Below are positions 1-32,000 of a DNA stretch of 32,000 bases, piece after piece. The position numbers were made by a program, and so were the translations under genes. The first letter of the stretch is position 1. Every line of letters starts with the position of its first letter. The stretch is from Candidatus Cloacimonadales bacterium (lineage in GTDB: Bacteria > Cloacimonadota > Cloacimonadia > Cloacimonadales > WRIO01). The stretch lies in contig CAXXTW010000002.1 of NCBI GenBank assembly GCA_963678255.2, positions 1,119,605 to 1,151,604 of the forward strand, in the 5' to 3' direction. The notes below the pieces were generated by a model. The model was not told the origin of the DNA and searched no databases. It worked only from the letters and a program-made list of their open reading frames with translations.

Positions 1-172
1 ATTCTCGCTGATAAGTGACAGGGTTTATAATTGATTTAGAAATTGGAACATATTGTTCAGCTTGTCCGGAAACCCCTGTACCATCAGGGTAAGGATTTTG
101 AGTTAGTCCTCTTTCAACTGCATTAAGCCCCAAGAAGGCTATTGATAGTAATAGTAGAATTGCTTTCTTCAT
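1..172 (-). CDS. 5' end of an exported protein (first 57 codons; gene continues past the window start)
   Basis: Reverse strand reads GGAGGAGAC then ATG (complement of 170-172), then MKKAILLLLSIAFLGLNAVERGLTQNPYPDGTGVSGQAEQYVPISK..., open to the window edge. The N-terminus looks like a signal peptide. Too short for the ORF track. Confidence 0.55.
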   Translation of the reverse strand, partial: MKKAILLLLSIAFLGLNAVERGLTQNPYPDGTGVSGQAEQYVPISKSIINPVTYQRE

Positions 173-331
173 GTCTCCTCCATTTTATTTTGATCTATAA
201 TACTAATTATTCTTTAAGATTATCCCTTTGAAATAGAGATTAAACAATAGATTATACTTAAGAAGTTAATTAATAATTCGTCAAGTAATTTTATTTACAT
301 GATTAATAATATGGTAAATTTTAAAATTCAA

Positions 332-494
332 GGCGAACACACAGGTTCAAATTTATCAATGGTATTCGATGTTTAATGATCATTTGTTGTTTAAATATTC
401 AGGGCGAACACACAGGTTCAAATTTATCAATGGTATTCGATGTTTAATGATCATTTGTTGTTTAAATATTCAGGGCGAACACACAGGTTCGCCC
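332..494. repeat. 71-bp tandem direct repeat (2 full units plus a 17-nt partial third) ending in a GC-rich hairpin
   Basis: Units at 332-402 and 403-473 look identical by eye. The third unit starts at 474 (GGCGAACACACAGGTTC) and then diverges to GCCCC. That creates a perfect 8-bp hairpin, GGGCGAAC (473-480) / GTTCGCCC (487-494), with loop ACACAG. Confidence 0.9.
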
Positions 495-608
495 CTACAA
501 AACATTGATCAATGGTATTTAATTTTTAATAAATATACCAAAGTTATTGGGACGATAATCCCAAGGCTAATGGTGTTATTTATTTGGAATGAGTACATAC
601 ATATTTTA

Positions 609-637
609 TAAGAAAAAGGCACGAAACTTCGCGCCTT
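609..637 (-). terminator. Rho-independent terminator of the 694-4821 gene
   Basis: Reverse strand reads AAGGCGCG-aagttt-CGTGCCTT (one mismatch) followed by TTTTTCT. It lies 57 nt downstream of the minus-strand stop at 694. Confidence 0.6.
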
Positions 638-693
638 AGATACTATTATTTTTCATTAAAAATGAAGATATATCTTATGTTTTTCACATGATA

Positions 694-3600
694 CTATTTC
701 ACCAGCAACATCTTTTTGGTTTCTTTTACATTTTTAGTAGATAATTTGTAAAAATACAAGCCTGAAGAGACTCTTTGACCAGCTTGGTTTTTACCATTCC
801 AATCAATTTCATAATGATCTGCTACTTGATGTGTATTCACTAATTCTTTTACAAACTGTCCCTTTACATTAAAGATTTGAATTTTTACATCTGAATCTTC
901 TACAATAGCATATTTTATTTTAGTAGAAGGATTGAAAGGATTTGGATAATTACCAACCAATCTGGATTTTGCGGGTAAAGTGTGATCTATAAAATCATCA
1001 GAATTAAGAGAAACGCGATAGAACTGTTTTTGTTCCAATAAGTTTAGAGGAACAATTTCATATTTTTCTCTAGTAAAATTATAAACTGCATATTCTGTAA
1101 TTTTTTGATCTGTATTCCCCATTTCAGAGGTATGGAATCTGAATTCAACATTGTTAAGACTATCAGGCAAATCGCAAATAAAAGCGTTAATTTGCACAGT
1201 ATCACCATAGACTACTTCAGCACCATAACAGACGCCATTTATGTAAAAGGCAATCTCAGAATTACTTTTACATTTCTTTTTCATAGCTGTATCTAAAACA
1301 ACAAATAGAGGAATATAATCAGCTTTCTCATTAAAAGAGTAATATTCAGGATAGGGTTCTGAATAAGGCATTGTAGATGTCGTATCAGAGCTTGTGTACC
1401 AGTTAAAATCTTTATCTCTAGTGCCAGTATATCTAATAGACACAGCTTCTCCCTGATTGATTAAGGGCTTTCTATTGGGGATATTCCAGTTTTTTGTTTT
1501 ATCTGTTCTATTGATTGACCAGTTTTGAGTTTTAATCTCAATCAAATCTCCTGCAATTTCAGCTAAAGCGATCAAAGGATCCTGACTTTTAGGATTAAAA
1601 TACCCAATCCATTGTTCTGTATAAGGTTGAGATTGACAAGCTTTTATACTTAGCTTTTTGTCGTTATTACCGATCGTACCGCATAAAAAACCTGAGCTAA
1701 CCAAGAATTCAGATTTTGATCCTTCTGATAATTTTAGTTTATAACCAATCCTGCTATCTACAGTTTCGTTAGAATTTACCCAAGTATCTGATTCATAAGA
1801 CAACTTTTTATATCCAGAGTATATCCATTCCATGTTTTCAATAAAAGGATTTTGAGAATTCAATAAATTGTTATTCTCATAATCGTTTAAAATATAATAT
1901 AATTTATCTACATCAAAATAAGTAGTAGTTGAATAGAGTTTATCAAGATAAGGGAAACTGATCCAGTAAATTCTTTCTTTATCTTCTGATTGAGAGAAGT
2001 TGTGAATCATTGTCCCATGAGGGTAATAGATAGCACCAATATCTTTTCTAGTCCCGTCAGCATCTCGATCATCTGAGTCAGTCAACCAATCCTGTCCATC
2101 TTCATCAAGATCAGGTTTACCATTATCGATACAGATTGATTTATCCTGTGCAGACCAAATCGGAGTAAAAGTAAACGTATTCAAATTGGTAAAATTGCTG
2201 ACAATATTATTATTTCCTGAAAAATCTCCAGCAGAATAGAAAAAGTTATACTCAATGTGAGGTGTTGAGCCATTCAGATTTAGAGCAGTTATATCACAAT
2301 TTTCAAAAATATTGTTGATAACTCTCACCAAATTTGTACCATTGGTATTAATCCCATAACCCTGAATATTTTTAAAAGTATTGTTAACAACTGAAGAGGA
2401 TTTTTGAGTTAGATTGGGAAGCTCAGATGAATTTCCATTTGCAGAAAAATCTAGTGCACTGATTATTGACCTGTAAGTTTCAAATTTATAAAAAAGGTTT
2501 TGAGTAACAGACAAAGAAGTTGCCTTAAATTTTTCCACATATTTAATCCCAGTAGAATTTAAGTTTTTAAACTGGTTATTCTGAATAGATATATCACATG
2601 TACTATAATAGAAGGGATCATCATCCTGATCATAATCTGCACTGAAAAGTTGTATAGCCGGTTTTTGCATAAGAGAGTTATTCTCAGTTCCTGTAAAAGT
2701 ACAATTTTTTATATCAATGCTTTTTGTTTGATCAGCTCTCAAAACAAAGATATCTTTTGCGAAATTCTGTGATTGATTATAGGTAAAAGAGCATCCGTCA
2801 AATAAGATTGAAGTCGGGCAAACATCACTATAAACAAAGACAGCACCGCCACCCATAATTCCATTAAACTGTTCTGTATCATTAGTTGTGACAGTATTAT
2901 TGGAAAAGGTGCAACTTTTAAAGACAGCTCCACCGTTAAGACCTACAGCAGCACCCCCATCTCCTCCCTTGAAAGTATTATTTTTAAATAAACATTCAAT
3001 AAAAAGAGGTTGATTGGTTTGCCCAGCAATACCTTCAACATAAACACCTAACCCCATATATTCTTTCTGATTGATAGGATTAGAATTATTTAATCGCACA
3101 TTATGTTCATTAAAATGACATTTTTTTATAGTTGGAGAAGCTCCATTCAGGAGTTTTAACTGTCCGACAATATTAGCTTCATTAAATCTTAAGTTTTCAA
3201 GTATATCACGATTATCAATCAAGCTGTCTTTGAGGATAAGCTCATCAATAATAGCATAAGCTTCGTCTGAATACAATTTTATATGTTTATATTTCCATCC
3301 AGTTCCAGTGTAATTACCGCATAATAACCGGATAGAGCCACCATCCTGAATCTTACTGAAGGCTTGATTAAGAGTCGGATAATCCGTAGGAACTTCAATG
3401 AGTTTATCAGGATTATGCTTTAATAAAGCTACTTGATTATTCTGTCCTGTGTTAAAAACTACATTTTCTGCTTGGTACCATTCATAATCTCCACTACTAT
3501 GAAAAATATTGATATCATAAGGAACGTGGGCTTCAATATTAGGCACTTGTAATGTTGAACCAGAGGAATAATAGACTTGTTTTAAATTAGTATTCTTATT

Positions 3601-4821
3601 AATCATTTCAATGATAGCTGAACCGCTAAAAAGCCCAGTACTCAAATTGGTAGTAAAATTCACTTGGCAAAGTGGTTTAATGTCATAAACCATTCTTTGT
3701 CTGTAATTAAATTGTTCATTTTGTGGTCCAAGAGCATTTAGCGACCACCATTGATTTGCATAATAAGATCCCCATCCCCAATTAACACAGTATAGATGAT
3801 TGTTAGGATCGGTAAAGTTATAACCTTTAAGAATAAATGCATGACCTGAATGTGGATCTTCCTCATCAGTTGTACCAATATAAAGAACAGGTAAATTGTT
3901 ATTTATGTTTGATTGTATTAAAGATTCCCAAATAGCACCCGATCCGTTTCTATCTAGTAATTTAGAAGAATAACCTGTTTTAGCATAAGTATTAACATAT
4001 TCATCACTAGAAGAAGAAGAACCGGTATGACCAAAGCTCATTTTGCATAGTACTGCTGTTGCAAATGAAATATGTCCTTTTTGAGTGCTTGATAAATATG
4101 GATTACCTGACTGATAAGAATTTGAAACTGTTGCCATATATCCATTTAAGGTTGTAAAATCAGGGAAACTATAGATTTGTGCATTCTGATCAATTTGAAT
4201 AGCAATTGGATCTATATAGTGAACGTAAGAGTATTGATCTTGAGCATTAAAAGTATGATTAAAGTACTTGTGATAATTTATAATTTGCACAATAGCTGTC
4301 GCTCCGCAACCTACATAACATCTTGTTCCATTCACTAAAGGACAAAACGCATTGTATATCCCATCTTGATTCCAATCAACTTCCATTTCAATGTTTTTGA
4401 TTTGTTTGGATTTTCTAATTTTATTATTTATTAGCAAATTCCATTCATTTGTAGCCTCTTGATTTTTAAGTTTTTGAGTAAGAGAGTAATTAATCTGATT
4501 TTTTAATTCTTCAAGTAGAGCTTTCTGACTAGGATTTAGATGATCAATAATTTGGTTTTCACTTGAATAGGCTAAGACAGGACTAATTGTATTATCCGCA
4601 CTCATAATCACAAAGCCCTGAGGATCAAAATCAACCATTAATAATTGTGTTTGATTGTCATCATTGGTAACAGGGTATAAATTCATTATTTTACTATTCA
4701 ACCCTGTTTGAGCATTAAACCAGTTTTTAGCAGCTTGAACAATTTGTTCTTCTTTTAAAGGTAAAGAACATAGCATTAAAGAAATTGACAAAAACAACAG
4801 AAAGAATCCCAATCTTTTCAT
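694..4821 (-). CDS. Secreted multidomain C10-family (streptopain-like) cysteine peptidase with parallel beta-helix repeats and a T9SS/FlgD-Ig-type C-terminal sorting domain
   Basis: Signal peptide MKRLGFFLLFLSISLMLCS and GGAG RBS. N-terminal Spi-like propeptide (FVIMSADNTISPVLAYSSEN). Catalytic Cys motif VGCGATAIVQIINYH, His motif SGHAFILKGY and VNWGWG. Middle region has repetitive N-x-T/F beta-helix-like repeats. C-terminus NYPNPFNPSTKIKY...SGLYFYKL...KMLLVK. Confidence 0.8.
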   Translation of the reverse strand: MKRLGFFLLFLSISLMLCSLPLKEEQIVQAAKNWFNAQTGLNSKIMNLYPVTNDDNQTQLLMVDFDPQGFVIMSADNTISPVLAYSSENQIIDHLNPSQKALLEELKNQINYSLTQKLKNQEATNEWNLLINNKIRKSKQIKNIEMEVDWNQDGIYNAFCPLVNGTRCYVGCGATAIVQIINYHKYFNHTFNAQDQYSYVHYIDPIAIQIDQNAQIYSFPDFTTLNGYMATVSNSYQSGNPYLSSTQKGHISFATAVLCKMSFGHTGSSSSSDEYVNTYAKTGYSSKLLDRNGSGAIWESLIQSNINNNLPVLYIGTTDEEDPHSGHAFILKGYNFTDPNNHLYCVNWGWGSYYANQWWSLNALGPQNEQFNYRQRMVYDIKPLCQVNFTTNLSTGLFSGSAIIEMINKNTNLKQVYYSSGSTLQVPNIEAHVPYDINIFHSSGDYEWYQAENVVFNTGQNNQVALLKHNPDKLIEVPTDYPTLNQAFSKIQDGGSIRLLCGNYTGTGWKYKHIKLYSDEAYAIIDELILKDSLIDNRDILENLRFNEANIVGQLKLLNGASPTIKKCHFNEHNVRLNNSNPINQKEYMGLGVYVEGIAGQTNQPLFIECLFKNNTFKGGDGGAAVGLNGGAVFKSCTFSNNTVTTNDTEQFNGIMGGGAVFVYSDVCPTSILFDGCSFTYNQSQNFAKDIFVLRADQTKSIDIKNCTFTGTENNSLMQKPAIQLFSADYDQDDDPFYYSTCDISIQNNQFKNLNSTGIKYVEKFKATSLSVTQNLFYKFETYRSIISALDFSANGNSSELPNLTQKSSSVVNNTFKNIQGYGINTNGTNLVRVINNIFENCDITALNLNGSTPHIEYNFFYSAGDFSGNNNIVSNFTNLNTFTFTPIWSAQDKSICIDNGKPDLDEDGQDWLTDSDDRDADGTRKDIGAIYYPHGTMIHNFSQSEDKERIYWISFPYLDKLYSTTTYFDVDKLYYILNDYENNNLLNSQNPFIENMEWIYSGYKKLSYESDTWVNSNETVDSRIGYKLKLSEGSKSEFLVSSGFLCGTIGNNDKKLSIKACQSQPYTEQWIGYFNPKSQDPLIALAEIAGDLIEIKTQNWSINRTDKTKNWNIPNRKPLINQGEAVSIRYTGTRDKDFNWYTSSDTTSTMPYSEPYPEYYSFNEKADYIPLFVVLDTAMKKKCKSNSEIAFYINGVCYGAEVVYGDTVQINAFICDLPDSLNNVEFRFHTSEMGNTDQKITEYAVYNFTREKYEIVPLNLLEQKQFYRVSLNSDDFIDHTLPAKSRLVGNYPNPFNPSTKIKYAIVEDSDVKIQIFNVKGQFVKELVNTHQVADHYEIDWNGKNQAGQRVSSGLYFYKLSTKNVKETKKMLLVK

Positions 4822-5179
4822 ACAATACTCCTTTTTTTTGACCTTACTTTTTAAACGTTTTACAACGTTTGTATGTCAACACTATGATAAATTAGCAATA
4901 AATGTTCCACATTAGAAATTAGAGTTTTTTTTTTGCTTTTATAAAATTTAGTTCAATAATATTAGTTTAATTTTGCAAATACGAAAAAATAAAACTTCTA
5001 AAATGACGCTTGTAATGGGTGTTCTAATTTTTTCTATTCTTAACAAGAATAAATTTATATTAATAAACAAAAAAAACTTGCCAAAAAAAACACAGTTTCA
5101 CAAAATTAACATTCTCTTAACTGGATGCTTATCCAGAAATAATTTTAGAGATTATATTATAGATAAAAATGGAGGAAAA

Positions 5180-7789
5180 ATGAAAAAACTAATTACTTTA
5201 ACCTTTTTTATAATGTTGCTTTGCTCTTTTCTTTTTGCAGACAATATTATTCCAACCAGAACTGATGTTGCTGGATTTTCAACATGGACAGACACAAGTG
5301 TTGCAGGTACCACATATCTTCAGTTAGTTGTAGCTGGAGCTTCAACTATCACTCCAGCTATGGATTTTAATGGTTATACAGCAGAAACATTAAATTTCAA
5401 AGCTCGTACATATGCTGGAACGGACATAACTGAAACCACCATCTATATAGCAATATCTACAGATAATGGTTCAAACTGGACTGTTATAACAACTAGAGTT
5501 CCTGGAAGTTCTACATTAACAGCTATGGATTCAATTGATTTGAGCAGTTACAATGGTACACAAGTTAAGATAAAATTCTCTGTTGCTGGCACAAGTAACA
5601 CTATTGGAGCTGGTATTGATGATATTACTATTACAGGTACCCCTGCCCCAACTGGTCCTACAATTACTCTTACCCCTACTACTTTATCTGGGTTTACTTA
5701 TGTACAAGGAGCAGGACCATCAGAAGTACAAGCATTTGTTGTTAGTGGTTCAAGTTTAACAAATGATATCACTATAGATGCTCCAACTAATTACGAAATT
5801 TCTAAAACCAGTGGAAGTGGCTATACATCTCCATTAACATTTACAGAATCAAGTGGTACGGTTACTACACAAACTGTATATGTACGTCTTAAAGCAGGAT
5901 TAACTGCAGCAAGTTATAACAGTGAAGCTATTACAGCCACTTCAACTGGAGCTACTGATAAAACTGTGACTTGTAGTGGTACGATCTATAAACCAGAAGC
6001 ATCTAATCATGTAACTTCTTTTAATGCCTCTACAGGGTCTCCATCCTCATCGAGTATTAATTTTACATGGACTGCTCCTTCTGAAGGAATCTTCCCTGAT
6101 GGATATCTAATCCGTGGAAGCAATGTTTCTTATGCTGCGATCAGCAATCCTTCTGATGGAACACCTGTGTCAGATTCAGGATTAGATAAAAACATAACTT
6201 ATGGAACCAATAACTATACATTTTCTGGATTAACAGATAATACAACCTATTACTTCAAGATTTTCCCTTATACAAATACTTCAACGAATATTAATTACAA
6301 AACAGATGATCAAGTACCAAATGTTTTAAAAACAACAGATATCAGCCAATACCTTATTAACGAAGGCTTCAATGCTGGGACATCTGCTCCTTCAGGGTGG
6401 ATATTTACAAATATTGGAGGAACATATCCAACCTCAGGAAATTATGGAAATTCTTCTCCTTCAATTAAATTTGATAATAGTAATGATCGAGTTGAAACAA
6501 ATACTTTTACAAATCCTGGGAAACTAAGCTTTTGGCTAAAAGGTATGGGTGCAACTGGATCTTTAAAAATTGAAGCTTATTATAATTCAACATGGAATGA
6601 AGTAAATAATATTACATCATTACCAACAACAGGTACAGTATATGAATATTTATTAAACCATTCAGCCACACAAGTTAGGTTTACTTATACCAAATCTTCG
6701 AGTAATATTGCTTTAGATGATGTAACAGTTACTCGAGCATCTACTTATGAGTCAGGGTCTGCTTTTTCAGTCCCATCGATTACACCTACTGGAAATTTCC
6801 AAGTGATTGGAAGATTTAAAATTCATGCTTTTGAAACAGGTGCAACATTAAACTCAATAACTGTTAAATTAAATGGAACTGGTTTATCAGGAATAACTTC
6901 ACTTGATTTACACAAATCTTCTAACGATACATTTGAATATGATGAAAATAAAAAGCTTGCTTATGAGTCAGTTGATCTTAATACTCTTGCTAATATTGAT
7001 TTACAAGTTCAAGGTGGTGATATTATTAGTACAGGAGACACGTATTATTTTTTAACAATTAATACTCAAAATGCCACAGGGACAATTAAACCAGATTTAA
7101 TAGCGTTAAATGTAACAGACGGAAATGTTTCTGATTTTACTAATCCTTCTCCATTATCAGATTCTGATGCTCAAACTTTGCCAGTTGAACTTTCTTCTTT
7201 CACAGCTATTCCAAATGCTGTAAATCAGTCAGTAACCTTAAACTGGATTACCCAGTCAGAGACAGATTTAGTCGGTTATTATGTTTATAGAAGCAATGAT
7301 AATAGTTTAGAAACTGCGAACAGATATAGCAATATCATCACCGGCACCAATACTTCAACACAACAAAACTACACTTGGACAGACAGTAATGTTGAAGCTG
7401 GAGATTACTATTACTGGTTAATGTCAGTTGATCGTGATGGTTCTACAGATTTTTACGGTCCTGTTGCTGCAAAAGTTCTACCATCAAATCCTGAAATTCC
7501 GACAATTGGGATCAAAACTGCTTTCAATAGTATTTATCCGAACCCATTCAATCCTTCAACATCTTTAGCTTATAGCTTAGAAAATGCAGGCGATGTAAAA
7601 ATAACTATCTACAATATCAAAGGTGAAATTGTTAAAGTTATTTACCAAAACAATAAAGCTGCAGGCAACCACGCTGTTGTTTGGAATGGAACCGATTCTA
7701 ATTCAAAAACATGTGGAAGCGGAGTTTATTTCTTCAAATTGGAATCAGGAAAATATAATCTAACTAAAAAAGCTCTTTTAGTTAAATAA
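5180..7789 (+). CDS. Secreted surface protein with two MAM/choice-of-anchor-J-like beta-sandwich domains, an Fn3-like region and a T9SS/FlgD-Ig-type C-terminal sorting domain
   Basis: I place the start at ATG 5180 (GGAGG at 5171-5175; MKKLITLTFFIMLLCSFLFA signal peptide), not the TTG at 4973. Motifs IDDITITG and ALDDVTVT end the two beta-sandwich domains. C-terminus IYPNPFNPSTSLAY...SGVYFFKL...KALLVK. Confidence 0.7.
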   Translation: MKKLITLTFFIMLLCSFLFADNIIPTRTDVAGFSTWTDTSVAGTTYLQLVVAGASTITPAMDFNGYTAETLNFKARTYAGTDITETTIYIAISTDNGSNWTVITTRVPGSSTLTAMDSIDLSSYNGTQVKIKFSVAGTSNTIGAGIDDITITGTPAPTGPTITLTPTTLSGFTYVQGAGPSEVQAFVVSGSSLTNDITIDAPTNYEISKTSGSGYTSPLTFTESSGTVTTQTVYVRLKAGLTAASYNSEAITATSTGATDKTVTCSGTIYKPEASNHVTSFNASTGSPSSSSINFTWTAPSEGIFPDGYLIRGSNVSYAAISNPSDGTPVSDSGLDKNITYGTNNYTFSGLTDNTTYYFKIFPYTNTSTNINYKTDDQVPNVLKTTDISQYLINEGFNAGTSAPSGWIFTNIGGTYPTSGNYGNSSPSIKFDNSNDRVETNTFTNPGKLSFWLKGMGATGSLKIEAYYNSTWNEVNNITSLPTTGTVYEYLLNHSATQVRFTYTKSSSNIALDDVTVTRASTYESGSAFSVPSITPTGNFQVIGRFKIHAFETGATLNSITVKLNGTGLSGITSLDLHKSSNDTFEYDENKKLAYESVDLNTLANIDLQVQGGDIISTGDTYYFLTINTQNATGTIKPDLIALNVTDGNVSDFTNPSPLSDSDAQTLPVELSSFTAIPNAVNQSVTLNWITQSETDLVGYYVYRSNDNSLETANRYSNIITGTNTSTQQNYTWTDSNVEAGDYYYWLMSVDRDGSTDFYGPVAAKVLPSNPEIPTIGIKTAFNSIYPNPFNPSTSLAYSLENAGDVKITIYNIKGEIVKVIYQNNKAAGNHAVVWNGTDSNSKTCGSGVYFFKLESGKYNLTKKALLVK

Positions 7790-7808
7790 ATCTTAATTCT
7801 AATCCCTA

Positions 7809-7841
7809 TTAAGGCAGATCAGCAGATCTGCCTTAATTTCT
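7809..7841 (+). terminator. Rho-independent terminator
   Basis: Perfect 12-bp stem TTAAGGCAGATC-agc-GATCTGCCTTAA followed by TTTCTT, 20 nt after the stop at 7789. Confidence 0.75.
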
Positions 7842-7951
7842 TATCGGATATCTATCATATTGTTCTTTTGTCTCATAATAACGATCATCAAAAAAAAACA
7901 TTGACTATAATCCCTACTTTTCTATTTTCTTCACTAAAGATGGAGGTATAT

Positions 7952-9238
7952 ATGAAACGCATTCTAATTATTTTAATAACTATTAGTTTACTATTTGTTT
8001 TATCATGTAATAAAGGCGGTAACACGGCTAAGGGAAAAGTAGAAATTACTTTCTGGCATGCATTGGGCGGTCCCCTTGGCGAAGCATTAACGCAAATGGT
8101 TGATGAATTTAATCAAACGCATAAGGATATTCATGTAAATGCGATCTCTATGGGAAATTATCAAGCATTATCTCAGAAATTAATGGCTTCCATTCAGGCA
8201 AGTAATCAACCAGAGATTGCTCAGGTCTATGAGTCTTGGACAGCTAATCTTATCTCTGGTGATGTCATTGTTCCATTGAATCAATATATTGATAATGATA
8301 AAGAATTTAAAGCAAATATGCAGGATATCTATCCAATATTTTTAGATAGTAATACTGTAAATGGACAACTATGGTCTTTCCCTTTTAATAAATCTGTTCG
8401 TGTGATGTATTATAACAAAGATATGTTTTATAAAAACAAATTAAATCCTGATCAACCACCTGTAAATTGGGATGAATTTAGAAAAGTATCAAAACAGCTT
8501 ACCATCGATACAAATAAAGATGGGAAACCAGAAGTTTGGGGTACAAACTTAGCTATAAGTGCTTGGCAATTCGAAAACCTACTACTTCAAGCAGGAGGGC
8601 AAATCATGGATCCTACCTATACAAAACCTATGTTTAACAGTCAGGAAGGCATTCAAGCACTTGATTTCATGAACAATCTCCTGAATGTAGATAAAACAGC
8701 TTATCTTTCTACAGGTTATGAAGGACAAAATGACTTTCTTGCTGGCAAAGTAGCGATGTATGAAAGTTCAAGTGTTTCATATGCTTATATGAAAAAAGCA
8801 GGTATCACTTTCAATTTGGGTATTGCTCCCATCCCTGTTCAAAAAACAAATTATTCCATTATCAGTGGAACAAATGTTTGTATCTTTAAGAAAAATGATC
8901 CGGCAAAAGAAGCAGCTGCCTGGGAATTTATAAAATGGTTTACTGACACGAAACAAACGGCAAAATTCTCAGAAATGACATCCTATATGCCTGTAAGAAA
9001 AAGTGCCATGAACGAAACAAATATCAAGAATATGCTTCAGGAACATCCTGAATTAGTTGGAGTTTACGCTCAATTAGAACATGCGAAATTTGAACCTCAA
9101 ATCCCAGAGTGGTTTGAGTTAAGAAAGTATTTTGAAGAACAGGTTCTAGAAAAAGTTTTTAGAAAGACAATGACTTCTAAACAAGCTTTAAAGAACGCTG
9201 AAGACAAATTTTTAAAAGATTTAAAAAAAAGTAAATAA
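7952..9238 (+). CDS. ABC transporter extracellular solute-binding lipoprotein (sugar-binding, family 1-like)
   Basis: Start moved to ATG 7952 (GGAGG at 7942-7946). Lipoprotein signal MKRILIILITISLLFVLSC. EITFWHALGG...YNKDMF... is the typical pattern of a carbohydrate SBP. No permease or ATPase gene is adjacent. Confidence 0.75.
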   Translation: MKRILIILITISLLFVLSCNKGGNTAKGKVEITFWHALGGPLGEALTQMVDEFNQTHKDIHVNAISMGNYQALSQKLMASIQASNQPEIAQVYESWTANLISGDVIVPLNQYIDNDKEFKANMQDIYPIFLDSNTVNGQLWSFPFNKSVRVMYYNKDMFYKNKLNPDQPPVNWDEFRKVSKQLTIDTNKDGKPEVWGTNLAISAWQFENLLLQAGGQIMDPTYTKPMFNSQEGIQALDFMNNLLNVDKTAYLSTGYEGQNDFLAGKVAMYESSSVSYAYMKKAGITFNLGIAPIPVQKTNYSIISGTNVCIFKKNDPAKEAAAWEFIKWFTDTKQTAKFSEMTSYMPVRKSAMNETNIKNMLQEHPELVGVYAQLEHAKFEPQIPEWFELRKYFEEQVLEKVFRKTMTSKQALKNAEDKFLKDLKKSK

Positions 9239-9249
9239 TAGGAGAAAGA

Positions 9250-11175
9250 ATGATTAATATTACTTTTCCAGACAATACTGTAAAAGAGTTTAATCCAGGT
9301 ATCTGCGCCTCAGAAATAGCTGAAGGTATCAGTCACAACTTGGCTTTGAGAGTGATCGCTGCTGAATTCAATGGAGTTTTAATAGATGCAAATCATCCAA
9401 TCAATGAAGATGGGATGCTTCTTTTACATACTTTTGACACTGAAAAAGGTAAAGAAGTTTACTGGCACAGCACTTCTCATTTGATGGCTCAAGCTGTAAA
9501 AGAACTCTTTCCAAAAGTTAAAGTAGCTATCGGTCCTGCTATTGAACAGGGCTTTTATTATGACTTTGACCGAGATGAAGCTTTTAGTGATGAAGAACTG
9601 GAACTTATAGAAAAAAAAATGTATGAACTTGCAAAATTAGAGCTAACCTATACACGTACTGAGGTATCCAGAGAAGAAGCTATAAAACGTTTTGAAGATG
9701 AAAATGAAATCTATAAAGTGGAAATCCTCAAAGAGATACCAGAAGGTCAAACCATCTCCATGTATTCTCAAGGAACTTTCACAGATCTTTGTCGTGGACC
9801 TCATATCTGTAATACAGGTAAATTAAAAGCATTTAAACTCTTAAAAACATCTGGAGCTTATTGGCGTGGAGATGAAAAGAATAAAATGCTGAAGAGAATC
9901 TATGGGATAAGTTTTCCTTCCAAAAAGGAGTTAACTGAATACCTAACCAATCTTGAGGAAGCCAAAAAAAGGGATCACCGAAAAATAGGTAAGGATCTTG
10001 ATCTATTCTCAATTTCAGAAGAAGTAGGAGCAGGATTAGTTTTATGGCATCCAAATGGAGCGATGATGAGACATCTCATAGAAACTTATTGGAAAGAACA
10101 ACATATAAAGAACAGCTATCAATTAGTATATACTCCTCATATAGGCAAATCTGATTTGTGGGTAACCAGTGGTCACCTTGGTTTTTATAATGATAGTATG
10201 TACAGTCCTATTCAGGTAGATGAACAAGACTATTATGTAAAACCAATGAATTGTCCTTTCCATATCTCAATTTACAAATCTCAAAAACGAAGTTATAGAG
10301 AATTACCAATAAAATATGCTGAACTTGGGACAGTCTATCGTTATGAAAGATCGGGTGTTTTACATGGATTAATGAGAGTGAGAGGCTTTACTCAGGATGA
10401 TGCACATATCATTTGTACTAATGAACAATTAATGAGCGAAGTTGAAAGAACAGTAGAATTTTCTATCAATATGCTCAAAGATTTTGGTTTTAAGGATTTC
10501 CAGATATATTTATCTACAAAACCTGAAAAGTCAGTGGGAGATCAGGAAGATTGGGATAAAGCAACCGAATCTTTAAAAAATGCTCTAGAAAAGATGGAAC
10601 TGAAATATGATATTGATGAAGGTGGCGGGGCATTCTATGGTCCAAAAATAGACATAAAAATCAAAGACGCTTTAAATAGAGCATGGCAATGCAGTACAAT
10701 CCAGTTTGACTTTAACTTGCCTACTCGTTTTAATATGGAATATATTGGTCCTGATAATCAAGCTCATAGACCTTATATGGTTCATAGAGCTCTTTTAGGT
10801 TCAATAGAACGTTTCTTTGGAACACTTATCGAATATTATGGTGGTAACTTCCCAACCTGGATTTGTCCAGTTCAAACCATGATTGTTACCATTTCTGAGA
10901 ATTATGAACACTATGCTCGTCGTATTCAAAAAAGGTTTTTATCACACGGAATTCGGGCTGAGCTTGATGTCAGAAGTGAGAAAATTGGTTATAAAATTAG
11001 AGAAGCTGAAATGAAAAAGATTCCTTTTATCATTGTTATTGGTGAAAAAGAAGAAGACACAAATACATTGTCTGTCAGAAGACATACCAAAGGCGATTTG
11101 GGAACTCATGATATTGATAAAGTTCTCGAAATGATTAAAAAAGATATTGAAACAGTAAATCCGAATAAAGCATAA
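9250..11175 (+). CDS. thrS: Threonine--tRNA ligase
   Basis: 641 aa. N-terminal TGS-like domain, HSTSHLMAQAV second-additional-domain motif, class II core (HRKIGKDLDLF, RGFTQDDAHIF-like RGFTQDDAHII, GAFYGPKID) and a C-terminal anticodon-binding domain. AGGAG RBS. Confidence 0.95.
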   Translation: MINITFPDNTVKEFNPGICASEIAEGISHNLALRVIAAEFNGVLIDANHPINEDGMLLLHTFDTEKGKEVYWHSTSHLMAQAVKELFPKVKVAIGPAIEQGFYYDFDRDEAFSDEELELIEKKMYELAKLELTYTRTEVSREEAIKRFEDENEIYKVEILKEIPEGQTISMYSQGTFTDLCRGPHICNTGKLKAFKLLKTSGAYWRGDEKNKMLKRIYGISFPSKKELTEYLTNLEEAKKRDHRKIGKDLDLFSISEEVGAGLVLWHPNGAMMRHLIETYWKEQHIKNSYQLVYTPHIGKSDLWVTSGHLGFYNDSMYSPIQVDEQDYYVKPMNCPFHISIYKSQKRSYRELPIKYAELGTVYRYERSGVLHGLMRVRGFTQDDAHIICTNEQLMSEVERTVEFSINMLKDFGFKDFQIYLSTKPEKSVGDQEDWDKATESLKNALEKMELKYDIDEGGGAFYGPKIDIKIKDALNRAWQCSTIQFDFNLPTRFNMEYIGPDNQAHRPYMVHRALLGSIERFFGTLIEYYGGNFPTWICPVQTMIVTISENYEHYARRIQKRFLSHGIRAELDVRSEKIGYKIREAEMKKIPFIIVIGEKEEDTNTLSVRRHTKGDLGTHDIDKVLEMIKKDIETVNPNKA

Positions 11176-11243
11176 TATATAATAGGCTGGTAGTCAATAA
11201 AAAGGATGCCAGCCCATTATTTTAGAAGGGGTCTGATTTTAGA

Positions 11244-12209
11244 ATGACCGTATTAGAATTTATAAAAAATCAAATGGCATTAGAAGCAGAATCAATTATT
11301 AGTGCTTCTGAGCGATTAACTGATACAGTTGAAACAGGTGTAAACATCCTGTTTGAGTGTAAAGGGAAAGTTGTAACAACAGGTATGGGAAAGTCAGGGA
11401 TAATTGCCAGAAAGATATCTGCTAGTCTTGCCAGTACAGGAACAACCTCAATATATCTCCATCCAAGTGAAGGGATTCATGGTGATCTTGGTATGCTTCA
11501 AAGAGATGATGTGGTAATTGCTCTTTCTCAAAGCGGTAATACTCAAGAGATGGTATCTTTAATACCCTATATTAAATTTATTGAAGCCCCCTTAATCGTT
11601 ATCACAGGCAACTTGCAATCTGTTTTAGCCACCAATGCTTCTGTTGTACTTGATAGCTCAGTACAGGAGGGATATGAGCCCTTCAACCTTGTTCCCACGT
11701 GTAGCACCACAGTTCAATTGGCTATTGGTGATGCTCTAGCTGTGGCGTTACTTGAAAAAAGAAAATTTAAAATAAATGATTTTGCCTTATTTCATCCAGG
11801 TGGCACTATTGGGAAAAAATTATTACTAAAAGTTGGTGAATTGATGCATTGTGAGGAAAACAATCCCATAGTACAATATAATACACCCATGAGTCAAACA
11901 ATAATTGAAATGACCAGTAAAGGTTTGGGTTGTACAAACGTAATTGATAAAAATGGAATATTAATCGGGATTGTTACAGATGGAGACCTCAGACGATTTT
12001 TAAACCAAGGTTATACTGATTTGACTATCACAGCTGAAGAAGCCATGACCAAGGATCCAAAATGCATGAAAGCAGAAGATTTAGCAGTTGAAGCGCTAAA
12101 TTTAATGGAAAAATTTAAAATCACCATGTTACCAGTTGTAGATGATGAACATAAGCCTACTGGTTTATTACATATGCACGATTTAATAAAATCAGGAGTT
12201 GTTAGTTGA
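11244..12209 (+). CDS. kdsD: Arabinose-5-phosphate isomerase (KpsF/GutQ/KdsD family; SIS domain plus CBS pair)
   Basis: GKVVTTGMGKSGIIARKISASLASTGT SIS motif, then a tandem CBS region (VIDKNGILIGIVTDGDLRR...LPVVDDEHKPTGLLHMHDL). Confidence 0.85.
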   Translation: MTVLEFIKNQMALEAESIISASERLTDTVETGVNILFECKGKVVTTGMGKSGIIARKISASLASTGTTSIYLHPSEGIHGDLGMLQRDDVVIALSQSGNTQEMVSLIPYIKFIEAPLIVITGNLQSVLATNASVVLDSSVQEGYEPFNLVPTCSTTVQLAIGDALAVALLEKRKFKINDFALFHPGGTIGKKLLLKVGELMHCEENNPIVQYNTPMSQTIIEMTSKGLGCTNVIDKNGILIGIVTDGDLRRFLNQGYTDLTITAEEAMTKDPKCMKAEDLAVEALNLMEKFKITMLPVVDDEHKPTGLLHMHDLIKSGVVS

Positions 12210-12943
12210 AACTTAAAGATTTATTAATCAATGCCAACTCTTTTTGTAAAGGATTCATTCTTTTTTTAAGACCTGGAAGCTTTTTATCATTTTTAACAAA
12301 TCCATTGTTATTCCTTTCAAACTTAATTTGTCTGAGTAAATGGATTATTAAGCATAATCGAAGAGATATTCTTAATGATTTTTATATTCCTTTCAGAGAT
12401 TATGGGAAAAGATATAATTTATATGAAAATGTTTTAAAAAAAGAATTATTAAGAGAGACCCCTATTGATTATTTAGAATTCGGTGTTTTTCAGGGATCTT
12501 CTTTTCAATGGTGGATAAGTAACTGTAAAAATAGTAAATCCAGATTCTATGGTTTTGACACTTTTGAAGGGTTACCAGAAAAATGGGGTACTTTTGATAA
12601 GGGATCTATGGAAGCAAATTTTCCTCAAATTAATGATTCCAGACATTTATTTGTTAAAGGATTGTTTCAGGACACTCTTTTTCAATTTCTAAAAGATCAT
12701 GATATTTCCGAAAAGAGATTAGTCATCCATCTAGATGCAGATTTGTTTAGCTCAACTCTGTTTGTGTTGACAAGTTTAGCACCATATCTCAAAGATGGAG
12801 ATGTCATACTCTTTGATGAATTTAATGTACCTAATCATGAGTTCTATGCATTTAATACCTTTGTAAATACATTTTATATAAAATACGAACTGTTAGCTGC
12901 GGTAAACAACTTCTATCAAGTTGCTATAAAAATATCAAAATAA
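12206..12943 (+). CDS. Class I SAM-dependent methyltransferase, TylF/MycF-like
   Basis: EFGVFQGSSF (motif I), FYGFDTFEGLPE and HLDADLFSST...GDVILFDEF are typical of the TylF-type O-methyltransferase fold. TTG start with AGGAG 7 nt upstream, overlapping the kdsD stop (TTGA). Confidence 0.6.
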   Translation: MKLKDLLINANSFCKGFILFLRPGSFLSFLTNPLLFLSNLICLSKWIIKHNRRDILNDFYIPFRDYGKRYNLYENVLKKELLRETPIDYLEFGVFQGSSFQWWISNCKNSKSRFYGFDTFEGLPEKWGTFDKGSMEANFPQINDSRHLFVKGLFQDTLFQFLKDHDISEKRLVIHLDADLFSSTLFVLTSLAPYLKDGDVILFDEFNVPNHEFYAFNTFVNTFYIKYELLAAVNNFYQVAIKISK

Positions 12944-12953
12944 GGAAGTTAAA

Positions 12954-13985
12954 ATGGATTTAATCAAATTTGGACTAATCGGTTGTGGCAGAATATCAGA
13001 AAGACACTTCGATGCAATCGATCAAATACCTGATGCTGAGATTATTACCTGTTGCGATATAATTGAAGAAAGAGCGAGAAATGCTGCACAAAAATATAAG
13101 TTAAAAAACTATTATACTGACTATATTCAGATGCTTGACACAGAAAAAATTGATGCAGTTTTAATATGTGGGCCTAGCGGTTTACATCCCCAAATGGGAA
13201 TAAATGCAGCTAATAGAGGGATTCATGTAATCTCTGAAAAACCTATGGGGATCAATCTTTCTCAAGCTGATGAATTAATTAAAGCTTGCGATATCAATAA
13301 GGTTCAGTTATTTGTTGTAAAACAAAACAGACTAAACCCTCCGATTCAATTATTAAAAAAATCTATTGAAAAAGGAAGATTTGGTAGAATATTCAGTGTA
13401 AATGCGACGGTTAGATGGACTCGACCTCAAAGTTATTATGATATGGCTAAATGGCGTGGTACTTGGGAGTTTGATGGTGGAGCTTATCTAAATCAAGCTT
13501 CACATTATTTCGATCTTCTTCATTGGTTAATTGGACCAGTAGAATCTGTAATGTCCTTTACTGCAACTTTAAATCATCAACTAGAAGTAGAAGATATGGG
13601 TATGGGAATTATCAAATTTAGAAATGGAGCTCTCGGTTCAATAGAAGTAACCATGAATACTTTTCCACGTAATCTGGAAGGATCAATTACTGTTATGGGA
13701 GAATTTGGAACGGTAAAAATTGGTGGCATTGCCGTAAATAAAATTGAGCATTGGGAATTTAAAGACTATGATGATGATGATAGATTGGTTACAGATTCGC
13801 AAACCGTTCCTTCCAATGTGTATGGATTCGGTCATATCGGATTTTTATCAAATGTAGTAGAAGTATTACAAGGCAAAGCAGAGCCAAAAACAGATGGCAG
13901 AGACGGCAGGAAATCATTAGAATTGATCTTGGCTATGTATGAATCTGCAAGGTCAGGGAAAAAGGTTGCTTTACCATTAAAGTAA
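12954..13985 (+). CDS. Gfo/Idh/MocA-family NAD(P)-dependent oxidoreductase (sugar dehydrogenase-like)
   Basis: N-terminal Rossmann motif KFGLIGCGRISERH and the EKP motif (VISEKPMG), at the typical ~340 aa length. Confidence 0.8.
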   Translation: MDLIKFGLIGCGRISERHFDAIDQIPDAEIITCCDIIEERARNAAQKYKLKNYYTDYIQMLDTEKIDAVLICGPSGLHPQMGINAANRGIHVISEKPMGINLSQADELIKACDINKVQLFVVKQNRLNPPIQLLKKSIEKGRFGRIFSVNATVRWTRPQSYYDMAKWRGTWEFDGGAYLNQASHYFDLLHWLIGPVESVMSFTATLNHQLEVEDMGMGIIKFRNGALGSIEVTMNTFPRNLEGSITVMGEFGTVKIGGIAVNKIEHWEFKDYDDDDRLVTDSQTVPSNVYGFGHIGFLSNVVEVLQGKAEPKTDGRDGRKSLELILAMYESARSGKKVALPLK

Positions 13986-13992
13986 TTATTTA

Positions 13993-14020
13993 TTGACAGG
14001 AAAAGCATATTTTATAAGCT
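13993..14020 (+). promoter_or_regulatory. Possible sigma70-type promoter of the isoprenoid/ether-lipid operon
   Basis: TTGACA (13993-13998), 16-nt spacer, TAAGCT (14015-14020), 35 nt upstream of the 14055 start. It sits in the only sizeable intergenic gap before the operon. Confidence 0.3.
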
Positions 14021-14054
14021 TAATCATGTGAAGTATTTAATATAAGGAGCCGAC

Positions 14055-14945
14055 ATGATCATACAAAAGTATTTTGAAGATAGAACTGAGATATTAAACC
14101 GTTGCATGGATGAATATTTAGTGGCAGCTGAAGAACACCCAAATGTTCTTTATGAAGCTATCCGTTATTCAATTTTCAATGGTGGTAAAAGACTCCGTCC
14201 AATTCTTTTAATGTCCACTTTTGAAATGTTAAATAAAACTGAGACTTATGAACAACTAAAACCAGCTTTGCCTGCAGCTGCTGCTATCGAAATGATTCAT
14301 ACAGCTTCATTAATTCATGATGATCTTCCATCTATGGATGATTCAGATGAACGCAGAGGACAACAAAGCTTACATAAAAAATATACTCCGGCTATTGCTA
14401 TCTTAGCAGGTGATGCTTTACTTACTAAAGCTTTTGAAGTTCTTGCCAAGATAGAAGATAAAGAAAAAGCTGTGAAATGTATTAGTATCATATGTCAGGC
14501 AGTTTCGACAAGAGGAATGATCGGAGGTCAGACAGTTGATGTAATTTCCTCTGATAAAAATAGTATCCAAATAAATGTTTTAAAATATATTCATTCCAAA
14601 AAAACAGGAGCATTATTGGAAGCTTCTGTAAAACTGGCTTGTGCTATGGCAGGTGCAGATGAAAATGTGACAAACACTCTTTCAACCTATGCGATGAACC
14701 TTGGTCTAGCGTATCAGATTATAGATGATATCCTGGATGATGTTGGGGATTTTGAAATGTTGGGTAAAGAACCTTATGAAGATGCACGCAACAATAAATC
14801 CACTTATCCTTCCATAATGGGACTTGATAAGGCAAGACGTTCTGCGGAAAAACTATTAGATGACTCCTATAAACTAATCAAGAACTTCCCCAAAAATCAG
14901 ATATTGGTTGAATTTGTTCGAATGATTAAGGATAGATTACCATAA
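14055..14945 (+). CDS. Polyprenyl diphosphate synthase (short-chain trans-IPPS; GGPP/FPP synthase type)
   Basis: First DDxxD motif region LIHDDLPSMDDSDERRG, second motif QIIDDILD, and GKRLRP. AGGAG RBS. Confidence 0.9.
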   Translation: MIIQKYFEDRTEILNRCMDEYLVAAEEHPNVLYEAIRYSIFNGGKRLRPILLMSTFEMLNKTETYEQLKPALPAAAAIEMIHTASLIHDDLPSMDDSDERRGQQSLHKKYTPAIAILAGDALLTKAFEVLAKIEDKEKAVKCISIICQAVSTRGMIGGQTVDVISSDKNSIQINVLKYIHSKKTGALLEASVKLACAMAGADENVTNTLSTYAMNLGLAYQIIDDILDDVGDFEMLGKEPYEDARNNKSTYPSIMGLDKARRSAEKLLDDSYKLIKNFPKNQILVEFVRMIKDRLP

Positions 14946-14962
14946 ATAAAGGAAATTCTCGA

Positions 14963-15835
14963 ATGAATATTAAATCCTATTTAAACATTACCCGACCGGG
15001 TAATTGTTTTTTTTCAATGCTTTGTGTTATATTTGGTGGATTATATTATCGTAGTTCCTACATAAACATTTATTTAGTTTTTGCCGTTATATCAGCTGCT
15101 TTAATAGCAGCTGGAGGTTATATCATCAATGATGTATATGATTTGGAAATCGATAGAATAAACAAACCCGACAGAGTATTACCATCAGGAAAAATCAATA
15201 TTAAGAATGCAGTCAGATATTATTTTATTATTACTGTCATTGGACTCATTCTTTCTGTTTTTACAAACAATCTCTGGAATATTTTATTAGCTGGTGTGAA
15301 TAGCATATTGTTATTGCTCTATGCAAAAAAATACAAGAAAACACTGATATTTGGAAATTTATTAGTGGCCTATATGGCTTCTTCAACTTTCCTATTTGGT
15401 GCATTGGTAACTAAAAATGTATTTACTGTTTTACCTTTAGTTTATTTTTCTTTCTTTTATACCCTTCTTAGAGAATGGGTCAAAACAATTGAAGATGAAG
15501 TTGGAGATCGTGAGAATAAAGCTAATACGATGGCAGTTGTCTTTACTTCTGCAAAAACAGCTCGATTATCTTACTTCCCGACATTAATGATAATCTTAGG
15601 TGTTTATGCTTTTTATCTTTTAGATTTTTTTAATTCAATAGTTTTCTTTAGTTTAAACTTTCTAGTATCTGTTCCTCTGGTATTTGGAATGGTTATCCTA
15701 AATAAAAGCCAACATCCAAAAGTTATTAGAAAAATTCATTTTTATATGAAAATAGATATGTTGATCCTACTAATGATCTTTCTTGTACAATATGTTGCAA
15801 TTCACATTTATTATCTATTTTTAATGAGGGCTTAA
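14963..15835 (+). CDS. UbiA-family prenyltransferase, digeranylgeranylglyceryl-phosphate (DGGGP) synthase-like
   Basis: Polytopic membrane protein. Motif 1 is NDVYDLEIDRINKPDRVLPSG and motif 2 is IEDEVGDRENKANTMAV. Both resemble the archaeal DGGGPS pattern (D-x-E-I-D-x-I-N-x-P-x-R-x-L/I-P-S-G; D-x-x-G-D-x-x-x-G-x-x-T). It lies between GGPPS and GGGPS. Confidence 0.7.
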   Translation: MNIKSYLNITRPGNCFFSMLCVIFGGLYYRSSYINIYLVFAVISAALIAAGGYIINDVYDLEIDRINKPDRVLPSGKINIKNAVRYYFIITVIGLILSVFTNNLWNILLAGVNSILLLLYAKKYKKTLIFGNLLVAYMASSTFLFGALVTKNVFTVLPLVYFSFFYTLLREWVKTIEDEVGDRENKANTMAVVFTSAKTARLSYFPTLMIILGVYAFYLLDFFNSIVFFSLNFLVSVPLVFGMVILNKSQHPKVIRKIHFYMKIDMLILLMIFLVQYVAIHIYYLFLMRA

Positions 15836-16611
15836 TGAAAAAAGAAATATATCTGAAACTCTTGAAAAAAAGAGAAAAACATCCTTGTCTATTCTGTCTT
15901 TTAGATCCGGATAAGCATGAGATTTCTGAGGCAGTAGATTTAGCAAAACATTATGAAGATAATCAGGCTGATGCTCTTTTAATCGGCGGGAGTTTGATGA
16001 TTAACAATCATTTTGAACAAAGTATCAAAGAGATTAAAAAGGTTCTTTCAATACCTGTCATAATTTTCCCTGGTATTTTTAACTTTGTTAGTTCTTATGC
16101 GGATGCAATTTTACTTTTAAATATGATCAGCAGCCGTAATCCTCAGTTATTAATAGAAGAACAAGTTCGCTCTGCCCCATTAATTTACCAAGCAAATCTT
16201 GAATCAATACCAACAGCATATTTATTAATTGAATCGGGTTGCTTGTCTTCAGTTCAATTTATGAGTCACAGCCTTCCCATTCCATCGAAAAAAAATGACA
16301 TAGCAATAGTTCATGCACTTGCAGGTCAATATCTAGGGATGAAGATGATCTATTTGGAAGCTGGGAGTGGAGCAACAAAGCCTGTCCCTAATGAAATGAT
16401 AAAAGCTATTTATGATAAAATTGAAATTCCTATTATTGTCGGAGGAGGCATAAAGGATCCAGAAACTGCTGTTAATAAAGTAAATGCTGGAGCTGATTTT
16501 ATTGTGGTAGGGACAGCCTTGGAAGAAAGCAAAAAAAGTAATTTAGTGAATGAAATTGCTAATGCAATTAATCAAATACATAAACCATCTAAACCCTTTA
16601 AGGATTTGTAA
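15835..16611 (+). CDS. Geranylgeranylglyceryl phosphate synthase (GGGPS/PcrB family TIM barrel)
   Basis: Family hallmarks: LLDPDK, ADALLIGGS, IIFPG, LNMISSRNPQLLIEEQ, YLLIESG, MIYLEAGSGA, IIVGGGIKDPETA and GADFIVVGTALEE. The ATG overlaps the upstream TAA by 1 nt. Confidence 0.85.
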   Translation: MKKEIYLKLLKKREKHPCLFCLLDPDKHEISEAVDLAKHYEDNQADALLIGGSLMINNHFEQSIKEIKKVLSIPVIIFPGIFNFVSSYADAILLLNMISSRNPQLLIEEQVRSAPLIYQANLESIPTAYLLIESGCLSSVQFMSHSLPIPSKKNDIAIVHALAGQYLGMKMIYLEAGSGATKPVPNEMIKAIYDKIEIPIIVGGGIKDPETAVNKVNAGADFIVVGTALEESKKSNLVNEIANAINQIHKPSKPFKDL

Positions 16612-17402
16612 TGATTGATATCCATAACCACATATTACCTGCATTAGATGACGGGTCTCCTGATATTGAAACAACTGAAGAATATTTTAAGTTGATCAAA
16701 GAAGCAGGGATTAGTCATATAGTTTTTACACCTCATTATATGCCTGGTTTTTATGATAATACTCGTGATAGATTGGATAAAGCATACAATAGTATTTTAC
16801 CAATAAAAAAAGAGATTATTCCTAACGTAAACACCTATTATTCAACAGAAGTATATCTTAATGGAGAATTTATAGTCAATGATATTATCAAAGAAAATCT
16901 CTTTATTAATAATTCAAAATATGTATTGGTGGAAAACAACTTAAATGGTTTTACCGAAGATTTGTATCATCTGCTATATCAATTAGTAAGAAAAGGATAT
17001 AAACCAATTTTAGCACATCCTGAAAGATATCAAGAAATTAGAACAGATATATCAAAAGCTGAAGATTTTATGATTCGCGATGTGTATCTGCAAATAAACA
17101 CCAGCAGTCTTCTGGGAGGCTATGGCGAGAAAGTACAGCAAACGGCTTTTGAACTAATAGACAGAGGATGGGCACATTTTTTAGGATCAGATTGTCATTG
17201 CCATTCTGGAGTTTATGACTATCCAGAATCTGTAGAATTGATAAGAAAAGAATTTGACGATAATATTGCAACATATCTCAGTAAAACCTTTCCTCAAAAA
17301 ATGCTGAATAATGAACATGTGCCAATATTCTATATGGTTAGAAAAGAGATTCCCCAAAAAAAATCATTTTTTGACAAATTATTCAATCTTTTTGGAGACT
17401 AA
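16611..17402 (+). CDS. PHP-domain metal-dependent phosphatase (CpsB/YwqE-type protein-tyrosine phosphatase family)
   Basis: MIDIHNHILPALDDGS, FTPHY, LAHPERY and GSDCHC are metal-ligand motifs of the CpsB/PHP family. The start overlaps the GGGPS stop by 1 nt. Confidence 0.8.
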   Translation: MIDIHNHILPALDDGSPDIETTEEYFKLIKEAGISHIVFTPHYMPGFYDNTRDRLDKAYNSILPIKKEIIPNVNTYYSTEVYLNGEFIVNDIIKENLFINNSKYVLVENNLNGFTEDLYHLLYQLVRKGYKPILAHPERYQEIRTDISKAEDFMIRDVYLQINTSSLLGGYGEKVQQTAFELIDRGWAHFLGSDCHCHSGVYDYPESVELIRKEFDDNIATYLSKTFPQKMLNNEHVPIFYMVRKEIPQKKSFFDKLFNLFGD

Positions 17403-18377
17403 ATGAAAACGATTTTACTCACAGGCATCACGGGATTTATAGGTAAAAATGTTGCAAAACGTTTATATCAAAATTATCAAATAACAGCAATTGTCAGACC
17501 ATCAACAGCAGTTAACAGATTAAGTTTTTTTGAAAATAAAGTTAAGTTTGTAGAAATTGATTTAACTGATATAAAGACATTGAAGACATTTCTTGATAAA
17601 AATAAATTTGATTATATTGTTCATATTGGTGCTCTCAGAGGTGGAAGGAAATTTTCAAAAGAAGATTATCATAAAGCGAATGTGTTTTCTACAGAACAAC
17701 TTGTATTGAATGCCATGAAAAATGACAGTAAACTTCTTTTCTGCTCTTCGGTTGGAGTCTTTGGAGCAATACCCCTTGAATTACCTGCGAATAACTTATC
17801 CCCTAGACAAGAAGATAATTATTACCACAAAACAAAAATCATCTCAGAAGCTATTATTCAAAAGTATGTACTTTCAGGCAAATTAAATGCATACATACTT
17901 CGACCAGCTATAGTATATGGTTCTGGAGATTTTGGTTTTCCCTATACATTGATAAAGCTTATTGAGAAAAAGTTACTTGTTTTTCCAAATAAACCATTTA
18001 GAATACATATGACACATATTGAATTGATCACAGATGCTTTTGTAAAAGCGTTGGAATCAGAATGCATTTCAGGAAAACAATGGATTATTGCTGATGAAGT
18101 ACCTGTTCTATTTAGTAATCTGGTAGATTTTATTTCTAACAAAATCCATCATAAAGACTATCCAAGAAATAGGAGAATTGAGCCTTTCTGGTTTGAATTG
18201 GGAATAAAAGTATCAAGATTTTTTAAAAATGAATTATGGGTAAGCCGATTTGAATTAATTTCAAAAAACTGGTTTTATGATGTAAAAGAAGCAAATGAAG
18301 ACTTGCATTTAAAGCATTTTACGACAATACCCTCTTTTAAAACTGTTATCGATTGGTATAAAATAGAAAAGAATTAA
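17403..18377 (+). CDS. NAD-dependent epimerase/dehydratase (extended SDR)
   Basis: LLTGITGFIGKNV Rossmann motif and YxxxK catalytic motif (YHKTK). The start directly abuts the upstream stop. Confidence 0.8.
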   Translation: MKTILLTGITGFIGKNVAKRLYQNYQITAIVRPSTAVNRLSFFENKVKFVEIDLTDIKTLKTFLDKNKFDYIVHIGALRGGRKFSKEDYHKANVFSTEQLVLNAMKNDSKLLFCSSVGVFGAIPLELPANNLSPRQEDNYYHKTKIISEAIIQKYVLSGKLNAYILRPAIVYGSGDFGFPYTLIKLIEKKLLVFPNKPFRIHMTHIELITDAFVKALESECISGKQWIIADEVPVLFSNLVDFISNKIHHKDYPRNRRIEPFWFELGIKVSRFFKNELWVSRFELISKNWFYDVKEANEDLHLKHFTTIPSFKTVIDWYKIEKN

Positions 18378-18389
18378 TAGGAGTTATGT

Positions 18390-19229
18390 ATGGCTATTCC
18401 CATTTTAAACTTTTGGGAAAACTATTTCTCTAATCCTGATGAAGGTCTAGGTTCAACATATGAACGTTTTATAATAAATAAAGTACTCCTAAAAGTTCTT
18501 AAACATTATCGAGTTAAAAGTGTATTAGAGAGCCCTTCTTTTGGATTTACGGGACTTTCTGGAATTAATAGTGTCATTTTAGCAAAGAATAATTGTGAAG
18601 TTTTCTTAATGGATCATAATCAAAAAAGACTGGATTTAATAGAATCTGTATGGAAAAAACTTAACCTTGAACTTAAAACAATTTATACTAAAGACTATCA
18701 AAAAATCCCCTTACCTGATCAATCAATTGACTTAAGCTGGAATTTTTCTGCTCTATGGTTTGTAACTGATTTGGAGAACTTTTTAAATGAACTGAGCAGG
18801 GTGACTAGAAAGATTATTTTGATCATGGTACCTAATCAGACAGGTATAGGTTATCTTCATCAGAAATATACAGGCAAAAAAGATCTTCAAAAATACTTAA
18901 AAGAAGAGAATATAAACACTTCTACTATTAAGAATTACATGAAGAAAATCAATTGGAGTCTTTTAGATCATCAATTTATTGATTGCCCACCTTGGCCTGA
19001 TATAGGGATGAGTAAAGAAAATTTCCTTAAAAAGCTAAAACTTGACTTTTTAGCAAACAGTTTTGAAGGGAAAAAAGAATCTGTCTCAATTTTAGATTAT
19101 TATAATGACTCTCAACCAGAAATGATTAGCAGGTTTTTAAAGCTTGAGTGGTTGGAAAAATCTGCACCCAATGCATTTAAAAAGATCTGGTCTCATCATC
19201 AATATATGATTTTTTATAAAAAACAGTAG
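18390..19229 (+). CDS. Hypothetical protein, methyltransferase-fold-like
   Basis: VLESPSFGFTGLSG (degenerate motif I), an acidic residue after beta2 (FLMDHN) and DLSWNFSALWFV resemble a class I MTase fold. GGAG RBS. Function not established. Confidence 0.4.
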   Translation: MAIPILNFWENYFSNPDEGLGSTYERFIINKVLLKVLKHYRVKSVLESPSFGFTGLSGINSVILAKNNCEVFLMDHNQKRLDLIESVWKKLNLELKTIYTKDYQKIPLPDQSIDLSWNFSALWFVTDLENFLNELSRVTRKIILIMVPNQTGIGYLHQKYTGKKDLQKYLKEENINTSTIKNYMKKINWSLLDHQFIDCPPWPDIGMSKENFLKKLKLDFLANSFEGKKESVSILDYYNDSQPEMISRFLKLEWLEKSAPNAFKKIWSHHQYMIFYKKQ

Positions 19230-19231
19230 CA

Positions 19232-20233
19232 ATGAAGAAACATTATAAAAACATTCTATTTAGTGTATTGATCGGGACTATATTTTTATATCTGTGGAGT
19301 AAAATTATAGATGACAAAGCGTTTTTAAGTTACTTTAGCAACATTAGTATATCTATGGTTACTACTTCACTTATATTCTATTTTATGGGTTATGGGTTCC
19401 GAAGTTTTAGGTGGAAAATATTACTCTCAACAACCTATAATATCCCTTTTAAAACAATCTTTTCTTATGTTATGGCAGGGAATCTGATTAATTATCTTGT
19501 TCCCATTCGAGCTGGAGAAGTAGGTAAATGTGTCTTTTTAAAAAAGAATTATCAGATAGGATTTTCAAAATCATTTCCTTCAATTTTTATAGACAAACTT
19601 TTTGATACATTTGGTATCTTTATCATTTTAGCGATCTTACCCTTTATAAATATAGAAATTAATAAATATCTCGAAACATTGATCATTCTATTATTGGCAA
19701 CATTCATTCTTGGAGCTTTGATATTGGTTATGGCATCTTTTATGGAAGAAAAGGTCATCAAGTTTTTACAGAATTTATTTTATTTTTTTCCAAAGAAATA
19801 TAAAGAAAAGATTCATGACTTTATTGAGTTATTTGTTCAGGGTACAGGGATATTTAAAAATCATATAAACTTATTACCAATTAGCATTTTTCTTACCCTG
19901 ATAGCAATTTTAGCAGATAGTTTGTTTTTTTGGTTTATGTTTAAAGCTTTTTCACAGGACGTAAACTTTATCTATGTTGCTTTTGGATATACACTGATCA
20001 ATTTAAGTTTTATATTTCCACAACCCCCAGCTCAACTAGGGAGTAATGAATTAATAATGATTCTAATTTTTACTATTGGAATGGGTTTACAAAAGAATAT
20101 GGTTAGTGCTGTAACAGCCTTTTCACATATAATCACAGGCATTTTAATAGTAGTTATTGGGATGATCTGTTTGAGTTTTGCTGGTACTAAATTTTTTGAA
20201 ATAATAAAAAACGGAGACGATAATGACAAATAA
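19232..20233 (+). CDS. Polytopic membrane protein, LPG-synthase-TM / flippase-like (UPF0104) family
   Basis: About 8 hydrophobic segments. The FRSFRWKILL motif after TM2 is typical of the lysylphosphatidylglycerol-synthase transmembrane-region family. Confidence 0.6.
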   Translation: MKKHYKNILFSVLIGTIFLYLWSKIIDDKAFLSYFSNISISMVTTSLIFYFMGYGFRSFRWKILLSTTYNIPFKTIFSYVMAGNLINYLVPIRAGEVGKCVFLKKNYQIGFSKSFPSIFIDKLFDTFGIFIILAILPFINIEINKYLETLIILLLATFILGALILVMASFMEEKVIKFLQNLFYFFPKKYKEKIHDFIELFVQGTGIFKNHINLLPISIFLTLIAILADSLFFWFMFKAFSQDVNFIYVAFGYTLINLSFIFPQPPAQLGSNELIMILIFTIGMGLQKNMVSAVTAFSHIITGILIVVIGMICLSFAGTKFFEIIKNGDDNDK

Positions 20234-21221
20234 AGAACTAACTCAGGTTGCTTTACTTGAGCAGGTAAAAGATATTCGTAAAGATCTTTTAAATGAACTA
20301 CATAAAATAATAATTGGACAAGACAAAGTCATTGATCAAATCTTAATCGGATTATTTTCAAACGGTCATTGTTTAGTAGAGGGTGTTCCAGGTTTAGCAA
20401 AAACATTAATGATCTCAACTCTGTCCAAAATCTTCCAGTTAAAATATTCGAGAATTCAATTTACACCTGATTTAATGCCTTCAGATATAACAGGCACAGA
20501 GATCTTAGCTGAGAATAAGAGTGACGGGAATCGATATTTCCAATTTATCAAAGGACCAATCTTTGCTAACATAATTTTGGCAGATGAGATAAACCGTACT
20601 CCCCCAAAAACTCAGGCAGCATTACTTCAAGCCATGCAAGAGTTTCAAGTAACAACAGGGAATTCAACCTATCAGCTGGATTCACCTTTTTTAGTATTAG
20701 CAACCCAAAATCCGATAGAGCAGGAAGGAACCTATCCCCTACCAGAAGCTCAATTAGATAGATTTATGTTAAATATTATCATGGATTATCCATCATATGA
20801 AGAAGAAAAAGCGATAGTAAATTTAACAACAACTCATAAACAAGAAGAACCTAAACAAATAATTAGCAAAGAAATGATATTAAAGATACAGGAAGCACTT
20901 TATTCTGTTCCTGTGAGTGACCATATTTTAAATTCTGCCGTAAAATTAGTTAGAGCTACCAGACCAAAATCAAAGGAAGCTCCAGATTTTATAAATCGTT
21001 GGGTTACATGGGGTGCAGGTCCGAGGGCTTCGCAATATTTGATAATTGCTGCTAAAGCGAAAGCAATTCTGGAAGGACGATTGACACCATCAATAGAAGA
21101 TTTAGTACAAGTCTCGGAGATTGTACTCAGACATCGTGTGTTGATTTCTTATGCAGCAGAAGCAGAAGGATATCGGTCACCACAAATAATAGAAAAGTTA
21201 GTGAATGAGATTATTAAATAA
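20223..21221 (+). CDS. MoxR-family AAA+ ATPase
   Basis: IIGQDKVIDQILIGLFSNGHCLVEGVPGLAKT (Walker A), ILADEINR (Walker B), ATQNPIEQEGTYPLPEAQLDRF and GAGPRA. Overlaps the upstream gene by 11 nt. Confidence 0.9.
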   Translation: MTNKELTQVALLEQVKDIRKDLLNELHKIIIGQDKVIDQILIGLFSNGHCLVEGVPGLAKTLMISTLSKIFQLKYSRIQFTPDLMPSDITGTEILAENKSDGNRYFQFIKGPIFANIILADEINRTPPKTQAALLQAMQEFQVTTGNSTYQLDSPFLVLATQNPIEQEGTYPLPEAQLDRFMLNIIMDYPSYEEEKAIVNLTTTHKQEEPKQIISKEMILKIQEALYSVPVSDHILNSAVKLVRATRPKSKEAPDFINRWVTWGAGPRASQYLIIAAKAKAILEGRLTPSIEDLVQVSEIVLRHRVLISYAAEAEGYRSPQIIEKLVNEIIK

Positions 21222-21248
21222 AAAAAAGCCGCTAGAAGCGGCTTTTTA
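21222..21248. terminator. Bidirectional rho-independent terminator between convergent operons
   Basis: AAAAAAAGCCGC-taga-GCGGCTTTTT: a GC stem flanked by an A-run and a T-run. It lies between the moxR-like stop (21221) and the rubredoxin stop (21262). Confidence 0.85.
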
Positions 21249-21261
21249 AATCATATAAGAA

Positions 21262-21402
21262 TTAGTCCATTGGACTAAACATATCTTTACCTACACCACA
21301 AGCAGGACAAGTCCAATCTTCTGGCAAATCTTCAAAAGATATATTGTCATTTTCTACTGGATCATAGACCCAACCGCAAGCATCACATACGAATTTTTTC
21401 AT
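21262..21402 (-). CDS. Rubredoxin (46 aa; not in the ORF track)
   Basis: Reverse-strand translation is [46 protein letters not shown], with two CxxCG knuckles. GGAG RBS 7 nt upstream, 13 nt downstream of rubrerythrin. Confidence 0.9.
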
Positions 21403-21415
21403 AGTTTTCTCCTTT

Positions 21416-22009
21416 TTAATAATTTTCTACGAATACTTCAAAATATGATTTTGGATGTAAACAAGCAGGGCATTTTTCAGGTGCTTCAATATTTTCAGTG
21501 ATATATCCACAATTAATACATTTCCAAAATACTTTCCCGTCTTTTTTAAAGACTTTATGTTCTTCAACATTTTTTGCTAATTTACTGTATCTAGCTTCAT
21601 GTTTTTCTTCAACTTTCGCAATTAACCTGAAAGCTAAAGCGACGTCTTTAAAGCCTTCCTCTTCAGCTGTATTAGCAAAGGCAGGGTAAAGTTCTGTCCA
21701 TTCTTCTTTCTCTCCATTAGCGGCATAAGAAAGGTTTTTAAAGGTGTCTTCTGACAAAGCTACAGGGTAGCCAGCGTCATTCAAAATAATAACTTCTTCA
21801 TTCATTCCATGTTCAAGAAGTTTTTTATAAAAAATTTTAGCATGTTCTTTTTCATTATCAGCTGTTTCTAAAAAGATCTCAGAAATCTGTAAGAATCCTT
21901 GTTTTTTAGCAACGCTGGCATAATATGTATAACGCATTCTGGCTTGAGATTCACCAGCAAATGCTTTCATTAAATTTAAAGCAGTTTTACTATTTTTAAA
22001 ATCAGGCAT
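21416..22009 (-). CDS. rbr: Rubrerythrin
   Basis: Ferritin-like di-iron domain ([11 protein letters not shown]..., [16 protein letters not shown]) plus a C-terminal rubredoxin-like domain (WKCINCGY...CPACLHP). Confidence 0.92.
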
Positions 22010-22021
22010 TCTTCCTCCTTA

Positions 22022-22405
22022 TTAACTGATTTTCCACACCATGTGTATGTTACAAAATTCTCTAATTTCGATAACATCAGCTCTTCTAACAGGGAATTCT
22101 GCTCGAGGCTTCATTCCAGGTTTTAACTCTTTGCGGATAACCATATCCTCTGTAACAACTTCAATAAAAACAATATGATGTTCTTCAAGCATTGGATGAT
22201 CTACAGATCCAATATTAACAATAATGCTAGTATCGGTTTCTTCAACAATAACTGGTATGTGTTTATCAGTTGTTGCTTCTGTAGTATTAGGGACTATTAG
22301 TAACATTGGGTCTTCACAACAAACTAAAGCTTCTGCACCAGTAGATACAATTTCAACCATATTTTTGCAATGTGTGCAATAATATAAAGATCTTAACTCA
22401 GTCAT
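22022..22405 (-). CDS. dfx: Desulfoferrodoxin (2Fe superoxide reductase)
   Basis: N-terminal desulforedoxin-like centre I (YYCTHCKNMVEI...LVCCEDPM). SOR centre II ligands (KHIPVI, HPMLEEHHI, CNIHMVW). Confidence 0.9.
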   Translation of the reverse strand: MTELRSLYYCTHCKNMVEIVSTGAEALVCCEDPMLLIVPNTTEATTDKHIPVIVEETDTSIIVNIGSVDHPMLEEHHIVFIEVVTEDMVIRKELKPGMKPRAEFPVRRADVIEIREFCNIHMVWKIS

Positions 22406-22433
22406 TATTCCTCCTATTTAAGTGTTTTAAGAA

Positions 22434-22461
22434 ATTATAAGCAGATTTTAGATAAAGTCAA
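22434..22461 (-). promoter_or_regulatory. Near-consensus sigma70-type promoter for dfx-rbr-rubredoxin
   Basis: Reverse strand: TTGACT (complement of 22456-22461), 16-nt spacer, TATAAT (complement of 22434-22439), about 30 nt upstream of the dfx ATG. A 13-bp palindrome AAATAATTTATTT abuts the -35 element. Confidence 0.55.
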
Positions 22462-22514
22462 ATAAATTATTTAATATTTTTGACTATTTTTTTTGGAATT
22501 ATTAACTAAATATC

Positions 22515-23753
22515 TTAAAACCTTGTGAAACAAACAGGTTTTTGATTATAATAGAAAGCTTTATCTAACAGTAGTATTTTATCAGCTTGAGGTGTTTCTA
22601 ATAAACCATATTCAAATAAAGTTGATAAATCAATAGCATTCATAATCCAAGAAGAAAAAGAACGAATTGACATATTAAGTTCAATATCAAACTTTTTGGT
22701 TTTCACTTGTTTTGCAACTGAGTTTTTCCATTCAATAATAAATTCATTGTTTTTTTCTTGAGCGAAATCATCAGATAAAACAAACTTAATACGAGAATCC
22801 GATAAATCACAAGGTCTTTTTAAGAGTAACTGAACAGAGTTAAGACTTTTGTACATTATACCCATCCCTGTTTCAGAGACAAAATGAAAGGCAGGTTGTT
22901 GTAATAACTTGAGATCTTGGTTCCTAATGTCTTTCATTAGGTAATAGAAATTCTCTTCTTGATTGTAGAGATGAATATATCTGACTTGATCAGCCTGAGT
23001 ATTTAAAAAATTAAGAATAGCTTTTAAGCCTGTAGAGTTAAGATAAAAAAGAGTTGCATGCATATCGGTTTCTTCATGATTATTAGGATCGGTAGTAAAA
23101 TAGAAGTTTAAAAATCCAAGCAATCTATCATTTTCGCGGAAACCGATCAGAGTATTATTGGGAGCAGTAAACATTGCCTGAAAATCCTTTTCAGTTTTTG
23201 GAATCACTCCATGATTGTTCAAATAATGCTCATTAAAGAAATCTACTAGTTCATTTTTGTGTGATTGATTCAAATATTCGCATTTTAAATTGGTTTGAAA
23301 AGCAGGAAAGCTTTGAGGTGAGAATTTATAGTTATAACAGGTAGTTCCAAAGCCAAAACCCATTTTAGCATAAAAGTCAGGTCTGAAAGAATAGAGTAAA
23401 GCCATTACTTTTTTTTCTTTTTGAGCATTGAGAAGATACCATTCTAACATATCTTTACAAACTTTTTGTTTTTTATGAAGAAAGTCCACAGCGACAAAGC
23501 CAATTCCCTGGGCTTCAATTCTATTTCCATAGTAATTAATATCGAAATCATATAGAACCATACTACCTAAGAGTTGCTCATCTTCAAAAAGTCCGTACCA
23601 TCTTCTTAGAGGATTATCAAAGTCTTTTAGAATAGAAGTCTCAAATTCTTCGATTTTTTGCACATTATTTAGGCCAATTGAGGGATAAGCCATCCCTGCT
23701 AACCTAAGGGAATCCCTTAATAATTCTTTTTTTATTCTTTTTATTGATCTCAT
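22515..23753 (-). CDS. GNAT-family N-acetyltransferase, Eis-like (GNAT plus C-terminal SCP2-like domain architecture)
   Basis: Start placed at MRSIKRIKK (GGAGG RBS; complement of 23751-23753), not the longer ORF. GNAT core QGIGFVAVDFLHKKQKVCKDML...FYAKMGFG. The ~410 aa length matches Eis-type proteins. Confidence 0.6.
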   Translation of the reverse strand: MRSIKRIKKELLRDSLRLAGMAYPSIGLNNVQKIEEFETSILKDFDNPLRRWYGLFEDEQLLGSMVLYDFDINYYGNRIEAQGIGFVAVDFLHKKQKVCKDMLEWYLLNAQKEKKVMALLYSFRPDFYAKMGFGFGTTCYNYKFSPQSFPAFQTNLKCEYLNQSHKNELVDFFNEHYLNNHGVIPKTEKDFQAMFTAPNNTLIGFRENDRLLGFLNFYFTTDPNNHEETDMHATLFYLNSTGLKAILNFLNTQADQVRYIHLYNQEENFYYLMKDIRNQDLKLLQQPAFHFVSETGMGIMYKSLNSVQLLLKRPCDLSDSRIKFVLSDDFAQEKNNEFIIEWKNSVAKQVKTKKFDIELNMSIRSFSSWIMNAIDLSTLFEYGLLETPQADKILLLDKAFYYNQKPVCFTRF

Positions 23754-23820
23754 ATTTACCTCCATTATAAAGAGATGCATATCTTGTTCCAAAAAAAATA
23801 AAAAAGAAATTAATATTTTC

Positions 23821-23849
23821 TTGACATTAAAACGGGGCTCGGTGAATAT
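23821..23849 (+). promoter_or_regulatory. Possible promoter of the tRNA-fMet/Met unit
   Basis: TTGACA (23821-23826), 17-nt spacer, GAATAT (23844-23849), about 10 nt before the mature tRNA 5' end. Confidence 0.4.
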
Positions 23850-23859
23850 GACAATATAT

Positions 23860-23935
<76 letters not shown>

Positions 23936-23950
23936 TTAATAACAGAGCGT

Positions 23951-24027
23951 GGCGGTGTAGCTCAGTTGGTTAGAGCGTCGGAATCATAATCCGCAGGTCC
24001 GGGGTTCAAGTCCCTGCGCCGCTACCA
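23951..24027 (+). tRNA. tRNA with anticodon CAT (elongator Met, or Ile2 if lysidinylated), CCA encoded
   Basis: 7-bp acceptor stem (two G-U pairs), D arm GCTC-AGTTGGTTA-GAGC, anticodon loop ATCATAA and T arm CGGGG-TTCAAGT-CCCTG. Met versus Ile2 identity cannot be settled by eye. Confidence 0.85.
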
Positions 24028-24052
24028 ATAAAGAATATAGTGTGATAAAAAT

Positions 24053-24076
24053 GCAACCACTCGGTTGCTTTTTTTT
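24053..24076 (+). terminator. Rho-independent terminator inside the tRNA cluster
   Basis: GCAACC-actc-GGTTGC followed by TTTTTTTT. Confidence 0.7.
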
Positions 24077-24092
24077 AATGATGAGAGATGAT

Positions 24093-24169
24093 GCGCCAGT
24101 AGCTCAGCTGGATAGAGCAGCAGCCTTCTAAGCTGCGGGTCAGGGGTTCGAATCCCTTCTGGCGTACCA
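24093..24169 (+). tRNA. tRNA-Arg (anticodon TCT), CCA encoded
   Basis: Acceptor GCGCCAG/CTGGCGT, anticodon arm GCAGC-CTTCTAA-GCTGC and T arm CAGGGGTTCGAATCCCTT. Confidence 0.9.
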
Positions 24170-24193
24170 TTTTAAAATATAATCAGTTTTCAT

Positions 24194-24269
24194 GGTGGCT
24201 GTAGTTCAATGGCAGAGCACCGGATTGTGGTTCCGGGCGTTGTGGGTTCGACCCCCATCAGCCACCCCA
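24194..24269 (+). tRNA. tRNA-His (anticodon GTG) with encoded G-1, CCA encoded
   Basis: An extra 5' G (24194) pairs with discriminator C. Anticodon arm CCGGA-TTGTGGT-TCCGG. T arm GTGGG-TTCGACC-CCCAT. Confidence 0.9.
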
Positions 24270-24280
24270 CTAATTTTTAA

Positions 24281-24308
24281 GCGAATCGAAAGATTCGCGT
24301 TTTTTTTT
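24281..24308 (+). terminator. Rho-independent terminator after tRNA-His (last core feature before the island)
   Basis: GCGAATC-gaaa-GATTCGC followed by GTTTTTTTTT. Confidence 0.8.
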
Positions 24309-24322
24309 GCTTATATTTCAAA

Positions 24323-24372
24323 TGTAATGTGACAGGTAAAACTGCAAAAAGTGACAGGTGTAATGTGACAGG
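24323..24372 (+). repeat. Cluster of TGTAATGTGACAGG / GTGACAGG direct motifs
   Basis: TGTAATGTGACAGG occurs at 24323-24336 and 24359-24372, and GTGACAGG at 24351-24358. The same 12-mer is inverted at 24476-24487 and 29365-29376. Confidence 0.85.
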
Positions 24373-24504
24373 CTAAATTGCAATTTATCTTTTCAAAGTG
24401 GAATACCGATCTAACTATCTATTTATTTGTAAGTTATGCAGACTGTAAAACCGTTTTTTCATTTGCAGTTTGAGGTGTCACATTACAATTGATCAAAATT
24501 GCAT

Positions 24505-24534
24505 TTGCAATGATCAGGATTCTAAATTTAAATT
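24505..24534 (+). promoter_or_regulatory. Putative promoter of the leader RNA, copy 1
   Basis: TTGCAA (24505-24510), 18-nt spacer, TAAATT (24529-24534). The segment is conserved in copy 2 (29396-29425, -10 TAAATA). It lies just downstream of the inverted 12-mer. Confidence 0.35.
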
Positions 24535-24540
24535 GAAAAA

Positions 24541-24793
24541 AACCATTGTTTGTAAACTGGTATCAAATCACTCGTTGCGTAAACTTCCAGTTAGCACATT
24601 CCTGCAAGCTGGCAGCTCGCTGAACGAGTTTCTTTCTCACCATAGGGGCTGGACGAGAAAGAGACAAGAATTTCGAGTCCGAGCCGAACTCGCTTCAAAA
24701 GGGCTTAACACCTCGAATTTAAATTTTATAATATCATTAGCATTTTGAATTCATTACACCTCAAAAATCGGAGAAGATTTGAGGCAATTTTTT
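24541..24793 (+). ncRNA. Candidate structured RNA or cis-leader, copy 1 (5' end approximate)
   Basis: Hand-found stems: 24542-47/24556-61, 24570-76/24623-29, 24584-90/24609-15, perfect 8 bp 24631-38/24655-62, and long-range 24672-77/24712-17. An intrinsic terminator CCTCAAA-12 nt-TTTGAGG plus T6 lies at 24759-24793. G+C is about 50% by hand count over 24569-24715, in an AT-rich context. Confidence 0.55.
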
Positions 24794-24953
24794 CTTTATT
24801 AGTAATAATATATTGCTAGATGTGTCAAGAAGACATCGATATAAAGAAAAATGGTTTTCTTTTCTTGGCAATGAAGAGAAGAGTGGTTAAAGGGAAGCTT
24901 ATCTATTTTGGACAGTCTCTAACAATGTGGCAATTCATGTGTGTAACTTTATA

Positions 24954-24981
24954 TTGACATTTTTTTTATTTTTTATATAAA
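24954..24981 (+). promoter_or_regulatory. Putative promoter of the HTH-S24 repressor gene
   Basis: TTGACA (24954-24959), 16-nt spacer, TATAAA (24976-24981), about 45 nt upstream of the start. This segment is absent from module 2. Confidence 0.45.
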
Positions 24982-25025
24982 TTGTTTTAAGTGTTCACAG
25001 AATTGAATGAGTTAAAGGAGATATA

Positions 25026-25655
25026 TTGGTCTCATATATGGAAACTTTTAGATTTAATAAAGCACTACTAGCTCGGGATATAAATGTGACGCAAGGGAAT
25101 ATCTCTGATTGGGTTAATGATAAAAAACCAAGTAAACCCTCTGTTATGGCTCTTGCTAAGATCAGAGAGGTCTATAATGTGAATATTAACTGGTTATTAA
25201 CCGGAGAAGGTGTAATGTTCTCTCCAGATTCAGATGGCCGCTTTTATAACCTAGGTGAATCTAATAAAGAAGAACTGGAAGAGATAAGTGGAAACAAAGC
25301 GGTTTATCAATATAAGAGCTCAAGTCTTGAATCCAGAACAATCGCTCTTCCTCTTTTAGGATTAATATCGGCTGATACTCCTCTTGAAATTGTTAATCCG
25401 GATTCCTGGAAATATATAAAAATCCCGAAAGCCTTCTTATGGGATAAGTATGACAATTGCTTCGTATTCAAGGTTAATGGTCAATCAATGGAGCCTACCA
25501 TCTTTCATGGTGACATCGTGGTAATCCATAAAAGAGATGACTGGTTCAATCTTACAGGAAAAGTCATTACGATCAGAACTTCCGATGGCATCACTTTAAC
25601 GAAAGTTCAATACGATGAAAACGCAGACAAATTTTTCTCATGCCCTTTAATATAA
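25026..25655 (+). CDS. XRE-type HTH plus S24 (LexA/CI-like) peptidase repressor; 3' end apparently frameshifted
   Basis: HTH region ARDINVTQGNISDWVNDKK...NINWLLTGEG. S24 catalytic Ser in VNGQSMEP and Lys in GITLTKV. AGGAG lies 5 nt before TTG 25026 (alternative ATG at 25038). The last ~28 homologous codons continue in the +1 frame at 25657-25743. Confidence 0.75.
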   Translation: MVSYMETFRFNKALLARDINVTQGNISDWVNDKKPSKPSVMALAKIREVYNVNINWLLTGEGVMFSPDSDGRFYNLGESNKEELEEISGNKAVYQYKSSSLESRTIALPLLGLISADTPLEIVNPDSWKYIKIPKAFLWDKYDNCFVFKVNGQSMEPTIFHGDIVVIHKRDDWFNLTGKVITIRTSDGITLTKVQYDENADKFFSCPLI

Positions 25656-25656
25656 T

Positions 25657-25743
25657 TTCGATATTATTGTTTTGTCAGAAGTAGAACTGATAAATGTAAA
25701 CATAATCGGCGAACTGGCTATGCAGTTTAGATTGTTTAAGTAG
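25657..25743 (+). other. Out-of-frame C-terminal tail of the S24 repressor gene
   Basis: The +1 frame reads FDIIVLSEVELINVNIIGELAMQFRLFK*. This matches the in-frame tail of the module 2 copy (YRIIVLSEEELDSVNLIGEMVMQFRMYR*). Alignment implies a 2-nt deficit near 25650-25656. Confidence 0.7.
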
Positions 25744-25753
25744 GAGATAATTA

Positions 25754-28700
25754 ATGGATATGGACTTAGTTTCAACAATTTACAATAGTTATATTCTTCC
25801 AATTATTATAAATGTTATAACCAATAAATTTTCAAACAATCTGCCTTCTACTGATAAATCATTACTTGAAAATGAAATAAGTGAGATTTATCATTCAACA
25901 ATCAGGATCTTTAACGAAAAATATAAAAATGAAAAGCATTGTGATTTTTTAGAAAAACAAGTAGTGCTTGAAGAATTGTTTAAATTTAGATATTTAGAAG
26001 GCTATATTATCGACAAGGATAAGCTACATGATACTCTTAATAATTATCAAGAGTATTTAACATTGAATGAAGAGCAAATAGAATTTTTCTTCAACTCTTT
26101 AGACATTGCATTTAAAAATAATCCTAAATTAAAAAACCTGTACATTAATGCAAATTTTCGTGAAGAGATTTTTTATATCTCAAAGGCAGTTGACAATATT
26201 CAAAACAATGTGATTAAGATCCTTCAGAAAATGGATGATAATTTCCAAGAAGGCCTCAAAGATCCGATTATTATGTTAATTAAAGATTTAAAAGTACAAA
26301 CCGCTTTAAATCTAATTCAAAATTTTGAAGATAAATATAACTCAAATCCATCAAATTTTAGTAATGATTTAGTAGGAGAAATCTTTTTACTAAAAGGGTA
26401 TTGTCAGAAGATACAATTCAATTTTTTAGAATCATATAAATCGTTCATTAATGCATATAATTATAATAAAGAAAATATAAAAATTATTAGAGAAGCTTGC
26501 TTTAGCTATTTTAAGTTAAATAATATTAAACACGAAGAGCTTATGGATATCCTTTATAATAAAAATCAATATGATCCAATCTATTGGGCAATCAAAATTA
26601 TTAAATCAAAATATGATTTTAGATTATTAAGCAAAGAATCATTTTTTTATATAATAAAAGATAAAGAATTCATAAGCTGTTGCTATTCAGAATGTTTATT
26701 TAATCAAAATTCTGATCTTGTTGAATTTGGTACAAAATTTGAAATTTATAACCATGAAGAAATCACTAAAACTGATATTAATGGAAATACTATTAATTAC
26801 TATATTTTTATTATGGATTGTTATTTATCAAAGTTGATTAAAGAGTCAAGAGAACAGAATATTGCAATATACGATATTGAGCACTCTTATCTTTATTCAC
26901 TTTTAGATAATCTAAATAGTTGCTTATTAAAAAGTGAATTAATGAACTTAGATAACTCAAAAATGATTTTCTTTTTGTTTTGGTTATTTAAATATTTTAA
27001 AGAAAATAACGAAGATAATATGCAAGTTTTATTGAATCATTTTAATGAATTAAACAATGTTGATGAACTAACAGCCGTTTTAATGACTAAAGCAATTATG
27101 AAAAGTGGCAGATTCTTAGATGGTGTAGCTTTGATAAATAAAAATGGACATTTTAATAATGAATATTTGATTTATTCTAAAAATCTATTTCACTTTCTCT
27201 CTGATAATAATCCAACAATTATATATAATTATTTTAATGAAATAACCGAAATTAATGATAACAATATACAATTTGTGCTTGATTTTGCACTTATATCTCT
27301 TCGAAAAGATATATCTATAAAAGACAATGTATTAGAAATAATTACTAAAAAGAAAATGGCAGAACTAAACAAGAAACAGCTTATCTTATTTATAAATTCA
27401 TTTTCTGAGAATGAACCTTTAAGTTTGGATAATTTAAATTCTTTAACTTCGATGTTCAATAAAGATAACCTTTATTATTACTTTGCAAATATTCTATTTA
27501 ACCATAAGATGTACTATGAATGTGTAGATTTTCTAGTAAAGAATGGATTTGAATATACTAACACTCAAGAATTTGATTTGATTATCAAATCTTTAATACA
27601 TGAGAATCAGAGATCTCGTTTATTATTAGATTATTTAATTTATTGGAGATTAAATTATGAGGGAAATGAGTATTATTTATTGAAAGAAATTGTGTTATTA
27701 TCTGTCATAGATCGTTGGGATGATGTATACGATCTCTCTAAAAATTTTATAAATAATAATAGTAATAGTCCTTATTATGATCCTATAAAATATAACTATA
27801 TTATGAGTATTGTTAACTTATCAAAAATTGAAGAAATTAAACACAATGCGAATGCAATAATAGATTTTAACTACTCAGATGAAAATCAAATTAAATATAT
27901 TGTACAACATTTATTTTTAAAAGGATTAACGAAACTCTCATTAGACTTATTATTTAAGAATGCGAATAACAAGAATAACAAAAATTGTAGAGCATATTTT
28001 TTTGCTAAACATATTGATTATATCTCTCTCTACAAAGAGTATGATATGGTAGAATTTGGTAGCAATGTTGTTTATCAAGCCAATGATAGTAAATATCAAA
28101 TGAAGATTAATAATTCTAATGATAAAATTCAAAGAGAGTTTATAGGTAAAAAGAAGGGAGATTTTGTAAAAATGAAGCTTTTATCTCAAAAAGAGTATTC
28201 TGTTGAGATAATTGCAATTTGTGACGATTATATAGCTTTATTTTATGAATTGTTAAATGAGTCTCTTGATCCTGCAAATAGCCTTGGAGTTGAGGTTATA
28301 ATATTTGATGAAAAAAATCCTGAAGAATTTAAAAATACAATATTAACAATGAGTAAAGAAAAGAGATTAAATGAAGATAATAATGAGTCTTCAATTGACC
28401 TATCAATAGATTTGTATAAAAACAAAAAAATATCTCTTTGGGAGTTAAGTTGTTTACATTTCAACGGATCTTATTTTCAAAGTCTATATTTTTTAAATAA
28501 TTATAATACTTGCATCCAGAATGAAGACATTCAAAATTTTTTTAACACACAAATATATAATAATTATTTCTTGGATTTGCCATCGTCATTTCAGCTGTAC
28601 AATATTTGTATAGAATTTAACATTAAAGTAGAAAAGTTTTTTATTTCTCATTCTGTTTTAAATTTGATTAAAAAAGAATTATACCAACTCAACGACAAAC

Positions 28701-29080
28701 TAAATGTAGAAAGTACAATTTATTCTGACGGAACAGATCTAGCATTAATACAAAATCAAAAAGATTTAGTAAAAGAATCAAGAAAAAAAATATTACAATT
28801 TGAGAGATGGCTAAAAGATAACACATTTGTTCAAACTCCTCAGGAAAAGCTTGAAATACCTCCCCAAAAGTTTAAGAAATTTAGTTTATTACATGAATAT
28901 GCAATAGATTATGTAATATTATCAAGAATTCCTAATACAGTTATCGTTACAGATGACTTTAGTTTTGGTTTTTATAAAAATCATTGTAAAAACACTATGT
29001 CATTTTTACAATACATATCTACAATAGAAATTGATAATCTCAATGACGTGGTTTCATTCATAAATGGGGGAGGGAAATAG
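25754..29080 (+). CDS. Large orphan protein (1108 aa), predicted alpha-helical/TPR-like repeats, possible C-terminal PIN-like nuclease domain
   Basis: AGGAG RBS overlaps the repressor-tail stop (TAGGAG at 25741-25746). Very AT-rich with an N/K/I/Y-biased composition. I found no Walker A motif. The C-terminal ~190 aa carry FLDLPS ... KKELYQ ... TVIVTDD, spaced like the acidic residues of a PIN fold. Confidence 0.8.
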   Translation: MDMDLVSTIYNSYILPIIINVITNKFSNNLPSTDKSLLENEISEIYHSTIRIFNEKYKNEKHCDFLEKQVVLEELFKFRYLEGYIIDKDKLHDTLNNYQEYLTLNEEQIEFFFNSLDIAFKNNPKLKNLYINANFREEIFYISKAVDNIQNNVIKILQKMDDNFQEGLKDPIIMLIKDLKVQTALNLIQNFEDKYNSNPSNFSNDLVGEIFLLKGYCQKIQFNFLESYKSFINAYNYNKENIKIIREACFSYFKLNNIKHEELMDILYNKNQYDPIYWAIKIIKSKYDFRLLSKESFFYIIKDKEFISCCYSECLFNQNSDLVEFGTKFEIYNHEEITKTDINGNTINYYIFIMDCYLSKLIKESREQNIAIYDIEHSYLYSLLDNLNSCLLKSELMNLDNSKMIFFLFWLFKYFKENNEDNMQVLLNHFNELNNVDELTAVLMTKAIMKSGRFLDGVALINKNGHFNNEYLIYSKNLFHFLSDNNPTIIYNYFNEITEINDNNIQFVLDFALISLRKDISIKDNVLEIITKKKMAELNKKQLILFINSFSENEPLSLDNLNSLTSMFNKDNLYYYFANILFNHKMYYECVDFLVKNGFEYTNTQEFDLIIKSLIHENQRSRLLLDYLIYWRLNYEGNEYYLLKEIVLLSVIDRWDDVYDLSKNFINNNSNSPYYDPIKYNYIMSIVNLSKIEEIKHNANAIIDFNYSDENQIKYIVQHLFLKGLTKLSLDLLFKNANNKNNKNCRAYFFAKHIDYISLYKEYDMVEFGSNVVYQANDSKYQMKINNSNDKIQREFIGKKKGDFVKMKLLSQKEYSVEIIAICDDYIALFYELLNESLDPANSLGVEVIIFDEKNPEEFKNTILTMSKEKRLNEDNNESSIDLSIDLYKNKKISLWELSCLHFNGSYFQSLYFLNNYNTCIQNEDIQNFFNTQIYNNYFLDLPSSFQLYNICIEFNIKVEKFFISHSVLNLIKKELYQLNDKLNVESTIYSDGTDLALIQNQKDLVKESRKKILQFERWLKDNTFVQTPQEKLEIPPQKFKKFSLLHEYAIDYVILSRIPNTVIVTDDFSFGFYKNHCKNTMSFLQYISTIEIDNLNDVVSFINGGGK

Positions 29081-29395
29081 AATCGTTTTTTCGCTTTTTC
29101 AAGCGTTTTTGCGAAAAAACGGCAGAGAAATATATGAGAGCTTATTAATGATTAATCAGAACTTTATTATTTTTAAAGAGTTACAGAATAATTGTCTGAA
29201 AAATCGACCGCAAAAACGATCTAAAATTGCAAAAAGAGTGTCACTTTTTCCAGTAAAAAGCCTTAAATAAGTGGCAAAGCTTGCAAAGTGAAAAATCGAC
29301 CTAACTTTATATAAATTATAAAGATAAAAATTCGTTTTTACGATTTTTCGCTTGCAGTTTGGGGTGTCACATTACAAATGGTATCAAAAATGCAT

Positions 29396-29425
29396 TTGCA
29401 ATGATCAGGATTCTAAATTTAAATA
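29396..29425 (+). promoter_or_regulatory. Putative promoter of the leader RNA, copy 2
   Basis: TTGCAA (29396-29401), 18-nt spacer, TAAATA (29420-29425). It is the only obvious promoter upstream of the module 2 cargo. Confidence 0.35.
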
Positions 29426-29431
29426 GAAAAA

Positions 29432-29684
29432 AACCATTGTTTGTAAAATGGTATCACATCACTCGTTGCGTAAACTTCCAGTTAGTACATTCCTGCAAGC
29501 TGGAAGCTCGCTGAACGAGTTTCTTTCTCACCATAGGGGCTGGATGAGAAAGAGACAAGAATTTCGAGTCCGAGCCGAACTCGCTCCAAAAGGGGTTAAC
29601 ACCTCGAATTTAAAATTTATAATATCATTAGCATTTTAAATTCATTACACCTCAAAAATCGGAAAAGATTTGAGGCAATTTTTT
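29432..29684 (+). ncRNA. Candidate structured RNA or cis-leader, copy 2 (5' end approximate)
   Basis: Same stems as copy 1, but three that are imperfect in copy 1 pair better here: ACCATT/AATGGT, CTTCCAG/CTGGAAG, and the 8-bp stem gains an extra A-T pair. Terminator CCTCAAA/TTTGAGG plus T6 at 29650-29684. Confidence 0.55.
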
Positions 29685-29809
29685 CTTTATTAGTAAGGAT
29701 TTATTGGTGTAGGTGTCAAGAAGACATCGATATGAAGTAAAATGGTTTACTTTTCTCGGCTATGAGCGGAAGGGTGGTTAAAGTGAAGCTTATCTATTTT
29801 GGACAGTCT

Positions 29810-30148
29810 CCGGAAATATATTGAAATCCCCAAAGCTTTTTTGCTTGACAAATACGATCATTATTTTGTATTTATGGTAAATGGAAGATCAATGGAGCCT
29901 CAGATCTCTCATGGTGACATCGTGGTTATTCAAAAAAAGATGACTGGTATAATCTTGGAGATAAAATTGTAGCAGTTCGAACTTCCGATGGCATCACTTT
30001 AAAGAAGATACAGTTTGAAGATAAGAGACGACAAATAATCTTGTCTCCACTCAATACAGAATATCGAATTATAGTCCTTTCAGAAGAAGAGCTCGATAGC
30101 GTCAATCTGATCGGTGAGATGGTAATGCAGTTTAGGATGTATAGGTGA
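29810..30148 (+). pseudogene. 5'-truncated, frameshifted remnant of an S24 (LexA/CI-like) peptidase gene
   Basis: Homologous to 25407-25743: IPKAFLLDKYDHYFVFMVNGRSMEPQISHGDIVVI... then, after a 1-nt deficit in the A7 run at 29932-29938, DDWYNLGDKIVAVRTSDGITLKKIQF...GEMVMQFRMYR*. The HTH domain and promoter are missing. Confidence 0.7.
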
Positions 30149-30855
30149 ATTATATGTGTATTGAATCAAAAACTGACGAAATTAGTTTAAGTAAAATTTA
30201 TACAGGGAAATGTAATCCAAAAAATCCAACTTGTATGGTAAAGGATGTATATGGTAAAGATTTGAAAGTACTTTTTATACTTGAATCTCCAGAAATAAAT
30301 GAAGTTATTAATGGTTGCCCTGCTTTTGGATCTGCAGGGAAAAATATATCTTCTAAGCTCACAGATTTTAAAGGAGATACAGAAAAAAAAGGTTTAGGAG
30401 AACTTATCAAAAACAAAGATCATCGAGCCAATAATTATGGAATTATTAATGTTTGCCAGCGCCCTTTACAATGTAGAGAATTATTAGAATACTTAAGGAA
30501 TAATATTAGTAGTAAACAAAATCTTAATAATAAACTAAATGGAGAGTTTAGTAAAAAAGATATTAAAAAAGATGAAGCGAAGATAATTCTTAAGGAAATC
30601 TACGATGATTTTTTAAGAAGGCTTCAGCATATTATACATTTCTCAAGTAATAATTTATTGATAATTCCATGTGGAAAATTTGCTGAATCATTTTACTTTC
30701 ATTTTTTAGAAAATTTTTCTAATAATAATAATTATAAAAAAATAGTTCAAGAAGATTGGATGAAAGGTTTTCCTCATCCATCAATGGGTCATTGGGGTAA
30801 AAACCCAAATAAAATAACTCAAATGAATAATTCAATATCTAAACATTTAAAATAG
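30145..30855 (+). CDS. Divergent uracil-DNA-glycosylase-superfamily (family-4-like fold) protein
   Basis: Motif order matches UDG family 4: FILESPEINEVINGCPAFGSAGKNISSKL (compare GEAPGxxEdxxGxPFvGxAGxxL), GIINVCQRP (compare NivKCRPP), LIIPCGKFAESF (compare ivxLGxxAa) and GFPHPS (compare HPS/HPA). GTG 30145 overlaps the S24-remnant stop (GTGA). An alternative start is ATG 30154 with AGGTGA 5 nt upstream. Confidence 0.55.
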   Translation: MNYMCIESKTDEISLSKIYTGKCNPKNPTCMVKDVYGKDLKVLFILESPEINEVINGCPAFGSAGKNISSKLTDFKGDTEKKGLGELIKNKDHRANNYGIINVCQRPLQCRELLEYLRNNISSKQNLNNKLNGEFSKKDIKKDEAKIILKEIYDDFLRRLQHIIHFSSNNLLIIPCGKFAESFYFHFLENFSNNNNYKKIVQEDWMKGFPHPSMGHWGKNPNKITQMNNSISKHLK

Positions 30856-30863
30856 TTTAACAA

Positions 30864-31772
30864 ATGTCAATTTTTGAAGATTTTAATCCAACCAATGAAA
30901 CCTACTGGCGAGCTGTAATTCTTTTTGAGAAAAATACTGCTTCGTATAAATTTGCATTAGCAAAGGCATTACTTGATTTTGCTAAAATTGAACAAACAAA
31001 TGTCTCTCTCAATGATTTGGCAATGTCCTATTTAGGGTACATATGTGAACATTTAAGATTATCAGACAGACAAGCAACAAATAGCTCAAGTACTTTGATA
31101 GATGCTTGTCGCCAATTTAATAATAATCAGATTACACATAATAATCTTATTGAGATTACTAAGCAAAATGGTTTTAGATATGTTTTTGATGCTTTTCATA
31201 ATGTTAATCAAGGAGAGTTACCTATCTCCTTTTTCAAAGTTGATAAAGGGAAAAGTATTTCACTCACAGATGATTTTCTGTCTTTAAAGGACAATAATCA
31301 ATTTTCTAATCTTCTTTTTGAAGTTGAATCCAGATGGAGATTGGTTGAGACAGCTTGGGATTTAAATATATCATACAATCTATTACAAGTTGAATATGAT
31401 AATGATGACAATATCTTAAAAATTATTGATAAAGATAAAAATAGAAGAGTAAGCATTACCTCAAGCAAAGATGCACTTAATGGGTATCAAAAAGGAAAGT
31501 GCTTTTATTGTTTTTCAGATATAGATATTGATTCAAATTCTAATAATCTTTCCGATGTTGATCATTTTTTCCCTTTTACTTTAGGACATACTAAAACTCA
31601 AAGCAATTTAGATGGTATTTGGAATTTAGTTTTTGCTTGTAAGAATTGTAATAGAGGGGATGGTGGTAAATTTGCACAACTACCTGATATAAAATATTTA
31701 GAAAGACTTCATAAAAGAAACAATTTTCTTATTGAGAGTCATCACCCTCTTAGAGAAACTCTTCTCCAATGA
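30864..31772 (+). CDS. HNH (beta-beta-alpha-Me) endonuclease with an uncharacterised N-terminal domain
   Basis: The C-terminal region CFYCFSDIDID...SDVDHFFPFTLGH...NLVFACKNCNRGDGGKF gives CxxC...DH...N...CxxCN. The N-terminal ~200 aa (YWRAVILFEKNTASYKFALAKALLDF...) are not recognised. Confidence 0.75.
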   Translation: MSIFEDFNPTNETYWRAVILFEKNTASYKFALAKALLDFAKIEQTNVSLNDLAMSYLGYICEHLRLSDRQATNSSSTLIDACRQFNNNQITHNNLIEITKQNGFRYVFDAFHNVNQGELPISFFKVDKGKSISLTDDFLSLKDNNQFSNLLFEVESRWRLVETAWDLNISYNLLQVEYDNDDNILKIIDKDKNRRVSITSSKDALNGYQKGKCFYCFSDIDIDSNSNNLSDVDHFFPFTLGHTKTQSNLDGIWNLVFACKNCNRGDGGKFAQLPDIKYLERLHKRNNFLIESHHPLRETLLQ

Positions 31773-31990
31773 CAAGGTCATCAAATGACAAAAGAGTTAT
31801 GTTTCTACAGAGACATTATAACTATGCTAAAGAAAGACTCATTTCTACATGGAAACCAAAATATGAATTATTAGAAATTATAAAAACTGAGGATGTTCGT
31901 GAAGACAAGAAAGGTGATTACTGGTTGAACATCTTTCTTAGAATATCCCCAGATCTAACGAACTGGGTTATACACATATCGCATCGCTGA
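31769..31990 (+). CDS. Small hypothetical protein (73 aa), start overlaps the HNH stop (ATGA)
   Basis: ATG 31769 overlaps TGA 31770-31772. No recognisable motif. It could be a coupled partner or a frameshifted C-terminal extension of the HNH gene. Confidence 0.4.
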   Translation: MTRSSNDKRVMFLQRHYNYAKERLISTWKPKYELLEIIKTEDVREDKKGDYWLNIFLRISPDLTNWVIHISHR

Positions 31991-32000
31991 TGCTGGGAGG

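Follow-up and report, generated by a model that had tools for sequence, protein, structure and literature searches.

The window, a stretch of DNA of 32,000 nucleotides, belongs to a Cloacimonadota bacterium, as the best homologues of its GGGPS and the 80 genome loci compared with it are nearly all labelled Cloacimonadota; the closest genome representative shares just 70% GGGPS identity with it. Three open reading frames on the plus strand (14055-16611) encode an isoprenyl diphosphate synthase, a UbiA-type prenyltransferase and a GGGPS. This agrees with the original prediction of an archaeal-type ether-lipid trio in a bacterium, in support of which family profiles, solved structures and positional orthology with the Cloacimonetes genome NIOZ-UU3 all point the same way. 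The bacterial character claimed for the surroundings was also borne out, including Por_Secre_tail T9SS proteins and ThrRS found by the domain scan, a KdsD-like isomerase of the KpsF/GutQ family (TIGR00393, 301 bits against a cut-off of 204) and two tRNA-Met genes, the first of which carries the 1:72 mismatch and GGG/CCC anticodon stem of a bacterial initiator.

The first gene of the trio (14055-14945, plus strand) encodes a short-chain trans-isoprenyl diphosphate synthase (IPPS) of 296 aa (PF00348, E 1.9e-61), with 51% identity to the polyprenyl synthase of NIOZ-UU3. Its aspartate-rich motifs, a FARM (DDLPSMD) with a two-residue insertion and a SARM (IIDDILDD), have the form found in type-II GGPPS. 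According to a previous study, type-II GGPPS carry Ser, Ala or Met at positions -4/-5 before the FARM in place of the FPPS aromatic residue, and the bacterial and plastid type-II enzymes differ in this from archaeal type-I enzymes, which have an aromatic residue at -5 (PMC9385802). The window IPPS has Ala-Ser at -5/-4, a pair that is invariant across 71 orthologues and belongs to the bacterial/plastid type-II pattern, while the same site reads Tyr-Ser in the clostridial 'geranyltranstransferase' 3UCA (FPPS-type) and Met-Ser in the cyanobacterial GGPPS 7MXZ. IPPS is therefore predicted to be a GGPP synthase of the type-II residue pattern.

The second gene (14963-15835, plus strand) encodes a UbiA-superfamily integral membrane prenyltransferase of 290 aa (PF01040, E 1.8e-32), which resembles DGGGPS. 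Its five best NCBIfam matches (E 1e-50 to 4e-24) comprise four 'geranylgeranylglycerol-phosphate geranylgeranyltransferase' models and one related archaeal prenyltransferase model, against 3e-17 for ChlG, 2e-10 for haem O synthase (CyoE) and 1e-7 for UbiA. The only strong relative of solved structure is Methanocaldococcus jannaschii DGGGPS (6M31, 3e-39 over residues 3-277), with chlorophyll synthase next at 4e-5. These scores set the protein apart from the prenyltransferases of quinone, haem O and chlorophyll synthesis, and the DGGGPS-like label given to it earlier stands. Motif 1 (N56, D60, D64) and motif 2 (Y120...K125) are present, while motif 3 keeps D178 and D182 but has Thr175 at the D180 equivalent, the reference motifs of MjDGGGPS being N62/D66/D70, Y125/K130 and D180/D183/D187 (PMC9385802). 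As well, the protein is 44% identical over 203 aa (E 1e-52) to the tested NIOZ-UU3 DGGGPS and occupies the same place between IPPS and GGGPS. It is predicted to act as a DGGGPS, forming the second ether bond.

The third gene (15835-16611, plus strand) encodes a GGGPS of 258 aa (PF01884 PcrB, E 1.6e-43), which scores above the curated cut-offs of TIGR01769 'GGGP' (219.9 against 161.6 bits) and NF003198 (288.6 against 247). The closest solved structure is the group IIb GGGPS of Flavobacterium johnsoniae, itself a bacterium of the FCB group (4JEJ, 1e-52), followed by the group II enzymes of M. thermautotrophicus (4MM1, 3e-44) and 6JO3 (4e-36). Matches to the group I GGGPS/PcrB set are far weaker, with about 2e-5 for Bacillus HepGPS/PcrB (3VZX, 1VIZ) and 8e-5 for 2F6U, so a long-chain PcrB-type identity was rejected and the GGGPS assignment was upheld. 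The conserved residues Y129, Y173-L-E175-AGSGA and GGGI are present, and the Thr of VGT227 in the beta-alpha-8 loop is a group II signature, while Val85, which aligns with Mt V86 and Fj I90, occupies the proposed chain-length limiter in helix alpha-3' (both as defined in PMC9385802). The window enzyme thus falls in group II, like those of Methanobacteria, TACK archaea and Thermoplasmata. [quoted passage not shown]

Directly after GGGPS lies a gene for a CpsB/YwqE-type PHP metal-dependent phosphoesterase (16611..17402, plus strand; PF19567, E 4e-49). It matches YwqE (3QY6, 2e-52) and CpsB (2WJD, 7e-45) over the full length, and its metal ligands H5, H7, H42, E80, H136, D194 and H196 are invariant. 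It also has a conserved basic and aromatic C-terminal tail of about 25 residues, which about half of the sampled unrelated CpsB homologues lack; such a tail would be compatible with action at a membrane surface. The fold and all metal ligands are shared with the CpsB/YwqE tyrosine-phosphatase system, but neither BY-kinase/modulator genes (CpsC/CpsD, YwqC/YwqD) nor capsule domains were found in the window or in the inspected neighbourhoods, and the PHP gene is instead coupled to GGGPS or IPPS.

Four further genes follow on the plus strand. An extended SDR of the NAD-dependent epimerase/dehydratase family (17403..18377; PF01370, E 3e-28; weak full-length match to HpnA) starts at the base right after the PHP stop codon, and is followed by a class I SAM-dependent methyltransferase (18390..19229; PF08241, PF13649) and a flippase-like membrane protein of the LPG_synthase_TM/TIGR00374 type (19232..20233; PF03706, E 4e-39; TIGR00374, 98 against 43 bits). 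The last gene, which overlaps the flippase-like gene by 11 nt, encodes a MoxR-type AAA+ ATPase (20223..21221; PF07726, E 1e-62; PF20030).

Operon organization and synteny

The adjacency of the trio, with junctions of 17 nt and a 1-nt overlap, was read correctly in the original prediction: the IPPS-UbiA spacer of 17 nt contains an AAGGA Shine-Dalgarno-like motif, and UbiA and GGGPS meet at TAATG, with one base common to stop and start. An identical TAATG overlap, missed at the time, joins GGGPS and PHP at 16611, and tight gene packing runs on past GGGPS to 21221. The trio is intact and tightly packed as described, but its bounds were drawn too narrowly; the transcription unit probably consists of eight genes (14055-21221) rather than three, in the order IPPS, DGGGPS, GGGPS, PHP phosphatase, SDR, methyltransferase, flippase-like protein and MoxR. 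A terminator scan revealed a perfect 11-bp GC-rich hairpin with A and T runs on either side at 21223..21247 (unstranded; AAAAAGCCGCTAGAAGCGGCTTTTT), a predicted bidirectional intrinsic terminator, which would close the eight-gene unit as well as the convergent rubredoxin/rubrerythrin genes. Upstream, a GFO/IDH/MocA NAD(P)-dependent oxidoreductase gene (12954..13985, plus strand; PF01408, PF02894, PF22725) is separated from IPPS by 69 nt and, being loosely associated, was left out of the core unit.

Synteny was assessed in 80 Cloacimonadota loci, with the assessable loci for each gene as the denominator. GGGPS is followed by PHP in 76 of 77 loci, and on the upstream side UbiA and IPPS hold their canonical positions in 70/76 and 66/72, respectively. 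Conservation downstream is 62/72 for SDR, 50/64 for the methyltransferase, 39/57 for the flippase-like gene and 37/56 for MoxR, and the GFO/IDH/MocA gene occurs at the matching position in 38/66. Some Cloacimonadota can do without the UbiA-GGGPS module. In addition, an unrelated lineage of 62% GC has the GGGPS-PHP pair in six of six loci that share one gene context. In one other GGGPS context, PHP's place is taken by a DUF2064 gene; in a neighbour-joining tree, the GGGPS-linked PHPs do not form a single clade.

Comparison with known systems

The original prediction called the finding not unprecedented, which is true but understated, as the exact cluster type has been published with biochemistry for the same phylum (PMC7852524), so the present result is a confirmation. 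Villanueva et al. (ISME J 2021; described 2020) reported that GGGPS and DGGGPS of NIOZ-UU3 are active, that the neighbouring polyprenyl synthase is transcribed with them as determined by RT-PCR, and that E. coli carrying the two genes made PG-archaeol via host enzymes (PMC7852524). Because these syntenic orthologues proved active, the phenomenon was already known. The window shares its phylum with Ca. Cloacimonetes NIOZ-UU1 to UU4, and the NIOZ-UU3 scaffold (L029) carries PriA, IPPS, UbiA, GGGPS and PHP, so that the order from IPPS to PHP matches that of the window. The species are different, as are the upstream genes, with ThrRS, a KdsD-like gene, a methyltransferase and GFO/IDH/MocA in the window and PriA in the place of the last in NIOZ-UU3. 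New with respect to the published work are the longer operon in which the trio lies and the phosphatase that comes next after GGGPS in nearly every relative; the word 'phosphatase' is absent from the supplementary text file of PMC7852524. In FCB bacteria other than Cloacimonetes, GGGPS and DGGGPS are not co-localised (PMC7852524).

The locus shares three enzyme families with the archaeal core pathway (MtGGGPS 4MM1, MjDGGGPS 6M31), with catalytic motifs conserved apart from the D180 position of DGGGPS, but differs from it in having no EgsA, CarS or GGR nearby. Among the 22 window ORFs of 100 aa or more, all scanned against Pfam, none contains a domain of the G1PDH type (Fe-ADH/DHQS-like), of CarS or of a geranylgeranyl reductase. 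The earlier statement that G1PDH and CarS are missing from the window therefore holds, and the complete archaeal phospholipid pathway (EgsA/AraM, CarS, geranylgeranyl reductase) is not encoded there. G1PDH and CarS were likewise not found in NIOZ-UU1 to UU4; related MAGs lack EgsA/AraM and CarS and possess GGR, and the Cloacimonadota host is a bacterium with a fatty-acid pathway (PMC7852524).

Proposed pathway and fate of the ether lipids

The locus is probably the archaeal ether-lipid core in its Cloacimonadota form, passed on by vertical descent and orthologous to the genes studied by Villanueva et al., with the following steps. Starting from IPP and DMAPP supplied by the MEP pathway, IPPS would build geranylgeranyl diphosphate. 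GGGPS, a soluble group II enzyme, would transfer one geranylgeranyl chain onto glycerol phosphate to give GGGP, as was shown for its NIOZ-UU3 orthologue, and the membrane-embedded UbiA-type DGGGPS would add the second chain to yield DGGGP, as its NIOZ-UU3 orthologue did in E. coli. Two routes may lead on from here. In the published model, host enzymes of the CdsA/PgsA type would convert DGGGP to archaetidyl phospholipids; alternatively, the coupled PHP might strip the phosphate from GGGP or DGGGP, leaving a neutral ether lipid for tailoring. We think that some of the flux, at the least, takes the latter route. The 'mixed-membrane capacity' of this bacterium, as judged from its genes, is a potential one.

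We propose that PHP dephosphorylates GGGP or DGGGP, for which there is precedent, as PcrB/GGGPS-type products are dephosphorylated by a phosphatase (PMC12345273, PMC9179154). In its full form, the proposal holds that GGGPS and the CpsB-like PHP make up a conserved two-gene functional unit, shared by two or more unrelated lineages of bacteria, with PHP as a dedicated (D)GGGP phosphatase; this is put forward tentatively, with rather less than even confidence. It is less likely that PHP supplies the glycerol-phosphate substrate. If the proposal is true, the native Cloacimonadota products would be dephosphorylated, tailored isoprenoid glycerol ethers and not archaetidyl phospholipids, the SDR, methyltransferase and flippase-like proteins would help to tailor them, and the lipid to be targeted as evidence of 'mixed membranes' would change. 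PHP would also fill a step equivalent to one in the Bacillus HepG and the proposed haloarchaeal acetyl-archaeol pathways.

The published 'mixed membrane' model needs no phosphatase: CdsA would CDP-activate DGGGP, PG- or PE-type head groups would be attached, bulk archaetidyl phospholipids would be formed, and PHP, SDR, methyltransferase and flippase-like genes would be unrelated inherited neighbours. The PG-archaeol made by host enzymes in E. coli favours it. So does the gene order at some loci of relatives (L081/82, L091, L092 and L094), where PHP, SDR, methyltransferase, flippase-like gene and MoxR directly follow IPPS and UbiA and GGGPS are absent; their persistence points to a function that does not depend on UbiA and GGGPS and counts against the proposal for PHP, as do the lack of a single clade of GGGPS-linked PHPs and the DUF2064 gene in one GGGPS context. 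However, GGGPS and PHP share a start-stop overlap and are adjacent in nearly all relatives, and the recurrence of the pair in a lineage unrelated by composition and context is poorly explained by inheritance alone. Moreover, the literature consulted assigns no native archaetidyl phospholipid to Cloacimonadota; nor does it link any isoprenoid glycerol ether to cells of this phylum, which also counts against the ether-lipid core reading. We consider this model, in the form that leaves PHP without a part, possible but doubtful.

Equally doubtful is the suggestion that the ether lipids are not structural components of the membrane but specialised or carrier lipids of low abundance, comparable to the Bacillus PcrB product, which is stripped of its phosphate, acetylated and then serves as an acyl shuttle. 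The Bacillus PcrB/YvoF/LhaT pathway (PMC12345273), in which a PcrB-family prenyl-glyceryl phosphate loses its phosphate, provides a functional analogy for the PHP step, and a dephospho-acetyl-archaeol branch has been proposed in haloarchaea (PMC9179154). The operon contains a phosphatase, a methyltransferase and a flippase-like membrane protein, and the dispensability of the UbiA-GGGPS module would suit a specialised lipid. On the other hand, Bacillus PcrB belongs to group I and is C35-specific, its pathway lacks a second ether bond, and DGGGPS would give a two-chain, bilayer-forming lipid instead of the single-chain Bacillus product. The Bacillus pathway includes an acetyltransferase, whereas the domain scan found no YvoF-type acetyltransferase or LhaT-like gene in the window operon; the Bacillus phosphatase is described as 'non-specific', whereas the window has a dedicated, translationally coupled gene. 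Abundance is also not a property that sequence can reveal.

Returning to the ether-lipid core itself, its GGPP supply could be questioned, as IPPS might be a housekeeping short-chain synthase providing FPP for undecaprenyl-PP and quinones, with its place beside the ether-lipid genes being historical. The GGPPS label of the original prediction fits the residues upstream of the first Asp-rich motif, but the only NCBIfam cut-off that IPPS passes is that of the FPPsyn subfamily (302 bits against 275), and it falls below the CrtE GGPPS model NF045685 (278 against 460). IPPS is also kept, with the same Ala-Ser, in relatives without UbiA and GGGPS at the locus, so it may be a general-purpose enzyme, and Black Sea MAGs carry only two polyprenyl synthases (PMC7852524). 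Nevertheless, Ala at -5 follows the type-II GGPPS rule, where FPPS has Tyr (PMC9385802), and a purely housekeeping enzyme seems rather improbable. The two roles are compatible, since GGPP synthesis passes through FPP.

It is very improbable that the UbiA protein prenylates another acceptor, such as a quinone, haem or a chlorophyll-type or other molecule, leaving a mono-ether as the only product. Such a reading could draw on its scores under all five DGGGPS/prenyltransferase cut-offs (best NF009521, 172.6 against 296 bits), although these models were built on archaeal clades, and on its rapid change, as it evolves faster than any other protein of the cluster and is only 38-46% identical to any relative. 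One motif-3 Asp is also lost: Thr175 takes the place of MjDGGGPS D180, where the window's clade has Thr, Cys or Val and 61 of 66 orthologues, as well as NIOZ-UU3, have Asp, and the D180A mutant of an archaeal DGGGPS lost most of its activity (PMC9385802). Against this, the lead of the DGGGPS models and 6M31 over all other UbiA families exceeds 20 orders of magnitude, and the protein adjoins GGGPS in most relatives and corresponds in position to its NIOZ-UU3 orthologue, which was required for PG-archaeol formation.

Finally, an assembly chimera or a recent transfer from an archaeon, in favour of which nothing was found, is effectively refuted: the GC content of the trio (0.30-0.35) equals that of its flanks, which makes recent transfer unlikely, some 70 Cloacimonadota assemblies, each independent of the others, show the identical gene order, the nearest homologues come from bacteria, and chimerism was rejected experimentally for NIOZ-UU3 (PMC7852524).

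Organization of the ether-lipid gene cluster

Three adjacent ether-lipid genes had been claimed at 14055-16611, and the ORF coordinates, both junctions and the Pfam families confirmed them as an IPPS gene (14055-14945; polyprenyl_synt, E 1.9e-61), a UbiA gene (14963-15835; UbiA, E 1.8e-32) and a GGGPS gene (15835-16611; PcrB, E 1.6e-43), all on the + strand. The IPPS and UbiA genes are separated by a 17-nt spacer with an AAGGA motif, UbiA and GGGPS meet in TAATG, where one base is common to stop and start, and the GC content of the trio (0.30-0.35) is the same as that of the flanking sequence. The adjacency and coupling of the trio thus stand, but the unit does not end with it. Another such TAATG joins GGGPS to the first of five further genes, which encode a CpsB/YwqE-type PHP phosphoesterase (16611-17402; hereafter PHP), an extended SDR, a class I methyltransferase, a flippase-like membrane protein and a MoxR ATPase, with gaps after PHP of 0, 12, 2 and -11 nt. 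The unit is therefore larger than the trio, consisting of packed genes through 21221 and closed by a perfect hairpin terminator at 21223-21247, which was identified by terminator scan and sequence.

The only terminator-like hit on the + strand inside the unit (14987-15004) falls inside the UbiA gene and was taken as chance. Scanning for sigma-70 promoters gave no useful signal, with 56 sites where 62.9 were expected. The Rfam scan of the window returned four tRNAs only, with no riboswitch or leader before the operon. As stated in the original prediction for G1PDH and CarS, the Pfam domain search of the window ORFs found neither gene, and GGR is likewise missing.

Upstream of the operon (11244-13985), genes for a KpsF/GutQ-family arabinose-5-phosphate isomerase, a TylF-like methyltransferase and a GFO/IDH/MocA oxidoreductase (hereafter GFO) overlap or lie close together; only the nearest clade of the window (L005, L006, L012 and L085) has the ThrRS and KdsD-like context as well. 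On the other side lies a convergent oxidative-stress cluster that uses the same hairpin terminator as the lipid operon. It comprises desulfoferrodoxin (22022-22405), rubrerythrin (21416-22009) and, adjoining the latter, a small rubredoxin-like ORF on the - strand (21262-21402; about 46 aa), which is below the length threshold of the ORF list.

Identity of the trio enzymes

The GGGPS scores above the curated cut-offs of TIGR01769 'GGGP' and NF003198. Among solved structures it is closest to the group II enzymes from Flavobacterium johnsoniae (4JEJ, 1e-52) and Methanothermobacter (4MM1, 3e-44); matches to Bacillus PcrB/HepGPS and to the group I enzyme from Archaeoglobus reach only about 1e-5, which speaks against a PcrB-type enzyme. 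Judged from the alignments and published definitions (PMC9385802), the protein has the Tyr/Tyr/Glu residues together with the phosphate loops and the Thr of group II, and Val85 occupies the proposed C20 limiter position. The GGGPS of the NIOZ-UU3 scaffold (L029 8574-9332), which is experimentally active, carries F-F-D where the window and archaeal enzymes carry the conserved Y-L-E that includes the proposed catalytic Glu, suggesting that Tyr and Glu are not strictly required or that Asp substitutes for Glu.

The possibility that the UbiA protein is a quinone, haem O or chlorophyll prenyltransferase was not borne out either, since archaeal DGGGPS models of NCBIfam match it far better than the chlorophyll, haem O and ubiquinone prenyltransferase models, and it aligns near full length with M. 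jannaschii DGGGPS (6M31, 3e-39); its score is under all curated DGGGPS cut-offs of NCBIfam. Motif 1 (N56/D60/D64) and motif 2 (Y120/K125) are present, together with two of the three aspartates of motif 3. The equivalent of D180 in the M. jannaschii enzyme is Thr175 (15485-15487), and Thr, Cys or Val occurs at this position across the clade of the window (L001-L006, L012 and L084), while Asp is found in 61 of the 66 Cloacimonadota UbiA orthologues. Previous work showed that D180A impaired the activity of archaeal DGGGPS (PMC9385802). As the change to Thr is conserved within the clade, it is not regarded as decay. UbiA is also the fastest-evolving gene of the cluster, sharing only 38-46% identity with any relative, unlike IPPS and GGGPS, which reach 65-79% with their closest relatives. 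The UbiA genes of the window and of L001, a related locus, are unusually divergent relative to their neighbour genes.

Of the NCBIfam models, the IPPS, a short-chain enzyme of the bacterial kind, passes that of the FPP-synthase subfamily alone. The residues before its first aspartate-rich motif follow the type-II GGPPS pattern, whereas an FPPS-type structure has Tyr there. Residue -5 was considered as a marker of the presence of GGGPS and UbiA and was rejected, because Ala-Ser occurs in 71/71 orthologues, including those from clusters lacking both genes.

Relation to the known Cloacimonadota system

The archaeal-type ether-lipid reading is thus supported, and the phenomenon itself is already known. 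Villanueva et al. described GGGPS and DGGGPS as co-localised in MAGs of Ca. Cloacimonetes, in which G1PDH and CarS were not found; the purified GGGPS formed GGGP, an E. coli strain producing GGPP and G1P formed PG-archaeol when expressing both genes, and GGGPS, DGGGPS and the neighbouring polyprenyl synthase were shown to be transcribed (PMC7852524). The NIOZ-UU3 scaffold has the order PriA, IPPS, UbiA, GGGPS, PHP, with identities to the window of 51% (IPPS), 44% (UbiA) and 59% (GGGPS). Given this orthology, the window represents another instance of a published, partly verified system, and what it adds is the operon context together with a phosphatase hypothesis that can be tested. Bacteria with both archaeal ether-bond enzymes bear on the 'lipid divide' and on the natural stability of mixed membranes; this point was made in 2020/21 with the same cluster type in the same phylum, so the window contributes a further genome and not a new phenomenon.

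Nearly all of the best homologues, and of the 80 loci taken from genome assemblies, carry a Cloacimonadota label, and the GGGPS of the closest species representative is 70% identical to that of the window. Two loci (L014 and L021) with the full Cloacimonadota-type cluster and a GGGPS 60-61% identical to that of the window were deposited as 'Armatimonadota bacterium' MAGs, probably through mis-binning or mislabelling.

Conservation and modularity of the cluster

Across the 80 Cloacimonadota loci anchored on GGGPS, the most constant companion of GGGPS is the PHP phosphatase (76/77 assessable loci with the gene at its canonical position) rather than DGGGPS (UbiA, 70/76). IPPS (66/72), SDR (62/72) and the methyltransferase (50/64) come next, followed by the flippase-like gene (39/57), MoxR (37/56) and the upstream GFO (38/66). 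This last count, and the lack of both GFO and SDR in a lineage of about 62% GC described below, give no support to either as a replacement for the G1P dehydrogenase.

Six loci, including some from 3.7-3.9 Mb genomes, possess GGGPS, PHP, SDR and the methyltransferase without upstream IPPS and UbiA; MoxR is also present in five of them, and an IS200-type transposase adjoins GGGPS in one. The reverse case was met in the PHP-anchored sample, where L081/82, L091, L092 and L094 lack UbiA and GGGPS between IPPS and PHP. These 'short' clusters run IPPS, PHP, SDR, methyltransferase (in most), flippase-like and MoxR, and occupy two or more separate positions within the PHP clade of Cloacimonadota in a neighbour-joining tree. 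Loci with and without UbiA and GGGPS together indicate a two-gene, present-or-absent module inside a conserved isoprenoid-linked block, and the role of the downstream genes does not strictly depend on this module. The order of the 'short' clusters reads like a pathway, from prenyl diphosphate through dephosphorylation to redox and methylation steps.

The GGGPS-PHP pair outside Cloacimonadota

In L114, a metagenomic locus with 62% GC, GGGPS again overlaps a PHP gene; the gene order there is AlaRS, GGGPS, PHP, SIS isomerase, BatA and HflX, with no IPPS or UbiA found near the pair. The same pair is present in five further members of this lineage, which were reached via its GGGPS homologues. The case for GGGPS and PHP working together rests mainly on this recurrence of the pair, in a genomic context and base composition unlike those of Cloacimonadota. 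The GGGPS-linked PHP proteins as one subfamily were rejected, since those of Cloacimonadota and of the high-GC lineage form separate clades with no resolved sister relation in the neighbour-joining tree, which therefore gives no support for shared ancestry of the pair.

The conserved order in L114, L164-L167 and L169 (about 62% GC) is RecA, RecX, AlaRS, GGGPS, PHP, SIS isomerase, BatA and HflX, and two loci of this lineage have genes for PgpA and a PgsA-type protein a few kb upstream. In this lineage the pair is associated with BatA and in Cloacimonadota with MoxR, the two being components of Bat/MoxR-type systems. A seventh GGGPS has a third context (L168 7001-8515), in which it lies in a chemotaxis gene cluster and a DUF2064 gene follows in place of PHP.

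Possible role of the PHP phosphoesterase

All metal ligands are kept in the PHP proteins, and no BY-kinase partner was found near their genes in the neighbourhoods inspected. They carry a basic/aromatic C-terminal tail, e.g. KKSFFDKLFNLF, which is missing in about half of the unrelated CpsB homologues; as some of these do carry a similar tail, it is not exclusive to GGGPS-linked proteins and lends weak support only.

As shown elsewhere for such enzymes, GGPP and glycerol phosphate would give GGGP, and a second GGPP would give DGGGP. [quoted passage not shown] Precedents for this reaction come from Bacillus, where the HepGP product loses its phosphate to a phosphatase termed non-specific before it is acetylated (PMC12345273), and from haloarchaea, for which a dephosphorylation branch from DGGGP was proposed (PMC9179154). 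In the published route, bacterial CdsA instead takes DGGGP to archaetidyl phospholipids, and the phosphatase and CdsA routes could coexist.

Other features of the window

Two very large T9SS-sorted surface proteins are encoded at 694-4821 (- strand) and 4973-7789 (+ strand), one of which (1375 aa) combines a C10 (streptopain-like) peptidase domain with a Spi inhibitor prodomain. Just downstream of the four-tRNA cluster (Met, Met, Arg-TCT, His), the stretch 24270-32000 has a very low GC content, 0.23 at 26-29 kb against 0.30-0.35 elsewhere, and looks like an integrated island or candidate defence locus. It contains a 236-aa ORF for which no match was found, a 1108-aa ORF (25754-29080) without a match in Pfam or PADLOC, an S24-peptidase/HTH repressor-like ORF (25026-25655) and a 302-aa ORF (30864-31772) with a weak HNH/PtuB-like nuclease match.

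Follow-up and report, generated by a model that had tools for sequence, protein, structure and literature searches.

The region 24541-24793, in the first intergenic stretch 3' of a tRNA cluster, is part of a real, strongly self-complementary, non-coding unit of roughly 290 nt that carries directional expression signals and occurs twice in the window, by which we mean the whole 32,000-nt stretch of DNA analysed here. Judging from the related loci with which it could be compared, this module is an orphan rather than an ancestral or required part of the repressor-linked cassette in which it sits. As to its role, we tentatively favour a reading in which the module (24505-24793, repeated at 29396-29684) would be transcribed rightward and would act in cis, as a promoter-plus-attenuator leader in front of a repressor-cargo operon. 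The features entering the argument are listed below, with positions in the window and L numbers for the loci used in comparisons.

24195-24269, + strand: tRNA-His, last gene of the tRNA cluster (ARAGORN and Rfam)
24323-24358, + strand: 36-nt fragment of a distal-type Mu-like end ('LE var2'), with its terminus TGTAATGTGACA at 24323; matches L010, L011 and L020
24359-24487, no strand assigned: 129-bp miniature element with inverted termini TGTAATGTGACAGG... and ...GGTGTCACATTACA ('RE-A')
24488-24504, + strand: start of the repeat, directly after the element terminus; contains the palindrome ATTGCA-TT-TGCAAT
24505-24534, + strand: P1, TTGCAA-18-TAAATT (TAAATA in copy 2), promoter-like, read from the sequence, 8/12
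24542-24561, + strand: H0, small AT-rich hairpin (predicted fold)
24569-24715, + strand: G+C-rich core (51%) with hairpins H1-H4 (composition and folding)
24572-24627, + strand: H1 (minimum-energy fold)
24628-24665, + strand: H2 (minimum-energy fold)
24674-24692, + strand: H3 (minimum-energy fold)
24701-24714, + strand: H4 (minimum-energy fold)
24705-24732, + strand: P2, TTAACA-16-TATAAT, promoter-like, 11/12 (promoter scan; equivalent in copy 2 at 29596-29623)
24715-24752, + strand: H5, AT-rich palindrome (minimum-energy fold)
24759-24784, + strand: terminator stem (minimum-energy fold)
24759-24793, + strand: terminator- or attenuator-like hairpin CCUCAAAAAUC / GAUUUGAGG, then CAA and U6 (−7.8 kcal/mol)
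24794-24928, + strand: tail of the repeat, 84% identity between the copies
24954-24983, + strand: promoter-like site of the repressor gene, TTGACA-18-TAAATT, 10/12 (promoter scan; absent from copy 2)
25026-25655, + strand: Mu-type c repressor with XRE HTH and S24 peptidase domains, 209 aa (Pfam)
25754-29080, + strand: cargo protein of 1108 aa, distant member (about 25% identity) of the TPR-GreAB-C-PIN family
29087-29376, + strand: c-proximal Mu-like end ('RE-B'), with its terminus ...TGTCACATTACA at 29376
29377-29818, + strand: copy 2 of the repeat (module 29396-29684; proposed RNA 29432-29684)
29812-30147, + strand: remnant of a second c-type repressor gene, S24 half only and frameshifted, with neither HTH nor promoter

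A repeated, non-coding and self-complementary module

The repeat extends over 24488-24928 in copy 1 and 29377-29818 in copy 2, and identity within it is uneven. Its first 19 nt (24488-24506) are about 79% identical and include a 2-nt indel. The module that follows (24507-24793 and 29396-29684) is 96% identical, with 11 of 287 positions differing between the copies, whereas the tail differs at 22 of its 135 positions (Fisher p = 2e-5); the module is conserved four times better than its own tail inside the same repeat. Over the proposed RNA (24541-24793 against 29432-29684) we counted ten differing positions, in agreement with the approximate figure in an initial annotation of this DNA. That annotation had also described a core of about half G+C inside AT-rich flanks, and the measured values bear this out: the G+C fraction is 0.51 over 24569-24715, 0.14-0.34 in the adjoining segments and 0.32 in the whole window.

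The region is non-coding, and the open reading frame that overlaps it is no gene. This frame spans the region in copy 1 as a 92-aa ORF (24470-24748) and is reduced to 63 aa in copy 2. No homologue was found for it among 5.8 billion proteins, a collection in which the ORF itself has no record, and ten reading-frame fragments taken from both strands gave no Pfam match even at E ≤ 1. As had been pointed out initially, the ORFs have no conserved start (at 24557, copy 1 reads CTG where copy 2 reads ATG), and direct reading of the sequence finds no Shine-Dalgarno sequence before either of them. The copy 2 frame is moreover interrupted by an upstream stop, TTG to TAG at 24534, and 3' of that stop there are 2 synonymous and 6 non-synonymous changes. 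A conserved small protein with a coding substitution pattern, which the initial annotation had named as a counter-explanation to look for, was not found: conserved start, ribosome-binding site, homologues and synonymous excess are all missing. That the 92-aa ORF encodes a small protein, for which one could cite the frame being open across the region in copy 1, is barely conceivable in view of this evidence. A decayed coding remnant was likewise excluded, as no frame matches Pfam.

The minimum-energy folds consist of a row of at least five or six hairpins, consistent with the five or more stems first drawn by hand. The fold of copy 2 has an energy of −73.8 kcal/mol (z −5.6), and none of 200 shuffles was as stable; for copy 1, the fold of −62.9 kcal/mol (z −2.5) was equalled by 2 of 200 shuffles and is marginal. 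The region is in this respect more stable than composition-matched shuffles, as is generic for structured RNA, with the qualification that the minus strand is equally stable. Over the full stretch, the minus strand has z-scores of −3.0 (copy 1) and −4.6 (copy 2), and for the core alone its energies are lower than those of the + strand, giving a slightly better fold (z −2.4 against −2.0 in copy 1, −4.0 against −3.7 in copy 2). The G-U pairs give no uniform answer either: H1 and H2 have U-G pairs on the + strand, and H3 has one only on the minus strand. Since these pairs favour different strands in different helices, any assignment of the strand depends on the promoter- and terminator-like signals. 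The tail (24794-24928) shows no significant fold (z 0.15 to −1.6).

The equal folding of the two strands, together with the mixture of strand-specific G-U pairs among the helices, is what makes a role at the DNA level worth considering. The unit could contain protein-binding operators in the surroundings of P1 and P2, serve Mu-like elements as a preferred target or landing site, or be a module for recombination between cassettes. Palindromes around the promoter-like sites point in the same direction: the palindromic AATTTAAATT is found both at the −10 element of P1 and within P2, and the −10 element of P2 is surrounded by H5, an inverted repeat of 11 bp that both of its substitutions make perfect in copy 2. 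On the other hand, three separate G+C-rich hairpins of 19-56 nt are atypical of operators, and a directional hairpin followed by U6 is a feature of RNA. On balance, we consider a DNA-level element improbable; the evidence from the element ends is given below.

With regard to the fold, the pattern of the ten differences is non-random. The three stem-touching substitutions that had been credited with better pairing in copy 2 (24613, 24654 and 24704) do turn copy 1 mismatches into copy 2 pairs, as do those at 24557 and 24724. When ten substitutions are introduced at random into copy 1, a gain of 10.9 kcal/mol or more results in only 0.3% of the sets; introduced into copy 2, such sets cost 10.9 kcal/mol in 30% of cases. 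The initial statement that loops or spacers take up most of the substitutions is true of the two-sequence consensus fold, in which 8 of the 10 are unpaired, but not for the copy 2 fold itself, in which 7 of the 10 sites are paired. An ancestor with a strong fold may be nearly preserved in copy 2 and decaying in copy 1; alternatively, copy 2 may have improved in pairing, a reading that fits AT-biased mutation because copy 1 has C at five of the sites in a genome of 32% G+C. A comparison of two copies without an outgroup cannot separate decay of the one from improvement of the other.

Between the two copies, the only module sequences found and both from a single genome, there is no compensatory double change within 24541-24793. 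RNAalifold reported two compensatory pairs in the tail, downstream of the terminator hairpin (24847/24858 and 24877/24920). At least two such tail pairs arise in 44% of random-substitution simulations, and an RNA structure reaching into 24794-24928, a segment of no excess stability, was dropped from consideration.

Searches for relatives of the module returned the two copies alone. In the window, Rfam 15 at the gathering threshold reports four tRNAs and nothing else, and at E ≤ 10 over 24270-25030 the matches are at chance level, all far below gathering scores; the Rfam scan proposed in the initial annotation thus agrees with its failure to recognise a family. No match was obtained by blastn of the module against phage and plasmid records, by exact-pattern scans of viral contigs with core sequences, by a scan of viral contigs with the element-end motif, or by a scan of metagenome contigs with a 22-mer of the H2 hairpin. 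Across 40 related loci, blastn and a covariance model (R1, the 147-nt core, built from the two copies) found only the copies in the window. The module is absent from cassettes with repressors 55-77% identical (L001, L002, L009, L018 and L026-L040), and it is absent at the same tRNA-His site in L002, L022, L026 and L027. It is the existence of related cassettes without the module that argues against its being ancestral, and the module has probably spread or multiplied recently within this genome. Three possible origins were tried and rejected: an insertion, duplicating 5 bp, into the repressor promoter known from L002 and L026 (alignment scores no better than shuffles), a decayed ner-like gene (no match by tblastn with five ner-like proteins), and a miniature transposon with inverted termini of its own (none found).

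Mu-like ends, repressor genes and cargo

Each copy of the module lies against the end of a mobile element. The tRNA cluster (Met, Met, Arg, His) occupies 23860-24269, and the island starts 53 nt 3' of tRNA-His with the LE var2 fragment, which the ends in L010, L011 and L020 match over their first 36 nt; in all loci the conservation breaks off precisely at the terminus. The miniature element that follows has copies of 83-91% identity in L001, L006, L012-L015, L019 and L023, with different flanks each time. Both copies of the repeat start at the base directly after ...TTGCAGTTTGRGGTGTCACATTACA, that is, exactly at the outer terminus ...TGTCACATTACA of a Mu-like end. A metagenome scan with TTGCAGTTTGRGGTGTCACATTACA gave 20 loci, all conserved up to ...TGTCACATTACA and with unrelated flanks beyond. 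The loci are ends of one family of mobile elements; these ends have the form 5'-TGTAATGTGACA...TGTCACATTACA-3' and carry sub-terminal GTGACA-N-TGCAA repeats. The two that touch the module are different variants, RE-A and RE-B, which have identical 25-nt termini in common and each of which occurs independently in other metagenomes. RE-B carries TTGCA-N-GTGTCAC repeats; in L005 such an end lies behind a 66% homologue of the cargo gene, and in L034-L036 behind the c gene.

The family is best understood from its full-length relatives. In L034 and L038, the repressor homologue is divergent from a 76-aa ner-like gene and a Mu transposase, a protein of 675 aa with the Mu transposase C-terminal domain, and L034 also has a TniB-like ATPase and a DUF3164 gene; the roughly 350 nt that follow the repressor gene terminate in ...GGGTGTCAACTTACA. 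The MuA-type neighbours and the terminal ...GGGTGTCAACTTACA identify the XRE-S24 genes as Mu-type c repressors, and 'RE' accordingly denotes the repressor-proximal end. Termini of the form 5'-TG...CA-3', sub-terminal repeats, a c repressor beside one end and reading toward it, and a divergent transposase and ATPase, the features of a Mu-like element, are all present, and they describe the context of the module only. The window itself contains Mu-like remnants, with no transposase and with both repressor genes damaged. Upstream of c, the full-length relatives have a conserved operator region and a ner-like gene, of which the module bears no trace. Tn7-like ends, our first assignment, were replaced by Mu-like ones because of the MuA-type genes beside homologous repressors, and an IS21-type transposase (L015) was rejected as the mobiliser of these ends, as it has different terminal repeats of its own.

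At its present extent, this context is a more useful result than the module: XRE-S24 cassettes beside tRNA and tmRNA genes in Cloacimonadota are repressor-proximal Mu-like ends, with a varying set of defence genes lodged between repressor gene and terminus. The cargo of related cassettes is mostly defence-type and variable, with GmrSD in L001, a reverse transcriptase in L009, UDG, wHTH and radical-SAM proteins in L018, and a DUF2321/DpnII-like protein in L026. In the window, the cargo protein that follows copy 1 has a weak match to the GreA C-terminal domain besides its TPR-GreAB-C-PIN relationship; copy 2 precedes a 236-aa protein and an HNH protein, both unrelated to that cargo.

The suggestion in the initial annotation that the RNA might serve the island as an antitoxin or a guide fares poorly against this background. 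A guide, antitoxin or retron-type partnership of the module with the cargo is unlikely, because the two copies precede unrelated cargo, because there is no reverse transcriptase, IscB or TnpB, and because homologous cargo contexts lack the module, a comparison in which the 5' side of the only close cargo homologue (L005) is not visible. As regards a retron msr-msd in particular, the scanned island ORFs contain no reverse transcriptase domain, and copy 2 has lost the intact form of the helix that might close the RNA (24563-24569 with 24776-24782).

Both module copies are upstream of and co-oriented with an S24 repressor gene. In copy 1, the start codon of this gene lies about 230 nt past the terminator-like hairpin, and its product lacks about 40 aa at the C-terminus that homologues (239-253 aa) have. 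Copy 2 is fused directly to the S24 half of the second repressor gene, a remnant with 71-76% nucleotide identity to the gene behind copy 1.

The arrangement of the ends bears on two alternatives to a leader. That the junctions of two different ends with the unit coincide to within 2 nt would suit a DNA element recognised by Mu-like elements. Against this, the sequences flanking these ends in about 14 other contexts have nothing in common, such that insertion is not generally site-specific, and no target-site duplication was seen around any candidate element. One could instead speculate that the module is a functionless hitch-hiker, a foreign or decayed structured sequence trapped by a Mu-like end and then duplicated. 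The simplest route to a duplication may be an unequal recombination between RE-A and RE-B in the 25 nt of their identical termini, and a later deletion may have fused copy 2 to the middle of another repressor gene. Recombination in a shared terminus would explain simply why both copies begin exactly at a terminus and yet abut two independent end variants. It would also suit a hitch-hiker that the module was found nowhere else in the searches run, that both neighbouring repressors are damaged (C-terminal truncation in one, HTH loss and a frameshift in the other), and that the copy 1 differences resemble neutral loss of pairing. What such a sequence would leave unaccounted for is a z-score of −5.6, very unusual for an arbitrary sequence, and a conservation four times better than that of the adjacent tail. 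In addition, mutational bias suggests that the five C residues of copy 1 are ancestral, in which case the changes in copy 2 improved its pairing. We regard a hitch-hiker as somewhat doubtful.

Expression signals and the candidate leader

The initial annotation placed a promoter-like TTGCAA-18-TAAATT/A element upstream of the RNA. This element, P1, is indeed present in both copies, but it matches TTGACA/TATAAT at 8 of 12 positions only (our own count), and a stronger site lies internally. The promoter scan had a cut-off of 9 of 12, and P1, being below it, was not listed. It is nevertheless not implausible, since the promoter-like site of the repressor gene uses the same TAAATT −10 hexamer. A comparable TTGACA...TATAAT is readable by eye upstream of the repressor homologues of L002 and L026. 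The internal site, P2, is with 11 of 12 matches the best promoter-like site of the whole region and is kept in copy 2. It sits inside the proposed RNA, embedded in the H5 palindrome; transcription from P2 would start near 24740 and would meet the terminator-like hairpin about 20 nt later. The only promoter-like site on the minus strand (24933-24905) has no counterpart that we could find at the corresponding place in copy 2.

The terminator had been called clear. A hairpin followed by U6 is certainly there, with 9 pairs, a 2-nt bulge and a 6-nt loop, and the single difference between the copies (24773) is in the loop. Its stability is moderate, however, with the bulge and a CAA spacer before the U-tract, and it fails the criteria of the consensus scan, which does not list it. 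Reading of the sequence suggests an alternative pairing in which ACACCUCGAAUU (24708-24719) can displace the 5' arm of the terminator. On the minus strand, a U7 tract follows H0, and the two together resemble a weak terminator (−2.1 kcal/mol in one copy, −4.2 in the other).

From these sequence features we infer transcription of the module and its strand, the choice of promoter, termination at the hairpin and a regulatory effect. In the leader that we tentatively favour, transcription would proceed rightward. From the weak P1, the product would be a structured RNA of about 250 nt that comprises H0 to H5 and ends at the hairpin plus U6; from the near-consensus internal P2, it would be a short leader meeting the same hairpin about 20 nt after its start. 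The products could be a terminated RNA from P1, an attenuated leader from P2, or both, and the leader would set the level of transcription entering the repressor and cargo genes. In copy 2, where the repressor promoter and the HTH half are deleted, the module carries the best promoter-like site upstream of the 236-aa ORF and the HNH gene.

Several observations argue for such a cis-acting leader. P1, P2 and the hairpin plus U6 all lie on the + strand and are kept in both copies, and both copies are upstream of and co-oriented with an S24 repressor gene. The region is non-coding, its copy 2 fold is more stable than every one of the 200 shuffles, and the copy differences are non-random with respect to structure when measured from copy 1. 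The module has also changed less (11/287) than either the tail (22/135) or the S24 coding part. Other observations speak against a leader. The copy 1 repressor gene has its own promoter-like site after the hairpin and does not, for that reason, need a leader; the two strands fold about equally well, the core slightly better on the minus strand; and cassettes with similar repressors do without the module. The high identity of the copies could reflect a recent duplication or gene conversion rather than selection, and since the loss of 10.9 kcal/mol from copy 2 is typical of random mutation, copy 1 may simply be decaying. For a hitch-hiker, the promoter- and terminator-like features would be incidental in AT-rich DNA, and such sites are common here, with 7 promoter-like sites found in the scan against 3.8 expected; the 11/12 match and the hairpin plus U6, both kept in the two copies, are less easily dismissed in this way.

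The same signals could delimit, from P1 to the terminator, a small RNA of about 250 nt that the mobile-element remnant would carry and that would act in trans, by regulating host or element mRNAs or by binding a protein. Its layout would be that of a discrete gene, with a promoter-like element, a structured body and a hairpin with a U-tract; a separate promoter-like site for the downstream gene would suit a free-standing gene, and structured RNAs in AT-rich genomes typically stand out in G+C as this core does. Set against this are the 8/12 match of P1, the stronger promoter-like site inside the RNA, the ambiguous strand, and searches yielding neither a family match nor homologues. No antisense target was found in the 32-kb window, where complementarity to the module is within shuffle expectation. 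The lack of an above-chance target in the window modestly favours a role in cis over one in trans, and we consider a trans-acting RNA unlikely.

A more far-reaching proposal would be that the module represents a new class of structured RNA, carried on Mu-like prophage remnants in Cloacimonadota, which gates repressor-linked anti-phage cargo or marks a landing site. We think this very unlikely. If gating were correct, the RNA would be a polymerase-directed leader, and the Gre-like domain of the TPR-GreAB-C-PIN cargo would suggest contact with RNA polymerase; a landing site would explain why two different ends abut the module at the same base. Were the module simply transcribed and functional, it would be an unclassified structured RNA controlling entry into a repressor-plus-defence operon in an uncultured phylum, and thus a modest extension of what is known of regulatory RNAs in phages and defence systems. 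A transcribed leader or small RNA in a prophage immunity region is of a familiar kind, which would not surprise a specialist and is not yet generalisable, and because the module is a two-copy orphan of a single genome, its general importance is low at present.

Comparison with known systems

The omega-RNAs of IscB and TnpB (HEARO) resemble the module in being structured and G+C-rich, about 150-250 nt long and positioned from an element boundary onwards. The resemblance ends there: the module has no match to HEARO or any other Rfam family even at E ≤ 10, there is no IscB, TnpB or RuvC gene, the cargo proteins are unrelated, and the neighbouring ends are those of Mu-like DDE elements rather than of the IS200/IS605 family. 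The module does not belong with the omega-RNAs.

Correia-type elements are transcribed, hairpin-forming intergenic repeats or miniature elements. Like them, the module is a short non-coding repeat, recently multiplied in one genome, that has promoter- and terminator-like sequences and sits before genes; unlike them, it has neither terminal inverted repeats nor a target-site duplication and is visible in two copies only.

The P4 CI RNA and the C4 RNA of P1 and P7 are immunity-region RNAs of temperate phages and satellites. The module is comparable to these in being a non-coding RNA candidate beside the repressor gene of a temperate element. It differs in showing no sequence or structural relationship to them and no complementary target in the window, and full-length Mu-like relatives have a ner-like gene at its position.

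With 5' leaders of the attenuator or riboswitch type, finally, the module differs in some respects and agrees in the overall plan. In contrast to riboswitch-type leaders, it has no match to a known aptamer in Rfam and no cross-genome conservation that would support one, and in contrast to attenuator leaders, the start codon lies about 230 nt past the hairpin, with a separate promoter-like site intervening in copy 1. What the module shares with these leaders is the succession of a promoter-like site, a structured core of about 150 nt, a hairpin plus U-tract and a co-oriented gene, and, in ACACCUCGAAUU, an alternative pairing partner that would compete with the terminator for its 5' arm.

Repressors and cargo of Mu-like elements

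The XRE-S24 genes code for c-type repressors, with an XRE HTH and an S24 peptidase, that belong to Mu-like transposable elements (window 25026-29376; related loci L034, 1-4762, L038, 1-4128, and L018, 128-7797). The stretch separating the repressor gene from the element terminus close by holds cargo that differs from element to element and is mostly of defence type, the kinds seen being TPR-GreAB-C-PIN, GmrSD, a reverse transcriptase, UDG together with radical SAM, and a DpnII-like protein. Both S24 repressor genes in the window, each lying downstream of one copy of the non-coding hairpin-rich module, are damaged: the one after copy 1 (25026-25655) falls about 40 aa short at its end relative to homologues of 239-253 aa, and the one after copy 2 (29812-30147) is frameshifted and without its HTH half.

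The 1108-aa cargo protein of the window (25754-29080) has no direct match in Pfam, PADLOC or PDB, and its only close relative among 5.8 billion proteins is 66% identical. By exhaustive HMMER search, it is approximately 25% identical to proteins of about 1240 aa with the PIN-TPR-GreABC domain PF20698; PADLOC has no model for these proteins. On the 3' side of copy 2 (30145-31990), a 236-aa ORF with no match in Pfam, PADLOC or NCBIfam is followed by an HNH protein of 302 aa, whose PtuB-like matches are weak, and then an overlapping third ORF begins; these genes may constitute an unclassified defence operon.

Element ends and miniature derivatives

The ends form a mobile-element family with the sequence TGTAATGTGACA...TGTCACATTACA and sub-terminal GTGACA-N-TGCAA repeats, with at least two variants per end type, and are found in loci L001 and L006-L025 as well as at two sites in the window:

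24323-24487, distal-end fragment and 129-bp miniature element
29087-29376, repressor-proximal end

Miniature derivatives of 129-325 bp, at 83-91% identity, occur on many contigs from anaerobic-digester and activated-sludge metagenomes. No target-site duplication was seen around the ends or the miniature derivatives in the window, L001 or L006-L025.

In L015, one miniature element adjoins an IS21-type pair (5749-8062) of IstA, with a Mu-transposase C-terminal domain, and IstB; this pair carries its own repeats, TGTCCGAAATTTTTCAGA, and is unrelated to the element family.

Both end types directly adjoin one another in L007. In the overlapping contigs L018 (1-152) and L020 (12672-12783), from one metagenome, a repressor-proximal end faces a distal end across an 89-nt spacer, reflecting either two tandem elements or assembly across a population of insertions.

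Position next to tRNA and tmRNA genes

Truncated repressor-cargo units are immediately preceded by tRNA genes in L001, L002, L022, L026 and L027. Distal-type element ends lie close to tRNA or tmRNA genes at four sites:

Distal-type element ends and their distance past the RNA gene
Window 24269-24323, 53 nt past tRNA-His
L008 11438-11499, 60 nt past tmRNA
L021 1460-1628, 167 nt past tmRNA
L010 580-835, 254 nt past tmRNA

Mu-like elements that insert at random would not be expected to show such clustering of ends and cassettes beside tRNA and tmRNA genes.

Follow-up and report, generated by a model that had tools for sequence, protein, structure and literature searches.

Why should a noncoding stretch within a phage-derived region be far better conserved between its two copies than the coding sequence that adjoins it? 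The question is raised by a locus of a Candidatus Cloacimonadales bacterium at which two tandem modules each begin with a noncoding leader that is followed, directly or at a short distance, by a repressor gene or what is left of one. A sequence-only reading of the 32,000 nucleotides analysed here (the window) had estimated, from a hand alignment, that the leaders outlast the neighbouring S24-domain coding segments, and had proposed purifying selection on the leader, or recent recombination confined to it, as the cause. The features on which our analysis draws are collected in Table 1.

A repeat finder reports the leaders as a direct repeat of 300 nt (24492-24791 and 29383-29682) with 96% identity and finds two S24 pieces with 73-76% identity between the modules. 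Global alignment with segment statistics sharpens the difference: the leader core (24500-24806 versus 29391-29697) is identical at 295 of 307 positions (96.1%) with no gap columns, whereas the DNA for the S24 C-domain (25406-25743 versus 29810-30148) is identical at 246 of 330 aligned bases (74.5%), or 70.9% when its 17 gap columns are counted (Fisher exact test, core versus S24 C-domain, p=2.6e-19). The formal alignment thus confirms that divergence is unequal between leader and coding segments and that the latter are about three-quarters identical and carry indels. The leader had been put at ~255 nt with ~10 differences, mid-90s identity and no indels; the identity and the lack of indels stand, but the block of high identity is longer (~315 nt, from about 24492 to 24806) and contains 13 substitutions, which are evenly scattered and leave no identical run of more than 40 nt.

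On either side of the core the resemblance falls. The 38 nt just 5' of the leader (24452-24489 versus 29341-29381) are 87% identical with 3 gap columns, and the leader tail (24807-24918 versus 29698-29809) is 85.7% identical (96/112, no gaps), which corresponds to a divergence between the copies of 14.3% in the tail versus 3.9% in the core (p=5e-4; tail versus S24 C-domain, p=2e-3). A single simultaneous neutral duplication does not predict this difference. Because the core is better conserved than its own tail, either some constraint on the core or an extra homogenisation of it is needed, and it is likely that one or the other has been at work.

Core and tail together make up a discrete noncoding block of 429 and 428 bp, present as direct repeats that are 93% identical and lie 4.9 kb apart; the number of copies, two, is that within the 32-kb window. 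Both copies start right outside a Mu-type terminus, their left junctions differing by an indel of 2 nt within the first few bases past it, and both have the same right end (24918 and 29809), beyond which their contexts differ. Copy 1 adjoins a remnant of the 5' end of ner together with the repressor promoter, and copy 2 adjoins codon ~127 of a repressor of a different lineage; the 487 nt that hold the promoter and the HTH domain in copy 1 (24919-25405) are missing from copy 2.

Table 1. Predicted features of the locus, with positions in the window
Feature	Position	Strand	Basis or remarks
tRNA cluster Met-Met-Arg-His	23860..24269	+	Host anchor of the locus; same cluster before the repressor in L001/L002
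Miniature Mu-like remnant 'B'	24323..24489	.	Inverted termini TGTAATGTGACAGG at 24323 and 24359, plus terminal 122 nt of the lineage-B left end, ending ...GGTGTCACATTACA
Leader copy 1, core	24490..24806	+	AT-rich 5' part, GC-rich hairpin cluster, promoter-like site, hairpin and U-tract; 96% to copy 2
Sigma-70-like promoter, leader 1	24705..24732	+	TTAACA-16-TATAAT, 11/12; points at downstream genes
Intrinsic-terminator-like hairpin	24759..24800	+	CCUCAA..AUC/GAU..UUGAGG, then CAAUUUUUUCUUUAUU; the 96% block stops here
Leader copy 1, tail	24807..24918	+	85.7% to copy 2; the repeat ends here on the right
ner 5' end/operator remnant and repressor promoter	24919..25025	+	TTGACA-18-TAAATT; promoter scan, alignment to L011/L012; missing from copy 2
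c repressor, lineage A, decayed (HTH and Peptidase_S24)	25026..25743	+	Pfam and PHROG repressor matches
Cargo 1: 1108-aa protein, no family match, 24% GC	25754..29080	+	~65% aa homologue after the repressor in L037
Mu-like left end 'F' of arm A	29081..29381	+	CGTTTTT/GCAAAAA-type repeats; ends ...GGGGTGTCACATTACA at 29381
Leader copy 2, core	29382..29697	+	Stronger fold than copy 1
Promoter-like site, leader 2	29596..29623	+	TTAACA-16-TATAAT, 11/12; identical to the leader 1 site
Leader copy 2, tail	29698..29809	+	Alignment, segment statistics
c repressor remnant of lineage B, reduced to the S24 C-domain	29810..30148	+	From about codon 127; frameshift at 29933
Cargo 2: 236-aa protein (no match), 302-aa HNH endonuclease (PtuB-like), next ORF to window end	30145..32000	+	

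The surroundings of the two leaders identify each module, as far as sequence comparison can tell, as the left arm of a Mu-like transposable prophage, composed of an HTH-S24 c repressor, cargo and an end of ~300 nt. ORF 25026-25655 encodes a phage-type repressor (HTH and Peptidase_S24) with homologues in 11 clusters of a large protein collection, and distant homologues with 55-60% identity (P0006 and P0008, with both of which P0007 clusters) belong to Mu-like gene sets whose other members are a divergent Ner-like gene, MuA (Mu-transpos_C), MuB/TniB, DUF3164 and MuF. On two short contigs, which represent lineages A and B (L011 and L012) and carry the closest relatives of the repressor, a Ner-like gene and the N-terminus of a MuA-like protein lie immediately upstream of it. 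A repressor located at the left end is a known trait of transposable phages. The same position is found in the Bacteroides hankyphage (PMC12135933). Within the window, neither the ORF list nor the Pfam matches include MuA/MuB transposase or virion genes, and the arms are remnants only.

The outer limits of these arms are sharply drawn. In two Mu-like prophages (L005 and L010), ~350 nt with many CGTTTTTGC / GCAAAAACG motifs lie between the repressor and a terminus ...GGGTGTCAACTTACA, past which these two independent insertions share no sequence. Homology likewise ends right past the motif that closes remnant 'B' (...TTACA) at five junctions, namely those at 24489 and 29381 of the window and one each in L001, L032 and L034. 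By the same comparisons the transposon ends beside the two leaders are lineage-specific: positions 24368-24488 of remnant 'B' are 90-91% identical to ends in the Cloacimonadota MAGs L032 and L034, and end 'F' is 86.7% identical over 308 nt to positions 13340-13645 of L001 and has analogues in L005 and L010. Remnant 'B' also contains an inverted repeat of 31 nt (87% complementary). The terminus motif has 7 matches versus 2.0 expected; the inverted termini at 24323 and 24359 are flanked by the non-matching pentamers TCAAA and ATTGA, and a search of L001 and L032 gave no inverted terminus. The sequence GTGTCACATTACA, considered at one stage as the end of an insertion sequence, is a Mu-like terminus instead.

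The repressor genes supply the reason why the coding segments look so divergent. Copy 1, of lineage A, is decayed by 1-nt deletions at 25618 and 25654 and by a scrambled N-terminus, and it has Thr at the position that we align to the catalytic Lys of S24. Its S24 C-domain is 84-85% identical at the amino acid level to the repressors P0002 and P0004, and its DNA agrees with that of L001 at ~90% of the positions between ~25140 and the stop codon. The C-domain of copy 2, of lineage B, is 94% identical to the repressors of the MAG L032 and P0003, with ~93% identity to L032 in DNA from 29811 to the stop codon. Between the two copies the amino acid identity of this domain is 61%. Each S24 segment is therefore closer to other genomes than to its counterpart 4.9 kb away, and the two are not paralogues that diverged in place. 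Their DNA identity of ~75% gives the age of the split between lineages A and B and provides no clock for the leader. We conclude from these alignments that both lineages are old and circulate among the Cloacimonadota, and that both copies in the window are pseudogenes. The idea of recent recombination, duplication or conversion limited to the leader is upheld in that the leaders have a much more recent ancestor than the flanking coding sequence; what fails is the premise behind the contrast, by which the S24 segments would be paralogues of one place. In phage-derived regions in general, better conservation of noncoding than of coding sequence need not mean selection, as the neighbours can be alleles of different ages joined by recombination.

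What kind of element, then, is the leader? It does not behave as a gene for a protein: its ORF of 92 codons is stopped by a TAG in copy 2, 6 of the substitutions are nonsynonymous versus 2 that are synonymous, no called ORF among 5.8 billion proteins is a homologue, and tblastx of the leader against all loci returned nothing. Neither copy could be assigned to a known RNA family of Rfam 15, at the gathering thresholds or at E<=10 (the best matches, with E of about 0.4-10, lie far under the cut-offs, and the tRNAs are the only sequences in the window to reach a gathering score). The leader core has no blastn match in phage and plasmid records, was not found in IMG/VR with six exact leader 18-21-mers and a Mu-terminus 19-mer, and was not found among GTDB representative genomes with a leader 20-mer; an 18-mer had 13 matches in JGI metagenomes, all of them chance, and nhmmer detected no relative over 256 kb of fetched loci. 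At the orthologous locus of L001/L002 the repressor directly follows a tRNA cluster of the composition seen in the window (Met, Met, Arg, His), and the leader is absent; in L032 a different tRNA cluster likewise has the repressor directly next to it, again with the leader absent. The leaderless junction of tRNA-His and repressor in L001/L002 marks the leader as an addition to the locus. As an element it folds strongly and belongs to no known class, and to date this genome is the only one in which it has been seen.

Its internal organization might suggest a transcription unit. A short hairpin stands at the left end, and in leader 1 there follows a GC-rich island of 145 nt (24556-24700, 48% GC, in a window of 32% GC with tRNAs of 51%) that is predicted to form three strong hairpins. 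The terminator-like hairpin, of 9 bp, begins 25 nt past the promoter-like site and is paired in the MFE and centroid structures; it was read from the sequence and the predicted folds, the scan, with its loop limit of 8, having left it unflagged. For cargo 2, the site in leader 2 is the sole strong promoter candidate upstream. A further promoter-like site lies at the junction of copy 1 (24462-24489, 9/12); its equivalent in copy 2 fails the promoter scan. The block of 96% identity matches a putative transcription unit that would begin at this junction and stop where the U-tract does, at 24800; besides the contrast of core and tail, this match is a second point against a purely neutral duplication in one step. 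Against shuffled sequences, the fold of leader 1 has z=-2.9 on the + strand and z=-3.2 on the - strand, and that of leader 2 has z=-5.5 and z=-6.2, with MFE values of -71.7 kcal/mol for copy 1 and -85.5 kcal/mol for copy 2, the fold of the core at 29382..29697 being put at -84.8 kcal/mol. Asymmetry in G-U pairs favours the + strand in the helix 24628-24665 and the - strand in the helix 24674-24692.

These properties bear on the first of the alternatives to be weighed, namely that the core serves as a functional gene for a structured RNA (or as a single-stranded DNA element) and owes its 96% identity to strong purifying selection alone. Stable predicted folds on both strands, an island with a GC content near that of the tRNAs, the coincidence of the 96% block with the putative transcription unit and the significantly better conservation of the core than of the tail are all in keeping with it. 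The substitutions, however, do not respect the helices. Predicted stems hold 8 of the 13, as chance would have it for a paired fraction of 0.60, and none of the 13 is compensatory, in a comparison of two sequences and hence of low power; most of the stem substitutions break a pair of copy 1, several of the helices concerned being perfect in copy 2, and threading one copy on the structure of the other costs 7-15 kcal/mol. The substitutions therefore lend no positive support to selection on structure, and the strong purifying selection that had been proposed for the leader is not shown to act on RNA structure. To judge from the predicted structures, the pattern looks like neutral decay after a recent copy event. 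The missing Rfam match, the failure of the searches of GTDB representatives, JGI metagenomes, IMG/VR, phages and plasmids, the missing leader at the relative's orthologous locus and the failure of the junction promoter in copy 2 also speak against such a gene, and we regard purifying selection alone as an unlikely explanation. If the leader is transcribed, it might be a lineage-specific regulatory RNA or a portable promoter.

The cargo genes offer a view of how the arms change. The family of the 1108-aa protein is found in the window and in L037, a DpnII/MboI-like set in L001/L002 and GmrSD in L032, and the second arm of the window, arm B, carries the 236-aa protein and the HNH/PtuB-like endonuclease; PADLOC gave weak HNH matches only for the cargo of the window. 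In every case the variable cargo lies between the same two conserved flanks, the stop codon of the repressor and the Mu-like end, and we regard the locus as a candidate hotspot of defence genes in transposable phages. Cargo between these flanks differs among L001, L032 and L037, all of them leaderless; its exchange does not require the leader, whose proposed role as the hotspot for that exchange has to be given up.

The explanation that we consider probable is that the leader is a young duplicated or homogenised cassette within an old phage mosaic and that the contrast in conservation is a by-product of mosaic ancestry. Two arms would have come from the old repressor lineages A and B and lost their lytic genes. 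The leader cassette might have been copied once, recently, or else homogenised with its sister copy 4.9 kb away, which is its only possible recombination partner, and the phage-derived flanks might have been overwritten, up to the exact terminus, by recombination with incoming Mu-like phages of either lineage. Exchanges bounded at the terminus would leave lineage-specific flanks abutting a young or homogenised leader. As to what the cassette does, it may be a noncoding unit of expression and insulation, whose GC-rich hairpin cluster would stop incoming transcription and whose sigma-70-like promoter, with the hairpin and U-tract as an attenuator, would feed the downstream operon of repressor and cargo; in module 2 it may substitute for the promoter that was lost with the HTH half of the repressor. 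The direct repeats would also make arm A a potentially deletable or amplifiable unit. A long target duplication, a Mu-X-Mu arrangement and Campbell-type integration were considered as well and set aside, since an extra coincidence is required before any of them reproduces the four junctions. It tells against the explanation we favour that Mu ends of two lineages meet the leader at the same base (within 2 nt), a coincidence for which only a hypothetical argument from conversion or from targeting would account.

The argument from conversion can be taken further back in time, to an old duplication of Mu end, leader and repressor together, after which a gene-conversion tract limited to the core would have brought its copies back to near identity. 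Homology between the modules is indeed collinear through end, core, tail and S24 C-domain, in steps of 87, 96, 86 and 75%, and direct repeats at this distance favour conversion. The flanks, however, are closer to other genomes than to each other, and the even spread of the differences in the core, with its longest identical run of 40 nt, leaves no very recent conversion visible; a history of this kind is doubtful.

The argument from targeting leads to a reading that we hold to be quite unlikely: two insertions of a non-autonomous mobile element whose homing target is the outer side of Mu-type termini. The identical left and right ends of the two copies in front of unrelated right flanks (the ner' region and repressor codon ~127) are what such insertions would produce, as is the attachment of the leader, at one and the same position, to Mu termini of two lineages on its left. 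That left flank finishes in ...TTACA, and there is neither a target-site duplication nor a clear terminal inverted repeat, as in analogous IS families: no inverted repeat joined the leader ends in a test for a MITE, a terminal inverted repeat matches at 9/12 at most (a hand count, not significant), and the flanks ACAAT/ACAAA versus GTCTC represent no target duplication. On the other hand, the ORF list and the Pfam matches of the window include no recombinase or transposase for the leader, a convincing subterminal hairpin is lacking at the right end, the only one being at the left, the likeness of an internal sequence, GGTATCACATCACT, to the Mu terminus (3 mismatches) is at chance level, and the known copies are two only. 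L001 has at the corresponding junction an IS481-like element to which the leader bears no relation; the leader was tried as its derivative, with the boundary of the IS set by means of L027, and rejected because the ends are no more alike than those of shuffled sequences, 651 of 2000 of which reach the same similarity.

A bolder form of the same idea, to which we assign a low probability, would see in the cassette a new noncoding module (structured RNA or folded DNA with its own promoter and attenuator) that settles on the outer side of Mu-type ends, whether by homing or by recruitment, and re-arms truncated arms; if so, promoterless defence cargo would gain a transcription start and each arm would be an excisable, exchangeable unit. 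A chimeric or collapsed repeat in the assembly, to which the repressor frameshifts might point as indel errors (an A-run at 25618 and an A7 run at 29933), is a negligible alternative, for the 13 scattered differences, the 2-nt junction indel and the distinct right flanks show that no repeat was collapsed, the frameshift at 29933 is accompanied by two substitutions, the deletion at 25654 lies outside a homopolymer, and a precomputed record of the repressor gene gives a contig of 1.84 Mb, presumably that of the window.

The young cassette in an old mosaic that we favour can be set beside several known systems. Insertion sequences with specific targets include IS1111/IS4321, which target the inverted repeats of the Tn21 family, and the IS200/IS605 PATEs, which go in on the 3' side of a short motif, for example TTAC, and derivatives of target-specific insertion sequences include the IS110 bridge-RNA elements. 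The leader resembles such derivatives in being a discrete structured noncoding block with a fixed position at the terminus of another transposon and with no target duplication or terminal repeats. It differs from them in that the window contains no cognate Y1/TnpB or DEDD recombinase and shows no significant target complementarity, in that the leader lies outside the terminus and not within it, and in the lack of a hairpin at its right end. Concerted evolution of dispersed repeats by gene conversion is known from rRNA operons and from tufA/tufB, and here too two direct repeats are far more alike than their surroundings; the leader, unlike those genes, has no long identical tract, is present in two copies, and its conversion is putative.

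Temperate phages possess hotspots for defence and moron genes, for example rexAB beside cI of lambda and the hotspots of P2 and P4. The present locus has in common with them that unrelated restriction-like or unknown genes are swapped between conserved flanks beside an immunity gene, and it is set apart by the nature of the flanks, a repressor stop codon and a Mu-type end, and by the putative defence role of its cargo. In the uncultured phylum Cloacimonadota, remnant Mu-like arms persist beside tRNA clusters, complete with repressor, restriction-like cargo and transposon end. A further comparison is with the left arms of Mu-type prophages, in which the repressor points at a transposon end finishing ...CA, a Ner-like gene and MuA/MuB stand upstream in intact relatives, and homology stops exactly at the terminus in independent insertions. 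Intact prophages of this type differ from the window, which has an arm only, without transposase or structural genes, placed directly after a tRNA cluster; and unlike the left arms of such prophages, those in the window occur twice in tandem, with swappable cargo between repressor and end and with a noncoding cassette before each of them.

Three Cloacimonadota genomes carry remnant arms, made up of an HTH-S24 repressor, variable cargo and a Mu-like end, immediately behind tRNA clusters; the cargo is swapped at two points, at the stop codon of the repressor gene and where the conserved end begins. The cargo types of these arms (in the window and in L001 and L032, loci fetched from other genomes) and of their relatives are GmrSD, DpnII/MboI-like, HNH/PtuB-like and a family of 1108 aa, that is, restriction-like or of unknown function. 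It is possible that the tRNA-adjacent remnant arms constitute a defence hotspot of transposable phages.

Features of the Mu-like remnants and associated elements
Feature	Locus	Coordinates	Remarks
Miniature element	window	24323-24489	167 bp; inverted Mu-type termini plus an extra solo terminus
Remnant arm, directly 3' of tRNA cluster	window	23860-32000	
Remnant arm, directly 3' of tRNA cluster	L001	9400-13632	
Remnant arm, directly 3' of tRNA cluster	L032	503-3900	minus strand
P0005 repressor	L037	4-534	
IS481-like DDE element	L001	13633-14691	
IS481-like DDE element	L027	265-1347	
Mu-like gene set	L005	1422-11115	~9.5 kb
Mu-like gene set	L010	1987-11150	~9.5 kb

The 3' end of a tRNA-Gly in L032 (3460-3475, minus strand; ...GCTCCA/TTTTTTTGATTGACA) mirrors the ner ribosome-binding-site region of locus L012 (325-345; ...CCTCCA/TTTTTTGATTGACA), and judged from these junctions the lytic genes seem to have been lost by deletion at a microhomology that the tRNA CCA end shares with the ner ribosome-binding site. 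The miniature element of the window lies immediately 3' of the tRNA-His terminator and resembles a collapsed "mini-Mu"; its termini form a 31-nt inverted repeat (87%), and its flanks showed no matching 5-bp target duplication. Two 71-nt head-to-tail units (319-460; 96% identical) lie at the window's left edge, where a small ORF (369-611) begins within them.

In the 25590-25660 stretch of the window, the lineage-A repressor carries Thr at the first Lys of its relatives' ITLKK, a residue that our own alignment places at the S24 catalytic Lys, and compared with L001 it lacks one nucleotide at each of two sites; as read from its sequence, this repressor would be either non-cleavable or dead. The P0005 repressor of locus L037 looks recombinant: its C-domain starts out lineage-B-like and is lineage-A-like over the remainder. 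Downstream of it lies a ~65% aa homologue of the 1108-aa protein of cargo 1 (window 25754-29080; GC 24%), which has no match in Pfam, NCBIfam, PHROGs or PADLOC.

In L001 an IS481-like element has inserted precisely at the Mu-like terminus; its transposase is 99% identical to that of locus L027, where the element adjoins a CRISPR array (1690-1900; repeat GTATAAATCTATCTGACCCGATTTAGGGGGTTGAAAC). Two further genomes (L005 and L010) have the same Mu-like set, comprising c, ner, MuA, MuB/TniB, DUF3164, a 514-aa portal-like protein and MuF. A second terminus of this set is absent within 10 kb, and the stretches covered at these loci contain no genes for capsid or tail; the set may be a satellite-like element or else a prophage that has been truncated.
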